From NCBI GenBank assembly GCA_964391595.1, contig CAYMMM010000002.1, forward strand, positions 16,843 to 80,842: a stretch of 64,000 nucleotides of DNA, read 5' to 3'. The position numbers and the translations under genes were made by a program. This document shows positions 1 through 64,000 of this stretch, piece after piece. Origin of the DNA: an uncultured Candidatus Saccharibacteria bacterium (lineage in GTDB: Bacteria > Patescibacteriota > Saccharimonadia > CAILAD01 > GCA-016700035). Under the pieces are notes generated by a model. It was not told where the DNA came from. It saw only the letters and a list, made by a program, of their open reading frames with translations, and searched no databases. Each line of letters begins with the position of its first letter. Within the stretch, counting starts at the first letter, position 1.

Positions 1-918
1 ATTGCAGTCGCTTATGTCACAGCTCACGACCTGCGTAGAGCCGTCGCTTTTTGCATACTCCATCTTCATGAGATTCTGAAGTGCATATTTATTACTAGTA
101 CTTGTACCATCCGTGAAGTCTTTGGGCATCTTACAGCTATACCCTGCTGGACTTGCAGTCTGACACTTCGCATCAACGACGCTATTGAGATCGACATCAT
201 TGCGTGTAGACCAGTTTGAGAAATCAGTCACATTAGTGCCTGTTTCGAGCTCTGCTGGAGACAATAGCACACTGCGCACAGGTAGTGCCTTGCCATCGAC
301 CAACTTGTCAGTAGCGGGAATACCTGCTTTCGGGTACCATATGCCGGTCACCTGCATTACAGCAGCCCTGCCCTCCCATGCGCTAGAGGTTGGAAGCGCT
401 TTATTCCCCTGTACAGCAGCGCCTATCGCGTTTGCGCTGTCGTAATCTGACTTATTCCACTCTAGTGACATGTATTTGATCGAAACCGCATTATTGCTCG
501 CGTTTTTTGCTTTGCTCAGATCAATTGTCACCGCCTGATCCTTGTCGAGTCTACCTTCGACGGAGTTTGATTCGAGTGAGATTGTGCGACAGGTCCACGC
601 AGCATTTGCGCTTGTGTCACCAATCTGGTGGGGGTCGCCTCCATCGCTCTGGTTGCAAGTCTTCTCGTTCTCAGCGAAACCAATATCATCGTTGAGCCGA
701 CGAACGGCATCCTCCACACCTGCCTGTGCGGCGTAGAGAGCCCGATTCGACTGATCGGTTGCAATCGACTGCTTCACTTCACGCGTAGCAATCGTAGTCA
801 AGCCGACGAACAGTACGATCAGTACTGCTGAAATTGCCACGGTAGTCAGCAATGCTGCCGAACCCTGGTGACGAGCCCTCAAATATCGTTTCACTCGATG
901 AACCATAACTAGTTTCAT
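1..918 (-). CDS. PilX-like minor pilin/pseudopilin. ATG at 916-918; reading frame stays open to position 1, so the C-terminus is truncated by the window edge.
   Basis: I translated the minus frame by hand: MKLVMVHRVKRYLRARHQGSAALLTTVAISAVLIVLFVGL..., a basic N-terminus followed by a hydrophobic helix. This resembles PilX (QRGxALIVxL). It is the last gene of the minor-pilin string. The supplied ORF track does not list it because no stop codon lies inside the window. Confidence 0.5.
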   Translation of the reverse strand, partial: MKLVMVHRVKRYLRARHQGSAALLTTVAISAVLIVLFVGLTTIATREVKQSIATDQSNRALYAAQAGVEDAVRRLNDDIGFAENEKTCNQSDGGDPHQIGDTSANAAWTCRTISLESNSVEGRLDKDQAVTIDLSKAKNASNNAVSIKYMSLEWNKSDYDSANAIGAAVQGNKALPTSSAWEGRAAVMQVTGIWYPKAGIPATDKLVDGKALPVRSVLLSPAELETGTNVTDFSNWSTRNDVDLNSVVDAKCQTASPAGYSCKMPKDFTDGTSTSNKYALQNLMKMEYAKSDGSTQVVSCDISDCN

Positions 919-957
919 AGTACTACAATCTGGCGTGCCTGCAAACGCCTACAGGTG

Positions 958-1572
958 CTACTGGTGCACAACATGTGTTGTAAGCACAGTTGATGCAGCA
1001 AAGGTATCGGTATTCGCCGCATCAGGATCACACGGGTTACGTTCCCCATGTGAGACACGGACCGTCACCTTCCAGGTCTTCGGCTCGACTGCCTTACCCT
1101 CATTGGCATCTTCTATTGTAAATGCATCTGTACAGCTAGGTGAGACTGATGTTGACCAGACTGGCGATGGTACAAGTAGCTGATAGTCATTTAGTGAGCT
1201 GCAGGACTGAAGCCGCGCGAGGTGCGCCTTCCCATCACTCATCTGGAGCAGTGCATACCCACGATCGACACCCCCTCGATCATCTTTGAGACACGTCACG
1301 GTATTTGTACTAGCGCCAGTAGTAGTAAGTGGACCGTTCTTCACTTCTATTTCACTCGTGTGCCCAAGATCACGGGAGAGTACGCTTATCGCATCACGCG
1401 CCGCACTCTGGGTACGCGTCAGCCCCTGGGCGCGGTTGTAAAGTCCAAGGATATTGACGAAGCTTAGTGTCGCACCAAGTACCAAAGCCGATAAAAAAGC
1501 AATCGAAAACATCAGCTCGATAAGCGTGTAGCCGCGGCGGTTGGTGTGGGTTAATGTAGGTCTCTTCATCAT
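958..1572 (-). CDS. Prepilin-type minor pilin (PilW/PilV-like position)
   Basis: N-terminus MMKRPTLTHTNRRG|YTLIELMFSIAFL carries the class III signal/N-methylation motif (G|xTLIEL). It lies inside the pilin gene string. Confidence 0.6.
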   Translation of the reverse strand: MMKRPTLTHTNRRGYTLIELMFSIAFLSALVLGATLSFVNILGLYNRAQGLTRTQSAARDAISVLSRDLGHTSEIEVKNGPLTTTGASTNTVTCLKDDRGGVDRGYALLQMSDGKAHLARLQSCSSLNDYQLLVPSPVWSTSVSPSCTDAFTIEDANEGKAVEPKTWKVTVRVSHGERNPCDPDAANTDTFAASTVLTTHVVHQ

Positions 1573-1573
1573 C

Positions 1574-2164
1574 TTATTCCGTTGGCGCCAGTAGTTGTGT
1601 GGTAGCGATCAGTTGGCTATCTGGATTGCCATTTGCATCATTCCAGCTCACTTTCGCTTGCAAATCAACAGCCGCCACGCCCAAAGGATCACAATTATTC
1701 GGTGCTGCAGGCGGTACGGTTGGTGAAGCAGTTGATTCTCCCACGCAATACAGCCTTTTTGGTGTCACACTATATGTATAGCTGGTGCTGGCGTCTCCCG
1801 GGACGGTAAGGGCTTTGGGGCCATCCTCTATCTTCCACACGCAATCTTCGGTATTGTCACATTTTTCTATACGAACTTCTGGAACACTACCGGCCGGTGG
1901 GTAGAGCTTGCTTAGAAAAACATTCCAATCCATGCGTTCTTGATTTGTAGTTGAATCAGTCATATCTCGGAAGCCACGCAGACGCTCCAGCTGATCTTGC
2001 GCCACATACTGCGCCTGAGTGCGCTGATTTGCAGATACAGCAGTGCGCCATGCGCGCAAGGCTGAAGCATACGCCACCGTCAGCACCGAGCCGATAATCG
2101 CAAAAGCAAACAAGATCTCGATGAGCGTCATGCCGCGCGGCCGAGTGTGAGACGAGCTTCGCAT
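1574..2164 (-). CDS. Prepilin-type minor pilin
   Basis: N-terminus MRSSSHTRPRG|MTLIEILFAFAII is a prepilin leader followed by a hydrophobic helix. It is translationally coupled to its neighbours (2-bp gap on one side, 1-bp overlap on the other). Confidence 0.6.
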   Translation of the reverse strand: MRSSSHTRPRGMTLIEILFAFAIIGSVLTVAYASALRAWRTAVSANQRTQAQYVAQDQLERLRGFRDMTDSTTNQERMDWNVFLSKLYPPAGSVPEVRIEKCDNTEDCVWKIEDGPKALTVPGDASTSYTYSVTPKRLYCVGESTASPTVPPAAPNNCDPLGVAAVDLQAKVSWNDANGNPDSQLIATTQLLAPTE

Positions 2165-2889
2165 CAGTGTGTCACCAGCCTATATGATGTATTTTTGAAG
2201 TTGAATACAATCTCAGCATGAAACCTCGGGTCGCTACCATTTTTCTCGACACTGACGAACTGCAAAACCAAACCGCAAGGTGAGCTTGCAGTTGCTCCCC
2301 CTGGTGTGGAGTGATCACCGCCCCAATTTGCGTAGTTTACAGACGGACCACCCGCTTGAAACTGATTAAATGCAACTGGCTCACGACGAAAGGTCACGGT
2401 TTGTGGAGGCCTAGGAATCTCAGGAAGAATATTATAGTTTGATAATACATCAGGATCATTGAGCTTCATGCAGTCCAAATTCTCCGAACCACGATACACG
2501 ATACCATTCGGCAGGAAAGCATCAATCTTAGGGCTAAAGGTGTCTGCAGGCGCAATGCCATTAGGCAAGATTCCGGCATCATCATACTCCGCCATATAGA
2601 GCCCCGACACAATGTGTCGATCATTACTCGGATCGAGCGTGACAGCCGATGCAAATATCTGATGATTTGGAGGAAGCGGATTTGGAAGCTCATTCGTATT
2701 AATGCCAGTTTGCACGAGCTTGATCTGAGACTCGATCTGACGCACCCCATCATAGAACTGCGCGCTGGCCTGTGAGCTGTACCACATAAAAGACCCCGCC
2801 ACGAGCAATGACGACAGCGCAAGAGTAATCGTAAGCTCGATCACAGTGAGCCCTGTAGGATAATACTGTCTCGGTGTAAGGCGTCCCAT
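2164..2889 (-). CDS. Prepilin-type minor pilin (FimT/FimU-like position)
   Basis: N-terminus MGRLTPRQYYPTG|LTVIELTITLALSSLL is a prepilin leader plus hydrophobic helix. It is the first gene after pilD. Confidence 0.55.
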   Translation of the reverse strand: MGRLTPRQYYPTGLTVIELTITLALSSLLVAGSFMWYSSQASAQFYDGVRQIESQIKLVQTGINTNELPNPLPPNHQIFASAVTLDPSNDRHIVSGLYMAEYDDAGILPNGIAPADTFSPKIDAFLPNGIVYRGSENLDCMKLNDPDVLSNYNILPEIPRPPQTVTFRREPVAFNQFQAGGPSVNYANWGGDHSTPGGATASSPCGLVLQFVSVEKNGSDPRFHAEIVFNFKNTSYRLVTH

Positions 2890-2942
2890 ATCTCTTAGCA
2901 GTATACCACTTGTGCTTTGGTGTGGTCAGGTCTGAGCGCGGT

Positions 2943-3752
2943 CTATCCAAGCAAACGGAGATATAGATCCAGCAAACGATCCCCCCAGAAATACCCGACA
3001 TACATACCGATAATCAAGAATGGCCCGAAGGCAATCACATCCTTGCGCGTCTTGAGCTTGAGCGCAATGAGCAAAATCCCGACAAACGCACCGATGAAAT
3101 ACGTGGCAAATATCCCTACAACCAGCTGCGACGGTGTCAGCATGAGCCCCATAAGCACCGCCAGACGAATATCGCCGTCCCCGATCCACTTCTCCCCCGA
3201 TCCGTACCACATAAGTGTATAAAAGCCGCCAAAGAGCGCTGCTCCTATGAGTTGAGAAATCGCCAGACTCGACTCGTGATACCCAAACCAACGCACCAGT
3301 AGCCAGACGAGAGCCACGCCAATTGCCGGAAACATGAACTCGTCTGGAAGCTCTAGGTGTAGCCAATCATAGACGAAGGCGGCGATCATCAACGTCGTCA
3401 CGATGACCCAAACGCCGAAGGTGGCAATCGAGCGCAGGTCAGTCGGATTGACAGAGACAAAGAGCCCGATCCAGGCACCTGCAGTCGCCAGCTCAACCAG
3501 CGGATACTGCCAGCTGATGCGCTTGTGACAGGTGCGGCACTTCCCGCGCAAAGCCATAAAGCTCAGCACCGGTATCAGCTCGTACCATGCCAGCTGGCGA
3601 TGGCAGTGGGTGCACTTGCTCCTACCTTGTGAGACCTTCTTGCCATGCGCCATGCGCCAGATCCAGGCATTGAGAAAGCTGCCGATGAGGAGGCCATAGA
3701 TACCGACGAGTACCGAGATAAGAATAAGCGGTGTCTGCATGCCTACCATCAT
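2943..3752 (-). CDS. pilD: Prepilin peptidase / N-methyltransferase PilD (A24 family)
   Basis: Polytopic membrane protein with the N-terminal Zn tetracysteine motif CTHC...CRTC and conserved Asp regions. It sits next to the pilin genes. Confidence 0.85.
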   Translation of the reverse strand: MMVGMQTPLILISVLVGIYGLLIGSFLNAWIWRMAHGKKVSQGRSKCTHCHRQLAWYELIPVLSFMALRGKCRTCHKRISWQYPLVELATAGAWIGLFVSVNPTDLRSIATFGVWVIVTTLMIAAFVYDWLHLELPDEFMFPAIGVALVWLLVRWFGYHESSLAISQLIGAALFGGFYTLMWYGSGEKWIGDGDIRLAVLMGLMLTPSQLVVGIFATYFIGAFVGILLIALKLKTRKDVIAFGPFLIIGMYVGYFWGDRLLDLYLRLLG

Positions 3753-3829
3753 ACAATATCTCGGATGAGCTTCTGCACGCTCGTACTAAAAAAGGCCCGA
3801 AGACCTCATTTAGTAAGATATGCGAGAAC

Positions 3830-4273
3830 TTACGGCCCTACTGAAGTGGATACTGAAGTGGATACCGTAACGCTACTATCGCCGGTATATGTATCACCTG
3901 ATTCTAGGCATATGTTACCGACCTTATTCACACCAACTGACGTTAGCCAGATGGTGGTACGATCTGTTGAATTTTTACAGTCGATCACATTATCATTTGT
4001 GCTTAAGGTCATAGTTATGCCTTGCACTTTCAGATTCGTAACATACCCCCCGAGGTCATTCGCATGTGTCGGCTGATCTCCGCTGTGATTTCCGGCGTAC
4101 GCCTGAGCTGCTGCAGTCACTTGGTTGACGAGATTCTTGCGAGCGTTGTCTCGCTGTGCACGCTGTGCTCCTTGTACGGCGAAGAATACACCTACCATGA
4201 TCAAGGCAGCGATAGCCAGCACGATCACGACTTCGATCAGTGTAAAGCCTTTTCTTACTTTGTTGTTATTCAT
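3830..4273 (-). CDS. Major pilin (PilA-like) with an S/T-rich C-terminal tail
   Basis: MNNNKVRKG|FTLIEVVIVLAIAALIMVGV is a canonical type IVa prepilin leader. The protein is short (147 aa), which fits a major pilin. It lies between pilC and pilD. Confidence 0.75.
   Translation of the reverse strand: MNNNKVRKGFTLIEVVIVLAIAALIMVGVFFAVQGAQRAQRDNARKNLVNQVTAAAQAYAGNHSGDQPTHANDLGGYVTNLKVQGITMTLSTNDNVIDCKNSTDRTTIWLTSVGVNKVGNICLESGDTYTGDSSVTVSTSVSTSVGP
3842..3865. repeat. Perfect tandem 12-bp repeat (actgaagtggat x2) encoding STSVSTSV at the pilin C-terminus
   Basis: Direct reading of 3841-3865. The repeat lies in frame with the pilA-like CDS. Confidence 0.8.
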
Positions 4274-4355
4274 AATTGCTCATTCCTCCGAAATAAAAAT
4301 GCGACCGATTAAATGCTTATGCTTATCATATCAAAACACCGATTGGCGTCAACCA

Positions 4356-5564
4356 CTACAGCCCCCCGCCAACCAAGGCATACACTGGATACAGAATACC
4401 AAGGATGATGACCATCACCATGAAGCCAAGAAAGATAATGATAATCGGCTCGATAAGGGTTGAGATGTTCTTGATTAGCTGATCGACCTCGTTCTCATAG
4501 AAGGAAGCCAGCTTATCGAGCATCTCACCCATCGTGCCTGAGTCTTCGCCGACCTTGACCATCTGCCCGACCAGTGGCAAGAAATATTCTGTCTTGCCAA
4601 GCGCATCTGACAGGGCGCGCCCCGACTTCACTTGCTCTGCGACAACCCGTGTCTCAGCCTCAAGGATGAGATTATTCACACTATCACCGACCAGCTTAAG
4701 CGCCTCAAGGATTGGAATACCACTACTTGTGAGCCCACCAAGCGTGCGTGCGAAGCGAGACATATACATCTTCGTAAAAAGTTGGTTCATCGGCGGGAGG
4801 ACCAATTTCGCGCGGTCCATCACCTTGCGCCCATTGTGTGACTTGAAGTAGATATACAGACCATAGATCACAGCGGCAATCGCAGGGATGATAATCAACC
4901 AATACTTCCCGAAGATATCAGTGGTACTTATGATTACTTGAGTCAAAAACGGCAATGTTTTATTAAAGCTCTTATACAGCGCGGAAATCTGCGGCACCAC
5001 ACTCGAGAGCATATAAATGAGCACCCCGATGATAACTACCATAACTAGGGCTGGGTAGACCAAGGCGCCGCGGATCTTGGACAAGATCTCGGCTTCTTTC
5101 TCTATCTGATCAGCCAGTCGCAGCATAGTTGTATCAAGTGATCCGCTCGCTTCTCCAGCTTGCACCATAGCGACATAAATGTGGTTGAAGCAATCTGGAT
5201 ACTGTGCCAAAGCCTGCGAAAATGCCGTACCTCCCTCTACCGACTTGGAGATGCGAAAAATGATATTTTGCAGTTTTTTATTATCAACTTGCCCGAGCGT
5301 ACTATTGAGCGCTGTGCCGACGGGCAATCCAGCCTTGATGAGCGTAGCCATCTGACGCGTAAAGATTACGCGAGCTTTGAGGGGCACATGCCCAGACGTC
5401 GCTCCTGCACCGAGTACGCTACCAGATTTTGGCTTGATCTCAACTGGATAGAGTTTTTGCTTCAGAAGCAACTTACCGGCTGCCATCTCGCTATCAGCCG
5501 AAATCAAGCCTTCAATCACGCGACCGGTGACAGTATCTTTGGCTTTGTAGCGATAATCAATCAT
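4356..5564 (-). CDS. pilC: Type IV pilus platform protein PilC (GspF family)
   Basis: 402 aa with the two repeated T2SF domains and three TM segments characteristic of PilC/GspF. It sits between pilT and pilA. Confidence 0.9.
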   Translation of the reverse strand: MIDYRYKAKDTVTGRVIEGLISADSEMAAGKLLLKQKLYPVEIKPKSGSVLGAGATSGHVPLKARVIFTRQMATLIKAGLPVGTALNSTLGQVDNKKLQNIIFRISKSVEGGTAFSQALAQYPDCFNHIYVAMVQAGEASGSLDTTMLRLADQIEKEAEILSKIRGALVYPALVMVVIIGVLIYMLSSVVPQISALYKSFNKTLPFLTQVIISTTDIFGKYWLIIIPAIAAVIYGLYIYFKSHNGRKVMDRAKLVLPPMNQLFTKMYMSRFARTLGGLTSSGIPILEALKLVGDSVNNLILEAETRVVAEQVKSGRALSDALGKTEYFLPLVGQMVKVGEDSGTMGEMLDKLASFYENEVDQLIKNISTLIEPIIIIFLGFMVMVIILGILYPVYALVGGGL

Positions 5565-5573
5565 TCGCGCCCC

Positions 5574-7100
5574 CTATCGCCGCATCAGACGATCAAATTC
5601 ATCAAGATTCACCGCGTAGTACTTTGCTTCTTCGTAGCTGATCTTCCCTTCCTGGACGAGGTGCCCAAGCGTTGCATCCATGGATTGCATGCCAAACTCA
5701 GCACCCGTCTGAATCATGCCGTCTATTTGGTGAGTCTTGCCCTGTCGAATCACATTGCGCACAGCCGGAGTCACCATAAGGATTTCAGCTGCAGCCAGGC
5801 GTCCGCCGCCAATCATCGGCACCAGACGCTGCGCGACAATCCCTTGCAAGATACCGGAGAGCTGTATGCGAATCTGCTGCTGCTGGTGGGGTGGGAAGAC
5901 ATCGATCATACGATCAATTGAGCTAGCTGCGGAGTTGGTGTGCAATGTCGCGAGCACTAAGTGACCCGTCTCGGCCACTGTAATGGCGGTAGAGATGGTT
6001 TCGAGGTCGCGCATCTCACCGATCAAAACTACATCTGGGTCTTCGCGCAAAGCACTACGCAAAGCGGCCGCAAAGCTCGGTGTATCGAAGTGTACCTCAC
6101 GCTGAACGACAATCGACTTCTTATGGTGGTGTTGGTATTCGATCGGGTCCTCGATAGTAATGATGTGCATTGCCTTCTCACGATTGATCTTGTCGACCAT
6201 GGCAGCCAGTGACGTGCTCTTCCCGGAGCCCGTGGGCCCTGTCACAAGCACCAAGCCACGCGGAAACTCGGTCATTTTGTTGACGATCGCAGGTAAGCCT
6301 AGCTCTTCGACCGTACGAATCTTGTTTGGGATGAGACGGAATGCACTTGCGGGGTTCCCCTTCTCATGGAAGGCATTAACACGAAAGCGACCGAGATCAC
6401 CATACGCAAATGAGAAGTCAATTTCTTTGTCGTGGGTATAGATTTCTTTTTGATCGTCGTCGAGCAAGCCAAAAATTATTGAGTCAATATCATCGGCGCT
6501 CAGCTCTTTGCTGCTTCGTATCGGAGTAAGCGCTCCATCTACGCGCAGCATGGCGGGCAAACCCACTTGCAAATGTATATCAGATGCATCACGGCGAATC
6601 ACTTCTTCTAGGTAGGGCTCGATCGAGGCGTTCCCCCCGCTCGAACGAATATTGTGCACTTGATCAGCCTCAGATACAGCTGGAGCGTTCTTAGAGTCTG
6701 GGAGCATTTCATTACCCATCTCTGCTGGCGAGCTCGCAGAAGATACTGATGGTGCAGAGGTAGCACTAGTGCTAATATTCGCGCTGTTCTGCTGAGGTGA
6801 TGGCGGCAGTGAGGGAGGCATGGACAAGTCCTCGTCATCGAGACCAGTAGAAGGCATGATGATTGGGTTCGCCTGGGCGTCAGCAGAGCCTGTAGCTACG
6901 GCTGGCGCTATATTCTCTACCATTGGCTGAGCCGCCGAGGGAACTGCTTGATTCGAGGTGGCAAGAGGGTTTTGCGCACTCACTATACCCGCTGTCGTCA
7001 AACCATCCGTCGCACTGGATGGCGCCGACGGCATACTCCCAGCTTGCAGAGGCTGAGGCGCTGCGGGGGGCATAGATGGGGTTGTGTTCGTTGGGGGCAT
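5574..7100 (-). CDS. pilT: Twitching-motility retraction ATPase PilT with a ~160-aa Pro/Ser/Ala-rich N-terminal extension
   Basis: The core starting at ...IEPYLEEVIRRDASDIHLQVGLPAMLRVDG carries a Walker A motif (GPTGSGKST), a Walker B motif, the Asp box and the His box of the PilT family. The residues ahead of the core are low-complexity. Confidence 0.85.
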   Translation of the reverse strand: MPPTNTTPSMPPAAPQPLQAGSMPSAPSSATDGLTTAGIVSAQNPLATSNQAVPSAAQPMVENIAPAVATGSADAQANPIIMPSTGLDDEDLSMPPSLPPSPQQNSANISTSATSAPSVSSASSPAEMGNEMLPDSKNAPAVSEADQVHNIRSSGGNASIEPYLEEVIRRDASDIHLQVGLPAMLRVDGALTPIRSSKELSADDIDSIIFGLLDDDQKEIYTHDKEIDFSFAYGDLGRFRVNAFHEKGNPASAFRLIPNKIRTVEELGLPAIVNKMTEFPRGLVLVTGPTGSGKSTSLAAMVDKINREKAMHIITIEDPIEYQHHHKKSIVVQREVHFDTPSFAAALRSALREDPDVVLIGEMRDLETISTAITVAETGHLVLATLHTNSAASSIDRMIDVFPPHQQQQIRIQLSGILQGIVAQRLVPMIGGGRLAAAEILMVTPAVRNVIRQGKTHQIDGMIQTGAEFGMQSMDATLGHLVQEGKISYEEAKYYAVNLDEFDRLMRR

Positions 7101-7140
7101 ACGTATTGGTAGATTCGTTGTGTTGTCGCTCTTCTGCGAC

Positions 7141-8931
7141 TTAATATTCAGTAGCGACGCGCGATACTTCCTCGATAGTCGAGATCCCAGTCAGGGCCTT
7201 AAGGAAGCCGTCTTGTTGCATTGTAAGCATGCCATCCTTCACTGCCTGATCCTGAATCTCGGTCGTTGTAGCATGTGAGAGCAAGAGCTTCTCCATAGCT
7301 GGGTTCATATTGTAGACCTCAAAGATCCCAATGCGACCAGCGTAGCCGTCCTTACAATCGCTACAGCCTTCCCCCTTATATAAAGTATAAGCGGTTTCAC
7401 TGTATAAGGGCAAACCTTCGTACCCATACTCCTGAGCCTTGGCCTTCAATTCCGCATTAGTCTTTGGTAGGAAGCCACCGATCACTTTGTTGATCATCTG
7501 GATAGCTGCGGGCGATGCGGCATACGGCTTCTTACACTTCTGGCAGACCTGCCGAACCAAACGCTGCCCGATGACGGTGTTTACCGTAGAAGCGATCAGG
7601 AAGGGCTCGATCTTCATGTCGAGAAGGCGCGGCAACACACCAGACGCGGAGTTGGTATGCAATGTCGAGAGTACAGTATGTCCTGTGAGTGCCGCTTGCA
7701 CAGCAAGGTCGGCCGTCTCGGAGTCACGGATCTCCCCTACCAACACAACATTTGGATCTTGTCGCAAGATCGAACGTAACCCATTCGCGAAGGTTAGGCC
7801 CACGGCGGTATTCACTTGAATTTGGTTGATCCCCTCCATCTTGTACTCCACCGGATCTTCAAGAGTCACAATGTTGAGCGTCACACTCTTGATAGCCTGT
7901 ACAACCGCGTAGAGTGTGGTCGACTTACCTGAGCCAGTCGGACCAGTCGAAAGGATCATGCCGTGGGGCTTGTGCATTCCTTCCTGGATCAATCTCAGAC
8001 TCAGCCCGCGAAAGCCAAGTACATCGAGCGTGATCTGGTGAGCATTTTTGTCCAAGATACGAATAACGACTTGCTCACCGTATGTGATTGGGGCGATTGC
8101 AATACGAAGATCCACCTCTCGCCCTTCATACATGTAGATCGCTTGACCATCCTGGGTCATGCGATGCTCATCGATCTTGAGGTTCGACAAGATTTTGATA
8201 CGTGAAATGAGTGCTGCTTCAGTAGACTTTGGAAGCGTCATTACCTCTTGTAGCAGCCCGTCGACGCGAAAACGAATCTTCAGCTCATGCTGACGTGGCT
8301 CGACGTGAATATCGGAAGCCTTTGAGTTAATCGCGTACTCGAGAATAGTATTGAGCGCACGGGTAATTGGCGCGTCTTGAACGATATCCTGAGAAGCCTT
8401 AGTTTGCTGTGTGGCCTTCGTGGCAGCTGCTTCGTCTTTGTCGGCCAGCGCGACATCCTTCAATACATCTGCGACTTCCTTGCTATACCGCTCCGTGTAC
8501 ATACCGAGGACATGATTAATGCCCGCTTCAGAGGCGATGTATGTTGTAATCGGATAGCCAGATTTGCGTGAGATAAAATCAATCACCTGTAGGTTGGTCG
8601 GATCAAGCATCGCGACATTGAGCGTACCATTTGAGATGCCAAAAGGTACCGCCATATATTCTCGGGCTGTCTCAAGCGGCATAAGCTCGGTGAGCTTTTT
8701 ATCAATCGCCTTATCGAGATGTAAGAGATCGGCAAATGGGATCTTCTTAGCAATGGCGATCATCTTCACGGAGTCTTCTTCGTTGATCGCCTTCATGTCT
8801 AGCAACACTTGAAGTAAACCACGATTTTCTTTGACTGCGCGCAGTTTTGCAATCTCAAGCACATCCGGCTGCACGAGCTTGCCTTTTGTGATCAGAGTCT
8901 CGATTTGGCGCTGATTATCTAGCGTCAGCAT
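7141..8931 (-). CDS. pilB: Type IV pilus assembly ATPase PilB (GspE family)
   Basis: 596 aa with N-terminal GSPII domains, a Walker A motif (GPTGSGKST) and a tetracysteine motif (CxxC...CxxC). Confidence 0.9.
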   Translation of the reverse strand: MLTLDNQRQIETLITKGKLVQPDVLEIAKLRAVKENRGLLQVLLDMKAINEEDSVKMIAIAKKIPFADLLHLDKAIDKKLTELMPLETAREYMAVPFGISNGTLNVAMLDPTNLQVIDFISRKSGYPITTYIASEAGINHVLGMYTERYSKEVADVLKDVALADKDEAAATKATQQTKASQDIVQDAPITRALNTILEYAINSKASDIHVEPRQHELKIRFRVDGLLQEVMTLPKSTEAALISRIKILSNLKIDEHRMTQDGQAIYMYEGREVDLRIAIAPITYGEQVVIRILDKNAHQITLDVLGFRGLSLRLIQEGMHKPHGMILSTGPTGSGKSTTLYAVVQAIKSVTLNIVTLEDPVEYKMEGINQIQVNTAVGLTFANGLRSILRQDPNVVLVGEIRDSETADLAVQAALTGHTVLSTLHTNSASGVLPRLLDMKIEPFLIASTVNTVIGQRLVRQVCQKCKKPYAASPAAIQMINKVIGGFLPKTNAELKAKAQEYGYEGLPLYSETAYTLYKGEGCSDCKDGYAGRIGIFEVYNMNPAMEKLLLSHATTTEIQDQAVKDGMLTMQQDGFLKALTGISTIEEVSRVATEY

Positions 8932-8939
8932 GCCACCCC

Positions 8940-9221
8940 CTACTGCCCAAAGATATTTTTATTGCCACCACATTTGTCTGGCTTGTCGATACACTTCTGT
9001 GGCGTAGAGTAGTCATTGAGGAGCTTGATGTCTTTGAGCTTATCGGCAGCGGTAGGCTTCGACGTACTTGCCTGATCGAGCGGAATCTTCACTGGACGAG
9101 GCACACTAACCTTAATACCACTATCTTGTGGTGCTGGCGCTAGCTGTGAATACAGAAGCACACCGGCAGCCACGAAGATCGCAATAGCTACAACCAGTCC
9201 AATCATATCGCGACGCTTCAT
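8940..9221 (-). CDS. Small single-TM protein in the pilMNO operon (PilP-like position)
   Basis: 93 aa, with an N-terminal TM segment (IGLVVAIAIFVAAGVLLY) and a C-terminal CxxxxxC pair. It overlaps the pilO stop codon. Confidence 0.4.
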   Translation of the reverse strand: MKRRDMIGLVVAIAIFVAAGVLLYSQLAPAPQDSGIKVSVPRPVKIPLDQASTSKPTAADKLKDIKLLNDYSTPQKCIDKPDKCGGNKNIFGQ

Positions 9222-9928
9222 TACTTCGCGCCCTCCGGATTTTTCTGATATTCACTCAACAATACCGATGAGTCTGTGATGCTCGGTTTGGCCTTGTAGT
9301 ACAACTTGTAGGTCATATCGAGTGTCAACGCATTACCACTCCCAGACAATTTGAGATTTGAAAAATCAAACACACGCTGCGAAGACTCGATTGCTTTCAG
9401 GAAATTCTTGATCTGTTCATACGTACCCGTAGATTTGAAGCTTAACTGGAAAGACTCTGCCTTCGTGCTCGTGGGAATAGTACTCGAGCTACCCGTAGCG
9501 GCCGTACGAGTCTCCTTGGATACATTATCAATCTGTACCAATGTCTGCGTCTGAAGCTTTTGGAAAATCGTCAGGATCGTACCTAGGTCATCTGTAGCGG
9601 GCAATACGCGCTCTGTTATGCGTGAAAAATCAGATACACCGCTCGAGTCTGCGACCTTGATCTTGTTGAGCTCTGGCTCTGCCTTAGCGAGCATGTCTAT
9701 CTTTGTTTTTGACAACGAGATCTGAATGTCTTGAGCTTTTATCTCGTTAGACTTGAGTATATTCGCCTGTGCTAGCTGATACACGAAGTATCCGCCGATA
9801 AGCACAATCAGTGTGGTCGCAGTGATCATGATAATCAAGAAATTACGCATCGTAGTCTGCTGTGACTGCGTCATCTTGGTCTCAGGAACCTGTATCTTAC
9901 GCGAAGATTCTGAAGCTTTTGGTGCCAT
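9221..9928 (-). CDS. PilO-like inner-membrane pilus alignment protein
   Basis: Single N-terminal TM segment with a coiled-coil/periplasmic domain. Its position after pilN is the typical one. Confidence 0.55.
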   Translation of the reverse strand: MAPKASESSRKIQVPETKMTQSQQTTMRNFLIIMITATTLIVLIGGYFVYQLAQANILKSNEIKAQDIQISLSKTKIDMLAKAEPELNKIKVADSSGVSDFSRITERVLPATDDLGTILTIFQKLQTQTLVQIDNVSKETRTAATGSSSTIPTSTKAESFQLSFKSTGTYEQIKNFLKAIESSQRVFDFSNLKLSGSGNALTLDMTYKLYYKAKPSITDSSVLLSEYQKNPEGAK

Positions 9929-9930
9929 AC

Positions 9931-10569
9931 CTACGATCCCTGCCCCGTGTTCTTTGCATCATTGCGAAACTTCTGTACTAAGTCCTTGTCTACCGTAAAA
10001 CTCACATTAAACTCTTTTTGATCACCGCTTGCTCGATTCTTTCGACTAGAAACTGAGTCAATTTTTACGTTTGTAAAGACTTGCTTGAGATCAAGACCTT
10101 GTACGCTACGTTCTTTAAACGTGTTGTATGTGTTAAGTGCACTACCGAAGAGGGCTACGGTATTGAAATCTGGTGCAGTAACTACTGCCTTGACCTGATA
10201 CCCTGGATCTACCGATAATGACGTCATCTTCACGTCCTTTGGCAGCGAGTCAGTTAGGCGATCAAAAAGCTGACTGATCAAGATTCGGTTATTACTGACG
10301 TCGTATGAAGCATCCAGCGATTCATTAAACCACGCCACATCTTGCTCAGTAGCCTGCTTGGCTGCTATGTCTTTTTTCAATGACTCGATCGTTGTGTTAT
10401 TCGTGTTGTACTGCAAAGTACGCGTACCTAGGAGCAACAGTAGAATGATAATCGAAGCACCGACGCTCGTCATAATCAGCCCACAAATAACCGTAATCAA
10501 CCTTCGTGTTTGCTGATTTTTGAGCTTGAGTATACGTGCTTCTGGGAGAAGGTTTACACGCAACGACAT
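9931..10569 (-). CDS. PilN-like protein
   Basis: N-terminus LRVNLLPEARILKLKNQQ followed by a TM segment is the hallmark of PilN. It follows pilM directly. Confidence 0.65.
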   Translation of the reverse strand: MSLRVNLLPEARILKLKNQQTRRLITVICGLIMTSVGASIIILLLLLGTRTLQYNTNNTTIESLKKDIAAKQATEQDVAWFNESLDASYDVSNNRILISQLFDRLTDSLPKDVKMTSLSVDPGYQVKAVVTAPDFNTVALFGSALNTYNTFKERSVQGLDLKQVFTNVKIDSVSSRKNRASGDQKEFNVSFTVDKDLVQKFRNDAKNTGQGS

Positions 10570-10570
10570 A

Positions 10571-11608
10571 TCACACCATATTCCTTAGAGCGAGACCGAC
10601 AGCAGTCGAATACGACAGGGCCATACCTGCAAGCCGATCGGTAAAGTCACGTGAGTAGCTGATCTTCTGCCAAGGGTTCCCCATCTCTACAGCTAAGCCG
10701 ATTGCGTTAGCAAGATACACCGGCAGCTCTGGCATGGCAGCTGGCCCGCCAGTAATCACGATTTTCTCGATCTTGCCAGGATTGCCTTGACTGTAGAAGA
10801 AGTCAACGGACTTGCGAATCTCATCTACGACGTTATCGATGAGTGGTTTCATAGCCCGGAAGACTTGCCCCTCGAGCTTCGTTTGCGTCATGCCAAACTT
10901 ACGTACGAACTGCTCGGCCTGAACTTCATCGAGCCCAAGGTTTTGTGCCGTCACACGTATGAGTGACTTGGCACCAATATTGACCGAGCGAATAAGTCCT
11001 GTCACACCCTTCGAAACGAGGGCTATATCGGTCGTCAGCGACGTGAAATCCACGACAACCACATCCATATCTGCGGCTGGCACCATAGCCCGAGCCTGAG
11101 CGATAGCATTCACATCGAGTGCCATGAGCTCGAGACCAGCCGACTGGAAGATCCCGAGATACTTATTTGCTACTACGGTTGGTGTTGCAACCAGGAGCAC
11201 GTCGATCTCTGGCACAGTCTTGTCTTGTGTAATCTTCGTAAAATCTAACTTCACTTGATCGAGCGGCATAGGGATGTATTTATCCGCCTGATACCGAATT
11301 GAGTGTGCGATCTCTTGCTCGGTCATCTGAGGCATCTTGATGATGCTCGCAAAGACCTTACTCGCAGGTAGACCGGCGACAACATTCTTTGTGCTGACAC
11401 GTGCGTCACTGGACAATTGCTTCACAGCAGCAGCTACCCGCTCGAGGTCAGCAGGCGCATCAGAGCTCAAAATACCCTGTGGCAATTCAATATCACCGTA
11501 CGTTACTAACGTAGGTTTATCATGGATATGCTTGAGCTCAACGAGACGAATCCCGGAGTTCCCGAGATCGACACCAAAGTAATGTTCGTCTTCTGTGAAT
11601 ACTTGCAT
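10571..11608 (-). CDS. pilM: Type IV pilus assembly protein PilM (actin-like ATPase)
   Basis: 345 aa with FtsA/PilM-like motifs (GVDLGNSGIRLVEL; DVNAIA) and the typical position before pilN. Confidence 0.85.
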   Translation of the reverse strand: MQVFTEDEHYFGVDLGNSGIRLVELKHIHDKPTLVTYGDIELPQGILSSDAPADLERVAAAVKQLSSDARVSTKNVVAGLPASKVFASIIKMPQMTEQEIAHSIRYQADKYIPMPLDQVKLDFTKITQDKTVPEIDVLLVATPTVVANKYLGIFQSAGLELMALDVNAIAQARAMVPAADMDVVVVDFTSLTTDIALVSKGVTGLIRSVNIGAKSLIRVTAQNLGLDEVQAEQFVRKFGMTQTKLEGQVFRAMKPLIDNVVDEIRKSVDFFYSQGNPGKIEKIVITGGPAAMPELPVYLANAIGLAVEMGNPWQKISYSRDFTDRLAGMALSYSTAVGLALRNMV

Positions 11609-11708
11609 ATTGGTTATGGATAATTCCTTCTTAATTTTACCATAACTACTTTGTAGAATACGTGCTTATCACACAAAGATTTGAGTGAAATATGATGTCG
11701 TTGCCTAG

Positions 11709-14700
11709 CTAGAACTTCGGCGTGAAGTTACCCTGTAGATAGAAGAGAGAGCCCGAATTACCATCTGGAAGCAGGTCGAATCCTGGAGGGGTGGTGATGA
11801 GATTCACGCCATTGCCAATGATCTCCTCAGCGGGACCACCATAATATTTATCGGCAGACTGGTAGTCAAAATTAGGGTCTGAGATACCACGCGCCTGTTG
11901 ATACTCAAAGTGATTCCGTCCGAGTTCGAAGCCGCCAATCGCATACAAACCACCACGCACCACAAGCTTCTCGCTACACTTTTGTGCTGCATCCTTATCG
12001 GTCGTACCAGTTGATGCCGGATACACATCACAGGTCTTAATCTTGCCTGTTGCGAAGATCATCGCATCCAACTCGGTCACAGCAGAGCTGATAGTTACAT
12101 CTCCATTGACGATGATGCCAAAGGCCGGGAATTGCTGTGTGAGACTGGCGAGGTCATTCGCGCCCCCACCGGGACTGCTGACAATGTTCGCATTGATGGT
12201 GAGATTACCCTCATGCACAAGCGAGACCTTGCCTTTTTTGATCGTCCAGTTTCCGCCGCCAGTTGGCTGCTTGAGCGTACCGCCGTTAGCCTGCAGTATT
12301 ACATCACAGTAGCCTCCTTTGGGGTCGCTAACCGTGTAGTCACCCGTGGGCTTCATCTGACTGGTGATATCGGCGGGAGCAACCACACTGGTGCGGCGGG
12401 CTGCACTAGCAGCACCTGCATCGATACAGCTAGGATTCGAATCAATGAACGCCTGTATCTTGCTGAAGTATTGCTTACTTTGACTCTGATCCAGTGCCAT
12501 AGCATACGCACCAAAGCTCTGGGCGCATTCATCACTCGTATCTTGACCAAACACATATGCATTTGAGCTACAGAAATCACTTCCACCGACGACAGACATC
12601 ACCAGATACGTTGCGTCTTTTACTGGATCATCAACTTTTCGTGTGCCTCTCGATCCAAGGGTTTGTCCTTCGATTTTGCCGAGCGCTGCTACCGAGCCAT
12701 TCTGCACGCGTAGCCATGGATGGTACGCATATCGCAATGTCGGTGTGATTGGATTACCGCTCGTATTACAAGTTTCACCAAATGGTGTCACAGTCCCGTC
12801 TTGAGCGATAAATGCCATGCGCCAGGTAATCGGCACATTCACAAGTACGGCGTTCGCCTTCGGTTTCAAGCTTACCGTAAACTCTTTAGCATTACCGTTC
12901 GTTATCACCTCTTTATCACCGAGACTACCTCCGGAAGGCTTACCTTGGTCATCCACTACCCAGTAGTCTGTACTCTTACCAGTCAAGATGAGAGCGTGCT
13001 CACCTGTCGTGTAACCATCCGGGAGGACACCATTACGCCACTGCGAATCCCCTGTATTATTCATCGTCATCTTTACATCTATCGATGTATCGGCATCACC
13101 AAGCTCGTCTGGGAAGGCGGCAGCAAGTGAAGTCGCACCGCAGGTAGCTGCATTGGCACATTGATGTGAATATGGAGTAGCAATGCGGAAGACCTCCTGT
13201 CCGGCGTCGTTCCTTACAATCAAGTATACTGTGCGAGAAAGGCCGTCTCGTGCAGGTGCAGGGATTGTCGCGTTGACAGCACCACTCTGCAAGCCTGACG
13301 CAACTACTATATCCTGGTCTTTCTGATTTAAAATAATATCGACTTTCACTCCATCAGGAACCTTGAGGGTGCCCTTCAAAGTGTCGCAAGTGACTGAAGC
13401 GGTAGACGAGAAGCCTATGTCTGGGTCTAGGACCATAAATGTTCGATATGATCTATTTGGCTCTACCGAAATCGCTGCCGTCAGGTCAGACGTAGCAGTG
13501 ACGGGCTTCGAAGCAGCACAACCATCATCGGCCGCATTGATGTCACAGACAATTGTCCCATATGGCTTGAACCCATCCGGAACCTTTGTCATAGAGGTCT
13601 TATAATCTCCATAATACAAGTCACCCTTGACCAAGCTATTCGCTGCGCCTGTAGGAGCGCCTGAAGCACTCGTTGCGTAATTTGTACGCGTACCATCTGC
13701 ATTCAAGTGATCCTTGAGAGCTCCACCTGGCCCAGTTCGACTAATAGACACTGTGCCCGCTCGACATAAAGCTTGTACGTATGCCTTGTCAGAGCTGCAA
13801 GGATTGATCATGGTGCCATCCTTAGGGTTGCGAATATATACCGCTGTACTTACAGTGGAAGGCCTCGGCGCATATAGCCATCGTGTTTCGACAGTGGTTC
13901 CGGGATACATCACCGGTATGTCGTATACACGATCACCCGATGTGGTACCTCCAACAGATCCGTCTAGCGCACGGTAGAGACCAGTATACCCATCTTGTGT
14001 CCAATCATCAGTATCATCAGCCACCATACGGTTGGTTTTGGTCGGATCTACATTGTAGAAGAAGTATGGGTTTGAAGTACTTACTGCAGCACCGAGATGC
14101 ACGCCGGCGTCAGTAAACTCACCCGCTGGTGGAAGAGAGCCATCTGGCTTGCGTTCCACCTTATAACCATTGACCGAGGTCGACGCAGTATTTGACTCTA
14201 CGAATTCGAAGTATATAAATGACTCAACGCCGTTCTTTGCATATATTTCTACAGCCTTACCATCGAAACCATAGTCCTTGTCCGAGCGACCCCCTGACTG
14301 GAAATGCCAGTATCCTATCCAGTGTCCCTTCTTTGTACTACCTCCATATGATATCTCAGTACTACTCCCGGCAACGCTTACATTCAGCTTAAACTCACCG
14401 AGCGGAATACCCTGAGAGTCACCACACCATACCAACTGACTGTACGATCGATAGCCAAAGTCACCGCGTTTAAATACATCTCCCGCGGTTCCCTCATTGG
14501 TCTTGAATACGATAGAGTTCGTCGTAGGATTTCCGCCTCCCGGTGACAAGTTATGACCATTGTAAGGGGAGTTCGCTATAGGAATGTCTGGGCCATTTGA
14601 CGGCGTGCGCGGCACTACCTTTACCGTTACATCTAGGTCTTTAATCGGGTGTAATTTACCCGAGAGATCCTGGTAGCCTAGGCCTACGCTCAGGTCAGCC

Positions 14701-14792
14701 GGATTGCTTGCCGAAGCATGATGTGTGCCCAAGATAAGTGACGCTACGAGACTCAAGCCGGCTATATAAGTGAATCGCATCAGTCGTTTCAT
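11709..14792 (-). CDS. Large (1027 aa) secreted, Cys-rich surface protein at the head of the pilus operon. Function unknown; candidate adhesin or pilus-associated protein.
   Basis: Signal peptide (MKRLMRFTYIAGLSLVASLILGTHHASA) and many Cys, Gly, Thr and Asp residues, with no TM segment after the signal. It has the same orientation as pilM and sits 100 bp upstream of it. Confidence 0.6.
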   Translation of the reverse strand: MKRLMRFTYIAGLSLVASLILGTHHASASNPADLSVGLGYQDLSGKLHPIKDLDVTVKVVPRTPSNGPDIPIANSPYNGHNLSPGGGNPTTNSIVFKTNEGTAGDVFKRGDFGYRSYSQLVWCGDSQGIPLGEFKLNVSVAGSSTEISYGGSTKKGHWIGYWHFQSGGRSDKDYGFDGKAVEIYAKNGVESFIYFEFVESNTASTSVNGYKVERKPDGSLPPAGEFTDAGVHLGAAVSTSNPYFFYNVDPTKTNRMVADDTDDWTQDGYTGLYRALDGSVGGTTSGDRVYDIPVMYPGTTVETRWLYAPRPSTVSTAVYIRNPKDGTMINPCSSDKAYVQALCRAGTVSISRTGPGGALKDHLNADGTRTNYATSASGAPTGAANSLVKGDLYYGDYKTSMTKVPDGFKPYGTIVCDINAADDGCAASKPVTATSDLTAAISVEPNRSYRTFMVLDPDIGFSSTASVTCDTLKGTLKVPDGVKVDIILNQKDQDIVVASGLQSGAVNATIPAPARDGLSRTVYLIVRNDAGQEVFRIATPYSHQCANAATCGATSLAAAFPDELGDADTSIDVKMTMNNTGDSQWRNGVLPDGYTTGEHALILTGKSTDYWVVDDQGKPSGGSLGDKEVITNGNAKEFTVSLKPKANAVLVNVPITWRMAFIAQDGTVTPFGETCNTSGNPITPTLRYAYHPWLRVQNGSVAALGKIEGQTLGSRGTRKVDDPVKDATYLVMSVVGGSDFCSSNAYVFGQDTSDECAQSFGAYAMALDQSQSKQYFSKIQAFIDSNPSCIDAGAASAARRTSVVAPADITSQMKPTGDYTVSDPKGGYCDVILQANGGTLKQPTGGGNWTIKKGKVSLVHEGNLTINANIVSSPGGGANDLASLTQQFPAFGIIVNGDVTISSAVTELDAMIFATGKIKTCDVYPASTGTTDKDAAQKCSEKLVVRGGLYAIGGFELGRNHFEYQQARGISDPNFDYQSADKYYGGPAEEIIGNGVNLITTPPGFDLLPDGNSGSLFYLQGNFTPKF

Positions 14793-14797
14793 ACCGC

Positions 14798-15850
14798 TTA
14801 TCCCTTCGCCAATGCTAATTGCAGTGTATAATAATCTGCCACGGCCTGTCCGCGCAACAACGTGGTCAGCTTCACGAAGACATAACCAACCTGGCGCTGC
14901 TTCCCGCTTGCCGGGTAGCCAGGATCAGCCTGAATTGTCCCAATCGACGTAATGCCGAGTTGGTTTTGTGCTTGGAGGAATGCATCTAGAGAGCTGCCAC
15001 GGCCATCATCATTGATTGGGATTCCACTAGAGAGTGAGGTCTTGTACAGTGCAGAGCCGTTTGCCTCATCATAGAGCTGCAAACGATTGTCTGCCTCTAG
15101 TGCGTTCACTATCGCATCTTCAGTTATCTCGCCCTTCTGCAATTTTGTACGATATTCGTTTGCCTTTGATTCAGCGTAAGCCTTGTCTTCGGCCAATGCA
15201 TTTGCATCCCCCCATCCAGCTATGTTTTCCTCAGGTAGCTTGTTGACAATCGTACGGCCGTACCAGAAATAAAACACATACCCCTCGTAGTAGCCAGTAG
15301 TCTTAATGAGCTCGAGCTTCTTGTCGATAATCGCGTTATAGGCCTGTACTACTTGTTCTCTTGTGGGTGACACGCCTATAAACTGAGTAAACTGGTTCAG
15401 ATCCTCTTGTGTCGGTGCAAATCCTGCGACATATGCTGCCATATACTTGGGACCGATGTCGGCACGGACCTTTGCTCGATCATCCTCGGTCAACGAAGCT
15501 ACAGGCGCGCTCGAATTAAATGCATCGACGGCCTTCTGTTTGGTATTCTCATCTGAAAGCGTTGGCTTCTCTTGGCCATTGATCGTCGTTGGCTTGCGAG
15601 TGAAGTACAAGTAGCCAGCACTAATCACGCCGATGAGCAGCACCGGTATCAGGACGAATTTCAGCAGCTTAGCAAACAAGCCACCTCGACCCTTCCCCAC
15701 GTCGCCAGTAGCAGTACGACTACGATAAGACTTCGTTTCTGGCGTTTCCTTCCGGGATAGCACTTGTGATGGACGCACAATAGAGCCGGGCTTAGCTGGC
15801 TTCGGATCTCCGTCCTTCTTTGTGCTCAGACTATCAATCGTGCGGGGCAT
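14798..15850 (-). CDS. Membrane-anchored hypothetical protein with a disordered basic N-terminus, one TM segment and an extracytoplasmic domain
   Basis: 350 aa. A TM segment (LLKFVLIPVLLIGVISAGYLYF) follows an N-terminus rich in K, P and S. It is separated from the large protein by only 5 bp. Confidence 0.5.
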   Translation of the reverse strand: MPRTIDSLSTKKDGDPKPAKPGSIVRPSQVLSRKETPETKSYRSRTATGDVGKGRGGLFAKLLKFVLIPVLLIGVISAGYLYFTRKPTTINGQEKPTLSDENTKQKAVDAFNSSAPVASLTEDDRAKVRADIGPKYMAAYVAGFAPTQEDLNQFTQFIGVSPTREQVVQAYNAIIDKKLELIKTTGYYEGYVFYFWYGRTIVNKLPEENIAGWGDANALAEDKAYAESKANEYRTKLQKGEITEDAIVNALEADNRLQLYDEANGSALYKTSLSSGIPINDDGRGSSLDAFLQAQNQLGITSIGTIQADPGYPASGKQRQVGYVFVKLTTLLRGQAVADYYTLQLALAKG

Positions 15851-15980
15851 ATTTTTTCCACGTCATAATACTTACGTCTATCTTAGCGTGGAGCTATATC
15901 GAGCGCAAGCACTTTGACTCCTTCATCGTAGGACAAATGAACACCTGACAATGCTCGCTGCCATCTGGTACAATAACCAG

Positions 15981-17063
15981 ATGAGTAACCTCAGCATCGG
16001 TATCGTCGGTCTTCCAAATGTCGGCAAATCGACTCTCTTCAACGCCCTCACCAAATCTGACATTTTGGCAGCTAATTACCCTTTTGCGACCATTGAACCA
16101 AATGTTGGAATAGTGCCGTTGCCGGATGATCGTCTCGAAAAGCTCGCCGATGTCGCACATGCCGCCAAAATTGTGCCTGCACCCGTGAGCTTCACAGACA
16201 TCGCTGGTATTGTGAAGGGAGCTTCAGAAGGAGCCGGTCTTGGCAATAAGTTCTTAAGCCACATCCGTGAGTGCGGAGCTATCGTGCAGGTCGTGCGTGC
16301 TTTCGAGAACGACGATATCATCCACGTCGACAATTCGATCGACCCAATGCGCGACATCGACACCATCAAGACTGAGCTAATCCTGGCTGATCTCAGTACA
16401 ATCGACAAGGCGATTCCTCGCTATGAGAAGGAATCAAAAAACTCACCCGAAGCCAAGCTAGCCGTCGGCGAGTTGCAATCTCTCCGCGCAGCTCTCGATA
16501 GTGGTAAGCTCGCGATTAGTCAGTACGCCGAAGAGGTTCCACAAACCGTGCGGGAGCTTCAGCTCTTGACCGCCAAACCTTTCATATATGTCATCAATGT
16601 CGACGAAGCTGGACTGAATGACACCTCCAAACATCAAGAACTCATAGCCAGCGTCGCCCCTATCCCAGCGATCGTACTTTGCGCTGAGCTCGAATCACAG
16701 CTCAAAGACATGACGCGCGAAGAGGCACGTGAGCTCTTGTCGGAGTATGGACAGACCGAATCAGGTCTCGAAAAACTCGCGCATCTTGGGTTTGCGACAC
16801 TAGGTCTCCAGACGTACTTCACTGCCGGCGAGATGGAAGCAAAGGCCTGGGTGATTCCGCAAGGTGCTACCGCTCCTGAGGCAGCCGGTGTCATCCACAC
16901 GGACTTCGAAAAAGGATTTATTAAGGCTGAAGTTGTCGGTTATGAAGATTTCGTGACACTTGGCGGCTGGACCGGTGCGCGTGAGGCCGGCAAGGCGCGA
17001 CTCGAAGGTCGCGACTATATCATGCAAGATGGCGACGTCGTGCTGTTTAAGTTTAACGTGTAA
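15981..17063 (+). CDS. ychF: Ribosome-binding ATPase YchF (Obg-family GTPase)
   Basis: MSNLSIGIVGLPNVGKSTLFNALT carries the G1 motif, and the C-terminal TGS domain ends ...DGDVVLFKFNV. I chose the ATG at 15981; the ORF track extends 10 codons further upstream. Confidence 0.9.
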   Translation: MSNLSIGIVGLPNVGKSTLFNALTKSDILAANYPFATIEPNVGIVPLPDDRLEKLADVAHAAKIVPAPVSFTDIAGIVKGASEGAGLGNKFLSHIRECGAIVQVVRAFENDDIIHVDNSIDPMRDIDTIKTELILADLSTIDKAIPRYEKESKNSPEAKLAVGELQSLRAALDSGKLAISQYAEEVPQTVRELQLLTAKPFIYVINVDEAGLNDTSKHQELIASVAPIPAIVLCAELESQLKDMTREEARELLSEYGQTESGLEKLAHLGFATLGLQTYFTAGEMEAKAWVIPQGATAPEAAGVIHTDFEKGFIKAEVVGYEDFVTLGGWTGAREAGKARLEGRDYIMQDGDVVLFKFNV

Positions 17064-17068
17064 AAAAT

Positions 17069-17869
17069 CTATCTTTGACCTTGCGGCAAACCAATTTCAC
17101 CCTGCAAGCCATACATCCTGTCACCCTGCACAGTAATCCCGTGCACCCTGGCCGCGAGTCTCGTACCATCCCTTAGTTGGTCAATGAAATCTCCCTCAAC
17201 GGCATACACCATCGGCGAAAAGACCGTCTCTCCCTGACTATTCCATGAGAAAGAGTTGTATGGATCGTAAATGACCTGACCCTCCTCGTCCTCAAGAAGA
17301 ATATAGCCATGCCCTGCTAGATAATCACTCCCGATATCTGCCATACCGCCAGATATATATTTCGATTTGATACCACAGGCTTGAAAAACTTGCTGAGCCA
17401 CCACGCTAATCTCAGTGCACTTCCCGCATTGTTTTTCTACAACGTCCGAGATAGACCGCGCATGTTTTGCTTTGTAATATGTACTTCGCAATCGATTTCG
17501 GTTCGGGTTATTACCCAGTCCCCTTTTTCCTAAAGCAGCATTCACTGCCATGATTTCTGCCATCAACTTCGGAGTCACTTTTCCAGCTATATTTAATACC
17601 GGAACTATCGTCTCGACATATTCTTGTATCGATTCAGGGGTTACGTCATCAGCTATATCACTTGCGAGGCCTTCGGTGTCAATTACCATATATGCAAGTT
17701 CGTCCTGCCGAAACAAGCCCTGGGCAGTAGGGATAATGTGTCCGTCGACTAGTTTATGAGTAGTAAAATTTACGCTATTGACTGAGGGGGTAAATTCGGT
17801 CAAGTCGATAGATGGAACGATCGGCTCGCTGTCGGCTTCCCCCGTTTCGCGCTCGGCATGATTGGTCAT
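17069..17869 (-). CDS. Transglutaminase-like (Cys-His-Asp) domain protein
   Basis: The core QCGKCTEISVVAQQVFQACGIKSKYISGG...GHGYILLED...IYDPYN fits the transglutaminase-like cysteine protease fold pattern (C...H...D). There is no signal peptide. Confidence 0.5.
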   Translation of the reverse strand: MTNHAERETGEADSEPIVPSIDLTEFTPSVNSVNFTTHKLVDGHIIPTAQGLFRQDELAYMVIDTEGLASDIADDVTPESIQEYVETIVPVLNIAGKVTPKLMAEIMAVNAALGKRGLGNNPNRNRLRSTYYKAKHARSISDVVEKQCGKCTEISVVAQQVFQACGIKSKYISGGMADIGSDYLAGHGYILLEDEEGQVIYDPYNSFSWNSQGETVFSPMVYAVEGDFIDQLRDGTRLAARVHGITVQGDRMYGLQGEIGLPQGQR

Positions 17870-17979
17870 ACACGAAGTATAGCTTATATATATGTGCTAA
17901 ATAACTCACTACCATGTAGCACCCAATTAACTCAATGGAGAAAGATATACGAAAGCCCAGTCCGAAGACCGGGCATAGT

Positions 17980-18444
17980 TTAGCGCTGCAACTGAGCGCA
18001 AATTTCACGAAGCAGTTCGATCGATACGACATCCTCCATATCACGCTGATGGTGATTTCCGAACTCAGGATCATCGAAGACCTTATCCCCGATACGAACC
18101 GGGTGCGCATATCTGGGTCGCACATGCCAATGTACATGTGGTAGGGGTCGACTCACTCGGTATGCGTTGTTCATCAACGCCATCCACGTCACATGTGTTG
18201 CGTCGAGATTTTGCTTGGCAGCTTTTTCGTAGCGCCGGATTACTTCCCAGAGTTCCTTGAACTCAGCCGTACTGAGGCCTGACAGCTCAGGCACGTGCCG
18301 CAAAGACGTTACATATGCCCTACCGAGATAGTACTGGTCGGGAGCCAAACTGACTCGCCACGACGCAGTCTCAAATACCACAACCTGCTCATCTGCCGCC
18401 AAGACAGCACAGATATCACAGCCAGCAACTTTTCTGGTATCCAA
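17980..18444 (-). CDS. HIT-family (histidine triad) nucleotide hydrolase
   Basis: Carries the HVHWHV histidine-triad motif. The start codon appears to be TTG (18442-18444), with the SD-like stretch AAAGGAAAG and a TATAAT -10 box (18477-18482) upstream. Confidence 0.8.
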   Translation of the reverse strand: MDTRKVAGCDICAVLAADEQVVVFETASWRVSLAPDQYYLGRAYVTSLRHVPELSGLSTAEFKELWEVIRRYEKAAKQNLDATHVTWMALMNNAYRVSRPLPHVHWHVRPRYAHPVRIGDKVFDDPEFGNHHQRDMEDVVSIELLREICAQLQR

Positions 18445-18583
18445 GGTACTTTCCTTTACTCTAGAGAACGGATTGCATTATACTATCGAGCCTTGAGCTG
18501 CAGCAAAGATAAGGACTTTGAAACTAGGGCTTCTGTATCCTCAGTCAAACACTAGGTGGTGTTCGTTCCCCGCAGCATAACCT

Positions 18584-19480
18584 TCAATTGCTTAGCGTGC
18601 CTCGTGCTGCTGCATCTAAGAACGCCTGACTGGCAGCATCATCGAGCAGCCAAGGCGCCTCAGGCTTCACGCCAACTTGAGCACATGCTGTAACAAAAGC
18701 CTTTCGCTTATCACTACCCGCATTGATGGCCTCCTCATACGTTGCACCAAGCCTTGCCATACGTACAGAGTGACTTAATCTCTTTACGCCGCGCGCACTG
18801 GGTTCTTGTACCATCCCTATGTGCTCAACAGGTATACTCCCATCCGCAGGAGACTGAAACACCCGTGGCACCTCATTCCACATTGTCTGCGGGAATCTTC
18901 CGCCGTGGTACAGTGTCGTAATTATCTCGATAATCCTGTCTGGTTGCGTAGTATAAATATCCGGTGCGTCGTAACCGTGATCCATCACCTTCCAGGCGAT
19001 GTCGATACCGGTCGCAGTTGCTGCAACTATGAGCTGCTTGAGGAATGCCTGTTGATACTGAGGAGTCTCTCCACTCTCTCTAGTATGGTCGGCAAGTGAG
19101 AGATAGAACTTCGTGCGAGCAAGCTTTTGTTCTGGGGTGAATTCGGGAGGATCTTCGTCTTGGCTATACAAAATACTTGCTTCTGATCCAATACCGACAT
19201 GGAATGATTTTACTTTTCTCACCCCAGCATTTCGTAGAGATTCAGCAAGCTCTAGTTCGTTGACTACGATGCTGCCAGTACGCATTGAGTAATCGCCAGA
19301 CATATACGCCTCGAGACTCATCCCTGCTTCGCGGGCTGCTAGCTCGTAGCCATCGATCTCCGCTAGACGTGCTGTGATTTCACGCTCGCGAAGAAGATCA
19401 CCCCGAAGCTCTGACCGTGCTGCTGAGTCAATGCTATCTTGCGACTCTCCTTCTCTCCCACCAACTATTACCATATCCAT
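18584..19480 (-). CDS. Hypothetical protein (298 aa)
   Basis: Long ORF co-oriented with the HIT gene. I recognise no motif. Confidence 0.45.
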   Translation of the reverse strand: MDMVIVGGREGESQDSIDSAARSELRGDLLREREITARLAEIDGYELAAREAGMSLEAYMSGDYSMRTGSIVVNELELAESLRNAGVRKVKSFHVGIGSEASILYSQDEDPPEFTPEQKLARTKFYLSLADHTRESGETPQYQQAFLKQLIVAATATGIDIAWKVMDHGYDAPDIYTTQPDRIIEIITTLYHGGRFPQTMWNEVPRVFQSPADGSIPVEHIGMVQEPSARGVKRLSHSVRMARLGATYEEAINAGSDKRKAFVTACAQVGVKPEAPWLLDDAASQAFLDAAARGTLSN

Positions 19481-19528
19481 ACTCTACCACAGCAACAAGG
19501 CTGATCTGTGCTGGCACCTAGTTCGTGA

Positions 19529-20089
19529 TTACTTCAAACGTTCGAGGTAGGCGCCAGTACGCGTATCTACTTTCACCATGTCGCCTGCCTTAATGAAGAG
19601 CGGCGCTTGTACTTCGATGCCAGTCTCGAGCTTCACAGCCTTAGTAGCACCAGCAGCCGAGTTACCCTTGTCAGAGCCTGGTGCCTCCACTACCTTCAGT
19701 GGGACATTCTTCGGCCACTCAAAGCCGATGATTTGACCCTGGAAGAGATAGCCTTCGATCTCACCACCCTCTACGATGTACTTCGGCAGATCAGCATCTA
19801 CCTTAGTTGAAACTTCATGCGTCTCATACGACTCCATGTCCATAAGCGAGTGAATATCACCCTGCGTGTACAGATACTGGAGCTTCACGCGCTGTAAGTC
19901 AGCAGGCTTCACGCGCTCATCATTACGAAACGTGCGGTCAATTACCCCGCCGGTGATGAGATTCTTAAGCTTAGTATTCACGATTGACCCGCCACGTCCC
20001 ATTTGCTTCTGGGCGTAATCTACTACCTTATATGGCGCGCCATCAATCTCTATCAGAGTGTCTTTGCGTAAATCAGTTGGTCCGTACAT
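19529..20089 (-). CDS. efp: Elongation factor P
   Basis: 186 aa. The KOW-like N-terminus and the C-terminus ...VQAPLFIKAGDMVKVDTRTGAYLERLK match EF-P. Confidence 0.9.
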   Translation of the reverse strand: MYGPTDLRKDTLIEIDGAPYKVVDYAQKQMGRGGSIVNTKLKNLITGGVIDRTFRNDERVKPADLQRVKLQYLYTQGDIHSLMDMESYETHEVSTKVDADLPKYIVEGGEIEGYLFQGQIIGFEWPKNVPLKVVEAPGSDKGNSAAGATKAVKLETGIEVQAPLFIKAGDMVKVDTRTGAYLERLK

Positions 20090-20238
20090 ATCTTATAGGT
20101 CTCCTATATTACTCAGGAGGCACGTAAGCTTGGATGAGCCGCAAGGCAGCGGCGAGAATCGCAGCGGAGCTTACTAGTTGTAAGTAGAGCGAGACTCACA
20201 GACCGCTAACGAAGCGGCTCGCCAAGATCGCGTGCCGA

Positions 20239-20451
20239 TTATTTGACGACGAATGGAAGCAGCGCCAAGTGTCTAGCCCGCTTCAAAGCCTGAGCCAGCA
20301 AACGCTGATGTTTCATAGAAGCGCCAGTACGCTTGCGACCTTCGATCTTGCCAACGCTATTTACGTAACGCTGCAAAAGCTTGACGTCTTTGTAGTCGAT
20401 GACTTCGATGTCTTCGCTATACAGACGGTTTTGTTTACGAAATTCTGCCAT
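20239..20451 (-). CDS. rpsR: 30S ribosomal protein S18
   Basis: [50 protein letters not shown] matches the S18 signature. Confidence 0.9.
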
Positions 20452-20477
20452 GTTTCTATACTATCCTTTCATGATCC

Positions 20478-20927
20478 CTAGAATGGGATGTCATCCAAAT
20501 TAATCTCATCATCACCCATATCTTCTATCTCCGGTGCGCTCTTTCCAGCCTTTTTCGCCACTGGCGCGTCGCTCGAACCACCGCCATCACCAGGTCCGCC
20601 AATAAAGTTTATATCGGTTGCAACGATTTCGGTGCGTGAACGCTTACCGCCATCCTGAGCTTCCCACTGACGGGTCTGCAGACGACCGACGATGAGTGCG
20701 CGTCTGCCTTTGGTCAAATATTGACTCACTAGCTCACCAAGTTTGCCCCAAGCTACAACATCATGGTATTCAACCGCATCTTTACGGTCTCCACTCTGTG
20801 GATCTTGCCAGCTGCGGTTTGTGGCGATCGCAAAACTTGCCACCGATTGACCCGAAGGTGTAGTGCGCAGTTCAGGGTCTCGCGTCAGATTACCCATGAT
20901 GATTGCTTGATTGAAGTCCTTAGCCAT
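20478..20927 (-). CDS. ssb: Single-stranded DNA-binding protein
   Basis: OB fold, a Gly-rich linker and the acidic tail ...DDIPF. It sits between rpsF and rpsR, the classic arrangement. Confidence 0.9.
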   Translation of the reverse strand: MAKDFNQAIIMGNLTRDPELRTTPSGQSVASFAIATNRSWQDPQSGDRKDAVEYHDVVAWGKLGELVSQYLTKGRRALIVGRLQTRQWEAQDGGKRSRTEIVATDINFIGGPGDGGGSSDAPVAKKAGKSAPEIEDMGDDEINLDDIPF

Positions 20928-20958
20928 AGTTTACTGTTCCCTTTCTTCTACTCAATTA

Positions 20959-21354
20959 TTATTGTTCTGCGTCGGCTACTTTGTCTTGCGTTTCTTCTAC
21001 GTCTTCTGACTTTTTGGACTTTGCAGAGACCTTCTTCGAGCCATCCGACTTGGGCTTCTGGATAGTCTTGATGTCTTCAAGAGATACTACCAAGTAGCGC
21101 ATCACTTCATCCGTAATACGCAGGGTATTATCGAGCGATTGAACCTGACTCGGATCAATCTTCACCTGAAAGAATACATAGATTCCCCAGTCTTGTTTTT
21201 TGATCTTGTAAGCTAGCTTGCGCTTACCCCAGTTGTCTTTTTTCTCAATCTCGCCACCGAGCCCAGTAATTATGGTCTCGACTTTAGTAATTGCACGCTC
21301 GACATCTATCTCGAGGTCAGGGTGCAACACTACTGCAACTTCATATTGTCGCAT
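20959..21354 (-). CDS. rpsF: 30S ribosomal protein S6
   Basis: MRQYEVAVVLHPDLE...WGKRKLAYKIKK matches S6, followed by an acidic/K-rich tail. Confidence 0.9.
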   Translation of the reverse strand: MRQYEVAVVLHPDLEIDVERAITKVETIITGLGGEIEKKDNWGKRKLAYKIKKQDWGIYVFFQVKIDPSQVQSLDNTLRITDEVMRYLVVSLEDIKTIQKPKSDGSKKVSAKSKKSEDVEETQDKVADAEQ

Positions 21355-21458
21355 GTATATCCTTTCTTCGGTTCCCTACAGACTTACGCCTATAGCTTCA
21401 CTGGAATTCTTTACGATTCCAGTAAAAAGGTTACTTATTTGATCTAACAATACCGTAA

Positions 21459-22049
21459 TTGTACCGAAAATACATCTGTACGTCAAGCAGGATAATTAGG
21501 GGTATAATGCAGGCTATGCACTGTCTGGCCAGCAAATTGCTCAACTCATGGATGATGGACCGAGATAGCGAACAAACACCCCTCATCGGCCTTATAGAAG
21601 AAATTGTTCTCGATCCAGAAACTTTGAAGGTTGCCCTCTTTGGCCTCGGTGTTGGCCGAGGACGAACTAAGTTTTTTGTACGCAGCGATCAGACACACTT
21701 CGATCGCACCAGCGGAATGATGCAAACGCATTTCGATGCTGTTGGTGAAACAGATGACTTCATTCGCGAACACGACATCTTGCGCACGCACTGCACACTA
21801 ATCGGTTATCGAGTAGCAGACGAAACGGGACGGTATCTGGGTTCTGTCCGCGACTACAGTCTCACCTCACAGCTCTTTCAAGTTGAACGTCTCTACATTA
21901 CTTCACCCTTCTGGAAAAGACTTCGTACCCCGCAGCTCATCATTGCGCGCACCCAAGTTCTCGAGGTAATACCAGCAAAAAAACTTGTGCAGATCAAAAA
22001 CATTAAGCCTGCCCAGCGGAGTCGTGCTAGCCAAGCAATACCCGCTTAA
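21459..22049 (+). CDS. Hypothetical protein with two PRC-barrel-like repeats (putative)
   Basis: Repeated L-I-G-x-x-V-x-D/E-x-x-G-x-x-L-G motifs (LIGLIEEIVLDPETLKVALFGLG; LIGYRVADETGRYLGSVRD). The true start may be an internal Met. Confidence 0.35.
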   Translation: MYRKYICTSSRIIRGIMQAMHCLASKLLNSWMMDRDSEQTPLIGLIEEIVLDPETLKVALFGLGVGRGRTKFFVRSDQTHFDRTSGMMQTHFDAVGETDDFIREHDILRTHCTLIGYRVADETGRYLGSVRDYSLTSQLFQVERLYITSPFWKRLRTPQLIIARTQVLEVIPAKKLVQIKNIKPAQRSRASQAIPA

Positions 22050-22270
22050 AATCTGTTGTCATAAATACTACAATGTTCGGTTCTTGTCTGCTTGTGCTTA
22101 CTTTGTCGCTCACCTATGATTGATACAGAAAAAGGAGGGTTGTGGGCTTGGTTACAGTAGCACTCTGGCTAGTTGCCATCGCCGTCTGCGTTCGCGCAGT
22201 TGTGGTGTCACGCTAGACAAAATAGAACGATAAAACGAGACAGAAAGATAGAGAACGCACCACATAGTGG

Positions 22271-22960
22271 TTATCCATTGTCTTCTAAGACTTGCTTTAT
22301 GTCTGAGTAGCGAAATCCCTTGCGAAGCAAGTATTGAATGAGTTTTTCAGGCGCCGGATATTGCTGGCGCTTTTTTTGTACCAATCGTGCTATCTGGCTC
22401 TTGGTTTCTTCGCCCCCTATATGAGCAAGTGCCTCTTGGATAGTACTGGAGTTTATATTTTTCTTCATCAACTCAACTCGTATGGTGGCTAGTGAACGAT
22501 TTTGATCCATCCGCATGCGTATCCACCGATTCGTAAAATCTTCATCATCAAGATACTTTTCATCAGTGAGTTTCTTGATGATTGATTGTATAACGCTTGA
22601 GGAAAATTCTTTCTTGCGCAGATAGTCACTCAACTCACCAGTGCTACGGATGCGATATGACAAGTAGCGCAGGCTCGAGGCATAAGCTTTAGCTTCGATG
22701 GATTGAGTCTTGAGTGATTCGATGTCCTCGGCAGAAAGCTCATCCCCCACATGCAATCCCCGAGCAGCAACCTGGAAGTCCGAAAGCCCGCAGACGAACT
22801 CCCCATCCACCATCACATTGATATAGCTAGCACGTCTCTGTGGTTTAAGATCGGTAATTGTTGGCACAGAAAGCCCTTTCAGTGCACCCCACTCATTTCC
22901 CTGCTTTGGCAAGCTCACGAATTTGCTTATCAAGCTCCGATACAACCTTTGGATGTTCAT
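22271..22960 (-). CDS. recX: Regulatory protein RecX
   Basis: Lies immediately downstream of recA and has a helical repeat protein of the usual RecX size. The start is ambiguous: TTG at 22996, ATG at 22960 (overlaps recA by 68 bp) or ATG at 22813 (non-overlapping). Confidence 0.6.
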
Positions 22961-23963
22961 CCAAGAAGGATTTTGCAGCCTCACGCCCCTGCCCAATCTT
23001 TTCGTCCTTATAGGAGAACCAGGAGCCGGCCTTTTGAATCAGCTCGTATTTCACGGCAAGATCAATCATATCTCCAGATTTTGATATACCTTGGTTAAAC
23101 ATAATGTCAAACTCAGCGATCTTAAATGGTGCTGCAATCTTGTTCTTCACCACTTTGACCTTCACGTGGTTACCTATACTCTGATCACCTTCTTTAATCT
23201 GTTCGGTGCGGCGAATGTCCAAGCGCACTGAAGCATAGTATTTAAGGGCATTGCCACCTGCGGTGACTTCTGGGTTGCCAAACATCACGCCAATCTTCAT
23301 GCGCAGCTGATTAATGAAGATAACCGTACACTTAGACTTACTAATCACGCCGGTCAGTTTACGAAGTGCCTGACTCATCAATCTGGCTTGCAAACCAACG
23401 TGCGCATCGCCCATCTCACCTTCTATCTCCGCTCGTGGAACGAGAGCTGCTACTGAGTCAACGACTACGATATCTACGGCAGCTGAACGCACGAGTGTCT
23501 CCGTGATTTCAAGGGCCTGCTCGCCTGTGTCTGGCTGCGAAATCAACAGGTCATCTAGATTTACACCGATGCGAGAAGCGTATTCTGGATCAAGTGCGTG
23601 CTCTGCATCGACAAATGCAGCCAAACCACCCGACTTCTGCACTTCTGCAACTGCGTGTAGCGCAAGCGTGGTTTTACCACTTGATTCAGGTCCGTAGATC
23701 TCTATAATGCGTCCTTTCGGGATGCCACCTCCTAGAGCGAGATCCAGTGCAAGACTCCCTGTGGGAATCGTCTCAACATGTACATGCATGCCCTCGCCGA
23801 GCCGCATAATTGAACCCTTGCCAAACTGACGCTCTATCTGGTCAACCGCTAGTTCTACAGCTTTGAGGCGAGCTGCTTTTTCGTTCTTGGTATTCTTCGG
23901 GTCTACTTCCATAACGGCATTCTCTTTCGTCTTAGTTGACTTGTCGGCTTGAGCTACTGGCAT
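22893..23963 (-). CDS. recA: Recombinase RecA
   Basis: Walker A motif (GPESSGKTT) and the RecA signature ([14 protein letters not shown]). A strong SD (AGGAGAGGTGAT) precedes the ATG. Confidence 0.95.
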
Positions 23964-24000
23964 ATCACCTCTCCTATCTTATATGAATTATCTTAAATCG

Positions 24001-24030
24001 ATAATACCGAACACTTACCGATCATGTCAA
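24001..24030 (-). promoter_or_regulatory. Putative sigma-70 promoter of recA
   Basis: On the minus strand: TTGACA (24025-24030), an 18-nt spacer, and TATTAT (24001-24006). This lies ~40 nt upstream of the recA ATG. Confidence 0.5.
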
Positions 24031-24088
24031 GCGTCTTTTGTTCGTATACATAAAATTGCCGCCCCGATTACACGGAACGGCAAAGTAT

Positions 24089-24670
24089 TCACTTGAGCAT
24101 AAGAAGCATCCCGACAAGTTCCTCAGGAAACAGGCTCGCTTTGGTCAGCTTGGCACGAAATGCGCCCGACCACTTGTCTTCAGCTGAGAGAATGACACCG
24201 AGCTCCTCCTCCAAGAATGGATTGAGAAGATCTTTCAAGATCTGTTCTGCTGTCTTGCCAGTCTTAATGCTGACTGCAGCTAGGAGTTTGCGCTGGGGGT
24301 CGCTCAGAGCTGGCAAGAGCTTGGGGTCAACCTTGTAGCGAGTGATATCGAGGTACACGCCCACACTACGCGGAACCGTCAATGTGATCTGGATCTGATC
24401 GGTACGTGGCCCGACGCGCACTACCAAATCAGCCTCCTCGATACGCATGGCATTGTCGTCAGATCGCATCACAGCCAGTTCAACCGGCGGCTTCGAACGG
24501 ATCTTGGCGTTGACTCGTGCCTGGAAGGCCTTCTGTAGGGCATTCGTGATCTGAGGTGGCGACATCGCCCCACGACTGACTCCAAGTCGCGCATCGAGTT
24601 CACGAGGCGACAATGCCTCATACTCCAACAGAAGCGTCTCGAGAATTTCTCTCACTCGATCTGTATTCAC
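24089..24670 (-). CDS. Hypothetical protein (193 aa)
   Basis: ORF co-oriented between the RodZ-like gene and recA. No confident motif. Confidence 0.45.
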   Translation of the reverse strand: MNTDRVREILETLLLEYEALSPRELDARLGVSRGAMSPPQITNALQKAFQARVNAKIRSKPPVELAVMRSDDNAMRIEEADLVVRVGPRTDQIQITLTVPRSVGVYLDITRYKVDPKLLPALSDPQRKLLAAVSIKTGKTAEQILKDLLNPFLEEELGVILSAEDKWSGAFRAKLTKASLFPEELVGMLLMLK

Positions 24671-24758
24671 AGCTCTCCTTACATACTTCAGTAGGTACGA
24701 TCAGGACAACGATACCATTCAAACAACACCTACTCAAGCACAAGCGACATAGAGGAAA

Positions 24759-25850
24759 TTATCGAATTGGCGTTGCGCTATCAAGCGAGAATACGACACC
24801 TTGCTGCACCTCACCCAGACCACCAAGCACACCGAGATCTTGATTTTGAGCCGCCTTATTACTCAAAGTAACCGCAGTCGCGCCGGCATTACTCGTACTC
24901 AAGGCAAGCTGCTTTGAGGCCGTAAAGGTCTGAGGTTGATCAGGCTGTACGGCAGCCTTGTAGACCTCCTTCCCGTCAGCTAAGATCGTGAGGTTAATCG
25001 GTGCATTCTTTGCAGTAACAGTAATTTTTACCCCTTCGGTCACCTCTCCAACTGAAGGAGTTGGCGTAGGGCTCGCTACTTTCGGCAGGCTGGCAGTAAT
25101 GATATACGTTTCAGCTGCGGTTTTGCCAAGTCTATTCTTGGCCGAGAGGCGAATTTCATTGCGACCATCCACGACCGCGATGCGTTCTCGAAAACTCCCA
25201 TCAGCAGCTACAAGTACTGGCGAATCATTAATGTACAGGTCAGCACCACCATCGACTCGCCCAGAAATATAGCCGAAGTTCGTAGTCACTACAGTCGCCT
25301 CAGAGGTATTGATGTTGATCCGAGGTGGCGCTGATAGCACCGCCACTTGCCAGCCGATATATAAGACCACCACCGCAAACATGGATAGGATAGAAACGAG
25401 CAAAAAAGTGCGTGGAGTAACAATCATTCTGTTCGAGCGAATCGGCTTCAATCCAAGCTTCACAGACCCGCCATGCTTACGTCGCGATTGACGACGCATC
25501 TCCCTCTCTGATGCTCTCTCTCGCTCATAAATCTTCATAATAGGCTTGGGATCTAAGCCAAGATAATCAGCATAGTTGCGTACGTAGCCGCGCGAGTACA
25601 CATCATCCTTCAGAGAGTCGTAATCACCCGATTCGATCGCCTCAAGATAACTAAGTCGAATACGTGTCGCTTGTTCTGCCTCAGAAAGGGCGATCTCCAA
25701 GCTTTCTCGACGGTGCTTGAGTATGGCCGCTAGTGGCTGGTTGGCACTACGTCGTGCCCGGGGGCTAGGTACGGTCGATGCGATAGGGCGTTCATTCATC
25801 CGCCCCGCCTTCCTCCGTAGCATGCGACTCCATGCCACCCCCTTCTGCAC
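24759..25850 (-). CDS. RodZ-like cytoskeleton protein (HTH domain, TM segment and an extracellular Ig-like C-terminal region)
   Basis: The N-terminal HTH region (LSYLEAIESGDYDSLKDDVYSRGYVRNYADYLGLDP) is typical of RodZ. It is followed by basic linkers and a single TM segment (FLLVSILSMFAVVVLYI). Confidence 0.6.
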   Translation of the reverse strand: MQKGVAWSRMLRRKAGRMNERPIASTVPSPRARRSANQPLAAILKHRRESLEIALSEAEQATRIRLSYLEAIESGDYDSLKDDVYSRGYVRNYADYLGLDPKPIMKIYERERASEREMRRQSRRKHGGSVKLGLKPIRSNRMIVTPRTFLLVSILSMFAVVVLYIGWQVAVLSAPPRININTSEATVVTTNFGYISGRVDGGADLYINDSPVLVAADGSFRERIAVVDGRNEIRLSAKNRLGKTAAETYIITASLPKVASPTPTPSVGEVTEGVKITVTAKNAPINLTILADGKEVYKAAVQPDQPQTFTASKQLALSTSNAGATAVTLSNKAAQNQDLGVLGGLGEVQQGVVFSLDSATPIR

Positions 25851-27945
25851 CGGCTAAATCAGCACTTGATATCAATACTTTACGCGGCTTCGCACCGTCC
25901 TTCGGACCAATCACGCCATTTTCTTCCAGCATGTCTATGAGGCTGGCAGCACGAGCGTACCCAACACGGAATTGGCGCTGAATGCGACTTGATGAAGCTT
26001 CCCCGGAGCGCATGACAAATTCAAGCACTTCATCATACAGATCATCATCGTGACGACCACCACCACCCGCACTCATTACCCCGCGATTGCCAATCTTTAC
26101 TGCTTGCGCCAAAACATCTTCGAGATATTCCGGAGCCTGTTCATCACGTAAGAATTTCGTGACCGCACTCACCTCTTCGTTTGTTAGCAAGACGCCCTGA
26201 GCGCGTTTCGGCTTCATAAATTCTGGTGAAGAGAAGAGCATATCACCCTTACCGAGAAGTTTTTCGGCACCAGCCTGATCAATGATGGTACGACTGTCGA
26301 TCTGGCTGGCGGTGGTCAAGGCGATACGCGCAGGGACGTTTGCCTTGATGATGCCAGTTACAACACCAACACTTGGTCGCTGAGTGGCAAGCACCAAATG
26401 AATACCGACCGCACGAGCCATTTGAGCGATTCGAACGATCAATGCTTCGACATCCTTGCCGGCCACCGCCATGAGATCAGAGAATTCGTCGAGGACAATG
26501 ACGATATACGGCATAGGCTCGACCTCTTTGAGCGCGTTATATTCACCAATATTGCGCTTCGTCTTATCAGCAAGAAGCTTGAGACGGCGATCCATCTCAC
26601 CCACCGCCCACTTGAGCGCAGAGATGGTCTTATCCGGCTCGTAAATCACCGGCGTGAGGAGATGCGGGATATCATTATAAAGCGTCATTTCAACACGCTT
26701 CGGATCAACAAGGATCAGGCGCAACTCAGCCGGCGAGTTGCGATACAAGAATGAAGTAAGGAGCGTATTAATCATCACCGACTTACCCGATCCAGTCGTA
26801 CCAGCAACCAAAAGGTGCGGCATGCTCGCAAGGTCAGCGGTCAAAACGTCACCCGCCACATCGCGACCGAGCACAAACTCTAACTTACTGGGCTTGGCTT
26901 GCATTTCTTTACTTTCCATAATGTCACGCAATCGTACCTGCGCAGCTTTTTCATTTGGCACTTCGATACCTACAAGGTCAGTGCCAGGAATCGGCGCCTC
27001 AATACGTACTTGAGGAGCCTTGAGCGCAAGCGCGAGGTTACGATCGAGTGTCGTGATTTTATTGAGTTTCACTCCAGTAGAAGGGCGCATGGTGTACTGC
27101 GCGACGGTTGGACCTACGTTTACCCCAACCATCTTTACATCGATCGCAAATTCCTTGAAAGTCGTACCAATAATGCCAGCTTTCTCTTTCTCATTGCCAG
27201 CATCCGCCTTAGTAGACATGCCCTTCAACAGGTCAAGAGGCGGATATTTCCAGTTTTTGTCGAGTGTAGCGGTCACAGCTCGCGCTGGCTGTTTGGCTTT
27301 CGCATCATCTTCCCCGCCACCAATAGCACCCTTGAAAGGCAGCTTAGTATTTATCGTAAACCCTGCCTGCTTCACTTCGAGCTCGGGCTCGCCGTCGGCT
27401 TTCTTGCCACGCAACTTATTCCACAGCTCGATGAGACGCACATTGGTCGCGATGATAACGGTAATGAGCTCAAGCAAGCCAAGTACGAATAACGCCAATG
27501 GTCGTGTCAGAAGTGGATTAATAATCATCCAGAGGCCATAGCCGATAAAGCCACCTTGGTCTGACAGCTCCGACAAAGCTGAGCCGTCACCCGCAACTGC
27601 AAACTGAATGATGCCAGCGAGCAATATAAAGAAAACGAACAGACCAAAATAATTATTCGCCTTAAGCTCATACTTACTCACACGGAAGAGCGCGTAGGCC
27701 AAGAACAACAAGCCAAGTGGTAATGGATAAACCGCCTGTCCGATGAGTGTTTTCAAGAGAGCAAGTAGCCCCATACCAAGAGATCCAGCACCATTAAAGA
27801 ACGCAACAATTACTAAAATAGCCACGCCGACAATGAAGATTGCTGCGATATCTTGCTTGGCCGCCTTCGAGAGCAAAGGCTCTTTTTCGACAGTTGGTTT
27901 GCGCGCAGCTCGTGAGCGCGCTGGTTTACGTGTTCGTTTTGCCAT
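25792..27945 (-). CDS. ftsK: DNA translocase FtsK/SpoIIIE
   Basis: N-terminal TM segments, an FtsK motor with Walker A (GTTGSGKS), and a C-terminal gamma winged-helix domain. Confidence 0.9.
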   Translation of the reverse strand: MAKRTRKPARSRAARKPTVEKEPLLSKAAKQDIAAIFIVGVAILVIVAFFNGAGSLGMGLLALLKTLIGQAVYPLPLGLLFLAYALFRVSKYELKANNYFGLFVFFILLAGIIQFAVAGDGSALSELSDQGGFIGYGLWMIINPLLTRPLALFVLGLLELITVIIATNVRLIELWNKLRGKKADGEPELEVKQAGFTINTKLPFKGAIGGGEDDAKAKQPARAVTATLDKNWKYPPLDLLKGMSTKADAGNEKEKAGIIGTTFKEFAIDVKMVGVNVGPTVAQYTMRPSTGVKLNKITTLDRNLALALKAPQVRIEAPIPGTDLVGIEVPNEKAAQVRLRDIMESKEMQAKPSKLEFVLGRDVAGDVLTADLASMPHLLVAGTTGSGKSVMINTLLTSFLYRNSPAELRLILVDPKRVEMTLYNDIPHLLTPVIYEPDKTISALKWAVGEMDRRLKLLADKTKRNIGEYNALKEVEPMPYIVIVLDEFSDLMAVAGKDVEALIVRIAQMARAVGIHLVLATQRPSVGVVTGIIKANVPARIALTTASQIDSRTIIDQAGAEKLLGKGDMLFSSPEFMKPKRAQGVLLTNEEVSAVTKFLRDEQAPEYLEDVLAQAVKIGNRGVMSAGGGGRHDDDLYDEVLEFVMRSGEASSSRIQRQFRVGYARAASLIDMLEENGVIGPKDGAKPRKVLISSADLAGAEGGGMESHATEEGGADE

Positions 27946-28040
27946 ATCCTGTGTAATCGTATTATGCCTGGTTTTCTGCTTCTGTGCCAGATGAATCGAC
28001 CGACTTCAGGCTGTGGTTCTCACCCTCTGAGAACATAACC

Positions 28041-28049
28041 ATTATAGCA
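28041..28049 (-). promoter_or_regulatory. Extended -10 element (TGcTATAAT) upstream of ftsK
   Basis: Plus-strand attatagca at 28041-28049 reads tgctataat on the minus strand. This is ~95 nt upstream of the ftsK ATG and downstream of the rnj terminator. Confidence 0.35.
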
Positions 28050-28080
28050 CAACTGGACAATAAAATAAAGACTTGTCAAA

Positions 28081-28112
28081 TACTAAAACCGCCCTGCTTT
28101 GACCGAGGGCGG
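28081..28112 (-). terminator. Intrinsic terminator downstream of rnj
   Basis: Stem CCGCCCT (28089-28095) pairs with AGGGCGG (28106-28112) across a 10-nt loop. On the minus strand the hairpin is followed by TTTTAGTATTT. Confidence 0.55.
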
Positions 28113-28134
28113 CTTAGCTTTAGGACTACTGAGT

Positions 28135-30225
28135 CTACACTTCAATCACGACAGGGAGCACGATCGGATTACGCTTTGTCACCTTGAAGAGGTAGTTGGC
28201 GATCTCGTCACGCATGCGCGTCTTGATGATCAGCGAGTTGGCAGGCAATGCCTTGTCGCGCTTATCAAAGATATTTTGCACAATCTGACGGCTCTTCTGT
28301 ACCAGCTCGACGTTATCCTTCATATAGATAAAGCCACGCGAAATGATGTCAGGACTCGTAGCGAGCTTACCGGTCTTCTTGTCGACCGTAGCAACCGCCA
28401 TAAAGACTCCACTCTCACTCATCGCAAGGCGGTCCTTCAAAACAATCTCTTGTACATCGCCGATACCCGCACCATCAATCAATACAGAACCTGCCTGCAC
28501 CTTCGGGCCTTCTTTGACGCCCTTGTCGTCCGCGATCAGGGTCTGCCCATCTTCGATCACGAATACATTGCTATCAGCGATACCTTCGGTCAACGCGATT
28601 GCCGCGTTGTGGAACATGTGGTGCATCTCACCGTGGATCGGCAAGTAGTACTTCGGTCGTACGAGCTGGATCATTTCCTTGATCTCATCAACGCTTGCGT
28701 GACCTGAGGTATGCATAGTCCCGAGGTCATCGATCGAAGCGGTCGCTGGTTGATACACATACGTACCCCAGCGGAAGAGATTGTCGACCATACCCCAAAC
28801 CGACTTCTCGTTACCTGGGATGATAGAAGCAGAAAGCACTACGACGTCAGTCCCCTTCAGCTTCACATCGCGGTGGTCGCCAGTACCCATACGCTGGAGT
28901 GCTGAGAATGTTTCTCCCTGTGAGCCAGTAGATACAACAACAAGCTGACCATCGGAGTATTTCTCCATATCACGTGCCTTGATAAGCAAGCCAGCAGGGA
29001 TTTTCACGTACCCCAGCTTGACCGACAGTTCAAGGTTGTTGAGCATGCTGCGTCCGACTACCACGAGCTTACGCTTGGCTTTAGCTACCGCATCAATGAT
29101 GATCTGCATACGCGTAATCTGACTCGAGAAAGCTGCAATAATGACACGCTTGTTGTAGTTGCGTACAAAGATCTCGTCGATCGTGTCGACAATTTCGCTC
29201 TCAGAAGCCGACCGGCCGGTCTTCTCACAGCTCGTCGAGTCACACATGAGCATCAATACACCTTCGTCGCCGATCTCTTTGAGCCGCTGCTTATCTGATG
29301 GCTTACCGTCGATGGGATTTTCTTCAAAACGCCAGTCACCGGTGTTAATGATCGTACCGACAGGAGTACGGATGACGAGTGAGCACGCATCTGGAATGGA
29401 GTGCGTGATACGCAAGAACTCGACATTAAATGCACCGAGTTGAATGCGATCGTGTTTATCTTGATCAATAATGTGTAGCTCTGGCTTAAACGGCAGACGA
29501 TATTCTTCGAGTTTGCGCTCGATGAATTTGATCGTAAACTTCGCAGCATAGATCGGGGCAGGGATCTTCGGCAGCAAGAACGGAATGCCTCCTACATGAT
29601 CCTCGTGAGCGTGCGTGATAAAGATTCCTTTAATCTTATGCTTACGCTGTTCGAGATAGGTTACATCTGGCACAACGAGATCGATGCCTGGTTGGTCATC
29701 ACCAGGAAAGGAGAAGCCCATGTCCATGATGATGATATCGTCCTCGTATTCGAGCGCCATGATATTTTTACCAATTTGATTCAGGCCACCGAGCGGAATG
29801 ATCTTCAGCTTACCCGCATCAGTCTTGCTGACACCAGGCACAGCGACGCCAGCTGGCTTCGCCGCACCATTGCCGTTCGTATTGAAGCTACCTGTCACAA
29901 AGGTCTGCGGACCTTTTGGCATACGCATACGAGGCGGTCGACCCAGCCCCCCACGCTCACCACGCTGACCGTTGTTCTTGCCATTGCCGTTACGCCCGCG
30001 CTGCTGCCCCTGTTGGCCTGTTCGTGCCTGGCCTTGAGAGCGGTTTGCATTCGCCCGGCTTTGACCCGCGCCTCGATTACTCGAGCGCGTGATTGACCCA
30101 GCTGCCTGCTCTTGATTCTGTCGAGCTGGACGACTTGATCCTGATTTGTCTGATTGTTTTGATTGTGCCGATGGTTTCGGCATATCGTCGGCCGATAATG
30201 GTCGACTTGTTAGTTTGTCTGGCAT
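28135..30225 (-). CDS. rnj: Ribonuclease J (metallo-beta-lactamase/beta-CASP) with a ~135-aa Arg/Gly/Gln-rich N-terminal extension
   Basis: Core begins KLKIIPLGGLNQIGKN and carries the HAHEDHVGG motif plus a beta-CASP region. The N-terminus ahead of the core is low-complexity (QGQQRGRNGNGKNNGQRGERGG). Confidence 0.9.
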   Translation of the reverse strand: MPDKLTSRPLSADDMPKPSAQSKQSDKSGSSRPARQNQEQAAGSITRSSNRGAGQSRANANRSQGQARTGQQGQQRGRNGNGKNNGQRGERGGLGRPPRMRMPKGPQTFVTGSFNTNGNGAAKPAGVAVPGVSKTDAGKLKIIPLGGLNQIGKNIMALEYEDDIIIMDMGFSFPGDDQPGIDLVVPDVTYLEQRKHKIKGIFITHAHEDHVGGIPFLLPKIPAPIYAAKFTIKFIERKLEEYRLPFKPELHIIDQDKHDRIQLGAFNVEFLRITHSIPDACSLVIRTPVGTIINTGDWRFEENPIDGKPSDKQRLKEIGDEGVLMLMCDSTSCEKTGRSASESEIVDTIDEIFVRNYNKRVIIAAFSSQITRMQIIIDAVAKAKRKLVVVGRSMLNNLELSVKLGYVKIPAGLLIKARDMEKYSDGQLVVVSTGSQGETFSALQRMGTGDHRDVKLKGTDVVVLSASIIPGNEKSVWGMVDNLFRWGTYVYQPATASIDDLGTMHTSGHASVDEIKEMIQLVRPKYYLPIHGEMHHMFHNAAIALTEGIADSNVFVIEDGQTLIADDKGVKEGPKVQAGSVLIDGAGIGDVQEIVLKDRLAMSESGVFMAVATVDKKTGKLATSPDIISRGFIYMKDNVELVQKSRQIVQNIFDKRDKALPANSLIIKTRMRDEIANYLFKVTKRNPIVLPVVIEV

Positions 30226-30267
30226 AGTTTTCCTTTCTTATACCAATTGGTTTTAATGAATAAAAGC

Positions 30268-30882
30268 TTAGGTTAGTTTCCGAAGGAGATCTGGAATCTT
30301 TGAGAAGTCTTCCTTCAGGGTTTCGCGCATACCGCCATTATAGAGGGCAGCTGCAGGGTGGTAGAGCGGCAAGAAGATTTGAGTGCGCTTCTTCCCAGCA
30401 TGCGCATAAACGCGTTTGGTGGGCTGACCATGCACTTCACTAATCTTCTTCTCGGGCAAGAATACCGACATCGAGTGGCGCCCAAGAAATGCCACGATCT
30501 TTGGATTAATGATGTCGATTTGCTCTAAGAGGTACGGGAGGCAGGCTTGGATTTCGTCAGGAAGTGGGTCGCGATTCTTCGGCGGTCGATATTTCACGAT
30601 ATTCGTGATGTAGACTTCTTCTCTAGTCAGGCCAATGGACTCAAGCATTTCTGCTAAGAATTTGCCGGACGCTCCAACAAATGGCCGACCCTGACGGTCT
30701 TCCTCTGCCCCGGGGGCTTCACCCACAAACATAATGTCTGCTTCTGGGTCACCCTCGCCGGGCACAGGATTGGTCACTGATTTACATAATTCGGTGCATA
30801 CTTCACACGAGGCTATGCGGGCGGCGATTTGATCAAGTCGTTCTATTTTTGTAAGTCTTTGAACACTATCGTCGCCTATCAT
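30268..30882 (-). CDS. udg: Uracil-DNA glycosylase, family 4
   Basis: GEAPGAEEDRQGRPFVGASGKFL is the family-4 motif. N-terminal Cys ligands (CEVCTELC) indicate an Fe-S cluster. Confidence 0.8.
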   Translation of the reverse strand: MIGDDSVQRLTKIERLDQIAARIASCEVCTELCKSVTNPVPGEGDPEADIMFVGEAPGAEEDRQGRPFVGASGKFLAEMLESIGLTREEVYITNIVKYRPPKNRDPLPDEIQACLPYLLEQIDIINPKIVAFLGRHSMSVFLPEKKISEVHGQPTKRVYAHAGKKRTQIFLPLYHPAAALYNGGMRETLKEDFSKIPDLLRKLT

Positions 30883-30889
30883 TTTTTGC

Positions 30890-33031
30890 CTACTTTGATT
30901 GAGCAGCTTTTTTACTCAAATTGAACCTTCCTTTGTCGTCTTTTTCGAGCAGTTTCACCTTAATCTTATCACCTTCATTGAGTTCATCGCTCACTTTTTC
31001 GACACGATGATCGGCAATCTGACTAATGTGTACCAACCCTTCTCGACCAGGCATAAACTCAACGAAAGCACCAAATTCCATAAGCTTCACTACGGTGCCA
31101 TCATATATCTTCCCCACTTCCGGATCAGCCGTGATTGACTCGATCCACTCTTTGGCACGAGCAGCTTTTTCAGCATCTTCAGAATAGATCATGACTAAGC
31201 CAGAATCTTCAATATCTATCTGAGTATCGGTCTCTTCAGTAATCCTATGGATAGTCTCTCCGCCCTTACCAATGACTTCCTTAATCTTCTCTGGATTGAT
31301 AGTGATCTTTGTAATGCGCGGAGCAAATGGTGACATCTCGGAGCGCACTTCTGGGAGAATCTTCATCATTTCGCCCAAGATATGTGCGCGTCCTTCCTTA
31401 GCCTGCGCTAATGCGTCACGCATGATATCAACCGTAATGCCTTTCACCTTGATATCCATCTGGAGTGCAGTAATGCCCTCGCTTGATCCAGCTACCTTGA
31501 AGTCCATATCACCGGCAAAATCTTCGGCCCCCTGAATATCAGACAGAATGATGTACTTCCCTGGGTTCGCATGATCGATCACCAAGCCCATAGCGATGCC
31601 TGATATTGGCCGCTTGAGCGGCACGCCGGCGTCCATGAGTGAGAGGGTGGAGCCGCAAACCGAAGCCATGCTGGTAGAGCCATTTGAGCTCAAGATTTCG
31701 GACACCACGCGTATAGCGTACGGGAAGTCTTCCATAGCTGGGATCATTGGCTCGAGCGCGCGCTCCGCGAGTGCCCCATGGCCAATCTCGCGACGACCCG
31801 TGCCACGCAATGGTCGAGCTTCACCGGTAGAGTATGGCGGGAAGTTATAGTGATGCATGTAGCGTTTACTGGTGTCTTCTTCCATCGTATCAATCAACTG
31901 TGCAAAACTGGTTGGAGCAAGCGTCGTCAGGGTAAGAGCCTGTGTGGTGCCGCGTGTAAAGATAGCTGAGCCATGAGTACGTGGAAGCACACCAGCTGCA
32001 CCTGAGATTGGGCGAATTTCGGTCGTCTTACGTTGATCTGGGCGCTCACCGTCCTCGAGAATTGCCCGTCGAATCTCATTATCAATTGCCTTCGTAAACG
32101 CCTCTTTGACTTGCCCAGCCGGAAAACGCTCTTTATCGTCTTCCATCTCTGCCGGCAATGGACCAAATTCGGTCAGCACAGCCTCGCGCAGCTCATTTAT
32201 GGAGTCTTGACGCTTCAGGCCATCAGTATGGCGCACGTATTGACCAAGCTTACCATCGAGAAACTGCTCGATCTTAGCAGTGAGCTCTTCATCAGCCTTG
32301 AAGAGGTCATATTTTTGTGGCTGTACACCCATCTCTTTGACCATTTGCTCTTGAAGCTCAATAACAGGTCGCCATGAGTCAATCGAAAGCTGCAGTGCCT
32401 CGAGCATAGTATCCTCACTCACCTCTTGTGCGCCTGCCTCGACCATCATAATGGCATCCTTTGTCCCAGCGACAGTGAGGTTGAGCGTACTACTCTCCTG
32501 CTCACTATTTGTTGGGAATGGCACGAGCTTACCATCGATCTGCGCTATGCGAATCCCAGCAACCGGACCTTCAAATGGCGCACCAGTCAGCATCAAGGCA
32601 CTTGACGCTGCAATGATCCCAATAATGTCTGGTTCGTGCTCCATATCAACTGAGAGCGGCATCACAACAACTTGGACGTCATTACGATAGCCCTTTGGAA
32701 ACAATGGCCGAATTGGTCGGTCGATTAGGCGGCAGGTCAGAATAGCCTTCTCACTTGGTCGACCTTCACGCTTGATGAAGCGACTGCCGGAAATCTTGCC
32801 GGCAGCATACATGCGCTCTTCGTAATCAATTAAGAGCGGGAAGAAGTCTTGATCTGGCTTTGGCTCTGGTGCAACAACCGCTGAAGCAAATACCACGGTA
32901 TCACCGTAACGCACGGTCACTGCTCCAGTTGCTAAGAAGGCCAGATTGCCGGTCTCGATAGTCAGTTTTTTACCTGCAAATTCAGCTTCAAAGGTGGCTT
33001 GCTTACCACCAAACGGATGAATGATATTCAT
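30890..33031 (-). CDS. pnp: Polynucleotide phosphorylase
   Basis: 713 aa: two RNase PH domains, a KH domain, and a C-terminal S1 domain (GKIYDGTVVKLMEFGAFVEF). Confidence 0.95.
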   Translation of the reverse strand: MNIIHPFGGKQATFEAEFAGKKLTIETGNLAFLATGAVTVRYGDTVVFASAVVAPEPKPDQDFFPLLIDYEERMYAAGKISGSRFIKREGRPSEKAILTCRLIDRPIRPLFPKGYRNDVQVVVMPLSVDMEHEPDIIGIIAASSALMLTGAPFEGPVAGIRIAQIDGKLVPFPTNSEQESSTLNLTVAGTKDAIMMVEAGAQEVSEDTMLEALQLSIDSWRPVIELQEQMVKEMGVQPQKYDLFKADEELTAKIEQFLDGKLGQYVRHTDGLKRQDSINELREAVLTEFGPLPAEMEDDKERFPAGQVKEAFTKAIDNEIRRAILEDGERPDQRKTTEIRPISGAAGVLPRTHGSAIFTRGTTQALTLTTLAPTSFAQLIDTMEEDTSKRYMHHYNFPPYSTGEARPLRGTGRREIGHGALAERALEPMIPAMEDFPYAIRVVSEILSSNGSTSMASVCGSTLSLMDAGVPLKRPISGIAMGLVIDHANPGKYIILSDIQGAEDFAGDMDFKVAGSSEGITALQMDIKVKGITVDIMRDALAQAKEGRAHILGEMMKILPEVRSEMSPFAPRITKITINPEKIKEVIGKGGETIHRITEETDTQIDIEDSGLVMIYSEDAEKAARAKEWIESITADPEVGKIYDGTVVKLMEFGAFVEFMPGREGLVHISQIADHRVEKVSDELNEGDKIKVKLLEKDDKGRFNLSKKAAQSK

Positions 33032-33345
33032 GTGTATCCTTATATTCTTTCTCTAAGCTGCACCGACTCTTTGTCAGGTGCCAGAGAACATATGACCAAG
33101 GCGTCCTTGACGCGTGATCCTATCTACTCTTTCACCTGCACTATGATATGCAGCCGCAAGTTATTAATTATTCATGCATGTATTTTACTACAAAATACGC
33201 ATGATCGTTAGTTTCTGGGGTTAAGACGTAGTATACGGTGATGAAGTGCAAGGCGACCTTGATGAACGAACCGAACCGTACACAACAGTACGACGAAGGA
33301 GCACCGCAGAAGCCAACACTGCAATTCGCACCGTATGTGCGTCGA

Positions 33346-33615
33346 TTAACGGCGGAGTTTGAGCTTCTTCACAATAGCTTCGTACCGCTCCTGTGAAGAC
33401 TTCTGTAAGTAGTCGAGCAATCGACGGCGCTTCGAGACCATAGCCAAAAGACCACGACGGCTATGGTTGTCTTGCTTGTGCTTCTTGAGGTGATCTGTTA
33501 GCTGAGCGATCTTTTCTGTGAAAATCGCAATCTGAACCTCAGCAGAGCCGGTGTCCTGTGCATGCTGACCGTGTTTTTTGACCAATGATTTTTTGTCGAG
33601 TTGTGTTGTAGTCAT
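33346..33615 (-). CDS. rpsO: 30S ribosomal protein S15
   Basis: 89 aa ([37 protein letters not shown]). Confidence 0.9.
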
Positions 33616-33633
33616 AATAGTTTACTCAGTATA

Positions 33634-34299
33634 TCAGATAGGGTGAATATTTTCAAGAGCTACCGCGTCTTGTACATCATACTCACCTATTTTCGTACGG
33701 CGTAGAGCGCTGAGATGTGCCCCAGTGCCTAGCTGACCACCTATATCGCGCGCCAGTGATCGAATATAGGTACCGCTCGATACTTTGACTGTCGCGCGTA
33801 TAAATGGATACAGGTATTCAACATCACACCAGTGATAGACCGTAACCGGCCGTGAGTCGAGCTTCACTTCTTTGCCCTTACGCGCCAGTTTGTATGCACG
33901 CTGCCCACCAATTTTCATAGCACTATAGATAGGCGGAGTCTGCATGATCTCTCCAGTCAATGTATGTAGAGCCTCTTGAACCTCTTCTCGAGTAGGCTGC
34001 CGATCACTTACTTGAGAGAGCTCTCCTTCGAGATCATCTGTCGTAGTATTTGCCCCCAACGTTACTTCGAGTCGATATTCTTTGTCTTGCTTCAGAAGCG
34101 ATTCAGCCTGCCGAGTATACTCTTTTCCCACGAGAAGAAGGAGTAGGCCCGTAGCGAGCGGGTCAAGGGTACCAGCGTGTCCAACTTTCTTGACGCCGGT
34201 AAGCTTCCTCAGCGCCGCTACCGCCCAAAACGAACTCTTTTTGTAGGGCTTATCAACGAGCCAGAGGCCGTGTGGTTCAGTCAGTGTACCGCGCTTCAT
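33634..34299 (-). CDS. truB: tRNA pseudouridine(55) synthase TruB
   Basis: GHAGTLDPLATGLL is the catalytic Asp motif. Sits between the DHH phosphoesterase gene and rpsO, the typical arrangement. Confidence 0.9.
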   Translation of the reverse strand: MKRGTLTEPHGLWLVDKPYKKSSFWAVAALRKLTGVKKVGHAGTLDPLATGLLLLLVGKEYTRQAESLLKQDKEYRLEVTLGANTTTDDLEGELSQVSDRQPTREEVQEALHTLTGEIMQTPPIYSAMKIGGQRAYKLARKGKEVKLDSRPVTVYHWCDVEYLYPFIRATVKVSSGTYIRSLARDIGGQLGTGAHLSALRRTKIGEYDVQDAVALENIHPI

Positions 34300-34343
34300 A
34301 ATGAATACAAATAGTATGCGCTTATTGTGTAAATATTACGAGA

Positions 34344-35261
34344 CTACTGTACCGCTTGCACAGCTGGAATTGGCTGTTCTTGGCCGTTTTCGAGAGCGCC
34401 ATCAGATTGCTTAAGCTGTTCGGCTGCTGCCTGGAGCTGCTGGATAGTTTCGCTTGGCAATGCTTGGGCGACTGTTTTTGGGGCAGGTTTTTCTGCAGGC
34501 TTTGGAGCACTATACAAGACTTTTACAATCTCTTGCTGTCGTGCGCCATTACTCATAAGCTGCGCTGCCATGGTGAGAGATTTTGCGGTCGTAGATGCGG
34601 TAGTAAAACGATTTGTCGTAGACATTATGCCCGCAAGCAATGCCGTAGCAATATCTGCGTTCATGAGGCCACTGCCAATCGAGTCGATTGTACCAATTAG
34701 CATCTCACATACGCTTGTCGCATTTTGATCTACATAATTCACACTACCATACTGCTCATTCGAACGATGATAATCGTAATTTATCAGGTGGAGACCATCA
34801 AATAGCGTCGGATTCTGTTCAAGTAGTGCATCGATCTTGGCAATACCCGGCACCCCGACTACGACCACGAGATCAAACTGAAATGCACCATAGGAATAGC
34901 TCGCATCGGACGCAGTGAAATTGCCGGCATGAGGAGTAATCGTAACGTTGAGCTTGCCATCTGCAATATCATACTTAAGCTTCTCTACTTCGGCATTCGC
35001 CAGATCTAGAGAAATAATAAAGTCGCGCACACCATCCAATGTCTTCGAGACTTTACTCACATCCACTACGCCCGTCGCAGTAGGCAAATCGTCAGTAATA
35101 ACGGCATGCGCTTTCTTACCTGCTGCAAGCAACGCTGACTGCAAGGCAAACACACCCATTACCTGATCCAGGGATGGCTGACGTCCTGTTACTATGAGCA
35201 CGCTTTGAGCTTGCTTAAAAAGCTCTGAAGCTTGCTGCTTTGGAGTGATTTCGTTATTCAT
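34344..35261 (-). CDS. nrnA: DHH-family phosphoesterase (NrnA-like oligoribonuclease/pAp phosphatase)
   Basis: DHH/DHHA1 architecture. The position upstream of truB-rpsO-pnp is conserved. Confidence 0.7.
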   Translation of the reverse strand: MNNEITPKQQASELFKQAQSVLIVTGRQPSLDQVMGVFALQSALLAAGKKAHAVITDDLPTATGVVDVSKVSKTLDGVRDFIISLDLANAEVEKLKYDIADGKLNVTITPHAGNFTASDASYSYGAFQFDLVVVVGVPGIAKIDALLEQNPTLFDGLHLINYDYHRSNEQYGSVNYVDQNATSVCEMLIGTIDSIGSGLMNADIATALLAGIMSTTNRFTTASTTAKSLTMAAQLMSNGARQQEIVKVLYSAPKPAEKPAPKTVAQALPSETIQQLQAAAEQLKQSDGALENGQEQPIPAVQAVQ

Positions 35262-35372
35262 ATCTGTATAATTCTACTCAGAGAATATGTTATTCTACCT
35301 GATTTAAATATCATTGTCAATAGCTTAAGCATTTTTAGTGCATACTTTGAGATATAGTCCAAGTCCTTTCTT

Positions 35373-35401
35373 TTGACAAATCTCCAGGTTTACGCTATGA
35401 T
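35373..35401 (+). promoter_or_regulatory. Putative sigma-70 promoter of rpsT
   Basis: TTGACA (35373-35378), a 17-nt spacer, and TATGAT (35396-35401). The ~75-nt leader contains the hairpin GGTCT-tgctccttcg-AGACC, and an SD (AAGGA) lies 7 nt before the ATG. Confidence 0.55.
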
Positions 35402-35480
35402 ACGGCGGTCTTGCTCCTTCGAGACCTCATATGTCAGATATCGAAGTGACGCCAAACTTTCTTAAATAAGGACACAATCA

Positions 35481-35834
35481 ATGCCAATTATCAAATCAGC
35501 GATCAAGCGAGTACGTCAGCAGGCAAAGCGCCAATCACGCAACCTTGCTGCCAAACGACGCATCAAAGCCTCTACCAAGGCTACTTTGAGTGCAGTTGCC
35601 GCAAAGGATCTCAACACCGCCAAAGAATCACTTACCAAGGCTATCTCGCAGATAGACAAAGCGGTCAAGAAAGGCACACTCCACAAAAATACAGGTGCAC
35701 GCCGCAAGAGCGCCCTCACGCGCTCATACAATCAAGCAAGCGACACTGCGTTCGGCACAGAAGGCGCTTCAAGCAAAAAAGCTGCTAAGCCAGTAGCTAA
35801 GAAGCCTGTGGCTAAAAAACCAGCCAGCAAGTAA
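35481..35834 (+). CDS. rpsT: 30S ribosomal protein S20 with an Ala/Lys-rich C-terminal extension
   Basis: MPIIKSAIKRVRQQAKRQSRNLAAKRR is the S20 N-terminus. The tail reads AKPVAKKPVAKKPASK. Confidence 0.9.
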   Translation: MPIIKSAIKRVRQQAKRQSRNLAAKRRIKASTKATLSAVAAKDLNTAKESLTKAISQIDKAVKKGTLHKNTGARRKSALTRSYNQASDTAFGTEGASSKKAAKPVAKKPVAKKPASK

Positions 35835-35836
35835 TC

Positions 35837-36769
35837 TCAGCGAGAAGCTAAGCTAAGCACCAGATCAGTCATGGCCTGGTGCGGTTTTTTTAGGCCTGAT
35901 TTTATTGCCATATCCGCGTCTAGCAAGTCCTGATAACTCAGTGCAAGGTACGCATCCGAGCACTGCTGCGCCTCTTGCTTTGCCCTCGTAGCAGCCGATG
36001 ACTTAACTCCACACGCAGTCAACTCGCCAGTGGTAGCACCAAAATGCACCAACACTAATACTCGAAAATGCCACTGCAATGTAGCCAGGATTTGCTGCTC
36101 ATTACCGCCGGCACCCATCAGCTCGTCGTACCGCCGAAGTGCATCCTGAGGTGCGTGTCGTCGCAGAGCTGCGATGAGATCAAAAATCGAGCTTGATGGG
36201 TCGGCTGCGACTATTTCATCGACCAGAGCCTTCGTTATCTCTCCCCCATCCGCTCCAGCAGCAAGCTTAGCCAGCTCATGTGCGAGTCGCCACTGTGCGT
36301 CTGTGTGCGTTCCTACTCGTTGTATGAGGTACTGAGCAACCGGTCGGCTAAGCACCGCGTCGAGCCCTTTCGCCTCACGCTGAGCCCAGGTAATCATCTG
36401 GGATTCGGTAAGTTGTTCATATATTTTGGCAGAAGGAAGTGCCGCCAATCTCTTATACAACCGAGATCTTCGATCCAGGCCACGACCATCAAGCACTGCA
36501 ACCGTTGATTCGGGTGTTCGTTCGAGTACCGGCATTAATATATCAGGATCGATCTTACCCGCTCCTAGTGCGTGGACTATGAGAAGCCGGTGTGTAAAAA
36601 ACATAGGTGTCGCCATCAGTTGCTGCTCAAGCTGCGGTATTGTCATCTCACTCAAATCACACTCTACCATCTCAAGTGCATCGGTGTACTTCTGGACGTA
36701 CTGTTTACGCAGTTTTTGCAGATGTTGCACGATTGCGTAATCATTATTCCCGCCTAAGAAAACAATCAT
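35837..36769 (-). CDS. holA: DNA polymerase III delta subunit (HolA-like)
   Basis: 310 aa with a delta-like N-terminus; overlaps the fpg stop codon by 4 bp. Confidence 0.65.
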   Translation of the reverse strand: MIVFLGGNNDYAIVQHLQKLRKQYVQKYTDALEMVECDLSEMTIPQLEQQLMATPMFFTHRLLIVHALGAGKIDPDILMPVLERTPESTVAVLDGRGLDRRSRLYKRLAALPSAKIYEQLTESQMITWAQREAKGLDAVLSRPVAQYLIQRVGTHTDAQWRLAHELAKLAAGADGGEITKALVDEIVAADPSSSIFDLIAALRRHAPQDALRRYDELMGAGGNEQQILATLQWHFRVLVLVHFGATTGELTACGVKSSAATRAKQEAQQCSDAYLALSYQDLLDADMAIKSGLKKPHQAMTDLVLSLASR

Positions 36770-37659
36770 TTCTTCACCTCGATCTGACAGTGCGGGCAGA
36801 TATGTGTCCCCCGTCCGGCTACACGCAATTTTATGAGTGGTGCACTACAACGCTCACAGGGTTGACCTTCACGCCGGAACACCTTCGCAAATGTCAGATA
36901 GCTCCCTTTCTTGCCCTCTGCATCAACGTAATTCTTATCACTGGATCCGCCAAGTGAAATCGAGAGCTGCATCACCTCACGCAGCGCTTCATAAAGACGC
37001 TTCAACTTTACAGTACTAACCCGCTCGACAAGAGTAGCTGGATGGATCCGAGCCGCATACAAACCTTCATCAGCATAGATATTTCCTACCCCAGCCATCA
37101 CCGATTGATCCATGATGGCAGCCTTGATGCTTGTACGCTTGCGGCGCATGAGGCGCAATCTAAAGCTTTCAAAAGTAAAGTCCGGGCTCAGCATTTCTGG
37201 CCCCAACTTCGCGATAAAACTGTCCTCTGCTACCTTCGCTGTCTCGACAAGTTTCATCCAGCCAAACTTACGCTGGTCATTAAAGAACAACTTAGAACCA
37301 TCCTCGAAACTGATACTCACTCTCGTACTCCTATCCGGTAGCCTGCCTATAAGACTATCGGTCGGATGACCGCCGCCGAAACCTTCCCGCGCCCCTGTCT
37401 TCGTATGAAAGCGGAACACCAGCTGCCCCGTCATCTTGAGATGTATCAGGAGTGAATAGCCCGTATCGAGACCAATAATTAAACCTTTACCGCGTCGATC
37501 GACATCAGTAATCTTAGCGCCAATCATCTGTGAGTCCACGACTTCCGGATCGTTTGGAAAACTCTTTGGCGTCTCCACTTCTACCGAGGTGATAATTAAC
37601 CCCGGCAGCATCGAAAGTAAGCCCAGTCGAATCGTCTCTACTTCTGGAAGTTCAGGCAT
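36766..37659 (-). CDS. mutM: Formamidopyrimidine-DNA glycosylase (Fpg/MutM)
   Basis: MPELPEVETIR N-terminus with catalytic Pro2, an H2TH domain, and a C-terminal zinc finger (CERCSAPL...CPHCQ). Confidence 0.9.
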   Translation of the reverse strand: MPELPEVETIRLGLLSMLPGLIITSVEVETPKSFPNDPEVVDSQMIGAKITDVDRRGKGLIIGLDTGYSLLIHLKMTGQLVFRFHTKTGAREGFGGGHPTDSLIGRLPDRSTRVSISFEDGSKLFFNDQRKFGWMKLVETAKVAEDSFIAKLGPEMLSPDFTFESFRLRLMRRKRTSIKAAIMDQSVMAGVGNIYADEGLYAARIHPATLVERVSTVKLKRLYEALREVMQLSISLGGSSDKNYVDAEGKKGSYLTFAKVFRREGQPCERCSAPLIKLRVAGRGTHICPHCQIEVKK

Positions 37660-37677
37660 CCATCCCCCAGTCGGCGA

Positions 37678-40437
37678 TTATTCACCAAGCTCACCCCAAT
37701 TTGATCCAACTGCCTCCCCTACTTCAATTGGAACCTTGAGCGTAATAACCTGCTCCATAGTATCTCGCAGGAGCTGCTTAACTTCCTCGACCAGTTTCTC
37801 ATCACATTCGACGATCAGTTCGTCGTGAATCTGTAAAATCATATGCGCCTCACCGTCTAGTTTCGCTAGTTTTGGTGCCAACTGAATCATCGCTAACTTC
37901 ATCATATCGGCAGCTGTACCCTGGAGTGGCATGTTTACAGCTTGACGCTCTGCAGCAGATCGAACAATAAAGTTACTCGACTTCACATCAGGACATGGGC
38001 GCCTTCGGCCATACAATGTTTCTGTATACCCCTCTTCTAATGCCTGTTTTTTCAGCTTTTTGATATACTCCGCAACACCTTTTCGAAGCTCGAAGTACTT
38101 ATCAATAAACTCCTTACTCTCTTCATAGCTCATGCCAGTAGCAACCGACAGTCCATGCGTATTCATACCATACAGCACACCAAAATTGATCGTCTTTGCA
38201 CCATATCGCTGATCCTTCGTAACCTCTTCAGGTTTCACGCCATTCATTTGAGCAGCTGTTAGTGTATGGATATCGATGCCTGACTTGAAGTCTTCAATCA
38301 TCTGCTTGTCATTTGCCATGGCGGCGGCCAGACGCAATTCAATCTGACTATAGTCGGCCGATACAAACATCTTGCCCCTCTCAGCGACAAAGCCCTTGCG
38401 AATTTCACGCCCCAACGGAGTACGGACTGGGATGTTCTGAAGGTTTGGATTGTTACTTGATAGTCTCCCTGTTTGCGCAATCGTCTGCTGATAGCTGGTA
38501 TGCACACGCCCGGTCTTCGGCTGCACGAGAAGAGGAAGCGTGTCCACATACGTACTCTTTAGTTTAGCTACTTCCCGATAATCAAAGATGAGATCAATGA
38601 TCGGGTGTTTGCCGCGCAGCTTCTCGAGTTCGCTCGCAGCCGTCGATGTCCCGCCGCTCTTCACCTTCTTAAGTCCCTCACCCTCGATCTTGAGCTTGTT
38701 AAACAAGATATCCTTCAACTGTTGAGTAGAATTGATATTAAATTCCTCACCTGCCTGCTCATAGATCTGCTCTATGGTTTTTGAGAGACGCTTATCCAGC
38801 TCTTTCGAAAACTTGGCGAAGAACACCGAATCAAGCTTTACGCCCGTGAGCTCAACGTCACCGAGCACAGGGATGAGTGGCCACTCGAGCTGGCGTGCCA
38901 CCTCATCAAGCTTGCCGATCTTCTTAAGTTCTTTGCTGAGCTTCAGATAAAGTCGCCAAGCAATATCGGCGTCTTCAGCAGCATATTTGACCGCCTCATC
39001 GATTGGCACCTGGTCAAATGTTTTTTGATTCTTCCCTCGCGCGCCAATAAGCTCCGTTATCTCGATCATCTCGAGGCCTAATTCTGCCAAGGCTAAGCCT
39101 GATAGCGTCTGTGCTCGCCCCATAGGGTTGATAAGAAAGGCCGCAACCATAGTGTCAAAGCAAATCCCCTGCATCGTCACGCCAGCCTGCTTGATGACCT
39201 GATAGTCGTACTTGATGTTGTGCCCGATCTTCCCGATCTTCGGGCTTTCAAGAACTGGTCGCAATGCTTCAAGCACCGTTGCGGCAGGCAGCTGCTCTCC
39301 CTCCTGATGACCGACGGGTATGTAATACGCCTTACCTTCTTCCCATGCTAACGAGATACCGACGAGATCGGCGGCAATCGGCTCCACCGAGGTTGTCTCA
39401 GTATCAATAGAGAATTCCTTAAGTGTTGTAAGTTTTGCAACGATATCATTGAGCTGCTTCTCGGTTGTAACTGCTTCATATTTGGCAGTCTTCAAGTGAG
39501 TACGCAGGCGATCATGATCACGTGCATCAACATCATAGATATCGTCGAAGAGATTCTTCTGCTGCCCAACCTCGCTCTGCGGCAGCTTCGCTATCAGCGA
39601 CCGAAACTCAAGCTTATGGAGCAACTGCACAACCTTCTCACGATCGTAGCGATGGAGCCGGGCATCCTCGAGCTCAAATTCGCATGGTACATCACGTACG
39701 ATTGTCGAGAGTTCAAGTGATCGATACGCGTCATCCTTCCCAGCCTCAAGCTTAGCGCGCACCGCAGGCTTGATCTCATCTAAGTGTGCATAGATTCCAT
39801 CTAAAGTTTTATACTGCACCACGAGATCCGCAGCCGTCTTCTCTCCAATGCCTTTGACTCCAGGTATGTTATCACTTGAGTCACCCTTGAGTGCTTTGGT
39901 TACTAGGAAACCCTCTGGGTCGACGCCATATCGCGCCTCTACAGCGGCGGGGTCATAGAGTATGGTATCCGAGAAACCACGCTTGAGCGTATAGATACTG
40001 ACATACTCATCCACAAGCTGAAGCTCATCCATATCGCCAGTCACGATAACGACTTCATGCTTCGACTTGAGCTTTTCGGCGAGCGTACCGATAACATCAT
40101 CAGCTTCGTAGCCTGTTACGCCAACGACGGGAATCTCAAACGCCTTCAGAAGATCCTTAGTCACATCAAACTGCGGTACGAGGTCTTTATCTGTCTCCTT
40201 GCGGGTCGCCTTATACTTTTCGTCGAGGTCATGTCGAAACGTCTTACCAGGCATATCCCAAGCCACTACCACGTATTCAGGCTTGAGCTCCTTGATGGCA
40301 TTGAGCAGCATCATCGTAAAGCCATAGACACCGTTGGTTGGCGTGCCGTCTTTCGTGCTTAAAAATGGTATGGCGTGAAAACCGCGATGTAGCAGGGCAT
40401 GCCCGTCAAAAATCGCTACGCGTGATCGATTGGTCAT
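37678..40437 (-). CDS. polA: DNA polymerase I
   Basis: 919 aa: 5'-3' exonuclease, 3'-5' exonuclease-like domain, and polymerase motifs A/B/C (DYSQIELR; the ...QGTAADMMKLAMI helix). Confidence 0.95.
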   Translation of the reverse strand: MTNRSRVAIFDGHALLHRGFHAIPFLSTKDGTPTNGVYGFTMMLLNAIKELKPEYVVVAWDMPGKTFRHDLDEKYKATRKETDKDLVPQFDVTKDLLKAFEIPVVGVTGYEADDVIGTLAEKLKSKHEVVIVTGDMDELQLVDEYVSIYTLKRGFSDTILYDPAAVEARYGVDPEGFLVTKALKGDSSDNIPGVKGIGEKTAADLVVQYKTLDGIYAHLDEIKPAVRAKLEAGKDDAYRSLELSTIVRDVPCEFELEDARLHRYDREKVVQLLHKLEFRSLIAKLPQSEVGQQKNLFDDIYDVDARDHDRLRTHLKTAKYEAVTTEKQLNDIVAKLTTLKEFSIDTETTSVEPIAADLVGISLAWEEGKAYYIPVGHQEGEQLPAATVLEALRPVLESPKIGKIGHNIKYDYQVIKQAGVTMQGICFDTMVAAFLINPMGRAQTLSGLALAELGLEMIEITELIGARGKNQKTFDQVPIDEAVKYAAEDADIAWRLYLKLSKELKKIGKLDEVARQLEWPLIPVLGDVELTGVKLDSVFFAKFSKELDKRLSKTIEQIYEQAGEEFNINSTQQLKDILFNKLKIEGEGLKKVKSGGTSTAASELEKLRGKHPIIDLIFDYREVAKLKSTYVDTLPLLVQPKTGRVHTSYQQTIAQTGRLSSNNPNLQNIPVRTPLGREIRKGFVAERGKMFVSADYSQIELRLAAAMANDKQMIEDFKSGIDIHTLTAAQMNGVKPEEVTKDQRYGAKTINFGVLYGMNTHGLSVATGMSYEESKEFIDKYFELRKGVAEYIKKLKKQALEEGYTETLYGRRRPCPDVKSSNFIVRSAAERQAVNMPLQGTAADMMKLAMIQLAPKLAKLDGEAHMILQIHDELIVECDEKLVEEVKQLLRDTMEQVITLKVPIEVGEAVGSNWGELGE

Positions 40438-40445
40438 ACCTGATA

Positions 40446-41255
40446 TTATACGCGTTTTTCAGATAAGGAGGAGTCCGGGTGACTGAGCATCTGTGTTTTG
40501 AGGATGAGAAACAGCTGCCGCATACTATCTGCTATCTGTTGGGAGTGAATAACGGTCCCAAAAACCTCTTGCCCATAGCTCAGATAGGCTACCTTATCGG
40601 CATAGACATTGATCTCTACCGGCATGTTATAGATATCGGGATCATAGAAGGTGTGCTCAATCAGGTGCTCCGTATGCTTTGCGGGAGTTTTCGCGAGCGT
40701 GAATCCTTTTGGCGTTAGCGACTGCACATGTATCCCCTTGCGAACTCGTGTGGCAACAAAATCATCAAGATACTCACTCCCGAGAAAATCATGCTGGTTT
40801 GGAGAAATGATGAGCATCACATCAGCTTTCGTCTGTAGAATATCATCATAAATATCCTTCAAACCCTCAACTCCCTGATACTGCCTTACTGCTGGTTGCT
40901 CGGTTAGCTGATGATAACGCTGCGTCAAACTCGGTAACAGTGATTTAAAACGATATTCATTATTGAGCAAAATATTTCTTCGACGCTCTACCAGGGTTTC
41001 GATGTTGATTGGATTGGCTGGCAAGTAGCTGAGCTTCTTCCCTATTTTTGATTTACTTACGAGATTAAGCTCCTCGAGCCGCGCGAGTATCGAGTAGGCA
41101 TTTGTGCGAGTTTCTTTGAGCTTCTCTGACACGAGCGTAGGTGTGATCTCGCCCACTTCTAGTGCCAGCAAATATGTCTGGGCTTGATTCTTATTAAGTC
41201 CAAGGCCCTCAAGAATCGCTATGTCGGTTGGTTCTGTGGGTTTTGTCGATTTCAT
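40446..41255 (-). CDS. TrmB-family transcriptional regulator
   Basis: N-terminal winged HTH (ILEGLGLNKNQAQTYLLALEVGEITPTLVSEKLKETRTNAYSILARLEELNLV) is TrmB-like; a C-terminal domain follows. Confidence 0.55.
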   Translation of the reverse strand: MKSTKPTEPTDIAILEGLGLNKNQAQTYLLALEVGEITPTLVSEKLKETRTNAYSILARLEELNLVSKSKIGKKLSYLPANPINIETLVERRRNILLNNEYRFKSLLPSLTQRYHQLTEQPAVRQYQGVEGLKDIYDDILQTKADVMLIISPNQHDFLGSEYLDDFVATRVRKGIHVQSLTPKGFTLAKTPAKHTEHLIEHTFYDPDIYNMPVEINVYADKVAYLSYGQEVFGTVIHSQQIADSMRQLFLILKTQMLSHPDSSLSEKRV

Positions 41256-41560
41256 TTCGACATTATTATAGCAAATATATATCTGTAAGTACAGTATTTT
41301 GCCATTACATATTGACTATTAGACGTATTCGTCCCATACTAGGCCCATCAAAACAAACAGCACCTAGATATCAAATGAGTCACCCGCGAAGCCCCACTGG
41401 CTGACGATATACATCGTCCATCAATGGGACTTTACGACCCAATACCTTTCTACAGACCTCTTACAGAATCTCGACAGTTGCCTCGGAACAGCTGCCGGGA
41501 TCCCAAAGATCTCGGGTTTAGACCCGGCAAAATTCCGAAAACCGGACTCATACAGCAACA

Positions 41561-42631
41561 GTGCCAACGACTGACTCGTTGGAAAAGCACCTACCAAGGA
41601 GTAAAATGTTCCAGTTCATCCTGTTCATCCTGTTGGTCGTGGCCGCCGTGGTCATGGTCGGCATGGGTCGCAAGACCTTCGCAGAAGGTTCGAGCGACGA
41701 GATGAAGGTCAACTTCCGGGCGTTCAGCCCCATCCCCCTACTCCTGGGCATCCTCATCCTCTTCTTCAGCACGTTCACCACGGTGGACGGTGGCTTCGTC
41801 GGTATCCCGAAAGCTTTCGGGTCGTACGGTACGCCGCTCGGAGAAGGAGCCCACTTCGTCGCCCCCTGGGCAGACGTCGTGGATCTCGAGGTCAGAACCC
41901 AGGAATACACCATGTCATCCAAAAGCTCCGAAGGCAACGTCAGCGGCGACGACTCCGTCTCCGTTACCGCCTCCGACCAGGTGACAATCGGTGTGGATGC
42001 AACCGTGCTCTACCGCCCGAATGCCAAGACAGCCGACAAGCTGATCAAGGACCTCGGCGAGGAGTACGTCGGCAAGATCGTCCGCCCCACCGCTCGTCAG
42101 GTCATCCGAGACGTCGGCACCCAGTACTCGGGTATCGACCTCGTGACCTCAAAGCGTCAGGCGTACGCCACGCAAGTCAAGGAGGAGATCACCAAGAAGG
42201 TGGCCGCCTACGGCATCACCATCGAGGACGTCAAGATCCGTGACATGAGCCTGCCGAAGCCCCTTGAGGAAGCCGTGAACGCCAAGGCCACCGCCGCTCA
42301 GCTCGCTGACCAGAAAATCAACGAGCTCAGGCAGGCCCAGCTGCAGGCCGACATCGACCGAACCAAGGCGCAAGCCACGGCCGACAGCCAGCAGATCGTT
42401 GCGTGTGGCGGTCACCCCGAAAACGTGACCGTCGACGGCCAGACCAAGCAGGTCGTCGTGCCCAATCGTGGCGATCAGTGCGACCAGCGTCAGCTGACAC
42501 CGGAGTTCCTCCAGAGCCAGTACATCCAAGCCCTCAAGGCAGTGGTGGATTCGCCGAACAACTCGACGATCATCCTCCCGATGGATCAGGGGCTGACCCC
42601 CCAGCTGATCCTGCCCAACGGCAAGGGCTAA
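41561..42631 (+). CDS. SPFH/band-7 (prohibitin/HflC-like) membrane protein in a GC-rich island
   Basis: N-terminal TM segment (FILFILLVVAAVVMVGM), an SPFH core and a coiled-coil tail. Codon third positions are almost all G/C, unlike the flanking genes. Confidence 0.8.
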   Translation: MPTTDSLEKHLPRSKMFQFILFILLVVAAVVMVGMGRKTFAEGSSDEMKVNFRAFSPIPLLLGILILFFSTFTTVDGGFVGIPKAFGSYGTPLGEGAHFVAPWADVVDLEVRTQEYTMSSKSSEGNVSGDDSVSVTASDQVTIGVDATVLYRPNAKTADKLIKDLGEEYVGKIVRPTARQVIRDVGTQYSGIDLVTSKRQAYATQVKEEITKKVAAYGITIEDVKIRDMSLPKPLEEAVNAKATAAQLADQKINELRQAQLQADIDRTKAQATADSQQIVACGGHPENVTVDGQTKQVVVPNRGDQCDQRQLTPEFLQSQYIQALKAVVDSPNNSTIILPMDQGLTPQLILPNGKG

Positions 42632-42759
42632 CTGCAGTAACCGGCCTATCGAGGGCCTTTTGCCCCTCGTCTGATACTCGAGCAGCCTCTCGAATACCCC
42701 ACCCCTTGCAACATAGGGGTGGGCTTACCTGTATTTGCATAATTGCCGATAGCACCAGC

Positions 42760-43074
42760 ATAATGAATGTCATGAGCAAGACAGATGATGAACCAGGACG
42801 CGAGCTTACGACCCACGAGGAAGTAACGGGCGTCGACACACCAGAGGGGCGTGCCGGGCTTACAGATGCCTTGAGGGGCTTGCGCGATCTCGCAGTACAA
42901 AATACTGCTACTGAAGGTACGCAGCCCGGCTGGCGCATCAGTACAGAAGAACGAGCTGTCGGTAAGACAAACTTACCTAGAGCACGAGATGCACTGCGCG
43001 CTACTGAGTCACCGACTATCAAGCTAGCCCGTGAGAAAAAGGTCCGAGACGCTACTAAAAACGACCCGCAATGA
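42760..43074 (+). CDS. Possible small acidic/hydrophilic protein (~104 aa) inside the GC-rich island
   Basis: MNVMSKTDDEPGRELTTHEEV... is the C-terminal part of a longer spurious ORF. Its stop codon sits in the loop of the 43061-43088 terminator hairpin. No SD is visible. Confidence 0.25.
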   Translation: MMNVMSKTDDEPGRELTTHEEVTGVDTPEGRAGLTDALRGLRDLAVQNTATEGTQPGWRISTEERAVGKTNLPRARDALRATESPTIKLAREKKVRDATKNDPQ

Positions 43075-43088
43075 GCAGGTCGTTTTTT
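43061..43088. terminator. Bidirectional intrinsic terminator closing the GC island (+) and rpoD (-)
   Basis: Stem ACGACC (43061-43066) pairs with GGTCGT (43078-43083), followed by TTTTTT (43083-43088) on the plus strand. On the minus strand the same hairpin is followed by TTTTAG. The rpoD stop codon is 17 bp away. Confidence 0.6.
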
Positions 43089-43104
43089 AGTTTTGGCTAT
43101 ACTC

Positions 43105-44247
43105 CTACTGTAGGTAGTCTTTGAGGCGCTTGGAGTCTTTGTGCTTACGGAGCTTCGCCAAAGCTTTCGCTTCAATCTGGCGAATTCGTTCGCGCGTCAC
43201 GCCAAACTCCTGCCCGACTTCTTCGAGCGTATGGCTTCTGCCGTCCTCGAGACCGAAGCGCATGCGCAAGATCTTCTGCTCTCGCGGTGTAAGGAGCGAC
43301 AACGTATCGTTGATATGTTCCTTCAGAAGCTCATACGTCGCAGCATCTACTGGCGATACGGAGTCCTGATCCTCGATGAACTCACCAAGCGTAGAGTCTT
43401 CGTCCTCACCTACGGCCGCATCAAGCGAGGTTGTATCCTGGCTAATCTTCTGGATATGCAAAACTTTCTCGACATCCATTTCCATTTCTTTTGCCAGCTC
43501 TTCTGGGCTTGGCTCACGACCCAGCTCACTCGTCAATCGTCGTTGGGTACGAATAAGCTTGTTGATCGTCTCTACCATGTGCACTGGAATACGAATCACA
43601 CGAGCTTGGTCAGCAATCGCACGGGTAATTGCCTGGCGGATCCACCAAGTAGCGTAGGTAGAAAACTTAAAACCTTTGGTGTAATCGAATTTTTCTACAG
43701 CGCGCAGAAGACCCGTATTCCCCTCCTGAATCAGGTCGAGCAGATCTAGACCGCGACCAATGTATTTTTTCGCAATCGAAACAACGAGGCGCATATTTGC
43801 TTCGGCGAGCGCGTCCTTGGCTGATTTATCGCCTTGCTCGATGCGCTTCGCAAGCGCAACCTCTTCCTCGGCATTAATCAGTGGTATCTTCCCGATCTCA
43901 CGCAAGTAGAGACGCACAGAGTCATCAGCGATGTCTTTGATCGCCTCCTCGCTCACAGCATTTTCTACATCTTCCTCAGGTTCTGTCTGCCAAATAAGCT
44001 TGTCTTTTTGATCTACTACTTCAATGCCTGCATCAATCAGGGCAGAATAGAGATCATCAAGTAGGTCTACTTGTTCTTCTGCTTGAGGGATAGCCTGTAA
44101 TACTTCTTGCTGCGTGACAAAGCCTTGTTCGCGACCTTTTGTAACCAGCCTCTGCACTGCTGGCTTCAGCTCTTCAGGGATGTTTGGCTCGAGATTACGT
44201 CCCTCTTCTGGCTGTGCTTTTTTGCGTGGCATAAAAAATCCTTCCAA
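43105..44247 (-). CDS. rpoD: RNA polymerase sigma factor RpoD (sigma-70)
   Basis: Regions 1.2, 2 ([27 protein letters not shown]), 3 and 4 ([24 protein letters not shown]) are all present. Confidence 0.95.
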
Positions 44248-44286
44248 ATTATCTAGTTTGCAATGTAATCAATATGATAGGTGATG

Positions 44287-46077
44287 TTAGTAGAAGGTAC
44301 TTTCGTCTTCCAGTAAGCCCTGGTAAGCTTTGAGAATTTCACCTGCCGACTTGGTATCCCCTTGCTGTTCAGCGACGGCAAGCTGGCGTGATAATTCCCG
44401 CTTCTTTAGAGTAAAAATATGTTTTTGTATTGTGTGTACTTGGGTAAAGGCTTCGAGCCCGCGTTCGTGTTCGCTAAGATGCGAATATTCATGTTCACCC
44501 CGTAGTGATAGCATCTTAACATCATCTTCCTTATCTGGCAAGAGTTTCGAGAGGGCGTCCTCACTGATATCAGGTGAATCAATCAAAGCCTTCATGAGTG
44601 GCTTATTGCCATCTGATATATCAGAGATATTAAGATCTTGAAGCACAATTCTGGTGTCTTTGAACGCCAACACCATCTCTATGAGCATATCTTCGAGTTG
44701 CTCTTGTCGCGAACGTTTTTTTGGTGCCTGAACATGCTGCGCAGCAGCCTCTTCTGGCTGAACTCTTTTGGTGCTCATTTGAGGTGTTTTTTGTTTCGTC
44801 TTACTTACTTGTTCTCGAAGTAGATCAGCACTGACACCCACCATAGAAGCAGTTTGAGATATGTAGTGCTCACGCTCAACTGAGTCAGTCAGACGAGCCA
44901 GAATAGGGATAACAAACTGTACAAATTTCTTCTTCCCATCCCCTGTAGACAGGTCATGCTGCGCAGCTGCGTAGCTAATGATGTAGTCGACAACATAAGC
45001 AGCCTGCTCGTAAGCCTCTTTCCACAATTTTGGATCCTGCTTTATCAGCTCATCGGGGTCTTTTGCTGATTCAAACTGGATCACTTCGAGACGAATCGGA
45101 AGACCAGCCCCGAGCTCAAGCGTCCGCTGTGTTGCCTTTACCCCAGCTTCGTCTTGATCAAAACAAAGCTTGATGCGGCTTGCCATACGACTCAGACTTA
45201 AGAGCTGCTCATGTGTCAGGGCTGTCCCACTCACCGCTACGACTTGCTCATACCCTGCCTGCCAGATACTAATCACGTCAAGATGACCTTCGACAATGAT
45301 TACTTCATCCTTGGTGCGGATCGCTTTTTTGGCTTGCTTCAAACCGAATATCGCACTCGTCTTATGGTAGATAGGTGTGTCTGGGGAGTTTATATACTTA
45401 GCGGCCTTCGCTTCACCAAGAAGCCGACCCGAAAAACCCACTGCCCTACCACGCGCATCGTACACAGGAAACATAATGCGGTCACGAAATACATCAAATC
45501 CTGACGTACGACCTGCCTTTTGACTACTCAAGCCAGCCTGCTTGAGCTCTTGAAGGCTATATCCACGTTTTACTGCATATTCAGTAAAACTCGACCAGTC
45601 TTCTGGAGCATAGCCAAGGGTATATGCCTTTATCGCCTCAGCCTTAATCCCTCGCTTATCCTTAGTATACGCAAGAGCTGGCTTGGACTGAGAAAGCTGC
45701 AGATGATAATACTTCACCGCAAGTTCCACGAGCTCATACAGGCGCGTACGATCATCACGAGGAGCGCGTGCCTGCTTGCTAAGCGTAACCCCGGCTCGTT
45801 GCGCCAACATCTCGAGTGCTTCAGGGAAGCTAATCCCCTCGACGCGCATCACGAAGCTAATCACGTCACCACCTTCACTGGCTCCGAAGTCATGCCAAAT
45901 CTGTTTGTCTGGACTCACAAAGAAACTGGGCGTTTTCTCATCCCGAAACGGCGAGCGCGCCTTGTAGTCTTTACCGGCTTTCTTCAACTCGATATAGCCA
46001 CCAATCACATCGACAATATCGATCTTCGACTTGACTAGTTCCGCATCATTCATACTGACATTATAGCCTGCTACCAC
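44287..46077 (-). CDS. dnaG: DNA primase DnaG
   Basis: Zinc-binding domain, TOPRIM motifs (EGHLDVIS; DQDEAG) and a C-terminal helicase-interaction region. Lies upstream of rpoD, the classic arrangement. Confidence 0.9.
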   Translation of the reverse strand: MVAGYNVSMNDAELVKSKIDIVDVIGGYIELKKAGKDYKARSPFRDEKTPSFFVSPDKQIWHDFGASEGGDVISFVMRVEGISFPEALEMLAQRAGVTLSKQARAPRDDRTRLYELVELAVKYYHLQLSQSKPALAYTKDKRGIKAEAIKAYTLGYAPEDWSSFTEYAVKRGYSLQELKQAGLSSQKAGRTSGFDVFRDRIMFPVYDARGRAVGFSGRLLGEAKAAKYINSPDTPIYHKTSAIFGLKQAKKAIRTKDEVIIVEGHLDVISIWQAGYEQVVAVSGTALTHEQLLSLSRMASRIKLCFDQDEAGVKATQRTLELGAGLPIRLEVIQFESAKDPDELIKQDPKLWKEAYEQAAYVVDYIISYAAAQHDLSTGDGKKKFVQFVIPILARLTDSVEREHYISQTASMVGVSADLLREQVSKTKQKTPQMSTKRVQPEEAAAQHVQAPKKRSRQEQLEDMLIEMVLAFKDTRIVLQDLNISDISDGNKPLMKALIDSPDISEDALSKLLPDKEDDVKMLSLRGEHEYSHLSEHERGLEAFTQVHTIQKHIFTLKKRELSRQLAVAEQQGDTKSAGEILKAYQGLLEDESTFY

Positions 46078-46128
46078 TGTAATTCACGAGAAAAACCGAT
46101 CGGGATACGAAAGTTTTTGTGCTTTTCT

Positions 46129-46698
46129 TCACGCAAGGTACGACAATAGTTCAGGAAAGGTGTTCATACCTCTCGAGCCAAGAAAGTGACCGAGTCCATC
46201 CATTTCGACGAGCCTCGCATCAAGCATGCTTGCTAAGGAACGCGTCCGCGCTGGGCGTACGATGGTGTCATCGCGGCTCAATATGCACACGTACTCGCTC
46301 GCGACAATCTTGAGCCGAGTCCAGTCAGGCTCTGGTTGAAAGAACGCTGACGCTCGCTCATCAGGTGCATCATAGAAGCCCGACACCAAAATGACCTTAT
46401 CTACTCGCCCATCAATATCACAAGCCTCCAGCGCCCTTAAGGCCTGCCAACACCCCAAAGAGTGAGCTACGATCGTATCTCCGGGTGCGATAGCTGAGAT
46501 CAAGTCTTGAAGTGCTTGATTCCATGTGAGTATGTCCTCACGGTGGCGGATGGTGGGAAATCTCGGGGCAAGCACCTGAGCACCCTGGCTGCGTAGCAGT
46601 TCTTGCAACCAGCCCAACCAACCGCCTGTAGGATCGTCATCCCAACCGTGGAGGACGATGAAGCGCCTGCCCGACCAAGCGCCTACTTCCATTGCCAA
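46129..46698 (-). CDS. Small alpha/beta serine hydrolase (RBBP9/YdeN-like)
   Basis: 189 aa; nucleophile elbow AHSLGC; a conserved HGxxD and a late His. Confidence 0.55.
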   Translation of the reverse strand: MAMEVGAWSGRRFIVLHGWDDDPTGGWLGWLQELLRSQGAQVLAPRFPTIRHREDILTWNQALQDLISAIAPGDTIVAHSLGCWQALRALEACDIDGRVDKVILVSGFYDAPDERASAFFQPEPDWTRLKIVASEYVCILSRDDTIVRPARTRSLASMLDARLVEMDGLGHFLGSRGMNTFPELLSYLA

Positions 46699-47789
46699 GA
46701 TTCGAGCACATGATCAAACGATTTGCGACTGAAGTTGTCATTATAGGCACCCGTGATCGTAAAGGCGATGTAGTTTTTATCGCCAAATTGCTGATCGGTT
46801 TCGGGCAAAACGATGAATACATTTATGTAGACAGGGTTCCCTCCTGCTTGTGCTGCGCCGACGACTTTTACGGCATCTATATTCCCTACTTTGATATCTT
46901 CCCGAGCAGAAATGGACTTTCCCGTAGTTGCGTTCGTGATCAGAGCCTCCATAATTTTCTGTGAGTCAAACCGCTGACCAGTCCGAGTCTCAGTACTAGA
47001 CGGTGAAGGCGACGCCGATGACGCATCTTGCGCGACGAAGTCAAAGTCGCGAAAGGTAGAAATCACAACTGATGAGACCTTCTGTGCGCCGTAAAAGGCA
47101 GAAAGCTGGCAGTCCTTATTGATATCAACACGAGGAGCTGTCGGTATCTGTACGGTATAGCAGCCAGTATCTAATCGCTCATATCCCGCAGCAAGTTGTT
47201 TTTCTGCCGTATCACGGATCGGCTTAGCAGCAGTACTGGGAGTAGGGGTAGCAACCTGCTTTTGAGTCGTGAGGCGGAGCCCAATGAATATGCCTCCAAG
47301 CACAACTAATACGATCAGACCAATCATGACCAGTCGATAGGGTCCGCGCTTGGGGACGTTGCTCTTCGGCATGGGTGGCGCTGTATTTGTGGGGACCGGT
47401 TGAGGAGCGACATTACTGGTGGGCATACTGTAGCTCGTGGCTGTGGATTGTGGTGTCGGGGCCAGTCTGACAGGCGCAGGAGTAATCGGCGCAGGCGGAG
47501 GAATGACTGACAATTCATCGTCTAAAGGCGATGTGCCTTCTGGCGTTGGGAGCACCTCAGAAATAGGTTCGTGCGGTGGTGGGGCAACAACTGGTGACTC
47601 CTGCAGATCTGGAGTCACCCCAGCAGATGGAGCAAGGGGCGGTAGCTGAGCGGTATTTTGGGCATACCCCTGAGCCAAGGGGTTGTGAAAGACTGGCACC
47701 TCTTGGTGTTGTGGTTCAGCACTACTCGGCGGTGGTGGAACGGGTGGCGTCGCAGACGGGTCGCTAGGGTTGTTTGTATCAGGAGGCAT
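46683..47789 (-). CDS. Proline-rich N-terminal, single-TM protein with an extracytoplasmic domain ending ...WQWK
   Basis: 368 aa; the Pro-rich region reaches residue ~150, then a TM segment (LVMIGLIVLVVLGGIFIGL). The C-terminal domain is paralogous to 47832..48470. Confidence 0.5.
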   Translation of the reverse strand: MPPDTNNPSDPSATPPVPPPPSSAEPQHQEVPVFHNPLAQGYAQNTAQLPPLAPSAGVTPDLQESPVVAPPPHEPISEVLPTPEGTSPLDDELSVIPPPAPITPAPVRLAPTPQSTATSYSMPTSNVAPQPVPTNTAPPMPKSNVPKRGPYRLVMIGLIVLVVLGGIFIGLRLTTQKQVATPTPSTAAKPIRDTAEKQLAAGYERLDTGCYTVQIPTAPRVDINKDCQLSAFYGAQKVSSVVISTFRDFDFVAQDASSASPSPSSTETRTGQRFDSQKIMEALITNATTGKSISAREDIKVGNIDAVKVVGAAQAGGNPVYINVFIVLPETDQQFGDKNYIAFTITGAYNDNFSRKSFDHVLESWQWK

Positions 47790-47831
47790 AGATACTTCAA
47801 GTATAGCAGAGATAGATACTGCTCATGGTAC

Positions 47832-48470
47832 CTAAAACCGCCACTGCCACTGTTCGATAGTCGACTGTGCAAGGTCCTTGTCAGTCTGGCTCGTATACCA
47901 AGCCCGGAGCTCAAATTCCTTAATGGCAATGTTGTTGCGCAACGGCAACGCGTCATCAAGAAGTAAAAGATATGTCACCATAGATTCTTTGTTTTGCGGA
48001 TAATACTCGATATACCGTATTGCTTTCTTGCCACCCCACAACACTTCATCACGGCTCGCAAGCTGCGCATCTAGCCTCTGCCAGCGCGTGCGCCAATCCG
48101 TGTCGACATCTTTGACTTGACTCGGATAGTAGGTGTTCAGTGTGATATATGAATGCTTCCATGGCTGGGCATAAGCACTAAATGCGCACGTATCGTCTTG
48201 TATTTCCGGCTCAAACGCATCTGGAAGCAAAGTCCCACTGCAAGATGTCTCGACCAATCTCTGCCCTGCCTGGGCTTTAATGCCGAGTGGCTTCGGCTGA
48301 AAAACCACTGACACCCCGCCTTTCCAAGCGCTCGGAACCAAGTATACCCAGGCGACATAGAGAAGCAAAAATATGCCCAATATGAGACCAATAAACAAAG
48401 ACCAGTATTGAAGACTCTCTGGAAGCTTACGCATGATGGAGGTAGCGCGTATAGCGATCCCAGCGCACAC
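47832..48470 (-). CDS. Single-TM membrane protein, paralog of the 46683..47789 C-terminal domain (ends ...WQWRF)
   Basis: TM segment (LFIGLILGIFLLLYVAWVYLV). The C-terminal blocks align with the neighbouring gene. Confidence 0.45.
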   Translation of the reverse strand: MCAGIAIRATSIMRKLPESLQYWSLFIGLILGIFLLLYVAWVYLVPSAWKGGVSVVFQPKPLGIKAQAGQRLVETSCSGTLLPDAFEPEIQDDTCAFSAYAQPWKHSYITLNTYYPSQVKDVDTDWRTRWQRLDAQLASRDEVLWGGKKAIRYIEYYPQNKESMVTYLLLLDDALPLRNNIAIKEFELRAWYTSQTDKDLAQSTIEQWQWRF

Positions 48471-49326
48471 CCAAGAGATGCGCTATTAACTCGATACTCA
48501 GATCAGCTGTCATACTGTCCGTATCTCGCTGCGGATTAAACTCAACAAGATCAAGTGCGACTAATTGCTCATACGCCAGCTGACGGGCGATGTAAGCAGC
48601 TTCTCGATATGTCAGGCCGCCGTTGTTCTGAATACCCGTGCCAGGAGCGTAGAGACAATCAACCGCATCGATGTCATAGCTTACATGGACCGGTCTGCCC
48701 GCGATCCATGCTCGAACTTGCCGCATCACCTCTCCGATACCTACGCTTGTGATGTCATCCATCGTGGCATGGCGCACACCTTCGCTCTGTATCCAGTCGA
48801 ACTCAGCCTGATCTATGTCCTTAATCGCCAAGTAAAAAATATCCTTGGCACTCCAGTATGGCCCATGGAAGTGTTCTTGCAGAGCTCCCCCAGTCGCTAT
48901 CCGTACAGGCATACCGTGCAGGTTGTGCGTCAAAGACGTACCAGGCGCTTGGACATCAGGATGAGCATCAATATATACGCACACCGCACCTTCGTGTCGT
49001 TCGCGCGTTGCAAGAAGACTGGACGTCGCCACCGAGTGGTCGCCACCCAAGACAAGCGGAATCGCATCGGATGGCTGCTCAATAATGGCTGCCCGCAAAC
49101 CCAGAAGCCACGGCACTAAGGTCCGAGCGTTTCGAACATTTTCTATTCTGTCGGCACCGACATGTTTTCGATCAGCACCCCACTGCTGAAGCTTGACCGA
49201 CCGCAAACCGGTAGCAAGAACACCTTCGAGGCCTCGATCCAATAATGTAGTTGGCCCATCTTCTGCCCCATCGCTAAAGCTTCCTAGACTTGTACCAGCA
49301 GAAAATATGACGAGGTCTTTTTGCAT
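48427..49326 (-). CDS. Arginase-family hydrolase (arginase/agmatinase/formiminoglutamase)
   Basis: Mn-binding motifs GGDHSVA, YIDAHPD and SYDIDAVD. I chose the ATG at 49326 (MQKDLVIFSAG), not the longer ORF on the track. Confidence 0.8.
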   Translation of the reverse strand: MQKDLVIFSAGTSLGSFSDGAEDGPTTLLDRGLEGVLATGLRSVKLQQWGADRKHVGADRIENVRNARTLVPWLLGLRAAIIEQPSDAIPLVLGGDHSVATSSLLATRERHEGAVCVYIDAHPDVQAPGTSLTHNLHGMPVRIATGGALQEHFHGPYWSAKDIFYLAIKDIDQAEFDWIQSEGVRHATMDDITSVGIGEVMRQVRAWIAGRPVHVSYDIDAVDCLYAPGTGIQNNGGLTYREAAYIARQLAYEQLVALDLVEFNPQRDTDSMTADLSIELIAHLLGVRWDRYTRYLHHA

Positions 49327-49443
49327 AATACCCTCATTATACCTATACCCGTTATGCTTAGCACGTTTCAGACAGGTTCCATGCAAAGTGAGAAACCCCC
49401 AGATCCCGCTCCGCATACCCTCAAAAACATATACAATAGAGGT

Positions 49444-50775
49444 ATGTTCAGACAGATTAAGCGTATCGTACCAAAGCAAGCCATAAATGCCTTCCACTAC
49501 AGCGAAGCTCTGGCAGCTAGCTTTGCATATCGTAACCCAAGTCGACACATGATCGTAATCGGCATCGTGGGGAGTAAAGGTAAGACCACGCTCGCCAACC
49601 TACTTTGGGCAGCATTGAGTGGTGACGGCTCGAAGGTCGGCCTGATTGGCACCGCCAATATTCGTATAGGCAATGATGAGCAGCTCAACCCATATCACAT
49701 GACGATGCCAGGTCGACACCGCCTGCAGAAAACGCTGCACACGATGCGACAGGCAAATTGCCGATACGCGATCATGGAAGTTCCGTCAGAAGGACAGGCT
49801 CAGTGGCGACATGTGGGCATAGCTTTTGATGTGCTAATTTTTACAAATGTGACAAAAGAACTGATGGCTAGTCATGACTATTCTCTCGAAAAATTACACA
49901 CCCACAATCAGAGAGTGTTCCAGCAGGTCGCTCGCCAAAAGTCAAAATTGATCAACGGACGTGTTCAACCAAAAATCCTCATTGCAAATGCAGACGCTGA
50001 GCATTTTCCGCAATATTTCGCCCATGTGGCCGACATACGCCGCAGTTATAGTCTGACCCACAAAAGCAATTATCATGCAAAAAATATAGTCACAGCTGCA
50101 GGGTCAAGTAGTTTTGTCGTCAACAAACACGGCTACAAGATTCCATTGCCAGGAGCCGTTAATGTCTCAAATGCAACTGGAGCTATTGCAGCAGCCCTGG
50201 AGCTTGGCAAATCCCCTCAGGAAATACAAAAAGGACTTTCTTCTCTTACGGTTATCCCTGGTCGTATGGAGCAAATCAATATTCACCCACGGCAGAAGTT
50301 TACGGTCGTGGTGGACTACGCGCATGAAGAGACAGGTATGGAAGCCCTCATGAAGACCGCCGCCGATATGCGCAGGAAATCTACCCAACGCATTATCACC
50401 CTTCTTGGGGCAGAAGGTGGTGGTCGTGACGAGAAAAAGCGTCCAATCATGGGTCATATAGCAATGTCGGGAAGCGACTTCGTGATTCTGTCAAATGTTG
50501 ACCCCTACCGTGACAACCCAGATAAGATAATTGCCGATATAGCCCAAGGTGTCGAGGAGGCAAAGGGACTTCGTAATCATACATACTTTGCAATACCCGA
50601 TCGTCGCGAAGGCATTCGCAAAGCACTCTCACTCGCTAAGCCTGGCGACATAGTACTCATTACTGGCAAGGGTTCTGAGCAATCGATCATAATAGACGGG
50701 AAGAAGTCAGCCTGGGACGATCGCGATGTAGTACGAGAGGAGCTTAGTCGCCTCCTCAAAAAACCACGAGCTTAA
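49444..50775 (+). CDS. murE: Mur ligase family protein (MurE-like)
   Basis: P-loop GIVGSKGKTT, the VVVDYAHEETGMEAL motif, and a C-terminal domain containing RDNPD. I chose the ATG at 49444. Confidence 0.7.
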   Translation: MFRQIKRIVPKQAINAFHYSEALAASFAYRNPSRHMIVIGIVGSKGKTTLANLLWAALSGDGSKVGLIGTANIRIGNDEQLNPYHMTMPGRHRLQKTLHTMRQANCRYAIMEVPSEGQAQWRHVGIAFDVLIFTNVTKELMASHDYSLEKLHTHNQRVFQQVARQKSKLINGRVQPKILIANADAEHFPQYFAHVADIRRSYSLTHKSNYHAKNIVTAAGSSSFVVNKHGYKIPLPGAVNVSNATGAIAAALELGKSPQEIQKGLSSLTVIPGRMEQINIHPRQKFTVVVDYAHEETGMEALMKTAADMRRKSTQRIITLLGAEGGGRDEKKRPIMGHIAMSGSDFVILSNVDPYRDNPDKIIADIAQGVEEAKGLRNHTYFAIPDRREGIRKALSLAKPGDIVLITGKGSEQSIIIDGKKSAWDDRDVVREELSRLLKKPRA

Positions 50776-51200
50776 TGGCTCGATGAGGCTATGAAGCCGA
50801 TAACAGTGGCGGTCCACCAACAAAGCTGAGACAGGCCAATCAGCACTACAGAAAGCAGCTGAAGCTTGCGCGGTAGCTTCCAGAAATCCTCTGTGTCGTA
50901 CGAGGCAAGCCGCGCGCGCAAGCGATCGAGCAAAATGCCATTTACTGCCAAAACTAGCACGGCTGCCAGCTTAACTTTCGTCCGGATGGTAACGTGCTCC
51001 GGCTCAAGCAACATACTCCCGGTCACGACCTGTAATGCAACCGCTGCCCAGATTAGCTTCTGTGCTATGCCCGACAACCAAACAACCTGGCTTGCTTTAG
51101 CTTTGCCAAAAACCCAAAGCAATCCCGCAGTATCGACGAGCAGGACTGAGCCAAGTCCAATCGCGAATCCTACCAGATGAAGAAATAACGGAACACTCAC
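50772..51200 (-). CDS. Polytopic membrane protein (hypothetical)
   Basis: 142 aa with four predicted TM helices; overlaps the murE stop codon. Confidence 0.45.
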   Translation of the reverse strand: MSVPLFLHLVGFAIGLGSVLLVDTAGLLWVFGKAKASQVVWLSGIAQKLIWAAVALQVVTGSMLLEPEHVTIRTKVKLAAVLVLAVNGILLDRLRARLASYDTEDFWKLPRKLQLLSVVLIGLSQLCWWTATVIGFIASSSH

Positions 51201-51475
51201 TCTGTATCTCCTTTGCGTTTAGTATCTTTGCCCCAGCGCCAATGTGGTGGCTCCCCTGTCTTATACGAAATATACACGAGCACCCAAACCCATACAAACC
51301 CGACTACTATGGCCACCAAGGTGCCTGACCATGACTCATGAAACCACATATCGCACACCGCAATAATGCCAGCGTACACTGCACACCACAGAGCGACGAT
51401 CAGCCATCCCTGCCACGATGATGGCGTCCATCCCCAGCCGTACGTCTTAGCTCGAAACCACAGTCGCTTTTTCAT
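51197..51475 (-). CDS. Small two-TM membrane protein (hypothetical)
   Basis: 92 aa, Trp-rich hydrophobic helices; 4-bp overlap with the downstream gene. Confidence 0.4.
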   Translation of the reverse strand: MKKRLWFRAKTYGWGWTPSSWQGWLIVALWCAVYAGIIAVCDMWFHESWSGTLVAIVVGFVWVWVLVYISYKTGEPPHWRWGKDTKRKGDTE

Positions 51476-51478
51476 AAT

Positions 51479-51886
51479 CTAGCGATTCTCCTTACGCCAG
51501 ACCAACTTCAAGCCCGACCAATCATCATCCACTGCACACACTTTTACATCTACTAAGCCATGTTCAAGCGCAAGCTCACGTATAAAGTCTTCACTGAGAT
51601 TACCAGCTAGAGGCGATGATTTCTTAGGCCATGAGATCCAGATCATGCCATCTTTTTTTATCGCCTGAGCAAGCTCGCCGAAATGATCGACGAGTTCACT
51701 TTGAGTGCGCTCGAAGCTTTGTATGAAATCAAATCCCCCGACTTCGATCTCGTTCACAAACTCCACATCCACGGGAATACCACCGAGCAACGTATCATAA
51801 TTATCTGGCGGCTCTTCGATCAAGGCCCGCATGCCTGAACGTAGACCTAATTTGTCCACTAGACTTTTCTTCGAGTATCCGCTCAT
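51479..51886 (-). CDS. DUF3052-like protein
   Basis: N-terminus MSGYSKKSLVDKLGLRSGMRALI matches the DUF3052 pattern (GYSxKxLxxKLGIK). Confidence 0.5.
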   Translation of the reverse strand: MSGYSKKSLVDKLGLRSGMRALIEEPPDNYDTLLGGIPVDVEFVNEIEVGGFDFIQSFERTQSELVDHFGELAQAIKKDGMIWISWPKKSSPLAGNLSEDFIRELALEHGLVDVKVCAVDDDWSGLKLVWRKENR

Positions 51887-52701
51887 GACTTCATTGTAAT
51901 CCCGTCACGTGTGCGTTTCAAAAATCCCTCAAGGACGAGCGCATCGATGGCTTGCGCAATCTCAGCATCCGACCGTTCGAGCAAACCGCCAATGTCGGCA
52001 AGAGATACGGTTTTCTGATCAATCACTCGCGCAAGAATCGCGCCACGCAACTGTCGATGTGAGCCGGCAAACTTTGACTGGCGAGCGTAGTGCTTGCTAC
52101 GTCGATTTGGATTCACGACAAGCTTGGCGAGCTCCGACCCATAATCCATCATTGCCCAGTACCATTCGCGCGGATGCTCACGATCCAAAGTAGCTGCAAC
52201 AAACGGCACTATTGCCTTATCTGACACCTCTTCCTGCTCCGGAAAAAACTCGTGCAAGATTACACGACGAATATTTGTCTCGATGAACACGACGGGCTGC
52301 TCGAATGCATATGCAAGAATCGCGCCAGCAGTATTTGGACCAATCCCCTTGAATGCTGTGAGCGCAGCGAGAGTATCTGGGAGCTTGCCGCTATGCTCTC
52401 GCACTACATTGTCCGCTAACTGCTTGAGCCACAGCGCCCGTCGGTTATATCCCAGACCCTGCCAAGTACTCAGTACTTCCTCAGTTCTAGCGTGTGACAA
52501 TGCATCGAAGTCAGACCAACGTTCAGTCCAAGCGAGGAACTTTGGCAGGACCCGGTCGACTTGGGTCTGTTGTAGCATGATTTCACTCACCACTACATTG
52601 TATGGCGAAGGATCTGTACGCCACGGCATGACGCGCCCGCGCTGCGCATACACCGCCCAAACAATCTCTCGAAACCGGTCGATTTCCTGTTCAGATATCA
52701 T
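51883..52701 (-). CDS. HhH-GPD DNA glycosylase (MutY/Nth-like; Fe-S cluster loop not evident)
   Basis: Helix-hairpin-helix with a Gly/Pro-rich loop (LTAFKGIGPNTAGAILAYAFEQPVVFIETNIRRV) and a MutY-like N-terminus (VWAVYAQRGRVMPWR). Confidence 0.7.
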   Translation of the reverse strand: MISEQEIDRFREIVWAVYAQRGRVMPWRTDPSPYNVVVSEIMLQQTQVDRVLPKFLAWTERWSDFDALSHARTEEVLSTWQGLGYNRRALWLKQLADNVVREHSGKLPDTLAALTAFKGIGPNTAGAILAYAFEQPVVFIETNIRRVILHEFFPEQEEVSDKAIVPFVAATLDREHPREWYWAMMDYGSELAKLVVNPNRRSKHYARQSKFAGSHRQLRGAILARVIDQKTVSLADIGGLLERSDAEIAQAIDALVLEGFLKRTRDGITMKS

Positions 52702-52771
52702 GCTCGCAGTATAGCGAATATTTGCTCGAAATCTAGCTCATTCACGCGCGATACCAGCTATAATAGCCAAT

Positions 52772-54292
52772 ATGACTTCACCTCGTCGCACCCCATCTCA
52801 TCGCATTCCCAAGCCGGACGACGAAAATGGCGCGCAAGATACACAAGTTACACTAGATCAAGAGGACAGCCTGAGTATGCAGAAACGCAAACAACAAGAA
52901 GTCAGTCCTGACTTCGTTTATGACCCTATTCGAGACAAACGCCACGACCTCAAAGGCTTTGGTCCAAAGAAAGAAAAACGATCCTGGTGGAAAAAACTTC
53001 TACTAGGCCTGCTTGTTGTCGGTATTGTGGTAGGTGCATGGTTTGCATTCTTCACTTTGCGCAATGTGATTAAAATCGCCCCAAATTTCTTCAAGCTCAC
53101 CCAAAAGCTCAAGGGCGAGGACGAGGGTCGCGTCAATATTCTCTTGCTTGGCATCGGTGATCCTGGACACGATGGTGAAGGCCTCTCTGACACAAACATT
53201 CTCGTCAGCGTTGATACAAATAATAAAAAGGTAGCACTGACCTCCATCCCACGTGATACTCGCGTAAAAATACCTGGCTATGGCTACTCCAAAATCAACA
53301 ATGCTCACGCTTATGGCGACATCTCGCTCGCACAACAAACTGTAGGCACCTTTCTCGACGAACCCATCCACTACTACGTACGGACTGACTTCACAGGCTT
53401 AAAACAGGCGGTCGACGCTGTCGGTGGCATCGACATCACAAACAAAGACTACCTCTCTGACTCCGAATATCCATGCGACAACAATCAGTGGCGGAGTTGC
53501 GGCTTCACGCTCAAGCCAGGTACCTATCACGCAGATGGATCACTGGCGCTCAAGTACGCCCGGTGCCGCAAAGGTACCTGCGGCGATGATTTCGGCCGAG
53601 CAGCACGACAACAAGAAGTGCTCTCCGCTCTTCGCGCAAAAGCTACCTCAGTCGGCACCATTCTCGACCCTACCAAGCTCACCTCGCTCATCACCGCCGC
53701 AGGAGATAATGTAAAAACCGATATGTCGGTCGGTGAAATCATGCGACTCAATGACCTCACCAAAGACATCCCCAATGATCAATTCATCAATGTCGTATTC
53801 TCGCTCAAGGAAAATGGGTTCCTCAAATCTTCACCAGACGGAACTTCGGATCTTGTACCGATCGACAGCACGCTCGCTACCATCCAAGCCTTCGAGAATA
53901 ACATCTTTGCTTGGGGGCCTATCTGGAAAGAAGACCCGTCTATCTTGATTGAAAACGGCACAACAGTAGCCGGCATCGGCGGCAAACTCGAGAGTAAATT
54001 CAGGCAAGACAAATACCCAATCACCATCTCGCAAGTCATCAACGCACTCAAAAAAGACTACACCACCACCCAGCTCTACGACATGAGCATGGCAGCAACC
54101 AGCCCTTCACCGAAATCTACAACTTCTACTGCTACGCTCGAAAGCAAGCCAAATACTCGAGGGTATTTGGAGGGGCTACTCAAAGTGAAAGCTACCGCCC
54201 CACCAGCCGGCATCGTCTCTAATGATGACTTCGTCATCATTATCGGTAGTGATTATGGTAACTACCTGCAGGTTGCCAGCCCAACGCCATGA
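52772..54292 (+). CDS. LCP-family (LytR-CpsA-Psr) cell-envelope phosphotransferase
   Basis: Cytoplasmic tail, a TM segment, and the LCP core (ILLLGIGDPGHDGEGLSDTNILVSVD...ALTSIPRDTRVKIPGYG). Confidence 0.85.
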   Translation: MTSPRRTPSHRIPKPDDENGAQDTQVTLDQEDSLSMQKRKQQEVSPDFVYDPIRDKRHDLKGFGPKKEKRSWWKKLLLGLLVVGIVVGAWFAFFTLRNVIKIAPNFFKLTQKLKGEDEGRVNILLLGIGDPGHDGEGLSDTNILVSVDTNNKKVALTSIPRDTRVKIPGYGYSKINNAHAYGDISLAQQTVGTFLDEPIHYYVRTDFTGLKQAVDAVGGIDITNKDYLSDSEYPCDNNQWRSCGFTLKPGTYHADGSLALKYARCRKGTCGDDFGRAARQQEVLSALRAKATSVGTILDPTKLTSLITAAGDNVKTDMSVGEIMRLNDLTKDIPNDQFINVVFSLKENGFLKSSPDGTSDLVPIDSTLATIQAFENNIFAWGPIWKEDPSILIENGTTVAGIGGKLESKFRQDKYPITISQVINALKKDYTTTQLYDMSMAATSPSPKSTTSTATLESKPNTRGYLEGLLKVKATAPPAGIVSNDDFVIIIGSDYGNYLQVASPTP

Positions 54293-54825
54293 GCGAACGA
54301 CAGCAAGGGACCCGTGAACCACACGCACCAACTGCTCGAGAGAAGCTCGACGAGCTAGCAGCGACAGGAATGTATGTGTTTCATGGCAGCCCCGACCCAC
54401 ACATTGAAGAATTCGAACCACGACAAGCACATAACTACGACGCTTCAACCGATACCAACGTGCCCGATGGTGCTCCGGCGGTATTCGCATCTGATAGAGT
54501 GGATATCCCGATTTTCATGGCATTATTCAATCGCACTCATAGTGCCAATTCAGCAAGTGTCTTGAGCGGTACCGGTGTGCGTTCGGATGGCGAGGTTCGT
54601 AAGGGAGAGTTCAGAGCCACAAAGAACCTTATCGATGGCGTACGAAAGCCCGGGGTATACGGTATTGTATATGTTTTTGACAGGAGCCAATTTCTGCCTA
54701 GAGAGCCTGGATCATCCGAGTGGATTTGCAACACTGTCATACATCCCACTATGGCACTCACAGTATATATAAGTGACTTCCCCGAGAAAGTCACAGAAAT
54801 CACGGTTGATGGTAAGCCTGTTTAA
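54289..54825 (+). CDS. Hypothetical protein (178 aa); its C-terminal domain has a truncated paralog downstream
   Basis: 4-bp overlap with the LCP gene. The C-terminal block GVYGIVYVFDRSQF...EW...P.MA resembles 54900..55148. Confidence 0.5.
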   Translation: MSERQQGTREPHAPTAREKLDELAATGMYVFHGSPDPHIEEFEPRQAHNYDASTDTNVPDGAPAVFASDRVDIPIFMALFNRTHSANSASVLSGTGVRSDGEVRKGEFRATKNLIDGVRKPGVYGIVYVFDRSQFLPREPGSSEWICNTVIHPTMALTVYISDFPEKVTEITVDGKPV

Positions 54826-54899
54826 GTTGTTCATAATTCATTCGTAGTTCCCTGATATACTAATGGCATGAAAAAACTCAGCGACACCACGCCAGCCGA

Positions 54900-55148
54900 A
54901 TGAGCGTCATCACTGAGAACGGCCAAAAAACCCTGCGCTTTGCAGCAGATCGTAACACTCTAGACGGGGCAAGACTACCAGGCACGATAGGGTATGTTTA
55001 TGTCTTTCGACGCAGCGACTTTACAAAGCGATCCGACGAAGGCAAGCAGGCCGAATGGACGAGCCTCAAACCAGTTACGCCTGTCATGGCAGTAGCAGTG
55101 AAGCCACGAGACCTCCCGCCAAATATCGAAGTTATCGAAAATGAATAA
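54900..55148 (+). CDS. Truncated paralog (C-terminal domain only) of 54289..54825; possible gene remnant
   Basis: About 40% identity over ~70 aa, including NxLDGxRxPGxxGxVYVFxRSxF...EW...PxMA. An 11-codon mini-ORF ends in an ATGA overlap with its start codon. Confidence 0.4.
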   Translation: MSVITENGQKTLRFAADRNTLDGARLPGTIGYVYVFRRSDFTKRSDEGKQAEWTSLKPVTPVMAVAVKPRDLPPNIEVIENE

Positions 55149-55187
55149 TATTCTCTGTTTGTTCGCTAAGCCAGGTATACTGTCAGT

Positions 55188-56414
55188 ATGCCTAAGAAAT
55201 CCCTAGCTACTCGCTCTTCGTCCGATGCTCGCCCCGAATTCCGTCCTCTCGCCGACCGGCTCCGACCCCATGAGCTCGGCGAGATGGTCGGGCAAGAGAA
55301 AGTCATCGGCAAGGGTGCATTTGTTCATGAGCTCATCGAGCGCAATGAAGTCACCTCTCTGATATTCTGGGGGCCACCGGGCTGTGGCAAAACGACACTA
55401 GCGCGCATTATCGCCGCATCTGGCGACTATCATTTCGTCGAGATCTCCGCTGTCACTGCAGGAAAAGCCGACGTTATGCACGTAATCGAGGACGCGCGAG
55501 CCATGCAGCGACTTGGCACGCGCACCATCTTATTCGTCGACGAGATCCATCGTTTCAATAAGGCGCAGCAAGACGCGTTTCTTCCCCATATTGAAAATGG
55601 CACTATCATCTTGATCGGTGCGACAACTGAGAATCCCAGCTTCGAAGTCATTACTCCTCTGCTCTCCCGCAGCCGTGTCATTGTGCTTGAAGGTCTCGAT
55701 CACAAAGAGTTAGTAACCATACTCAAGCGCGCGACCAAGCTCTACCCTCAGCTTAAAGTCCAAGCTAAGGCACTCGATGCACTCGCCGACTTTGCTGCCG
55801 GCGACGCGCGAGCTGCACTCAATGGCCTCGAGGCAGCAATCCAAATATCCCCTACAAAGCTCGACCTTGAGACGGTTAAGCAAGCCATGCAGCAAGTAAA
55901 TCTTAGCTATGATAAGACAGGTGACTTCCACTATAATCTCATCTCAGCGTTCATAAAATCCATCCGCGGCAGTCACGTCGATGCATCACTCTATTATCTT
56001 TTCCGCATGCTCGACGCTGGTGAAGACCCGAAGTTTATTGCACGTCGACTGATCATACTTGCCTCCGAAGACATTGGCATGGCAGCTTCAGCAGCGCTCA
56101 ATCTCGCCACCAGCTGCTTTCTGGCAGTTGAGCGAGTTGGCTTGCCCGAATGTGAATACCATTTGGCTCACACTACTGTCGCGTTGGCAAAATCGCCAAA
56201 AAGCAGAGCCGTCGCTGATGCAATGGGACGAGCCAAGAAAGCAGTTCGTAGTTATCCAGCAGCACAAGTTCCCCTCGGACTACGCAACGCGCCCACGAAA
56301 CTCATGAAAGAGCTTGGGTATGGGAAAAACTACAAGTGGCAGGCTGACTTCCAGGCACCAGAGGGGTTCTTACCGGAAGAGCTCGAAAAAGAACGCTTCT
56401 ACTTTGACGACTAA
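55188..56414 (+). CDS. rarA: Replication-associated recombination protein A (RarA/MgsA AAA+ ATPase)
   Basis: Walker A ([15 protein letters not shown]), Walker B ([15 protein letters not shown]), and the C-terminal MgsA helical domain. Confidence 0.9.
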
Positions 56415-56947
56415 CAATCTCATCAGTACAATCTTGCTAGTACCTTTTAAGAAAGAGGGGGTCTACGTATGCGTTTCAAACGACCGCCAAAAACACCCGA
56501 TTCAGCAGTGTCAGCACCACAGAACCAAATACCAGAAGATCCCGAAACTCCGCCCCCTACTGGCAGCAAATCAGAGACAGACATGGATGCAGTAAGACTC
56601 CAAGCCATCATCTCAGCTTGTGAAGGTTCTCATGGTTTCCCTGGATTGTAAACCAATGTAAGATGAAGTTTCCGAGACATGGGGGTGTCAATGAACCTAC
56701 AATCTCGCATAGAAAATGCGCGAGCAACTTGGCGGCGCGAGGCTGAGCCGATTAAGTCTCAGTATTTCCAGCTGATGGCTGCGAAACACGACGTCGATAA
56801 CCACATGCTAGGCGTTCGTGCGACGCCTTCCTGTGCGATCACGTACAACCATGAGTGGCACGCCTACCGTAAGCTCATCCGGCAACGGCGGCGACACGTC
56901 GTAATTGCGTTTCTCCGGCCGGGATCTTCGTGATCTCGGCCTCTTTT

Positions 56948-57661
56948 TTATACTAAGCCCTTGAGATATTTTTGACGCAGCTCTGGGTTAAATCGCTCGA
57001 TGGCATACCGAAGCATAGTCCGCGGCATAGTTTTATATCTGCTACCATCACGCAACCATGCTTCCTCGACTTCTTGCCCTACGCGCTTGCCAACCTCACG
57101 CAACATCCAGCCAACGGCCTTCTGTATCAAGTCATGCGGATCATCAGATAAGATCGTAGCGATGCTCAAGGCCGGCTCGGCCTTGCCCTGATAAATGTTG
57201 TAAAAACATGACAACATCGCGATCCGACGCTCCCACAGATCTCCTGAAACAGCTAGCTTCGTAAGCACTGGTAAAGCATTGTCACCTAGATGCGCCCCCA
57301 CTATATAGCTTGCTGATGAGTCAACGAGATCCCAGTTATTGATCTGCTGAGTATGCGCCATATAAAAGTCATAGACAGCCTGCTTCTGCTCTGCATTGCC
57401 ACGCTTATACTGTTCCACAAGTATTAAGCAGGCACACAATCGTGCTTCGTGATAGTTGCTCGCCAGGAGTTTCTCGATTTCGCTGAACGGCAATTCGCGA
57501 AAACCACGAATAATCTTGCGCTGATCCGGGACACTTACGCCATAAAACTGATCACCGTGACCATAGTCACCAGGACTGGTCTTAAAAAACCACGCCGAGG
57601 CCTGGGCTCGCTCAGGAGTGCCTATCTCGAGGAGTTGTTTCTCTAGGGTATGAGCATGCAT
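56948..57661 (-). CDS. DNA alkylation repair protein (AlkD/AlkC-like HEAT-repeat glycosylase family)
   Basis: Helical repeat protein whose N-terminus (TPERAQASAWFFKTSPGDYGHGDQFYGVSVPDQRKI) is typical of the family. Confidence 0.7.
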   Translation of the reverse strand: MHAHTLEKQLLEIGTPERAQASAWFFKTSPGDYGHGDQFYGVSVPDQRKIIRGFRELPFSEIEKLLASNYHEARLCACLILVEQYKRGNAEQKQAVYDFYMAHTQQINNWDLVDSSASYIVGAHLGDNALPVLTKLAVSGDLWERRIAMLSCFYNIYQGKAEPALSIATILSDDPHDLIQKAVGWMLREVGKRVGQEVEEAWLRDGSRYKTMPRTMLRYAIERFNPELRQKYLKGLV

Positions 57662-57664
57662 ATT

Positions 57665-58315
57665 TTATAACCCTATCTGAGCATGTTTGTAGGCATCGAG
57701 CGCTTCGCGGTCGCCATCCACTGTCACATGCGCTACGCGCCCACGGCCCATGAATAGCATGACAAACTCCGGAGCTTCAGCGGTGAGTGTCAGCTCATGC
57801 GGGTCAGCGCCCCTACCACGCCGCGCAACAACAAGCTCTCCCGTCACCGCGTCCACCAATGTAACACGTATTTTTGCGTCGAGTTTGCGCAAAGCCAGCC
57901 TCGCAATCCCCGGCAAGAGTGCTGCCAAGCCGGCGTACAGCTCATCCGACACCTCGCGATGCTTTTTGAGCCTGCCGCGCAGGATATCTTCGTTATGAAC
58001 AAAAAATTCGATCACATTGAAGCTCAGCTTTTTGCCCCACCAAGGAATGTGTTCAATCTGCTCTATCAATACCTGGTGAGGAGCCGATTTCTGCTTCTTA
58101 ATTGCTGCTTCGTGCTGTCCATGCAAGGGCTGAAATACGATACCTACACGCGCCAAAACCGACCCTCGATCGCGCACAATTATATGCGAAACCAAGTCCT
58201 CTACATCCCAGCCTTCGCACAATGTCGAAGCGTGCCACTGCTTGTCGGTGAGCCCACGAAGCAGTTTGGCGAGATACAACCTCTCATTCACAATAAGCCG
58301 TTCGTATTGCATCAT
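57665..58315 (-). CDS. DinB_2 / maleylpyruvate-isomerase-N-terminal-like protein (TIGR03083-like)
   Basis: N-terminus LTDKQWHASTLCEGWDVEDLVSHII fits that family pattern; the family is predominantly actinobacterial. Confidence 0.45.
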   Translation of the reverse strand: MMQYERLIVNERLYLAKLLRGLTDKQWHASTLCEGWDVEDLVSHIIVRDRGSVLARVGIVFQPLHGQHEAAIKKQKSAPHQVLIEQIEHIPWWGKKLSFNVIEFFVHNEDILRGRLKKHREVSDELYAGLAALLPGIARLALRKLDAKIRVTLVDAVTGELVVARRGRGADPHELTLTAEAPEFVMLFMGRGRVAHVTVDGDREALDAYKHAQIGL

Positions 58316-58372
58316 TTCAAGTGTACCATTTCACCAAGCCACCAGGGCGAGTAGAATACTAATAGCACAACC

Positions 58373-59125
58373 ATGAACTCATTCTTTACCCCTCGCTCAC
58401 AGCCTTTTATCATCGCTCATCGCGGTGCTTCTGGAGATGCACCAGAAAACACACTCGCAGCCTTCCGCGAAGCCATCAAGCAAAAAGCAGACGCTCTCGA
58501 GCTTGACGTACAGCTCACACGCGACGAGAGGCTCGTCATTATGCATGACCCCACCCTGCAACGTACCACCCGAGGGCGCGGATTCGTCTCGAAGAAGCGC
58601 CTTCACGAGATCCAAAAATACTCCGCGGGAAGTTGGTTTGGTCCAGGACATACAGCGGAGCGCGCACCTAGCTTAGAGGAAGTCTTTGAGGCTTTTGGTG
58701 ACAAGACAAACTATGTGATCGAGCTCAAGTTCTACGAACGTCGGGGACATTTCTTTGCACATAAGGTACTCCAGGCAGTAGACGACCACAAACTCCTTGA
58801 CCACTGTCTTTTCCTGTCATTCAGCCCATTCTTACTCGCACAGCTCAAACGTATAGAGCCAGAAGCTAAAACCTGCCTTGCTTTTGTACCTATAGGTGAT
58901 CTGCTCCCGTCCCGATTGCTCACCAGCTCAGCCGATGTCCTAGCACTTGCTTCACAGTCTGTGAGTAAGTCGTATATGCAGAAGTTACGACGCCGTAATA
59001 AGCCGATCAATATCTGGGCGAAGGCTCACCGCCATGAAGATTTTGACCACGAGCTCGCTGTTGGTGCTGACTTCATAACAACCAATCACCCGCGTGCCCT
59101 GCGTGAGCATCTCCGTGAGAAATAA
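58373..59125 (+). CDS. Glycerophosphodiester phosphodiesterase
   Basis: IIAHRGASGDAPENTLAAFREAI plus the ELDVQLTRDERLVIMHD motif identify the GDPD family. Confidence 0.85.
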   Translation: MNSFFTPRSQPFIIAHRGASGDAPENTLAAFREAIKQKADALELDVQLTRDERLVIMHDPTLQRTTRGRGFVSKKRLHEIQKYSAGSWFGPGHTAERAPSLEEVFEAFGDKTNYVIELKFYERRGHFFAHKVLQAVDDHKLLDHCLFLSFSPFLLAQLKRIEPEAKTCLAFVPIGDLLPSRLLTSSADVLALASQSVSKSYMQKLRRRNKPINIWAKAHRHEDFDHELAVGADFITTNHPRALREHLREK

Positions 59126-60584
59126 GCAAAAACTACCATCGGTATCGTACAAAATTGATCTGGTCACAGATCACAGCCCTACACTGACCAACTATAAGAA
59201 AACAATTTTCATAGCTGGCATCGCACTGCTATTGGCCAGCTTCGTAGGCTTCGGTGGCTATCTGTTTTTCACTAAATACAAGGCGCTACCAAGCACTTCA
59301 AATCTCAATGTTGAGGTGCGCAAGCGGATCACGTATGCCTTTGATGGCGTAAGCGAACAAGAGCAAGCCGATACCACACAACTACTCCGCACCTATGCTA
59401 CCAAGCACAACTACGATCTCTTGGTAGCTAGTGGCACACCTGCTGACATAACTATCGCATCTACGACCGAACCAGATGATATACGACTGACAACAAAGAG
59501 CGAAATCAAACTCACCGACATCACTTCGGGCACGCCGCTTAGTAACAATGCCAAGACTCTGAGCCTACGACTGAAGAAAAGCCTGGATGAAAGTGAGAAA
59601 AAAGCTCTCACCGAAGCCTTTGCGCCAGCATACGCATCGAGCCCGAGAAGCTGGACTTACTTGGCGGTTGGTGACATCATCCCTGCACGCGACGTCTACA
59701 CCTACTCCAAGCGAAACGGCTTTTTATTCCCCTACGCCAAGATCAGCGACACACTTAAAAGCGCAGATCTCACCGTCACAAATGTAGAGACAACCATTGC
59801 CGATGGGCAAGCCAACGGCGAAGGAGCAGGCATGATGGTTTTCACTGCTCCCAGTAAGGCATTTGACGGTCTCGTAGCTTCGGGTATCGACGGGATAAAT
59901 CTCGCGAACAACCACTCGATGAATGGTGGCAGCCAGAAAGTTACCGAGATGCTCACAGGTCTCGATGTTCGCAAGATCGGTCACTTCGGTGTCAGTACCA
60001 CAAATGGTATCAATACCTGGGCTACAACCGTCAATGGCATCAAAGTCATTCACCTGAGCTTTAACACAGTTCCTGGCAGCATTGATCCTACAGCGAGCAC
60101 ACCAGGAGCACGGCGCATTCCACTTAAGCCGTGGGGCAGCTTATCCGAAAGTGACGTAGCCTTTGTGCAAGGTCAAATTAAGGCAGCGAAGCAATCTGCC
60201 GATGTGGTCATACCCTGGTTTCAATGGGGTACCGAATACACACATGATGCAAATGACGAACAGCGCCGTCTCGCCCACGCGGCAATTGATGCTGGTGCCG
60301 AGACAGTAATCGGCACCCACCCGCACTGGACTCAAGGTATCGAGTGGTACAATGGGCACTTCATCGCCTACTCCCTCGGCAACTTCATCTTCGACCAAAA
60401 CTGGAGCGACGAAACTCGTCGGTCTTTCGCAGCGCAGATTACCTTCACCGGGACAAAAGTGACGGGCGTGCAACTCATGCCTGCATATATTGAAAACTGG
60501 GTGCAACCGCGCTTCCTCGCCCCATCAGAAGCACTGTACAAGCAAATTCTCAGTGATGTAGCTGCGCACTCCTGGTGGCAATAA
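59094..60584 (+). CDS. CapA-family metallophosphatase (poly-gamma-glutamate/capsule biosynthesis-like)
   Basis: N-terminal TM segment and calcineurin-like metallophosphoesterase motifs (GDIIPARD; NLANNH; GTHPHWTQGIEWYNGHFIAYSLGNFIFDQ). Confidence 0.8.
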   Translation: MPCVSISVRNKQKLPSVSYKIDLVTDHSPTLTNYKKTIFIAGIALLLASFVGFGGYLFFTKYKALPSTSNLNVEVRKRITYAFDGVSEQEQADTTQLLRTYATKHNYDLLVASGTPADITIASTTEPDDIRLTTKSEIKLTDITSGTPLSNNAKTLSLRLKKSLDESEKKALTEAFAPAYASSPRSWTYLAVGDIIPARDVYTYSKRNGFLFPYAKISDTLKSADLTVTNVETTIADGQANGEGAGMMVFTAPSKAFDGLVASGIDGINLANNHSMNGGSQKVTEMLTGLDVRKIGHFGVSTTNGINTWATTVNGIKVIHLSFNTVPGSIDPTASTPGARRIPLKPWGSLSESDVAFVQGQIKAAKQSADVVIPWFQWGTEYTHDANDEQRRLAHAAIDAGAETVIGTHPHWTQGIEWYNGHFIAYSLGNFIFDQNWSDETRRSFAAQITFTGTKVTGVQLMPAYIENWVQPRFLAPSEALYKQILSDVAAHSWWQ

Positions 60585-60607
60585 TGTCCGCCAGATAGAC
60601 ACGCGAC

Positions 60608-60636
60608 TTGAAATTCTTACGCTAATCTGCTAGAAT
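60608..60636 (+). promoter_or_regulatory. Putative promoter: TTGAAA, 17-nt spacer, TAGAAT, with the spacer motif GCTAATCTGC
   Basis: Read directly from the sequence. It lies ~20-30 nt upstream of the 60655/60664 start codons. A leader hairpin GTCACT-cgata-GTGAC is at 60644-60659. Confidence 0.45.
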
Positions 60637-60654
60637 AGTACCTGTCACTCGATA

Positions 60655-61254
60655 GTGACGACTATGAACCACACAATTCGACCAAAAACAAAATTCGCTC
60701 AATATCTGAAAGCATTCAAGCGATCAGAGGATAACGCATTGATTGCAGTAGCCGTGATTTCATCGGCTCTTGCAGTGAGTGCGCTTTTTATTCCTCAGAC
60801 GTACCAACAAGCATCTGCTACTACCGAGCTTGATCTCGAAACAGCCCACACGCTCTGTCTGCAGGCCAATTCTGCCTCGGAGTGCGACGCCCTTGTACAA
60901 CGCATAGCTGCCACCAAGCCCAAGCCAATTGCCGGTGACCCGATGCGGCCTTATAAGCCCTTCTCAAACTGTCGCGATGCGGTCGATTATATCTTCAATG
61001 ACCGCACAGATTACGCACGTGCTATCGAGGTCGTATATCGAGAGTCGACCAACAACCCAAACGCTCGTCGCCCAGGAAGCCAATACGCTGGTTGTGCTCA
61101 GCTCTCGACTACCCTTCAAGCCACCTTCTTGCGCGGCCCATGGAACGACGCCTACTATAACGTACTCGCCCTTCGAGATGCGGTCGACAACCCTCGTTGG
61201 GGCTGGTGCCACTGGGATCTGGTAAATTACTGTGGCGCAGGTGGCGAGTTCTAA
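60655..61254 (+). CDS. Secreted lysozyme-like/SLT-like protein (putative lytic transglycosylase)
   Basis: N-terminal TM/signal anchor (LIAVAVISSALAVSALFI). The motif block YRESTNNPNARRPGSQYAGCAQLS resembles the SLT consensus ES..NP.A...GA.GLMQ. The start may instead be the ATG at 60664. Confidence 0.45.
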   Translation: MTTMNHTIRPKTKFAQYLKAFKRSEDNALIAVAVISSALAVSALFIPQTYQQASATTELDLETAHTLCLQANSASECDALVQRIAATKPKPIAGDPMRPYKPFSNCRDAVDYIFNDRTDYARAIEVVYRESTNNPNARRPGSQYAGCAQLSTTLQATFLRGPWNDAYYNVLALRDAVDNPRWGWCHWDLVNYCGAGGEF

Positions 61255-61309
61255 TGAATACACTCCAGTCAGCCCGTATGAAGCATGGTCCGTAACACTA
61301 TCGAAACTA

Positions 61310-61338
61310 TTGCTTTTTTATTGATAATCTGCTAAAAT
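61310..61338 (+). promoter_or_regulatory. Promoter-like element: TTGCTT, 17-nt spacer, TAAAAT, with the same spacer motif GATAATCTGC
   Basis: 14 of 16 nt match 60621-60636. It lies ~190 nt upstream of the RlpA-like ATG. Confidence 0.35.
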
Positions 61339-61528
61339 AAAGAAGACCGTCAAACCAGTCTGAATCCCTCAGGGAGTACACTCTACATAAGAGACATACG
61401 CAAACCTGAGAGACTGAGACCTTGAGCTTAGTCACGTTCTAGAATCATTCGAGACACACTCGAGACGTGGTAAGGATAGCTCACAAGCTGACGATCACCC
61501 AAGAAGGGAGCGCAACCCCCGCGCCCCT

Positions 61529-62134
61529 GTGTACCTGGAAGGCAAGAACATGCATGCACCTCGAAAGAGGCCCCGAAGTCCGAAGCTGGCCGCGCTGCTC
61601 ATCATCGCAGCAATCGCTGTCTTTGGCTCGGCCTGCGACTACAACCCCATCCTCGGCTTCGCGCCGAGCGATCTGCAGGCCTTCAACGCCCTACACGGCA
61701 CCAACGTCACGATGGAGGATGCCAACGCCGCCTGTGCGCAACTGAACGCCGCTGGTGACCCGACCAAGTGCCAGAAGACGGTCGACTACCTGAACGGCCT
61801 CAAGCTGTCGCAGGCCCGCAAGAAGCCGGTGCCACCGACGGTCGCGGCCGTCAGCTGGTATGACCCGGCTGGGCTCGGTGGCATGTGTGCCTCAGGGCCC
61901 TGCCCGCCGAACAACAGCTTCTCGTGCGCGCACAAGACCGCGCAATTCGGGACGCTGCTCAGACTGACCAAGAACGGGCGATCCATCGTCTGCACGGTCG
62001 TCGACAGAGGGCCGTACATCTCAGGCCGTGCGGTGGACCTCTTCCCTGCGCCCGCAGAAGCGCTGGGCCTGAAGGGGCCAACAAGAAACTCAGGACCCGG
62101 TGTCTTGAGTGGCGTCACCATCGCCATGGCCTAG
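61529..62134 (+). CDS. RlpA-like double-psi beta-barrel (DPBB) lipoprotein in a GC-rich island
   Basis: Signal peptide with a lipobox-like VFGSAC. The DPBB signature runs VSWYDPAGLGGMCASGP...AHKTAQFGTLLRLTKNGRSIVCTVVDRGPYISGRAVDLFPAPAEALGL. Codon third positions are strongly G/C-biased. Confidence 0.7.
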   Translation: MYLEGKNMHAPRKRPRSPKLAALLIIAAIAVFGSACDYNPILGFAPSDLQAFNALHGTNVTMEDANAACAQLNAAGDPTKCQKTVDYLNGLKLSQARKKPVPPTVAAVSWYDPAGLGGMCASGPCPPNNSFSCAHKTAQFGTLLRLTKNGRSIVCTVVDRGPYISGRAVDLFPAPAEALGLKGPTRNSGPGVLSGVTIAMA

Positions 62135-62175
62135 TCGCCACACGCGACACACACTCATGGCGGGATCCACGAGAA

Positions 62176-62216
62176 GGGTGGGAGGACTTCGGTCTTCCCA
62201 CCCTCTTCTTTTCTTT
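62176..62216 (+). terminator. Strong intrinsic terminator: 13-bp GC-rich stem, GNRA-like loop ttcg, then a T-tract
   Basis: GGGTGGGAGGAC (62176-62187) pairs with GTCTTCCCACCC (62192-62203), followed by TCTTCTTTTCTTT. The msrB stop codon (62215-62217) overlaps the T-tract. Confidence 0.7.
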
Positions 62217-62637
62217 ATTCTGATTTTTTCTTCAGATCCAGGCTTGCTGAATTGATACAAAATCTCTGGCCGGTGGTCTCAGTTGGGCCATCTTCAAACA
62301 TGTGCCCGAGATGAGCGCCGCAGCGGCTACAGACCACTTCCGTGCGAGTCATGCCATGACTCTCATCTGATCGCATCTCTACACTACCCGGAACCGCGCG
62401 GTCGAAGCTTGGCCATCCAGAACCTGATTCAAACTTATGCTCACTATCAAAAAGCACTTGCCCGCATACTTTGCACGTGTACGTCCCGTCAGCATGTTCG
62501 TCCCAATACTTGCCGGTAAATGGTGCCTCGGTGCCGGCATTTTGCGTAACCTCATACTCGTGCTCACTCAACCGAGCCTTGAGCTCTTCATCGCTTGGCT
62601 TCTTGAAATCACTCATTTCTTCAATTCCTCCACCCAA
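62215..62637 (-). CDS. msrB: Peptide methionine-(R)-S-oxide reductase MsrB
   Basis: Zn-binding CxxC pairs (CKVCGQ; CSRCGAHLGHMF) and the catalytic RCGAHLGH motif. Confidence 0.9.
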   Translation of the reverse strand: MGGGIEEMSDFKKPSDEELKARLSEHEYEVTQNAGTEAPFTGKYWDEHADGTYTCKVCGQVLFDSEHKFESGSGWPSFDRAVPGSVEMRSDESHGMTRTEVVCSRCGAHLGHMFEDGPTETTGQRFCINSASLDLKKKSE

Positions 62638-64000
62638 TCCTTAATGATCGCAAACCCACCGCGCCAGAAATCAGCACTCGTCATGTCCACACCCACCTCC
62701 ATCAATACTTCATGAGGATCACGCGAGGCACCTGCGGCTAGAACTGCCTCGATCTTGGCCACAAACGGCTTACCTTCCTGCTTATAGCGCGCGTACAGCG
62801 AGAGACTGAGCAGCTCACCAAAGCTATAGGCGTAGCAATAAAACGGTGTATGCACGATGTGTGGGATATAGGCCCATTCATGCTTGAAAACATCATCAAC
62901 CTCTACTGCATCGCCAAACTGCGAGTGGAGTGTTTCAAGCCAGAGTCGATCAAGCTCAGGCACACCAGCACCCCCAGGGATCGCCTTATGCGCCTCGATC
63001 TCAAACTTCACAAAGTACGTCTGACGACATATCGTCGCATAGCTATCCGCCACCTTTTCTGCAATCATCGCTTTGCGTTCGTCGACATCTGATATGCCGG
63101 CGAGCATATTCTCAAAAAGCAGCATCTCGCCAAATGTCGAGGCCGTCTCGGCAAGCGGTAGATTAGCGACCACACTCGAGATCGGAAGGTGCGACGCGTA
63201 CATGAAATGCACGCCGTGTCCGAGCTCGTGTGCTAGCGTACTGACGTCACGCGCCTTACCGGTGTAGTTCAAGAACACATACGGATGAATGTCTGGGGTT
63301 ACAAAGCTACAAAATGCACCACCGCGCTTGGTCGGTGACGGATGCGAATCCACGTGCTTCTGATCAACGATCATGCGGGCTTTTGCTGCAAACTCGGGTG
63401 AGAATTCCGTGAAGCTCTTGAGGGTCAAATCGACTGCCTCGTTATAGCGATACTCTTGCTGACTTTCGCCGACTGGCGCGTAGATATCAAAGCGTCGCAA
63501 CTTGTCGAGACCAAGCTGATCCTTTTTCCAACGGAAGAAATCTTGGAAGAGTACGCTCTCCTCCTCACAGACCTGTAGCAGCGTCTCAATCGCCCCGTCC
63601 GGGATGTGATTTGCTGCGTTGCGCATCGAGATTGAGCTCTCGTACCCACGCAACTTCGCCTCATATACCCAATCCTTCACGACCGCCTGGTAGATCTTGA
63701 AAAACTTTTCCTTCTGGGCTTCGTAGGGCACATACAGTGCCCGATAAGCGGCCTCGCGGGTCGCAGCTTCTGGAGCGTACACATGCCGCATGAGCTCTGA
63801 GTTGGTCTTAAAGACTTGCTTTTTACCGTTTATCTCGGCGGTGAATTCGAAATCCGTCTCGATCGCTTCGCGTAAGTCAGTCAACACGCCCACTCCCGTC
63901 GTGTCCTTGTGTGTGATGATACTTTCGGACTCAAGCGAAAGAGTATGTTTCGCCATCTTGCGGGAGTATGTCAGCGAGTATGTTTGCCCTTCTACGGCGG
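62613..64000 (-). CDS. pepF: Oligoendopeptidase F (M3B family). N-terminus lies beyond the window end: the frame is open upstream of the ATG at 63956 through to position 64000.
   Basis: HELGHGVHF is the HEXXH zinc site and the length fits M3B. I translated upstream of 63956 by hand and found no stop before 64000. Confidence 0.8.
   Translation of the reverse strand, partial: AVEGQTYSLTYSRKMAKHTLSLESESIITHKDTTGVGVLTDLREAIETDFEFTAEINGKKQVFKTNSELMRHVYAPEAATREAAYRALYVPYEAQKEKFFKIYQAVVKDWVYEAKLRGYESSISMRNAANHIPDGAIETLLQVCEEESVLFQDFFRWKKDQLGLDKLRRFDIYAPVGESQQEYRYNEAVDLTLKSFTEFSPEFAAKARMIVDQKHVDSHPSPTKRGGAFCSFVTPDIHPYVFLNYTGKARDVSTLAHELGHGVHFMYASHLPISSVVANLPLAETASTFGEMLLFENMLAGISDVDERKAMIAEKVADSYATICRQTYFVKFEIEAHKAIPGGAGVPELDRLWLETLHSQFGDAVEVDDVFKHEWAYIPHIVHTPFYCYAYSFGELLSLSLYARYKQEGKPFVAKIEAVLAAGASRDPHEVLMEVGVDMTSADFWRGGFAIIKDWVEELKK

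Follow-up and report, generated by a model that had tools for sequence, protein, structure and literature searches.

One end of the 64-kb stretch of DNA analyzed in this study (hereafter, the window) very probably carries the full gene set for a retractile type IVa pilus (T4aP) machine of the monoderm type, corresponding to the Saccharibacteria T4P-1 locus, as judged from domain matches and gene order. All components that define a T4aP were found: the PilB, PilT, PilC and PilD proteins, a pilin set, and PilM-PilN-PilO. The cluster is ordinary rather than unusual; genetic work on this locus has already been done in cultured relatives.

The pilus genes lie in an unbroken run of 15 co-directional minus-strand genes (window positions 1–15850), established from the ORF listing and translations. 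Along the locus, a bitopic membrane protein and a 1027-aa secreted protein are followed by pilM, pilN, pilO, a 93-aa membrane protein, pilB, pilT, pilC, pilA, pilD and a set of four minor pilins, of which the PilX-like one at the end is truncated by the start of the window (Table 1). The co-linearity of the T4P genes on this strand, already proposed in the initial annotation, was borne out by the ORF listing, translations and HMM matches, and HMM searches of the translated ORFs backed all core T4P assignments. The co-directional block described there also held up, but not its end at 14792, since the block reaches 15850. Similarly, the tight spacing reported earlier (gaps of 0–50 bp, overlaps of 1–4 bp) applies to 10 of the 14 junctions, whereas four exceed 50 bp and the overlaps are of 1 bp each (ATGA); the junctions measure -1, -1, 1, 1, 2, 5, 8, 9, 39, 40, 53, 77, 82 and 100 bp, with spacing of 39–100 bp at six of them.

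Table 1. Coordinates in the window and supporting evidence for the pilus genes, the upstream gene pair and the pilA-flanking sites.
Feature	Position	Strand	Evidence
350-aa bitopic membrane protein	14798..15850	-	ORF; one predicted TM segment
1027-aa Sec-secreted modular surface protein	11709..14792	-	signal peptide …HHASA↓SN
pilM, actin-like cytoplasmic alignment protein	10571..11608	-	PilM_2 E=8.4e-48, full length
pilN, bitopic alignment protein	9931..10569	-	Pfam PilN 26.7 bits (gathering cutoff 22.8 bits)
pilO, bitopic alignment protein	9221..9928	-	Pfam PilO E=0.005 (sub-threshold by itself)
93-aa bitopic membrane protein between pilO and pilB	8940..9221	-	one TM, residues 3–31
pilB, extension ATPase	7141..8931	-	T2SSE 1.2e-123; MshEN 4.7e-14
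pilT, retraction ATPase	5574..7100	-	T2SSE; TIGR01420 pilT_fam over residues 160–498
pilC, inner-membrane platform	4356..5564	-	T2SSF x2, E=2.4e-62
sigma-70-like promoter site upstream of pilA	4325..4352	-	TTGACG-16-TG-TATGAT, consensus match only
pilA major pilin, 147 aa	3830..4273	-	N_methyl 1.9e-8; TIGR02532
terminator-like hairpin and T-run right after pilA	3792..3807	-	GAGGTCTTCGGGCCTT TTTTAG, pattern match only
pilD, prepilin peptidase/N-methyltransferase	2943..3752	-	A24_N_bact 9e-31; Peptidase_A24 3.5e-10
minor pilin, 241 aa, TM7x PilV1 position	2164..2889	-	TG↓LTVIE
minor pilin, 196 aa, TM7x PilZ1 position	1574..2164	-	RG↓MTLIE; N_methyl 2.6e-5
minor pilin, 204 aa, TM7x PilW1 position	958..1572	-	RG↓YTLIE; N_methyl 4e-4, slightly under cutoff
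PilX-like minor pilin, first 306 of 424 codons	1..918	-	hydrophobic N-terminal helix

The PilB translation contained a Walker A motif (GPTGSGKST) and CxxC…CxxC motifs, and its top NCBIfam model was type_IV_pilB, at 525 bits under the equivalog cutoff of 676. PilT scored 469 bits against TIGR01420 pilT_fam (cutoff 319) and carried AVRNVIRQ, matching the PilT signature AIRNLIRE. At 508 aa, this protein has a 159-aa N-terminal extension rich in Pro, Ser and Ala; given that indels relative to the related locus L003 are in frame and that differences per codon position follow a 60/38/99 pattern, the extension is coding. PilD had both CxxC…CxxC and GDGD motifs.

Among the alignment proteins, PilN had a single predicted TM (residues 23–53), and the assignment of PilO was strengthened by a profile built from eight PilO orthologues, which matched Myxococcus xanthus PilO (PDB 3jc8) at 2.2e-5, while six of these eight orthologues matched Pfam PilO themselves (best 4.6e-7). 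The slot of the 93-aa protein was occupied by orthologues of 83–94 aa in all related loci examined, although the protein had no Pfam or NCBIfam match. We rejected an identity as PilP for this protein, which has no lipobox Cys and an ectodomain of roughly 60 aa, too short for the PilP beta-sandwich. It is the positional counterpart of TM7x_00430 in Nanosynbacter lyticus TM7x and SEML1_0107 in Southlakia epibionticum, which go unnamed in the literature; SEML1_0107 is a 75-aa hypothetical gene scored as essential by Tn-seq (Wang 2023, PMC10633639).

The signal peptide of the major pilin PilA is of class III (KG↓FTLIE); the protein further has two C-terminal Cys residues and a tail rich in Ser, Thr and Val. 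N_methyl or TIGR02532 backed three of the pilins having the G↓F/M/Y/L-T-x-I-E signal: the TIGR02532 score of the 204-aa minor pilin exactly equaled the cutoff, and the 196-aa minor pilin also showed weak N-terminal PilV/GspI matches. The 241-aa minor pilin had no Pfam match, but has an N-terminal TM (residues 12–35), Glu at +5 and orthologues in related loci L001–L003. Of the four minor pilins counted in the initial annotation, these three are recognizable by the G↓xTxIE signal, whereas the PilX-like protein, which matched PilX_N only at E=0.84, is a candidate by its position, a YAAQAGVE motif and the position of its TM7x PilX1 orthologue. Its translated N-terminal helix lacks Glu5 (…HQGSAALLTTV…), and on the parent contig the full-length gene encodes 424 aa and is followed by a convergent integrase. 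Neither the PilX-like nor the 241-aa pilin had a significant match to a family of its own.

The description of the cluster as a single super-operon holds for the shared strand but is overstated as to one transcript. pilA lies between gaps of 82 and 77 bp; the first bears a promoter-like site with a GGAGG ribosome-binding site after it, the second a terminator-like hairpin. Upstream of pilM, a 100-bp gap holds TGGTAAAAT and AAGAAGGAA motifs. Given these gaps, several transcription units are likely, although neither promoter-like nor terminator-like sites are more numerous in the region than in shuffled sequence. Major pilins with high expression usually have a promoter of their own and a leaky terminator; pilA is probably transcribed in this way, and the cluster as a whole probably from several promoters.

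The Saccharibacteria affiliation proposed initially is well founded, as PilB shared 65–86% identity with four MAGs titled Candidatus Saccharibacteria and 45% with Peregrinibacteria, and relatives of PilM carry the names Saccharimonadales or Saccharimonadia. The 13-gene order, together with the upstream protein, recurs in four genome MAGs and further metagenome contigs, as well as in four relatives at a greater distance (PilM identity about 50%). Based on the published locus table rather than on protein sequence alignment, gene order from pilM to PilX is identical to that of TM7x T4P locus one, TM7x_00415-00475 (Grossman 2025, PMC12206443, Table S3), which likewise has a small unnamed ORF, a retraction ATPase, a large PilX as the last minor pilin and no PilP or PilQ. 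In addition, TM7x PilX1 has no canonical PilD site, similar to the PilX-like pilin without Glu5 described here (PMC12206443). On the other hand, PilT is 356 aa in TM7x in contrast to 508 aa here, and the beta-solenoid-like protein encoded upstream is not listed within the TM7x locus. S. epibionticum T4P1, SEML1_0104-0116, also has 13 genes in the same order starting from pilM (Wang 2023, PMC10633639, Table S1), and these genes were mostly class I essential by Tn-seq; however, a divergent ychF abuts pilM in that organism, whereas the 350-aa and 1027-aa genes lie between the two here. A pilT gene inside the locus, as found here, sets Saccharibacteria T4P-1 apart from T4P-2.

Among the scanned ORFs of at least 110 aa in the 64-kb window, we found no match to secretin, PilP, BamA or LptD, in agreement with the earlier observation that pilQ and pilP are missing, and about 9 kb past the window contained neither secretin nor outer-membrane biogenesis genes. 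T4P paralogues were absent elsewhere in the window. A diderm T4aP of the Pseudomonas/Neisseria/Myxococcus type, which would have PilQ and PilP, was rejected on the basis of the window and the roughly 9 kb past it. These results support a secretin-less, monoderm-type architecture, as expected for the lineage, and with it the monoderm-like envelope suggested initially; the LCP (52772–54292, LytR_cpsA_psr 5e-39) and RodZ-like (24759–25850) genes mentioned in the same context are indeed present in the window. Absence of PilQ and PilP is the norm for monoderm T4P. In Clostridia and Streptococcus sanguinis, the T4aP core comprises PilB, PilT, PilC, PilD, PilM, PilN/O and pilins, with no secretin. 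The cluster described here differs from these systems in lineage (CPR) and gene order, and has the small bitopic protein as an extra; Saccharibacteria pili are also reported to be unusually thin in diameter. For the monoderm T4P core set, Melville and Craig (2013) are cited in a passage of PMC4508563; that missing PilQ is unusual for a cluster this complete, as first annotated, does not hold, given that it was noted in CPR pilus operons in 2015 (PMC4508563) and that gene order matches the TM7x and S. epibionticum loci. CPR are regarded as having no outer membrane (bioRxiv 10.1101/2025.01.22.634366).

Upstream of pilM, the two remaining genes are separated from each other by 5 bp. The 350-aa protein has a K/R-rich cytoplasmic N-terminus, a TM at about residues 55–85, a large ectodomain and no Pfam match; its orthologue lies upstream of the big secreted protein in L002 and is fused with it in L003 and L004, and we regard it as the predicted partner of the 1027-aa protein. 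The latter consists of Cna-like beta-sandwich modules (residues about 23–460), a middle module and a conserved, beta-solenoid-like C-terminal domain of ~370 aa with the end PPPGF…PRF. It had no Pfam family, and its profile matched nothing among PDB sequences (best E=4); the structure model reached a pLDDT of only 61, and beta-solenoids match each other generically. There was no sequence similarity to the tapirins of Caldicellulosiruptor or to the tip pilin ComZ of Thermus thermophilus, and the protein has a Sec signal peptide in place of a ComZ-like pilin N-terminus, as well as Cna-like stalk domains.

Most likely, the pair forms a surface adhesin module that accompanies the locus among environmental Saccharimonadia, and most likely the two proteins are not core machine parts. 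Whether they have any functional tie to the pilus is a separate matter, and the balance tips slightly toward a cassette of general adhesins that are unrelated neighbors between ychF and pilM. The promoter-like motifs in the gap between the 1027-aa gene and pilM, a Sec signal peptide rather than a pilin N-terminus, and a copy number of the 1027-aa family varying from 1 to 3 are consistent with such a cassette, as is S. epibionticum, where this family is absent upstream of pilM and T4P1 is still functional and essential. However, in each of the 11 other distinct loci that extend as far as pilM, a family member was its immediate upstream neighbor; these loci go down to about 50% identity in PilM and include one reached from the adhesin side. 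The family is also narrow, with 120 representatives among 1.84 billion, and both observations argue for a link to the locus.

We also considered functions other than attachment and motility for the machine itself. That it primarily serves as a competence pilus, in which retraction by PilT would bring DNA to ComEC for an organism unable to make nucleotides, seems unlikely, even though T4P cooperate with the Com system where bacteria have natural competence, Saccharibacteria are naturally competent, recA-recX lies about 7 kb from the cluster within the window, and T4P-2 is dispensable for competence in TM7x, leaving the essential T4P-1 as a candidate. Given that S. epibionticum without comEC is viable while its T4P genes are essential, the essential role is not competence; moreover, no comEC, comFC or dprA was found within the cluster, and PilMNO with PilT represent a T4aP rather than a ComG architecture. 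T4P-1 may have an additional role in DNA uptake, and competence and motility or attachment roles are not mutually exclusive. A ComG competence pseudopilus was rejected separately, with PilT and PilMNO present and ComGA, ComGC and other ComG models far under their cutoffs. It is highly improbable that the cluster represents a protein-exporting pseudopilus or a type II secretion system, as in some older Saccharibacteria "T2SS" annotations, listed in earlier work that is cited in a passage of Wang et al. (PMC10633639). While PilB, PilC and the pilins do match generic T2SSE, T2SSF and GspG-I models, the cluster encodes a PilT family ATPase above the NCBIfam cutoff and PilM/N/O instead of GspL/M/C, the best model for PilB was type_IV_pilB with the GspE model below cutoff, and GspD, GspC and GspL had no match, so that a type II secretion system was rejected. 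In addition, pili of relatives are visible by EM and cryo-ET, and extended surface filaments of the PilA orthologue have already been shown in relatives.

With the domain assignments read in the light of established T4aP biology, the cluster would function as a T4P-1 machine as follows. PilD would cleave and methylate the prepilins, namely PilA and those three minor pilins that carry G↓xTxIE, and all four minor pilins, the PilX-like one among them, would prime a filament at the platform protein PilC. A membrane alignment complex would be made up of PilM-PilN-PilO and probably also of the conserved bitopic protein of 93 aa, with extension driven by a PilB hexamer and retraction by PilT. As the filament would cross the wall only, PilQ and PilP would not be needed. 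The final step draws on experiments in relatives. Grossman et al. (2025) tie T4P-1 to retraction and twitching (PMC12206443), the "thick pilus" was assigned to T4P-1 in TM7x by elimination, and Xie et al. found twitching to be quercetin-sensitive and showed host association. The connection to attachment and twitching drawn in the initial annotation is upheld by a gene order equal to that of TM7x locus one (PMC12206443) and S. epibionticum T4P1 (PMC10633639). By analogy with the experiments in TM7x, TM7i and S. epibionticum, the pilus described here would be essential, retractile and associated with the twitching by which the epibiont gets onto its host.

Fifteen genes lie one after another on the minus strand to form the pil cluster, and the gene list and order proposed in the initial annotation were correct when checked against the ORF table, the translations, and Pfam and NCBIfam scans. 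The observation stands, subject to minor corrections. The proposed coordinates fell slightly short at both ends: the block reaches 15850, and its last gene extends past the window start. Most components were recognized directly by domain matches (table below). The 235-aa PilO, encoded between PilN and the 93-aa protein, was weak alone (Pfam E=0.005), and a profile of eight orthologues, six of which match Pfam PilO, significantly matched a single PDB entry, Myxococcus xanthus PilO (3jc8; 2e-5). In the translations, PilA has the class III signal peptide KG/FTLIE, and three minor pilins have RG/YTLIE, RG/MTLIE, and TG/LTVIE; the 241-aa pilin had no Pfam or NCBIfam match. The last gene product begins with a hydrophobic, PilX-type segment that lacks Glu5 (Pfam PilX_N, E=0.84 only). 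The protein is 424 aa long on the parent contig, where a convergent integrase follows and closes the cluster. In one related locus, L017, the first minor-pilin slot is occupied by a 593-aa N_methyl protein, a much enlarged modular pilin.

Features of the pil cluster, its surroundings, and related loci (positions prefixed with L refer to related loci used in the comparison)
Feature	Position	Strand	Match or description
pil cluster	15850-1	-	15 genes
350-aa protein	14798-15850	-	bitopic membrane protein
1027-aa protein	11709-14792	-	secreted, upstream of pilM
PilM		-	PilM_2, 8e-48 (Pfam)
PilN		-	26.7 bits, above gathering score
93-aa protein	8940-9221	-	bitopic membrane protein
PilB		-	T2SSE, 1e-123; MshEN
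PilT		-	TIGR01420, 469 bits (cutoff 319)
PilT N-terminal extension	6624-7100	-	Ser/Ala/Pro-rich
PilC		-	two T2SSF domains, 2e-62
Promoter-like site	4325-4352	-	pilA-flanking gap
PilA, major pilin		-	147 aa, N_methyl
Terminator-like site	3792-3807	-	other pilA-flanking gap
PilD		-	A24_N_bact and Peptidase_A24
Minor pilins		-	N_methyl in two
88-aa ORF	15894-16160	-	rejected as a gene
ychF to recA-recX	15951-24670		neighbourhood, with ychF divergent from pil block
RodZ-like protein	24759-25850	-	HTH_25, weak RodZ_C
ORF	17069-17869		transglutaminase-like, E=0.001
ORF	18584-19480
ORF	34344-35261
ORF	46683-48470
ORF	54289-54825
ORF	60655-61254
Fused surface and 350-aa-type protein	L003:3194-7204
Fused surface and 350-aa-type protein	L004:4067-7297
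Tandem surface proteins	L013:3262-10535
Split pilT	L017:14372-15443		307 aa and 35 aa
Enlarged minor pilin	L017:18075-19856
Insertion between pilB and pilT	L018:14382-15524

This cluster is orthologous to a system that has already been described and characterized genetically, given that the same gene order is found in TM7x and in S. epibionticum. TM7x locus one, which consists of pilM1, pilN1, pilO1, the unnamed TM7x_00430, pilB1, pilT, pilC1, pilA1, pilD, pilV1, pilZ1, pilW1, and pilX1 (Grossman et al., 2025, Table S3, PMC12206443), matches the window gene for gene, and S. epibionticum T4P1 (SEML1_0104-0116) is the same 13-gene locus and adjoins a divergent ychF (Wang et al., 2023, PMC10633639). 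Genes SEML1_0104-0116 are mostly class I essential, including that of the 75-aa SEML1_0107 (Wang et al., 2023, PMC10633639), and Xie et al. (2022) showed that the cluster is conserved among TM7 genomes and that twitching and host association are sensitive to quercetin. The link to host attachment and twitching made in the initial annotation is therefore supported via the T4P-1 experiments in these relatives. The complete order, with the 93-aa protein and with a large protein ahead of pilM, is also found in four genome MAGs, in metagenome contigs, in three relatives at only ~50% PilM identity, and in one locus reached from the large-protein side. The neighbourhood (recA-recX, S6-SSB-S18-EF-P, and ychF, the last oriented divergently to the pil genes) is conserved in loci L008, L016, L018, and L019, and is kept across Saccharimonadia down to ~50% PilM identity. 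In TM7x, by contrast, recAX was reported beside T4P locus two; no second T4P locus near recA-recX resembling TM7x T4P-2 was found in the window (Pfam, tblastn), nor was a second pil gene set (tblastn).

A Pfam scan of nearly every ORF of 110 aa or more in the 64 kb gave no match to a secretin, PilP, BamA, or LptD, nor was one found in ~9 kb beyond the window start. The absence of pilQ and pilP noted for the cluster therefore holds for this whole extent, but it is not unusual for a cluster this complete, as had been suggested: complete T4P without secretin are the rule for monoderms, and that PilQ is missing from the pilus operons of CPR was already remarked on in 2015 (PMC4508563). CPR are regarded as being without an outer membrane (bioRxiv 10.1101/2025.01.22.634366). 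The lineage had been correctly deduced from gene content, as PilB shares 65-86% identity with four Candidatus Saccharibacteria MAGs versus 45% with Peregrinibacteria, and PilM relatives bear Saccharimonadales or Saccharimonadia names. The window also encodes housekeeping functions (ychF, EF-P, SSB, S6, recA, FtsK, RNase J, UDG, PNPase, TruB, holA, Fpg, PolA, rpoD, and dnaG) and wall-related ones (a RodZ-like protein, a Mur ligase, an LCP protein, a CapA-like protein, and others). The RodZ-like protein has a Glucodextran_B-like beta-sandwich between its TM and C-terminal domains, a borderline match at exactly the Pfam gathering score. Several ORFs of 178-368 aa had no significant Pfam family, the sole weak match being the transglutaminase-like one, and a search of the entire window against Rfam gave no match. 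The 88-aa ORF overlapping the opposite-strand ychF start is not regarded as a gene, because its apparent conservation is an antisense shadow of ychF.

The 14 junctions measure -1, -1, 1, 1, 2, 5, 8, 9, 39, 40, 53, 77, 82, and 100 bp, so that the spacing tight enough for translational coupling claimed for the cluster applies to eight junctions and fails at six (39-100 bp). By pattern matching, one gap flanking pilA contains a promoter-like TTGACG-16-TGnTATGAT, which includes an extended -10 and is accompanied by a strong GGAGG ribosome-binding site, the other contains a terminator-like GC hairpin followed by a T-run, and the 100-bp gap before pilM contains an extended -10-like TGGTAAAAT. The overall number of such sites is not above shuffle expectation. 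They are placed as would be expected if the major-pilin gene were boosted independently and pilM had a promoter of its own. Given this placement and the six wide junctions, the single super-operon of the initial annotation is unproven and probably too simple, and the sites bracketing pilA suggest separately boosted major pilin expression inside the cluster. In L018, pilB and pilT are separated by an inserted MazE/PIN toxin-antitoxin pair and an ORF on the opposite strand; interruption of the cluster is therefore tolerated, and a single obligatory transcript is impossible there.

Following its Sec signal peptide, the 1027-aa protein carries Cna-like stalk domains and a putative Cys-rich C-terminal beta-solenoid ending PPPGF…PRF, and it matched no Pfam, NCBIfam, or PDB sequence. 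A word-indexed homology search found only the protein itself, the same type of search with a C-domain profile found two proteins, and an exhaustive HMMER search found only 120 relatives among 1.84 billion representatives. These relatives have a common ~370-aa Cys-rich domain that is always C-terminal and remains constant, with N-terminal modules shuffled among members; Foldseek comparison of this domain to the PDB gave nothing with E below 2. Scanning for loci with a back-translated six-sequence sub-alignment, the full alignment being too divergent, recovered four. Two or three copies of the surface protein stand in tandem in L013 and L014. A bitopic membrane protein of the 350-aa type, which in the window had no Pfam or NCBIfam match, often precedes the surface protein or is fused to it, as in L003 and L004.

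We read this family as an adhesin-like surface module travelling with T4P-1 in environmental Saccharimonadia. A functional tie to the pilus, which we consider rather unlikely, would make it a dedicated T4P-1 accessory, for example a guide through the wall at the exit site or a host-recognition adhesin docked on a pilus with a PilX tip. A family member lies directly upstream of pilM in 11/11 other distinct loci reaching pilM, whereas the S. epibionticum locus, unlike those 11, has none; a dedicated accessory would imply loss in the most reduced, mammal-associated lineages, and would add a pilus partner specific to CPR that has not been described before, comparable to tapirins, PilY1, or ComZ. 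Tapirins are encoded next to a T4P locus in a monoderm, but their resemblance to the 1027-aa protein is generic for beta-solenoids, and we claim no membership.

Orthologues of the 93-aa protein, 83-94 aa long, were present in every related locus examined, and by position TM7x_00430 and SEML1_0107, the latter scored essential in Tn-seq (PMC10633639), occupy the same slot. The protein had no Pfam or NCBIfam match, and was rejected as a PilP analogue, having no lipobox and only ~60 extracytoplasmic residues. In PilT, homology begins at residue 160, and the preceding 159 residues, which are probably disordered, include conserved short islands such as VENIAPA, LDDED..PPSLPPSP, and DQVHNIRS. Compared with L003, indels keep the reading frame and differences are most frequent at third codon positions (60/38/99 by codon position); together with these islands, this indicates that the extension is translated. 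Extensions in relatives range from ~0 to 150 residues, TM7x PilT has none (356 aa; PMC12206443), and gene callers placed the PilT start on this same contig to give 499 or 449 aa. The split pilT call in L017 may reflect a frameshift or an assembly error.

Based on established T4aP biology and the domain assignments, PilA and the minor pilins would be processed by PilD and assembled on PilC, primed by the four minor pilins, in a machine aligned in the single membrane by PilM/N/O, probably with the small bitopic protein; PilB would extend the filament and PilT retract it, through the wall. Experiments in relatives indicate that this pilus would be the retractile, essential T4P-1 associated with twitching. 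DNA uptake may be an additional role of T4P-1, but it cannot be the essential one, since S. epibionticum comEC mutants are viable.

Few determinants of the epibiotic way of life of Saccharibacteria have experimental support, and T4P-1 is one of them; its intact presence in an environmental relative therefore confirms its degree of conservation, and introduces no new principle. Leads for research on CPR pili are the small bitopic protein encoded within the locus, which is conserved and as yet unnamed; the adhesin-like beta-solenoid family accompanying the locus in environmental lineages; and the variable, probably disordered PilT extension, through which PilT might be regulated or localised.

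Follow-up and report, generated by a model that had tools for sequence, protein, structure and literature searches.

The 64-kb stretch of Saccharibacteria DNA analysed here (the window) carries a gene for an SPFH/band-7 membrane protein that was probably acquired horizontally, as a single open reading frame (ORF) of an actinophage-borne SPFH lineage, and that occupies a hypervariable expression slot. The slot is bounded on one side by a putative promoter and a leader of about 260 nt, beside a divergently transcribed TrmB-family regulator gene, and on the other side by several 3′ hairpins. Sister genomes have an unrelated, actinophage-derived pair of membrane protein and lipoprotein genes, or other cargo, in the slot, and more distant relatives have no TrmB-slot unit.

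Extent of the Foreign DNA

The first-pass annotation had described a GC3-rich island from 41400 to 43090, entered through a non-coding lead-in that marked the switch in composition, encoding a hydrophilic protein of about 104 residues besides the SPFH protein, and ending at a strong terminator. The anomaly is real, with a z of about 5, but it is confined to the SPFH ORF at 41606–42631 of the + strand. The GC3 of this ORF is 0.836 counted from the ATG at 41606 (0.826 from a GTG at 41561). The 56 other ORFs of the window average 0.527 (sd 0.062), which puts the SPFH ORF at z = 4.96 (robust z = 5.9). The windowed GC, GC3 and tetranucleotide checks that had been suggested single out the same ORF. 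The three 1-kb windows of the 64 kb that deviate most in tetranucleotide usage start at 41751, 41501 and 42001, with L1 distances of 0.551, 0.518 and 0.469 against a mean of 0.310 (sd 0.038), and 42001–43000 is the 1-kb bin with the highest GC (0.597). In 100-nt windows, GC stays at 0.37–0.50 until 41599, runs at 0.56–0.65 over 41600–42699 and is 0.47 at 42700. The codon usage of the SPFH gene scores −0.866 per codon under the actinophage contig L003 and −1.147 under the window, and for native genes the order is reversed (L-numbers denote the relatives’ loci and contigs that were compared). Under a codon likelihood built from the window alone, the gene is unremarkable (z of 0.4, per codon); since the codon usage of the window is nearly flat, only the contrast with the phage reference set is informative.

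Homology to sister genomes breaks off at 41597 and picks up again past the SPFH stop codon. The foreign cassette is therefore placed at 41597–42632 (+ strand) and consists of the ribosome-binding site AAGGAG (41596–41601) and the ORF, from the ATG at 41606 to the TAA at 42629–42631. The GC3-rich, compositionally deviant DNA of this region is limited to this cassette; it is one acquired ORF and not a 1.7-kb island. Sister genomes also have the lead-in of about 340 bp, the small ORF and the terminator hairpin, and these parts are therefore native. The lead-in aligns with the sister genome L006, and GC rises only at 41600, past its end. The small hydrophilic ORF does exist (42763–43074, + strand, 103 aa), but it is native: its GC3 is 0.48, and its ortholog in L006 (53% identity, E = 4e-21) occupies the equivalent place. 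It is fast-evolving, with weaker matches among L007, L008 and L061, and is annotated as a gene in public assemblies; searches of Pfam, NCBIfam and PADLOC gave no match. The terminator is likewise a real, bidirectional hairpin at 43057–43087, acting on both strands between the convergent small ORF and rpoD, with the stop codon of the small ORF in its loop. Its inverted repeat has 13-nt arms that are 92% complementary, and the folding energies are −16.6 (+) and −21.7 (−) kcal/mol, with shuffle z values of −4.0 and −6.8. Since the small ORF and the 3′ flank of the cassette are native, the hairpin lies about 430 nt past the end of the foreign segment and does not terminate an island.

The surrounding genes form a native backbone. 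The rpoD gene (43105–44247, − strand) is 90–98% identical to those of L006, L007 and L008, whose products have the Sigma70 domains, and its start is probably the ATG that gives 375 aa, as in these relatives. The polA gene (37678–40437, − strand) was used to determine the lineage and to search for sister genomes. The best named relatives of PolA and GroEL are from Patescibacteria/Candidatus Saccharibacteria, so that the genome does come from a lineage of epibionts of Actinobacteria, as the first-pass annotation had considered. The GC3 of the housekeeping genes (rpoD, polA and the S20 region) is 0.45–0.58, and translational selection was rejected on this ground as the source of the high GC3 of the SPFH gene.

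Flanks of the Slot

The TrmB-family regulator (40446–41255, − strand; Pfam TrmB, E = 1.3e-8) is native, with a GC3 of 0.49, and diverges from the cargo slot. It is 84% and 62% identical to the same-position orthologs in L006 and L061. TrmB is found only in relatives with a cargo slot; it is missing in L007, L008 and L064, which likewise lack cargo.

Between the TrmB gene and the cassette lies the native leader (41256–41596, + strand), which aligns with those of L006, L061 and L059 despite the differing ORFs downstream. The blastn identity to L006 is 76% over 41256–41597, and in L006 the leader precedes unrelated genes. A promoter scan gave a candidate, TTGACT-17-CATACT, at 41312–41340. The 5′ untranslated region, of about 260 nt, is conserved and ends in CACCTACCA (41588–41596). 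It is probably structured, judging from an RNAalifold consensus of three distinct leaders with 50 pairs, nine of them compensatory, and from a single-sequence fold with z = −2.4. Rfam gave nothing on the + strand of 41256–41605, even at E ≤ 10, and only chance-level matches in 41150–43150. No second copy of the leader is found in the 64-kb window, including the region upstream of the second GC3-rich ORF.

On the other side, the native 3′ flank (42633–42762, + strand) forms hairpins at about 42650–42668, 42678–42693 and 42698–42723. It is kept in L006, L061 and L059 directly after the stop codons of unrelated cargo, with compensatory changes in the stems. A 96-bp part (42648–42743) is 85% identical to L006, and the flank folds at −42.1 kcal/mol (z = −2.3). 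The hairpins probably serve as a terminator or stabiliser for the cargo.

Replacement of the Cargo in Sister Genomes

The relatives keep the backbone order dnaG-rpoD-small ORF-(TrmB)-polA. In L006 and L061, whose PolA proteins are 86% and 84% identical to that of the window, the same TrmB gene, leader and 3′ hairpins enclose two other genes in place of the SPFH gene. L007, L008 and L064 have neither TrmB nor cargo. The L006 cargo is a membrane protein and lipoprotein pair (g180 and g198), whose homologs lie side by side in phages, as gp28-29 in Microbacterium phage Percival and as gp72-73 in Arthrobacter phage Raphaella. The sister-slot cargo genes are GC3-rich as well (0.63–0.89), and all slot cargo is predicted to be membrane protein or lipoprotein. 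A metagenome scan with TrmB had L059, a single 2.1-kb locus, as its sole match. Between L059 and L061, one flank is 100% identical over 1106 bp and the other 97% identical over 132 bp, and the cargo that they enclose is unrelated. Thus, the SPFH gene entered by cassette replacement, and, since cargo has been swapped between 100%-identical flanks, the turnover is recent.

The cassette bears the marks of a genomic islet: its composition is deviant, it is missing from the same position in close relatives, and its phylogeny (by neighbor joining only) conflicts with that of the flanks. The locus also has the conserved flanks and non-homologous cargo of a replacement-type flexible island, in both the L059/L061 and the window/L006 comparisons. 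No tRNA gene was found in 36000–48000, no direct repeats at the cassette junctions, and no integrase among the genes around the slot (TrmB, polA, the small ORF and rpoD). With integrase, tRNA target and direct repeats all not found, a classical integrative island or prophage was rejected. An integron-like mechanism was also set aside, as there is no adjacent integrase, no cassette array and, by eye in the 3′-flank alignment, no attC-like core site.

The SPFH Protein

The presence of an SPFH/band-7 gene stands as first annotated, with a Pfam PF01145 match at E = 1.4e-30. The Band_7 score is 107 bits against a cut-off of 23.6, over residues 74–258 of the 356-aa reading and positions 2–174 of the 176 in the profile; the match to phrog_200 has E = 1e-50. 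The 341-aa protein is laid out as follows. Transmembrane helices at 2–20 and 42–56 are followed by the SPFH domain, a long coiled-coil helix at 218–267 and a conserved C-terminal module, in which C267 and C292 are invariant in the subfamily alignment. An AlphaFold2 model of the monomer has a pLDDT of 82. Foldseek matches it to the prohibitin, stomatin, HflK/C, erlin and QmcA cages with a probability of 1.00 and E values down to 1e-15; the top viral match is the band-7-like protein of Streptomyces phage StarPlatinum. These matches identify an SPFH/prohibitin-like membrane protein. From its layout, the two N-terminal helices would insert in the cytoplasmic membrane, with the SPFH domain, the coiled coil and a disulfide-bonded C-terminal module lying outside it. 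The protein may oligomerise into a prohibitin/HflK-like cage, by analogy with its family, the structure model being that of a monomer.

The dN/dS between the SPFH genes of the window and L001 is 0.13, with dS saturated, so that the gene is under purifying selection. NCBI, ENA and Logan assemblies contain an identical 341-aa protein with the same start, on contigs of up to 197,575 bp, and the 90%-identity cluster has three further variants on other contigs. Against the NCBIfam equivalogs, the protein scores 30.1 bits for hflK (cut-off 159.4) and 16.5 bits for hflC (cut-off 134.4), and so is assigned to neither. No paralogous second subunit lies beside the gene and no NfeD gene adjoins it, the sole same-strand neighbour being the ORF at 42763–43074, which has no Pfam match. 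There are no defence genes near the SPFH gene, and no PADLOC defence family matches the SPFH protein, the small ORF, TrmB or the L006 cargo proteins.

Relatives and Source of the SPFH Gene

The nearest homolog outside the species is P0002, the L001 copy, in a related Saccharibacterium, with about 76–77% amino acid identity. It is at a different locus, and its similarity to the window is limited to the ORF. In a neighbor-joining tree on 335 columns (not maximum likelihood), the window and L001 proteins form a clade with 100% bootstrap, nested in a nine-member clade with phage contigs, also at 100%; the branching order inside this clade is poorly supported (16–38%). The first-pass annotation had held that nearest homologs from the lineage of the flanking genes would speak against transfer. 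Formally, one protein, P0002 (77%), is such a homolog. However, its location elsewhere in the genome, the ORF-only similarity and the nesting of the pair within a phage clade mean that it does not rescue a native origin. Since the closest homolog is in another Saccharibacterium, the most recent transfer may have come from a fellow Saccharibacterium and not from a phage.

The nearest homologs outside Saccharibacteria are 46–58% identical and lie on phage-type contigs of tightly packed small ORFs. L003 (59 kb) encodes Phage_ssDNA_bind and Tad3, and its primase/polymerase shares 58% identity with the proteins of Gordonia phages of about 60 kb (phrog_4210, E = 1e-280). WhiB is encoded on L002 and L005, and L063 is akin to phages of Rhodococcus and Mycobacterium as well as to a huge phage. 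The assignment of these contigs to actinobacterial hosts is by WhiB and by similarity to actinophage replication proteins, not by CRISPR matches; the L005 sigma factor carried no host signal. Among 185,579 species genomes (one each), the subfamily is found in Actinomycetota at 36–45% identity and in Bacteroidota/Ignavibacteriota at 30–33%, with no member in Patescibacteria. A ‘57%’ match in Microthrixaceae was discarded as a closer relative, as it covers just the 77 conserved C-terminal residues of a copy with a frameshift. A scan of IMG/VR with the subfamily alignment gave no relative; a scan of genome contigs gave none with the single protein and matches when repeated with the subfamily alignment. 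In 50,697 phage records, tblastn found only distant SPFH proteins below 30% identity, so there is no cultured donor. As identity to the sampled phages and actinobacteria does not exceed 58%, the true donor is unsampled.

Taken together, composition, absence from the sister slots and phage-clade affinity support the earlier suggestion of horizontal acquisition from a higher-GC pool. The phylogenetic incongruence that it predicted is also seen: the SPFH relatives (neighbor joining only) are phage contigs and Actinomycetota, whereas the PolA and GroEL relatives are Saccharibacteria. The suggested donor, an actinobacterial host, holds in part. The subfamily is centred on Actinomycetota, but its chromosomal members are more distant than the phage-contig proteins, and the source looks, by sequence, more like actinophage DNA than like a host chromosome.

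Alternative Explanations

That a high-GC actinobacterial host passed on the gene directly from its chromosome, with no phage involved, we consider unlikely. The subfamily is common in Actinomycetota chromosomes of 58–75% GC, the L009 copy has an ordinary cellular context, and Saccharibacteria, which have Actinobacteria as their hosts, are able to take up DNA (PMC10633639). Moreover, a prophage within a host chromosome would blur the distinction. What weighs against it is the lower identity of the chromosomal homologs (36–45%, versus 46–58% for those on phage-type contigs), the 100% bootstrap of the clade of phage and Saccharibacteria proteins, and the alternative cargo of the slot, which is phage-type too. 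A single old acquisition in an ancestor, followed by vertical descent, internal relocation and loss in intermediate lineages, strikes us as quite improbable; the present position would then be due to shuffling inside the genome and not to a recent import. The fully supported clade of the window and L001 copies agrees with it, as does a dN/dS that shows long-term function. The SPFH divergence between window and L001 (76% aa identity, dS saturated) is also similar to the PolA divergence of the two lineages (80% between the window and L064, which is from the same sample as L001). This similarity fits an old single acquisition, yet a decay of GC3 is then expected and not seen: amelioration should have erased the signal at saturated synonymous sites, and GC3 is still 0.84, against 0.53 for the genome. 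Nor is the SPFH gene in this slot in L006, L061, L007 or L008; there is no Patescibacteria match among the species-representative genomes, and the exchange of cargo between 100%-identical flanks is recent.

That the gene is native and owes its GC3 to selection (on expression level or mRNA structure) or to biased gene conversion is very improbable. The GC3-rich cargo of the sister slots (0.63–0.89) makes a locus-specific force conceivable, but the housekeeping genes of the window remain at 0.45–0.58, and the leader and 3′ flank of the same transcript are not GC-rich. Furthermore, neither the sister genomes nor Patescibacteria in general have the gene, and its relatives are in phages and Actinomycetota. 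An assembly chimera or contaminating reads would come to mind for a metagenome-derived genome, since sharp compositional switches can mark chimeras, but such an artefact is barely credible here. Both junctions lie within sequence common to sister genomes, with the ORF exactly behind the native ribosome-binding region, and several contigs of up to 197.6 kb, from NCBI, ENA and Logan assemblies, carry the identical protein, with three variants elsewhere.

Proposed Route and Role

We return to the likely explanation, acquisition of one actinophage-borne ORF into the slot. DNA of a host phage or prophage would reach the epibiont at the cell–cell interface, and competent Saccharibacteria would recombine the incoming DNA. 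Entry by these means is plausible, natural competence and recombination having been published for Saccharibacteria (PMC10633639). Homologous recombination within the conserved flanks might then carry the cargo from strain to strain. In addition, CRISPR spacers of Actinobacteria target phages for which Saccharibacteria are the predicted hosts (PMC10746230), and the window itself has a type IV pilus cluster, which would suit this route. As to its role, the SPFH protein may protect or partition the membrane as it would for the phage, for example by blocking the entry of competing phages; a function in phage exclusion is thus possible. It is tempting to go further and to envisage, in some Saccharibacteria, a TrmB-regulated, leader-RNA-controlled slot that captures and swaps envelope genes of host phages, for SPFH cages or for pairs of membrane protein and lipoprotein. 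These would be borrowed modules for superinfection exclusion or surface protection against phages in contact with epibiont and host alike, and the slot would be an integrase-free platform driven by competence. We regard this extended model as speculative and doubtful.

The genomes of Saccharibacteria are tiny and depend on actinobacterial hosts, and their imports therefore show what limits this lifestyle. Our findings suggest that the import pool includes genes of the host’s phages besides those of the host itself. They also suggest that imported genes come under a promoter and leader already in place, at a site where the cargo changes even among strains that are otherwise the same. Should the cargo serve to protect the envelope or to exclude phages, a three-way ecology of epibiont, host and phage would be tied to a concrete locus, which is testable now that Saccharibacteria are genetically tractable by natural transformation. 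For annotation, the lesson is that a GC3 anomaly may span one ORF and that a ‘boundary’ lead-in and terminator may be native.

Comparison with Known Systems

The SPFH protein resembles prohibitin, HflK-HflC, stomatin and QmcA in its Band_7 match, its SPFH1/2 domains, the long coiled-coil helix, a predicted C-terminal cap segment and the N-terminal anchor. It differs from the solved members of the family in sequence, being only 14–21% identical to them, and in having two N-terminal transmembrane helices rather than one. It also scores far under the HflK and HflC equivalog cut-offs and has neither a paired subunit nor an NfeD neighbour. Specific to its subfamily is the C-terminal module, ATADSQQI.ACGG ... 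C.Q.QLTP.YLQ..YIQALK..V.SPNNST, with the invariant Cys pair. The ‘band-7-like membrane proteins’ of actinophages (phrog_200; for example Streptomyces phages StarPlatinum and Comrade, and Microbacterium phage Magritte) are phage-borne and have the same domain and architecture. In contrast to the relatives at 46–58%, which are solely on uncultured phage contigs, these proteins of cultured phages are less than 30% identical.

As for the locus, the slot is like a replacement-type flexible genomic island in its fixed site between core genes, its unrelated envelope cargo, its near-identical flanks and the lack of integrase, tRNA and direct repeat. Unlike such islands, it has only one or two ORFs, and its cargo is traceable to phages of the host organism, not to conspecifics. 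The cargo lies precisely between the shared promoter and leader and the shared hairpins, so that the expression signals belong to the slot and not to the cargo. In this, the slot recalls the integron platform, which also has a resident promoter, exchangeable ORFs without promoters, and a conserved hairpin-forming sequence after the cargo. The resemblance is functional only, since there is no adjacent integrase, no array and no recognisable attC core site at the junctions, and there is one slot per genome. A literature search found no paper describing this locus or this SPFH subfamily. The closest published parallels are the host-to-epibiont transfer of the arginine deiminase system (PMC8764695), in which a foreign Saccharibacteria gene is likewise tied to the actinobacterial partner, and the phages shared by Saccharibacteria and Actinobacteria (PMC10746230), a phage gene pool that touches both partners. 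Both differ from the present case, where the acquired gene codes for an envelope protein of phage type and lies in a slot set aside for variable cargo.

Composition of the SPFH Gene and Its Flanks

The closest named relatives of the window's PolA come from a 'Patescibacteria group bacterium' (74%) and a 'Candidatus Saccharibacteria bacterium' (~60%), and on this ground we assign the genome to the Saccharibacteria, which agrees with the first-pass annotation's conjecture that it may belong to an epibiont of Actinobacteria. The slot, a variable locus, is bounded on one side by polA (37678-40437, −) and a TrmB-family regulator gene (40446-41255, −) divergent from the leader, and on the other by a small ORF of 103 residues (42763-43074, +) and rpoD (43105-44247, −), followed by dnaG. 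Its cargo is the SPFH ORF on the plus strand, opening at ATG 41606 or, alternatively, at GTG 41561. Records of exactly these SPFH, TrmB and PolA sequences exist in assemblies of NCBI, ENA and Logan, the longest contig being 197,575 bp; a one-off assembly chimera is excluded by these repeated records. The mechanical rpoD ORF opens at a TTG (44232-44247, −), giving 380 residues; rpoD of all relatives starts five codons later, at MPRKKAQ (375 residues), which is likely to be the true start.

GC averages about 50% over the window and is highest in the bin 42001-43000 (0.597). Among 57 long, non-overlapping ORFs of the window, the SPFH ORF has the top GC3, 0.836 from the ATG or 0.826 from the upstream GTG, while its GC1 and GC2 are ordinary; the other 56 have a mean GC3 of 0.527 (sd 0.062), which places it at z = 4.96 (robust z = 5.9). 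Ranked by tetranucleotide deviation, the top three 1-kb windows of the 64 kb all fall on this gene (distances 0.551, 0.518 and 0.469; background mean 0.310, sd 0.038). In codon usage the gene fits L003, an actinophage contig, much better (-0.866 per codon) than the window itself (-1.147), and polA, rpoD, TrmB and the small ORF show the reverse preference. On a 100-nt scale, GC stays at 0.37-0.50 as far as 41599, is 0.56-0.65 over 41600-42699 and drops to 0.47 at 42700. Given these GC3, tetranucleotide, codon-fit and GC results, the anomaly is real, far beyond chance, and limited to the SPFH ORF. The gene had been called GC3-rich with good reason; the larger island drawn around it dissolves, since GC is high just over 41600-42699 and the flanks outside the ORF are homologous to the related contig L006. 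The lead-in, formerly counted as part of the compositional switch, is native, and so is the ~104-residue hydrophilic ORF placed within the island: this small ORF has a GC3 of 0.48 and an L006 homolog (53% identity, E 4e-21).

A second GC3-rich ORF lies at 61529-62134 (+; GC 0.64, GC3 0.80) and encodes an RlpA/DPBB lytic-transglycosylase-like product. It ranks second among the tetranucleotide outliers, its codons fit the actinophage reference better than the window, and it is probably another foreign envelope gene; the SPFH-slot leader was not found upstream of it.

A Replacement-Type Slot between rpoD and polA

Sister contigs, chosen by PolA at 88-77% identity, share the backbone dnaG-rpoD-small ORF-...-polA-fpg-holA-S20. 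The rpoD-to-polA interval holds nothing but the small ORF or a short spacer in L007, L008 and L064 (PolA 81%, 77% and 80%); the small ORF, a pair of other genes, the same leader and TrmB in L006 and L061 (86% and 84%); and the small ORF, SPFH, leader and TrmB in the window. DNA homology between the window and L006 extends from polA through TrmB and the entire lead-in to 41597, and is found again at 42648-42743 (85%). In alignments of four slot variants, the 5′ junction falls immediately after a conserved CACCTACCA (41588-41596; alignment A2, leader side) and the 3′ junction immediately after the cargo TAA-C (alignment A4, 3′ flank side), and the junctions of unrelated cargos coincide to within a few nucleotides.

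The contigs L059 and L061 are 100% identical over the 1106 bp of TrmB and leader and 97% over the 132 bp of the 3′ hairpins; between these shared flanks they carry 884 and 1201 bp, respectively, that are unrelated (L059 1-2122 vs L061 7510-9948). Such flanks around completely different cargo are evidence for a very recent cassette exchange, and cargo turnover at the slot is recent. No tRNA, integrase or junction repeat was found at the slot; together with conserved flanks around unrelated cargo, this argues for a small replacement-type variable locus and not an integrative element. The comparison shows that a foreign ORF has replaced other cargo between native expression signals.

Those signals begin with a promoter-like TTGACT-17-CATACT at 41312-41340, whose core is invariant in four of four slot variants. 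Downstream lies a leader of ~260 nt (41345-41596, +) with long invariant blocks, conserved before unrelated cargos in four genomes: TCTCGACA..CTCGGAA..TGCCGGGATC..CCGGG..AATTCCGA..CCGGA.TCATA. RNAalifold on the leaders, just three of them distinct, gives 50 pairs, 9 with compensatory changes; the window leader folds better than shuffles (z = -2.4), and no Rfam family matches it. The leader is a candidate new cis-regulatory RNA adjoining the divergent TrmB regulator; with three sequences, the predicted structure is a lead and not a demonstration. The 3′ flank contains three hairpins with compensatory changes. The terminator hairpin thought to end the island is also real (43057-43087; -16.6 and -21.7 kcal/mol on the two strands), but it lies ~430 nt past the foreign DNA and serves the convergent small ORF and rpoD.

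Other Cargos of the Slot

In L006 (7625-8836, −) and L061 (7647-8974, −), the cargo genes encode a TM/coiled-coil protein together with a lipoprotein; the L006 and L061 versions share 45-49% identity, and GC3 is 0.63-0.89. Both proteins match cultured actinophages, and the two match lists contain the same numbers of phage records (Arthrobacter 18, Microbacterium 6, Curtobacterium 4). In the phages of these three genera the homologs are uncharacterised; they lie side by side, with the gene order kept, in Microbacterium phage Percival (gp28-29) and Arthrobacter phage Raphaella (gp72-73). The L006 lipoprotein ORF (7625-8221, −; 198 residues, GC3 0.89) has phage homologs, and a public 220-residue call on the opposite strand (7526-8188) is probably wrong. 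The L059 lipoprotein has distant phage relatives only (Vibrio phages, 27-32%). By these homologies, the slot repeatedly holds phage-type envelope genes.

Relatives and Source of the SPFH Gene

Word-indexed searching across 5.8 billion proteins gave 263 SPFH homologs: an own-species cluster at 99%, P0002 alone at 77%, a handful at 46-58%, and a large set at 36-45%. P0002 is encoded on L001, a contig whose GroEL shares 87% identity with a named Saccharibacteria GroEL and 85% with the one on the window's own 197.6-kb contig. There the SPFH gene neighbours PIN and groES/groEL, and homology with the window starts at the SPFH ATG and stops near the stop codon. GC3 is still 0.84 although the two copies have diverged as much as PolA between the same lineages, which suggests separate acquisitions from related phages or a force maintaining GC3. 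Other GC3-rich ORFs (0.71-0.95) stand among ordinary-composition genes of L001 (5537-5956, 6177-6743, 6883-7299, 9306-9716); high-GC gene import seems common in its group.

The homologs at 46-58% are on contigs of dense, mostly unidirectional small ORFs. L003 (59 kb, 59% GC) encodes Phage_ssDNA_bind, Tad3 and a primase/polymerase (phrog_4210, E 1e-280) that shares 58% identity with its counterparts in ~60-kb Gordonia phages. L005 encodes WhiB, a sigma factor, and Rpf-like and SLT transglycosylases; L063 has a 704-residue protein whose closest match, at 41% identity, comes from an uncultured 485-kb phage, with Rhodococcus and Mycobacterium phages next; L062 is short and similar in layout. L002, a jumbo-phage-like contig (220.8 kb, 36.7% GC), encodes WhiB, HNH, SSB, NAMPT/NAPRTase and a PTP phosphatase, and its SPFH gene, with a GC of 0.47, is considerably richer in GC than the contig as a whole. 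It would seem that the gene travels among phages whose base composition differs widely.

In a neighbour-joining tree (335 columns, 100 bootstraps, rooted on Bacteroidota/Ignavibacteriota), the window and L001 join at 100%, within a 100% clade of nine that includes the phage-type contigs. The next group holds L009, a chromosomal Actinomycetes copy with ordinary cellular neighbours, and the remaining sequences are from Actinomycetota. In a scan of one genome for each of 185,579 species, the subfamily occurs in Actinomycetota (58-75% GC), with remoter members in Bacteroidota, Ignavibacteriota and Kryptoniota, and was not found in Patescibacteria. By these relationships, the lineage of the gene is phage-associated and centred on Actinomycetota. 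A '57%' Microthrixaceae match was rejected as a closer relative, as it covers only 77 residues, at the C terminus of a copy with a frameshift.

A high-GC host had been suggested as the donor. Horizontal transfer from a high-GC pool tied to the actinobacterial partner is upheld, and named members of the 36-45% set are Acidimicrobiia or Actinomycetota; however, the closest matches outside Saccharibacteria are on the phage-type contigs, and the immediate source was probably a phage rather than the host chromosome. The recurrence of phage-type cargos in the slot makes a phage source more credible than does the tree alone. The best identity outside Saccharibacteria is 58%, and the true donor is therefore not among the sampled sequences.

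How might such genes arrive? Phage or prophage DNA freed at the epibiont-host interface could be taken up and recombined. This route is plausible since Saccharibacteria are naturally competent, with comEC-dependent DNA integration via homologous recombination (PMC10633639), and phages predicted to infect them are also targeted by Actinomyces and Corynebacterium CRISPR spacers (PMC10746230). At 2943-11608 (−) lies a type IV pilus gene cluster, with a bearing on how Saccharibacteria take up DNA and attach to hosts; it comprises a prepilin peptidase (A24; raised GC3, 0.68), a PilC-like T2SSF, two T2SSE (PilB/PilT-type) ATPases and PilM. For strain-to-strain swapping of cargo, the conserved flanks would suffice; flank recombination explains swapping but not the initial exact placement of each ORF. 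There is precedent for horizontally acquired genes, for variable hotspots and for host-to-epibiont transfer; what is worth following is the repeated capture of actinophage envelope genes behind a common promoter and leader.

The SPFH Protein Compared with HflK/C

A dN/dS of 0.13, measured against the L001 copy, shows that selection maintains the gene. The AF2 model (pLDDT 82) predicts two N-terminal hydrophobic helices (2-20, 42-56) connected by a loop that contains R22, K23, K33 and R37, then the SPFH domain, a 50-residue helix (218-267), a β hairpin (269-286) and a helix at 299-314; chromosomal homologs have a basic stretch and then a single TM helix. The subfamily's C-terminal module is conserved, with two invariant cysteines. 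Foldseek aligned nearly the whole chain to prohibitin, stomatin, HflK/C, erlin and QmcA subunits (E down to 1e-15), and the best match among viral models is a Streptomyces phage band-7-like protein. PADLOC found nothing. Our best guess at a role is an extracytoplasmic cage that would partition or protect the membrane, perhaps excluding phages.

Because the HflK and HflC equivalog cut-offs were not reached and no NfeD gene was found adjoining the SPFH gene, we assign the protein to the SPFH superfamily as prohibitin-like, not as HflK/C. By the positive-inside rule, its SPFH domain and Cys pair would face outward, the arrangement seen in HflK/C.

Follow-up and report, generated by a model that had tools for sequence, protein, structure and literature searches.

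A two-gene locus in a Saccharibacteria genome, flanked by a PGA_cap gene and msrB, is best explained, in a reading that we hold with reasonable though not strong confidence, as a muralytic, wall-remodelling unit in which a conserved gene (ORF1) stands beside an RNA-regulated slot (gene 2) stocked with exchanged GC-rich cassettes. Below, we describe the promoters and products of the two genes, the structured leader RNA of gene 2, and the boundaries, composition and origin of the cassettes. All coordinates refer to the window, i.e., the whole 64-kb stretch of DNA that was analysed.

Gene arrangement and promoters

The two genes are indeed neighbors, both on the plus strand, and related loci keep the gene order GDPD, PGA_cap, ORF1, gene 2, msrB. 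Genomes with matches to the leader pattern described below were all 'Candidatus Saccharibacteria', and an epibiont-type Saccharibacterium is supported as the source organism. The likely start codons are the ATG at 60664 for ORF1 (60664–61254, plus strand) and the ATG at 61550 for ORF2, which is gene 2 of the window (61550–62134, plus strand). These starts give products of 196 and 194 aa, respectively, and not the 199 and 201 aa of the original prediction; for ORF2, the 194-aa product is the only one on record in public assemblies. Both products are predicted to be exported proteins with a fold of the glycan-strand-cleaving type, as had been proposed.

The ORF1 promoter (60608–60636, plus strand) consists of a −35 box TTGAAA, a 17-nt spacer and the extended −10 box TGCTAGAAT, and had 10 of 12 matches plus the TG in our scan. 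The gene-2 promoter (61310–61338, plus strand) has TTGCTT, a 17-nt spacer and the extended −10 box TGCTAAAAT. The near-identical 16-mers that had been noted upstream of the two genes were found exactly as claimed at 60621–60636 and 61323–61338, identical at 14 of 16 positions, each forming a −10 box at like spacing (17 nt) from TTGAAA or TTGCTT. Exact copies of AATCTGCTARAAT were absent from the 64-kb window except at the two promoter sites. The rarity of the motif did not hold up with up to two mismatches, at which 4 copies were found in the window and 3.2 were expected, corresponding to chance frequency. Nine of the 13 shared bases constitute the generic extended −10 element TGnTAnAAT, which occurs eight times in the window; five of these copies are intergenic (intergenic DNA being 12% of the window), each located 10–191 nt 5′ of a same-strand gene. 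Apart from those at the two promoters, the intergenic extended −10 copies were TGCTATAAT (28041 and 41265) and TGGTAAAAT (11634).

Across eight related loci, TTGA and TnTGCTAnAAT were invariant upstream of ORF1, but the 'AATC' of the window was not, and GTTA, TTTA or CTTA was found in its place. Upstream of gene 2 in nine loci, the invariant positions were TTG, TG and, within the −10 box, TA and the last T, and relatives have boxes of the TGTTAATCT type instead. Co-regulation through a shared operator or sigma-factor contact is therefore not supported, because the 'AATC' that extends beyond the extended −10 element is not conserved in relatives. Both 16-mers are predicted sigma-70-type extended −10 promoters (TGn plus TAnAAT, with a −35 TTG at 17 nt), and what they share is ordinary promoter similarity of the organism's usual promoter type.

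Products of the two genes

Of the two genes, ORF1 is the conserved one, as opposed to the variable gene 2. Its product is membrane-anchored and comprises a 2-Cys linker and, at the C-terminus, a domain of the lysozyme-like or lytic-transglycosylase fold, in which the catalytic Glu is conserved. The proposed SLT/lysozyme-like identity thus stood at the level of the fold but not as a Pfam SLT match: ORF1 matched no Pfam family at E ≤ 1, including SLT (PF01464) and Transglycosylas (PF06737), none of the 30 family members listed had a Pfam match, and the match to NF052397 was weak (16.5 bits, cut-off 40). Searched against the PDB as a sequence profile, the ORF1 family gave spurious SMC matches only, and a fold search was needed to recover the lysozyme-type fold. 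The family has four invariant Cys and the C-terminal motif WGWCHWDxVNYC, features which, together with the absence of Pfam SLT or Transglycosylas matches and of a PDB match by sequence profile, distinguish it from family-1 lytic transglycosylases (Slt70, MltC/E/F, EtgA, phiKZ gp144) and from Rpf. The 5′UTR of ORF1 is short and has no obvious Shine-Dalgarno sequence (SD). A hairpin read from the sequence (GTCACT-CGAT-AGTGAC, 60644–60659, plus strand) lies 4 nt 5′ of the ATG, and compensatory changes in relatives (GTCGT/ACGAC, GTCGC/GCGAC) keep its stem. We rejected ORF1 and ORF2 as paralogues on the basis of a weak BLASTP match (E 0.01) confined to the 2-Cys linker. ORF1 and gene 2 do share modules, since the L017 and P0042 alleles join an ORF1-type domain to the gene-2 N-terminus.

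ORF2 encodes a predicted lipoprotein (gene GC 0.64) composed of a signal peptide with lipobox Cys29, a 2-Cys module at about aa 38–85 and a DPBB_1 domain at about aa 101–176. The RlpA-like DPBB assignment was corroborated by Pfam DPBB_1 (PF03330; 37.1 bits, cut-off 28.8, E 3.7e-9, aa 108–182 of the 201-aa ORF) and by a match to the solved DPBB protein PA4485 (PDB 4avr, E 8e-9). The signal peptide ends in ...FGSAC, in line with the original prediction of a lipoprotein; the −3 position of the lipobox is a non-canonical G, and C29 is invariant in 10 gene-2 alleles, in which it follows small residues (SAC, VAC, SSC, TAC). VDRGPY of ORF2 aligns to NDRGPF of PA4485, so that the DRGP Asp, the catalytic residue in RlpA, is retained. 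ORF2 hence resembles DPBB lytic transglycosylases of the RlpA/PA4485 type in its DPBB_1 domain, DRGP motif and lipoprotein signal. It differs from RlpA in that it has no SPOR domain (DPBB_1 was the sole Pfam family at E ≤ 1), scores below the cut-offs of the RlpA family models (40 bits vs 82.15 for TIGR00413; 35.6 vs 201 for the equivalog NF007953), and has a Cys-rich GLGGMCASGPCPPNNSFSC where FHGRxTAxGExYD is usual, a replacement shared by P0043 alone among the retrieved proteins. An AF2 model of ORF2 based on a 3-row alignment was unusable (pLDDT 40).

Between the convergent ORF2 and msrB lies an intrinsic terminator (62175–62214, plus strand) with a 13-bp stem, a UUCG loop and a U-rich tail. 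The 13-pair stem predicted earlier was located at 62175–62204, followed by a T-run (−28.1 kcal/mol, z −4.9). The terminator is kept in close relatives, and L004 and L011 both have a homologous stem.

A conserved leader RNA upstream of gene 2

The gene-2 leader (61345–61549, plus strand; ~205 nt) contains a conserved multi-helix RNA. Its core (61345–61497, plus strand) was folded by RNAalifold into six helices with 37 pairs, and begins ~7 nt past the −10 box, where transcription would be expected to start. Helix P1 (61346–61352 with 61489–61495) closes a multi-helix junction, and all seven of its pairs covary. Compensatory changes were found in 16–18 of the 37 pairs across 10 Saccharibacteria loci, and 96.5–96.7% of leader cells were paired, compared to 30–46% in a control with slid partners. 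None of 500 shuffles reached the observed pairing values; the 10 leader sequences form one narrow, related clade, so that the shuffle statistics overstate independence, and the slid-partner control is unaffected by this. The window sequence alone gave the same structure as its MFE fold (z −2.2). The covariance model R1 scored 132 bits on the window leader and 125 bits on the L028 leader, which was outside the training set and has a fully compensated P1. The junctions contain long invariant single-stranded stretches (CCAGUCUGAA, UGAGACCUU, GCUUA and GUGGUAAGGAUAGC).

The leader has no counterpart in Rfam. An Rfam 15 scan of the 64-kb window gave no match at the gathering score, and at E ≤ 10 the leaders of the window (231-nt query) and of L017 had spurious matches only and none to RF00379; a divergent ydaO/c-di-AMP riboswitch or another Rfam family was discarded after four scans without a match. 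Conservation as a small ORF was also considered. The GTG-initiated frame 'VVRIAHKL' runs on into gene 2 in L008 and L023, but this explanation was rejected because the variation in the leader is compensatory at paired positions and the small frame of the window does not share the reading frame of gene 2. Pseudoknot pairing of the C-run loop described below with the 5′ 'CAGGGAG' was ruled out, the G-run being CAAAGAG in three sequences. We conclude that the leader is a conserved folded RNA in the 5′UTR, backed by covariation.

A hairpin with a C-rich loop (AACCCCC; 61505–61528, plus strand) lies 3′ of the RNA core and 5′ of the SD and is presumably part of the expression platform. It was found in eight of eight leader tails folded separately, with unrelated stem sequences and the C-run loop kept. 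The SD itself (GGAAGG, 61537–61542, plus strand) has a conserved UACCU just 5′ of it, and the alignment shows no variation in the ACCT or in the G of the SD. A 'CUCC' after P1 is able to pair with the SD in L017, L018, L020 and L023; this pairing was not evident in the window. No plus-strand terminator-like site was found between the leader core and gene 2, suggesting that the leader is co-transcribed with gene 2. Based on these sequence features, the leader is probably a riboswitch-like translational regulator. It is single-copy per locus and always located 5′ of gene 2. Strict-pattern scans detected it in three GTDB species representatives and two metagenome contigs, at this locus only, and none was detected in viral contigs. 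Both this leader and a ydaO riboswitch were absent from the actinobacterial homologue loci L025–L027. Metabolite riboswitches are seldom confined to a single locus, and such an occurrence would also fit a protein or sRNA site.

Gene 2 as a cassette slot

Comparison with sister loci indicates that the gene-2 position is a cassette slot, in which the promoter, the leader, the signal peptide with its lipobox and the terminator are conserved and the C-terminal domain differs by species. Sliding identity was 75–90% in the flanking genes, higher in the leader (88–100%), and 30–55% in the variable cassette (61736–62155, plus strand). Similarity at the DNA level drops to that of unrelated sequence from ~61590 (vs L011) or ~61736 (vs L004), and resumes ~20 nt past the gene-2 stop codon. 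The C-terminal domain is DPBB in the window and Rpf-like, Apf-C-terminal-like or ORF1-like in relatives: PF06737 was found in the gene-2 alleles of L004 and L006 and below threshold in L008 and L020, and the L011 allele matched NF052397 with 83 bits. The 2-Cys module is kept in some gene-2 alleles only. The 3′UTR of L011 holds a remnant of the stop-codon region of the Rpf allele.

The aberrant composition ascribed to ORF2 and the host-like composition ascribed to the SLT-like gene were both confirmed, with GC3 values of 0.80 for ORF2 and 0.53 for ORF1, the latter ordinary for the window (0.53 ± 0.07, 57 ORFs). ORF2 also has a high GC2 of 0.52. The GC-rich block does not set in at ~61440, as first described, but rises at ~61480–61500, at the end of the RNA core. 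All gene-2 alleles are GC-rich, with GC3 values of 0.57–0.77 in relatives; the L017 allele, with its ORF1-type domain, has a GC3 of 0.75 compared to 0.45 in the adjoining ORF1 homologue. The presence of a GC-rich block in every allele is most simply explained by cassettes deriving from high-GC donors. A native-looking SPFH gene elsewhere in the window (41561–42631) has a GC3 of 0.82, and high GC3 is therefore no proof of actinobacterial origin.

The originally predicted capture of the RlpA-like gene from the lineage of the host fared differently for different alleles. The Rpf allele of L006 was 70% identical over 115 aa, from the lipobox Cys to the C-terminus and thus the whole mature length, to P0218, a lipoprotein assigned to Acidimicrobiales (NCBI) whose locus has a GC content of 0.69 and whose gene has a GC3 of 0.84. 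This similarity supports import from Actinomycetota for the L006 allele. For the DPBB allele, no close relative was found that would point to its donor: among 1.84 billion representatives, the best match had 44–51% identity over ~75 aa of the domain, none of the 13,904 DPBB relatives from a full HMMER search exceeded ~51% identity over the domain, and a word-indexed search retrieved the protein itself only. Named matches came from Truepera, Deinococcus, Coriobacteriia, cyanophages and alpha-proteobacteria, and tblastn of the DPBB domain against phages and plasmids gave 35–47% identity to RlpA-like genes of cyanophages and alpha-proteobacteria. An actinobacterial source is hence supported by sequence for the sister-species Rpf-type allele only.

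Discussion

We propose the following model for the locus. An extended −10 promoter of the ordinary kind would drive ORF1. The extended −10 promoter of gene 2 would give rise to a transcript that begins with the folded multi-helix RNA (~150 nt), followed by the C-loop hairpin and the SD. The leader may then act in cis as a riboswitch-type sensor gating, in one direction or the other, translation initiation of whichever muralytic lipoprotein follows, and this lipoprotein would cut glycan strands of peptidoglycan at the surface of the epibiont, either in its own wall or in that of an actinobacterial host.

How the leader works can be read in more than one way. It could be a genuine element other than a small-molecule riboswitch, namely a site bound by a protein or sRNA, a stability element or RNA thermometer, or a separate small RNA encoded upstream of gene 2, and we consider this a possibility to be taken seriously, albeit not the probable one. 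It would agree with the locus-specific, single-copy occurrence, with the co-transcription suggested by the terminator-free interval, with the lack of a clear ligand-dependent alternative pairing in the window, and with the related lysM and M23 motifs, which showed no c-di-AMP binding in vitro (PMC5737381). However, ~150 nt with six helices and invariant junctions is an architecture typical of ligand-binding aptamers, the start of the RNA so close to the −10 box is riboswitch-like, and, the downstream product being variable, the encoded enzyme cannot simply regulate its own expression. Since the product varies, autoregulation by the encoded protein is disfavored in general and a cassette-independent signal is favored. 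A bolder proposal, which we put forward tentatively and consider somewhat doubtful, is that the leader represents a new riboswitch class confined to Saccharibacteria/Patescibacteria that senses a second messenger or a metabolite of the wall or the host and times the deployment of the peptidoglycan-cleaving lipoprotein where epibiont and host meet, with the catalytic cassette restocked time and again from the actinobacterial hosts. If this is true, the gene-2 slot would be a host-range or arms-race module under a single conserved RNA sensor.

Other alternatives concern the genes themselves. The initial model, in which both genes are co-regulated through AATCTGCTA[AG]AAT, as a common operator or a special sigma contact, and the DPBB gene was recently captured from the host, draws on the two sole exact copies in 64 kb, their agreement at 14/16 positions and the GC3 outlier status of ORF2. 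We regard it as very improbable, given that the common part is a general extended −10 element with other intergenic copies (28041, 41265 and 11634), that the motif falls to chance frequency once mismatches are allowed, that more distant relatives have no conserved 'AATC' upstream of either gene, that GC-richness is common to non-homologous alleles of sister species, and that no lineage sampled holds a close DPBB relative. ORF2 might also be a housekeeping RlpA that acts as a septal lytic transglycosylase in the cell's own division and is irrelevant to the host. Saccharibacteria possess their own peptidoglycan, and the DPBB_1 domain with the DRGP Asp and the lipoprotein signal are RlpA-like. 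This reading appears unlikely in view of the NCBIfam RlpA cut-offs, which ORF2 does not reach, the missing SPOR domain, and the Rpf- or Apf-type domains that sister species have at the gene-2 position instead of DPBB; because of these other domains, ORF2 is not a conserved orthologue. Self-directed wall remodelling is possible for the gene-2 slot as a whole. Still less likely, in our view, is that gene 2 owes its high GC content to selection (on codons for expression, on the stability or structure of its mRNA, or on a secreted protein rich in Ala, Gly and Pro) and not to horizontal acquisition. In every allele, high GC extends to the conserved 5′ part (expression platform and signal peptide) and to the terminator, the GC2 of ORF2 is raised, and the unrelated SPFH gene is equally GC3-rich. 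Against selection, the alleles are non-homologous domains, one of them is 70% identical from lipobox to C-terminus to a protein of a 69%-GC Acidimicrobiales genome, ORF1, the module-sharing secreted muralytic neighbor, has ordinary GC3, and the L017 allele far exceeds the ORF1 homologue beside it, with the same domain type, in GC3. Moreover, Rpf has been described as confined to Actinobacteria (PMC1084345).

The preferred model of a conserved ORF1 beside an RNA-regulated cassette slot has several precedents. In Actinobacteria, c-di-AMP riboswitches are located upstream of rpfA and cell-wall peptidase genes, and the leader resembles the ydaO-yuaA riboswitch of Actinobacteria and Firmicutes as a long structured 5′ leader before secreted muralytic genes (Rpf, DPBB/3D, SLT, peptidase) (PMC10117811, PMC9960051) that probably acts on expression in cis. 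It differs in having no RF00379 match, and pseudo-twofold sequence symmetry was not noticed by eye. The lysM-TM7, lysM-Actino, lysM-Prevotella and M23 RNA motifs are candidate cis-regulators for which c-di-AMP binding was not seen, and lysM-TM7 occurs in TM7 5′UTRs (Weinberg et al, 2017, PMC5737381). Like these motifs, one of which is specific to TM7/Saccharibacteria, the leader lies in the 5′UTR of cell-wall-degrading genes; unlike the lysM motifs, it precedes genes without LysM, and it is set apart from lysM-TM7 through the Rfam scan alone. The gene-2 slot itself is reminiscent of the displacement between Rpf and Sps, in which unrelated muralytic domains, the Rpf lysozyme-like domain and a DPBB-type domain, are swapped behind a common N-terminal architecture (Ravagnani et al, 2005, PMC1084345). 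The Rpf/Sps exchange is between phyla and at different loci, in contrast to the single syntenic locus described here, where at least five domain types occur in related Saccharibacteria species behind one conserved leader RNA. Lytic transglycosylases are among the factors proposed in reviews to compromise the host envelope (PMC11665869).

The locus bears on two open questions in Patescibacteria, namely how genes are regulated and how walls are breached or remodelled at host contact. A strongly supported candidate regulatory RNA of Saccharibacteria without an Rfam match in front of a muralytic effector offers a handle on the signal sensed by these reduced cells, and the leader may serve as a native switch for genetic tools. 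In addition, a single syntenic locus exemplifies non-orthologous displacement among Rpf, DPBB and other glycan-cleaving domains, and the 70% identity combined with donor-like GC provides sequence evidence that epibionts import wall-cleaving enzymes from the phylum of their hosts.

The gene pair and its base composition

Two open reading frames lie on the + strand within 60608-62216, ORF1 (60664-61254) and ORF2 (61550-62134), with a PGA_cap gene (59094-60584) upstream of ORF1 and an msrB/SelR gene (62215-62637, - strand) downstream of and convergent with ORF2. The start listed for ORF1, GTG 60655, gives 199 aa; ATG 60664 fits better as the probable start, since homologues open with MNHT.... For ORF2, GTG 61529 was listed (201 aa), and public assemblies record only the 194-aa product from ATG 61550, on 6 contigs.

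The original prediction had described the sequence largely correctly. ORF2 is GC3-biased (GC 0.64, GC3 0.80) and ORF1 host-like, its GC3 of 0.53 equalling the mean of the window's 57 ORFs (0.53, sd 0.07). The GC-rich stretch had been placed from ~61440, but the fine GC profile climbs at ~61480-61500 and drops at ~62200. The claimed 13-bp-stem terminator after ORF2 was recovered on the + strand: its stem of 13 pairs spans 62175-62204 and leads into a U-rich tail (fold -28.1 kcal/mol, z -4.9). The sole other window gene matching ORF2 in GC3-richness encodes a 356-aa SPFH/Band 7 protein (41561-42631, +; PF01145, E 1.4e-30; GC3 0.82). It may be a second high-GC import, or its GC3 bias may have a non-HGT cause; with this gene GC3-rich too, an actinobacterial source cannot be diagnosed from high GC3 alone. 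A moderate GC3 bias is also seen in a type IV prepilin peptidase gene (2943-3752, -; 0.68) and in a 184-aa ORF lacking any Pfam match (48565-49119, +; 0.65).

ORF2 encodes a DPBB lipoprotein, as predicted: DPBB_1 scored above the Pfam gathering score, the solved DPBB protein PA4485 was matched as well, and the signal peptide ends in a lipobox-like FGSAC, followed by a 2-Cys module (FNALHG...AC...C) and the DPBB domain. NCBIfam scores fell under the RlpA cut-offs, and Pfam found no SPOR domain. An unusual Cys-rich insert inside the DPBB domain is shared with just one other retrieved protein. ORF1 belongs to a family of ~190-aa proteins (30 clusters), with a strongly conserved C-terminal ~100 aa in which RES and four Cys are invariant. 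The AlphaFold model of this domain is confident and ORF1 has no Pfam match, so its designation as SLT-like is valid for the fold and not for the family.

Gene 2 as a variable slot in relatives

The loci compared were contigs with ORF1 homologues and contigs from collection scans with the leader DNA pattern, the strict patterns yielding 3 species representatives and 2 metagenome contigs. Related contigs with an organism named in public records were Candidatus Saccharibacteria. The order GDPD, PGA_cap, ORF1, gene 2 (the position held by ORF2), msrB is retained, except that PGA_cap is absent in some relatives and msrB is missing at loci L008 and L018. The C-terminal domain of gene 2 is DPBB_1 in the window, Rpf-type Transglycosylas (PF06737) at L004 and L006/L010/L024, divergent Rpf-like (PF06737 below threshold) at L008, L020, L023 and L028, aggregation-promoting-factor C-terminal-like (Apf-C; NF052397, 83 bits) at L011/L013/L015 and L018, and ORF1-type at L017 and in the retrieved protein P0042. 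In the alignment of ten alleles (A5), all have a signal peptide and lipobox Cys, and five the 2-Cys module. Based on these comparisons, gene 2 is a predicted muralytic cassette slot, which the original prediction had not seen.

When DNA identity between the window and L011 or L004 was computed in sliding steps, flanking sequence scored 75-90% and the leader 88-100%; identity fell to the level of unrelated sequence from ~61590 or 61736 to ~62155, and homology resumed at the terminator. The L011 3'UTR retains the final codons and stop of an Rpf allele, which suggests that an earlier Rpf cassette was replaced there, the remnant looking like a scar. Between this Apf-C-type 3'UTR (L011 1921-1950) and L004 (6455-6485), 'ACATCTGATCCCAGGCGGGATCC' is kept, the end of the Rpf-type allele. 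Alleles were constant among contigs with identical ORF1 protein; hence turnover occurs between species, not within populations.

The 2-Cys module (~50 aa, FNALHGxxxSxExAxxACxxxxxxxGxxxC; window 61550-61834) also occurs in proteins P0036, P0042 and P0208 and at L011 and L018. In several gene-2 alleles it follows the lipobox, with differing catalytic domains behind, and ORF1 has a 2-Cys linker in similar position (BLASTP E 0.01). The Apf-C-type allele of L018 (3850-4512) is apparently frameshifted within the catalytic domain: its conserved motif stops after GACGIPQALPCS, and the 220-aa ORF has an unrelated tail, which indicates a pseudogene or else a mistake in the assembly.

Origin of the cassettes

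Actinomycetota is the phylum of known Saccharibacteria hosts. All gene-2 alleles are GC-rich (GC 0.56-0.64, GC3 0.57-0.80), compared with a GC3 of 0.41-0.53 in the adjacent ORF1 homologues and a GC of 0.47-0.54 for whole loci, so the GC anomaly is a property of the slot and not of the window's DPBB gene in particular. From its lipobox Cys through the C-terminus (115 aa), the L006 Rpf allele shares 70% identity with P0218, a protein from an Acidimicrobiales MAG per NCBI (locus GC 0.69, gene GC3 0.84). Together with the described confinement of Rpf to Actinobacteria (PMC1084345), this supports import of the L006 cassette from high-GC Actinomycetota. On two Acidimicrobiales-type contigs (L025 3625-4582, L026 3533-4545) the Rpf lipoprotein gene lies between tRNA genes; the L025 copy is P0218.

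Capture of the DPBB gene from the host lineage, as originally proposed, is unproven. A word-indexed search of 5.8 billion clusters returned the protein itself alone, and among 13,904 DPBB proteins from an exhaustive HMMER search the closest reached ~44-51% over 75 aa; named matches were Truepera, Deinococcus and Coriobacteriia. In tblastn, the DPBB domain matched genes of cyanophages and alpha-proteobacteria (35-47% identity).

A structured leader RNA upstream of gene 2

The interval between promoter and start codon of gene 2 spans ~205 nt (leader, 61345-61549; RNA core 61345-61497) and is better conserved in relatives than the neighbouring genes. Ten leader sequences were available, from one narrow clade. 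The consensus fold of nine distinct leaders has 37 pairs: P1 (GUUGUCA/UGACGAC) closes two arms, a 5' arm of P2-P4 with a terminal hairpin of variable length and a 3' arm of P5-P6 with a variable insert, separated by long invariant unpaired joiners (CCAGUCUGAA, UGAGACCUU, GCUUA, GUGGUAAGGAUAGC). In this alignment 96.7% of cells were paired and 16 pairs showed compensatory double changes, compared with 30-45% and 1-2 pairs when 3' partners were slid by 1-3 columns; 0/500 shuffles attained the observed values. The covariance model built on this alignment (R1) found exactly one copy per locus, always 5' of gene 2, and no further copies in the window. L028, a tenth locus outside the model, scored 125 bits with P1 fully compensated, and the ten sequences contain 18 covarying pairs, including all seven of P1. 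The window leader folded alone gave the same structure.

Rfam scans, including the leader alone at E<=10, returned only spurious matches and no ydaO-yuaA. The leader is a well-supported structured RNA matching no Rfam family, unnoticed in the original prediction. Neither it nor a ydaO element was found at actinobacterial homologue loci, and the ~285 nt of untranslated sequence 5' of the L025/L026 Rpf gene had no match at all, whether to the R1 leader or to a ydaO riboswitch. In every leader, P1 is followed 3' by a hairpin with variable stem sequence and a C-run loop, then UACCU and the Shine-Dalgarno (SD) sequence. A CUCC right after P1 could pair with the SD in several leaders, but in the window such a pairing cannot be made out clearly.

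The shared promoter motif

The two 16-mers reported upstream of the genes are present (60621-60636 and 61323-61338), and AATCTGCTARAAT has only these two exact copies in the window. Each constitutes a TG-extended -10 box, with a TTG -35 at 17-nt spacing. Eight copies of TGnTAnAAT occur in the window, five of them intergenic (12% of the window), each 10-191 nt 5' of a same-strand gene; this is probably the usual strong promoter form of this genome. Relatives retain TTGA-N-TnTGCTAnAAT in the ORF1 promoter, but have GTTA, TTTA or CTTA in place of 'AATC'; of the gene-2 promoter they share only TTG, TG, TA and the final T of the -10, and it reads TGTTAATCT in the more distant clade. Co-regulation through a shared operator or sigma-factor contact is thus unsupported, since nothing beyond promoter elements is conserved, and the likeness is ordinary promoter similarity.

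The ORF1 5'UTR consists almost wholly of a 6-bp hairpin (GTCACT-CGAT-AGTGAC, 60644-60659, +) ending 4 nt before ATG 60664, without a recognisable Shine-Dalgarno. Relatives preserve this hairpin through compensatory changes (alignment A6), and it may serve in translation or stability.

Discussion

The leader is best read as a conserved, riboswitch-type cis-regulatory RNA. It would gate translation of a surface lipoprotein, encoded by gene 2 and predicted to cleave peptidoglycan glycan strands, whose catalytic module appears exchangeable and at least partly imported from high-GC Actinomycetota. Autoregulation by the enzyme is a different possibility; the variable product behind a nearly invariant leader argues against it and for a cassette-independent signal. 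The nearest known counterparts are c-di-AMP riboswitches, which in Actinobacteria precede rpfA and genes for cell-wall peptidases (PMC10117811, PMC9960051), together with three orphan motifs, lysM-TM7, lysM-Actino and M23 (PMC5737381), of which lysM-TM7 was compared through the Rfam scan. The domain exchange parallels Rpf/Sps non-orthologous displacement (PMC1084345).

The enzyme might act on either the epibiont's own wall or the host wall; in Patescibacteria, lytic transglycosylases are among the factors proposed to compromise the host envelope (PMC11665869). It is the combination of a structured leader RNA with a putative muralytic cassette slot that gives the locus its moderate to high interest.
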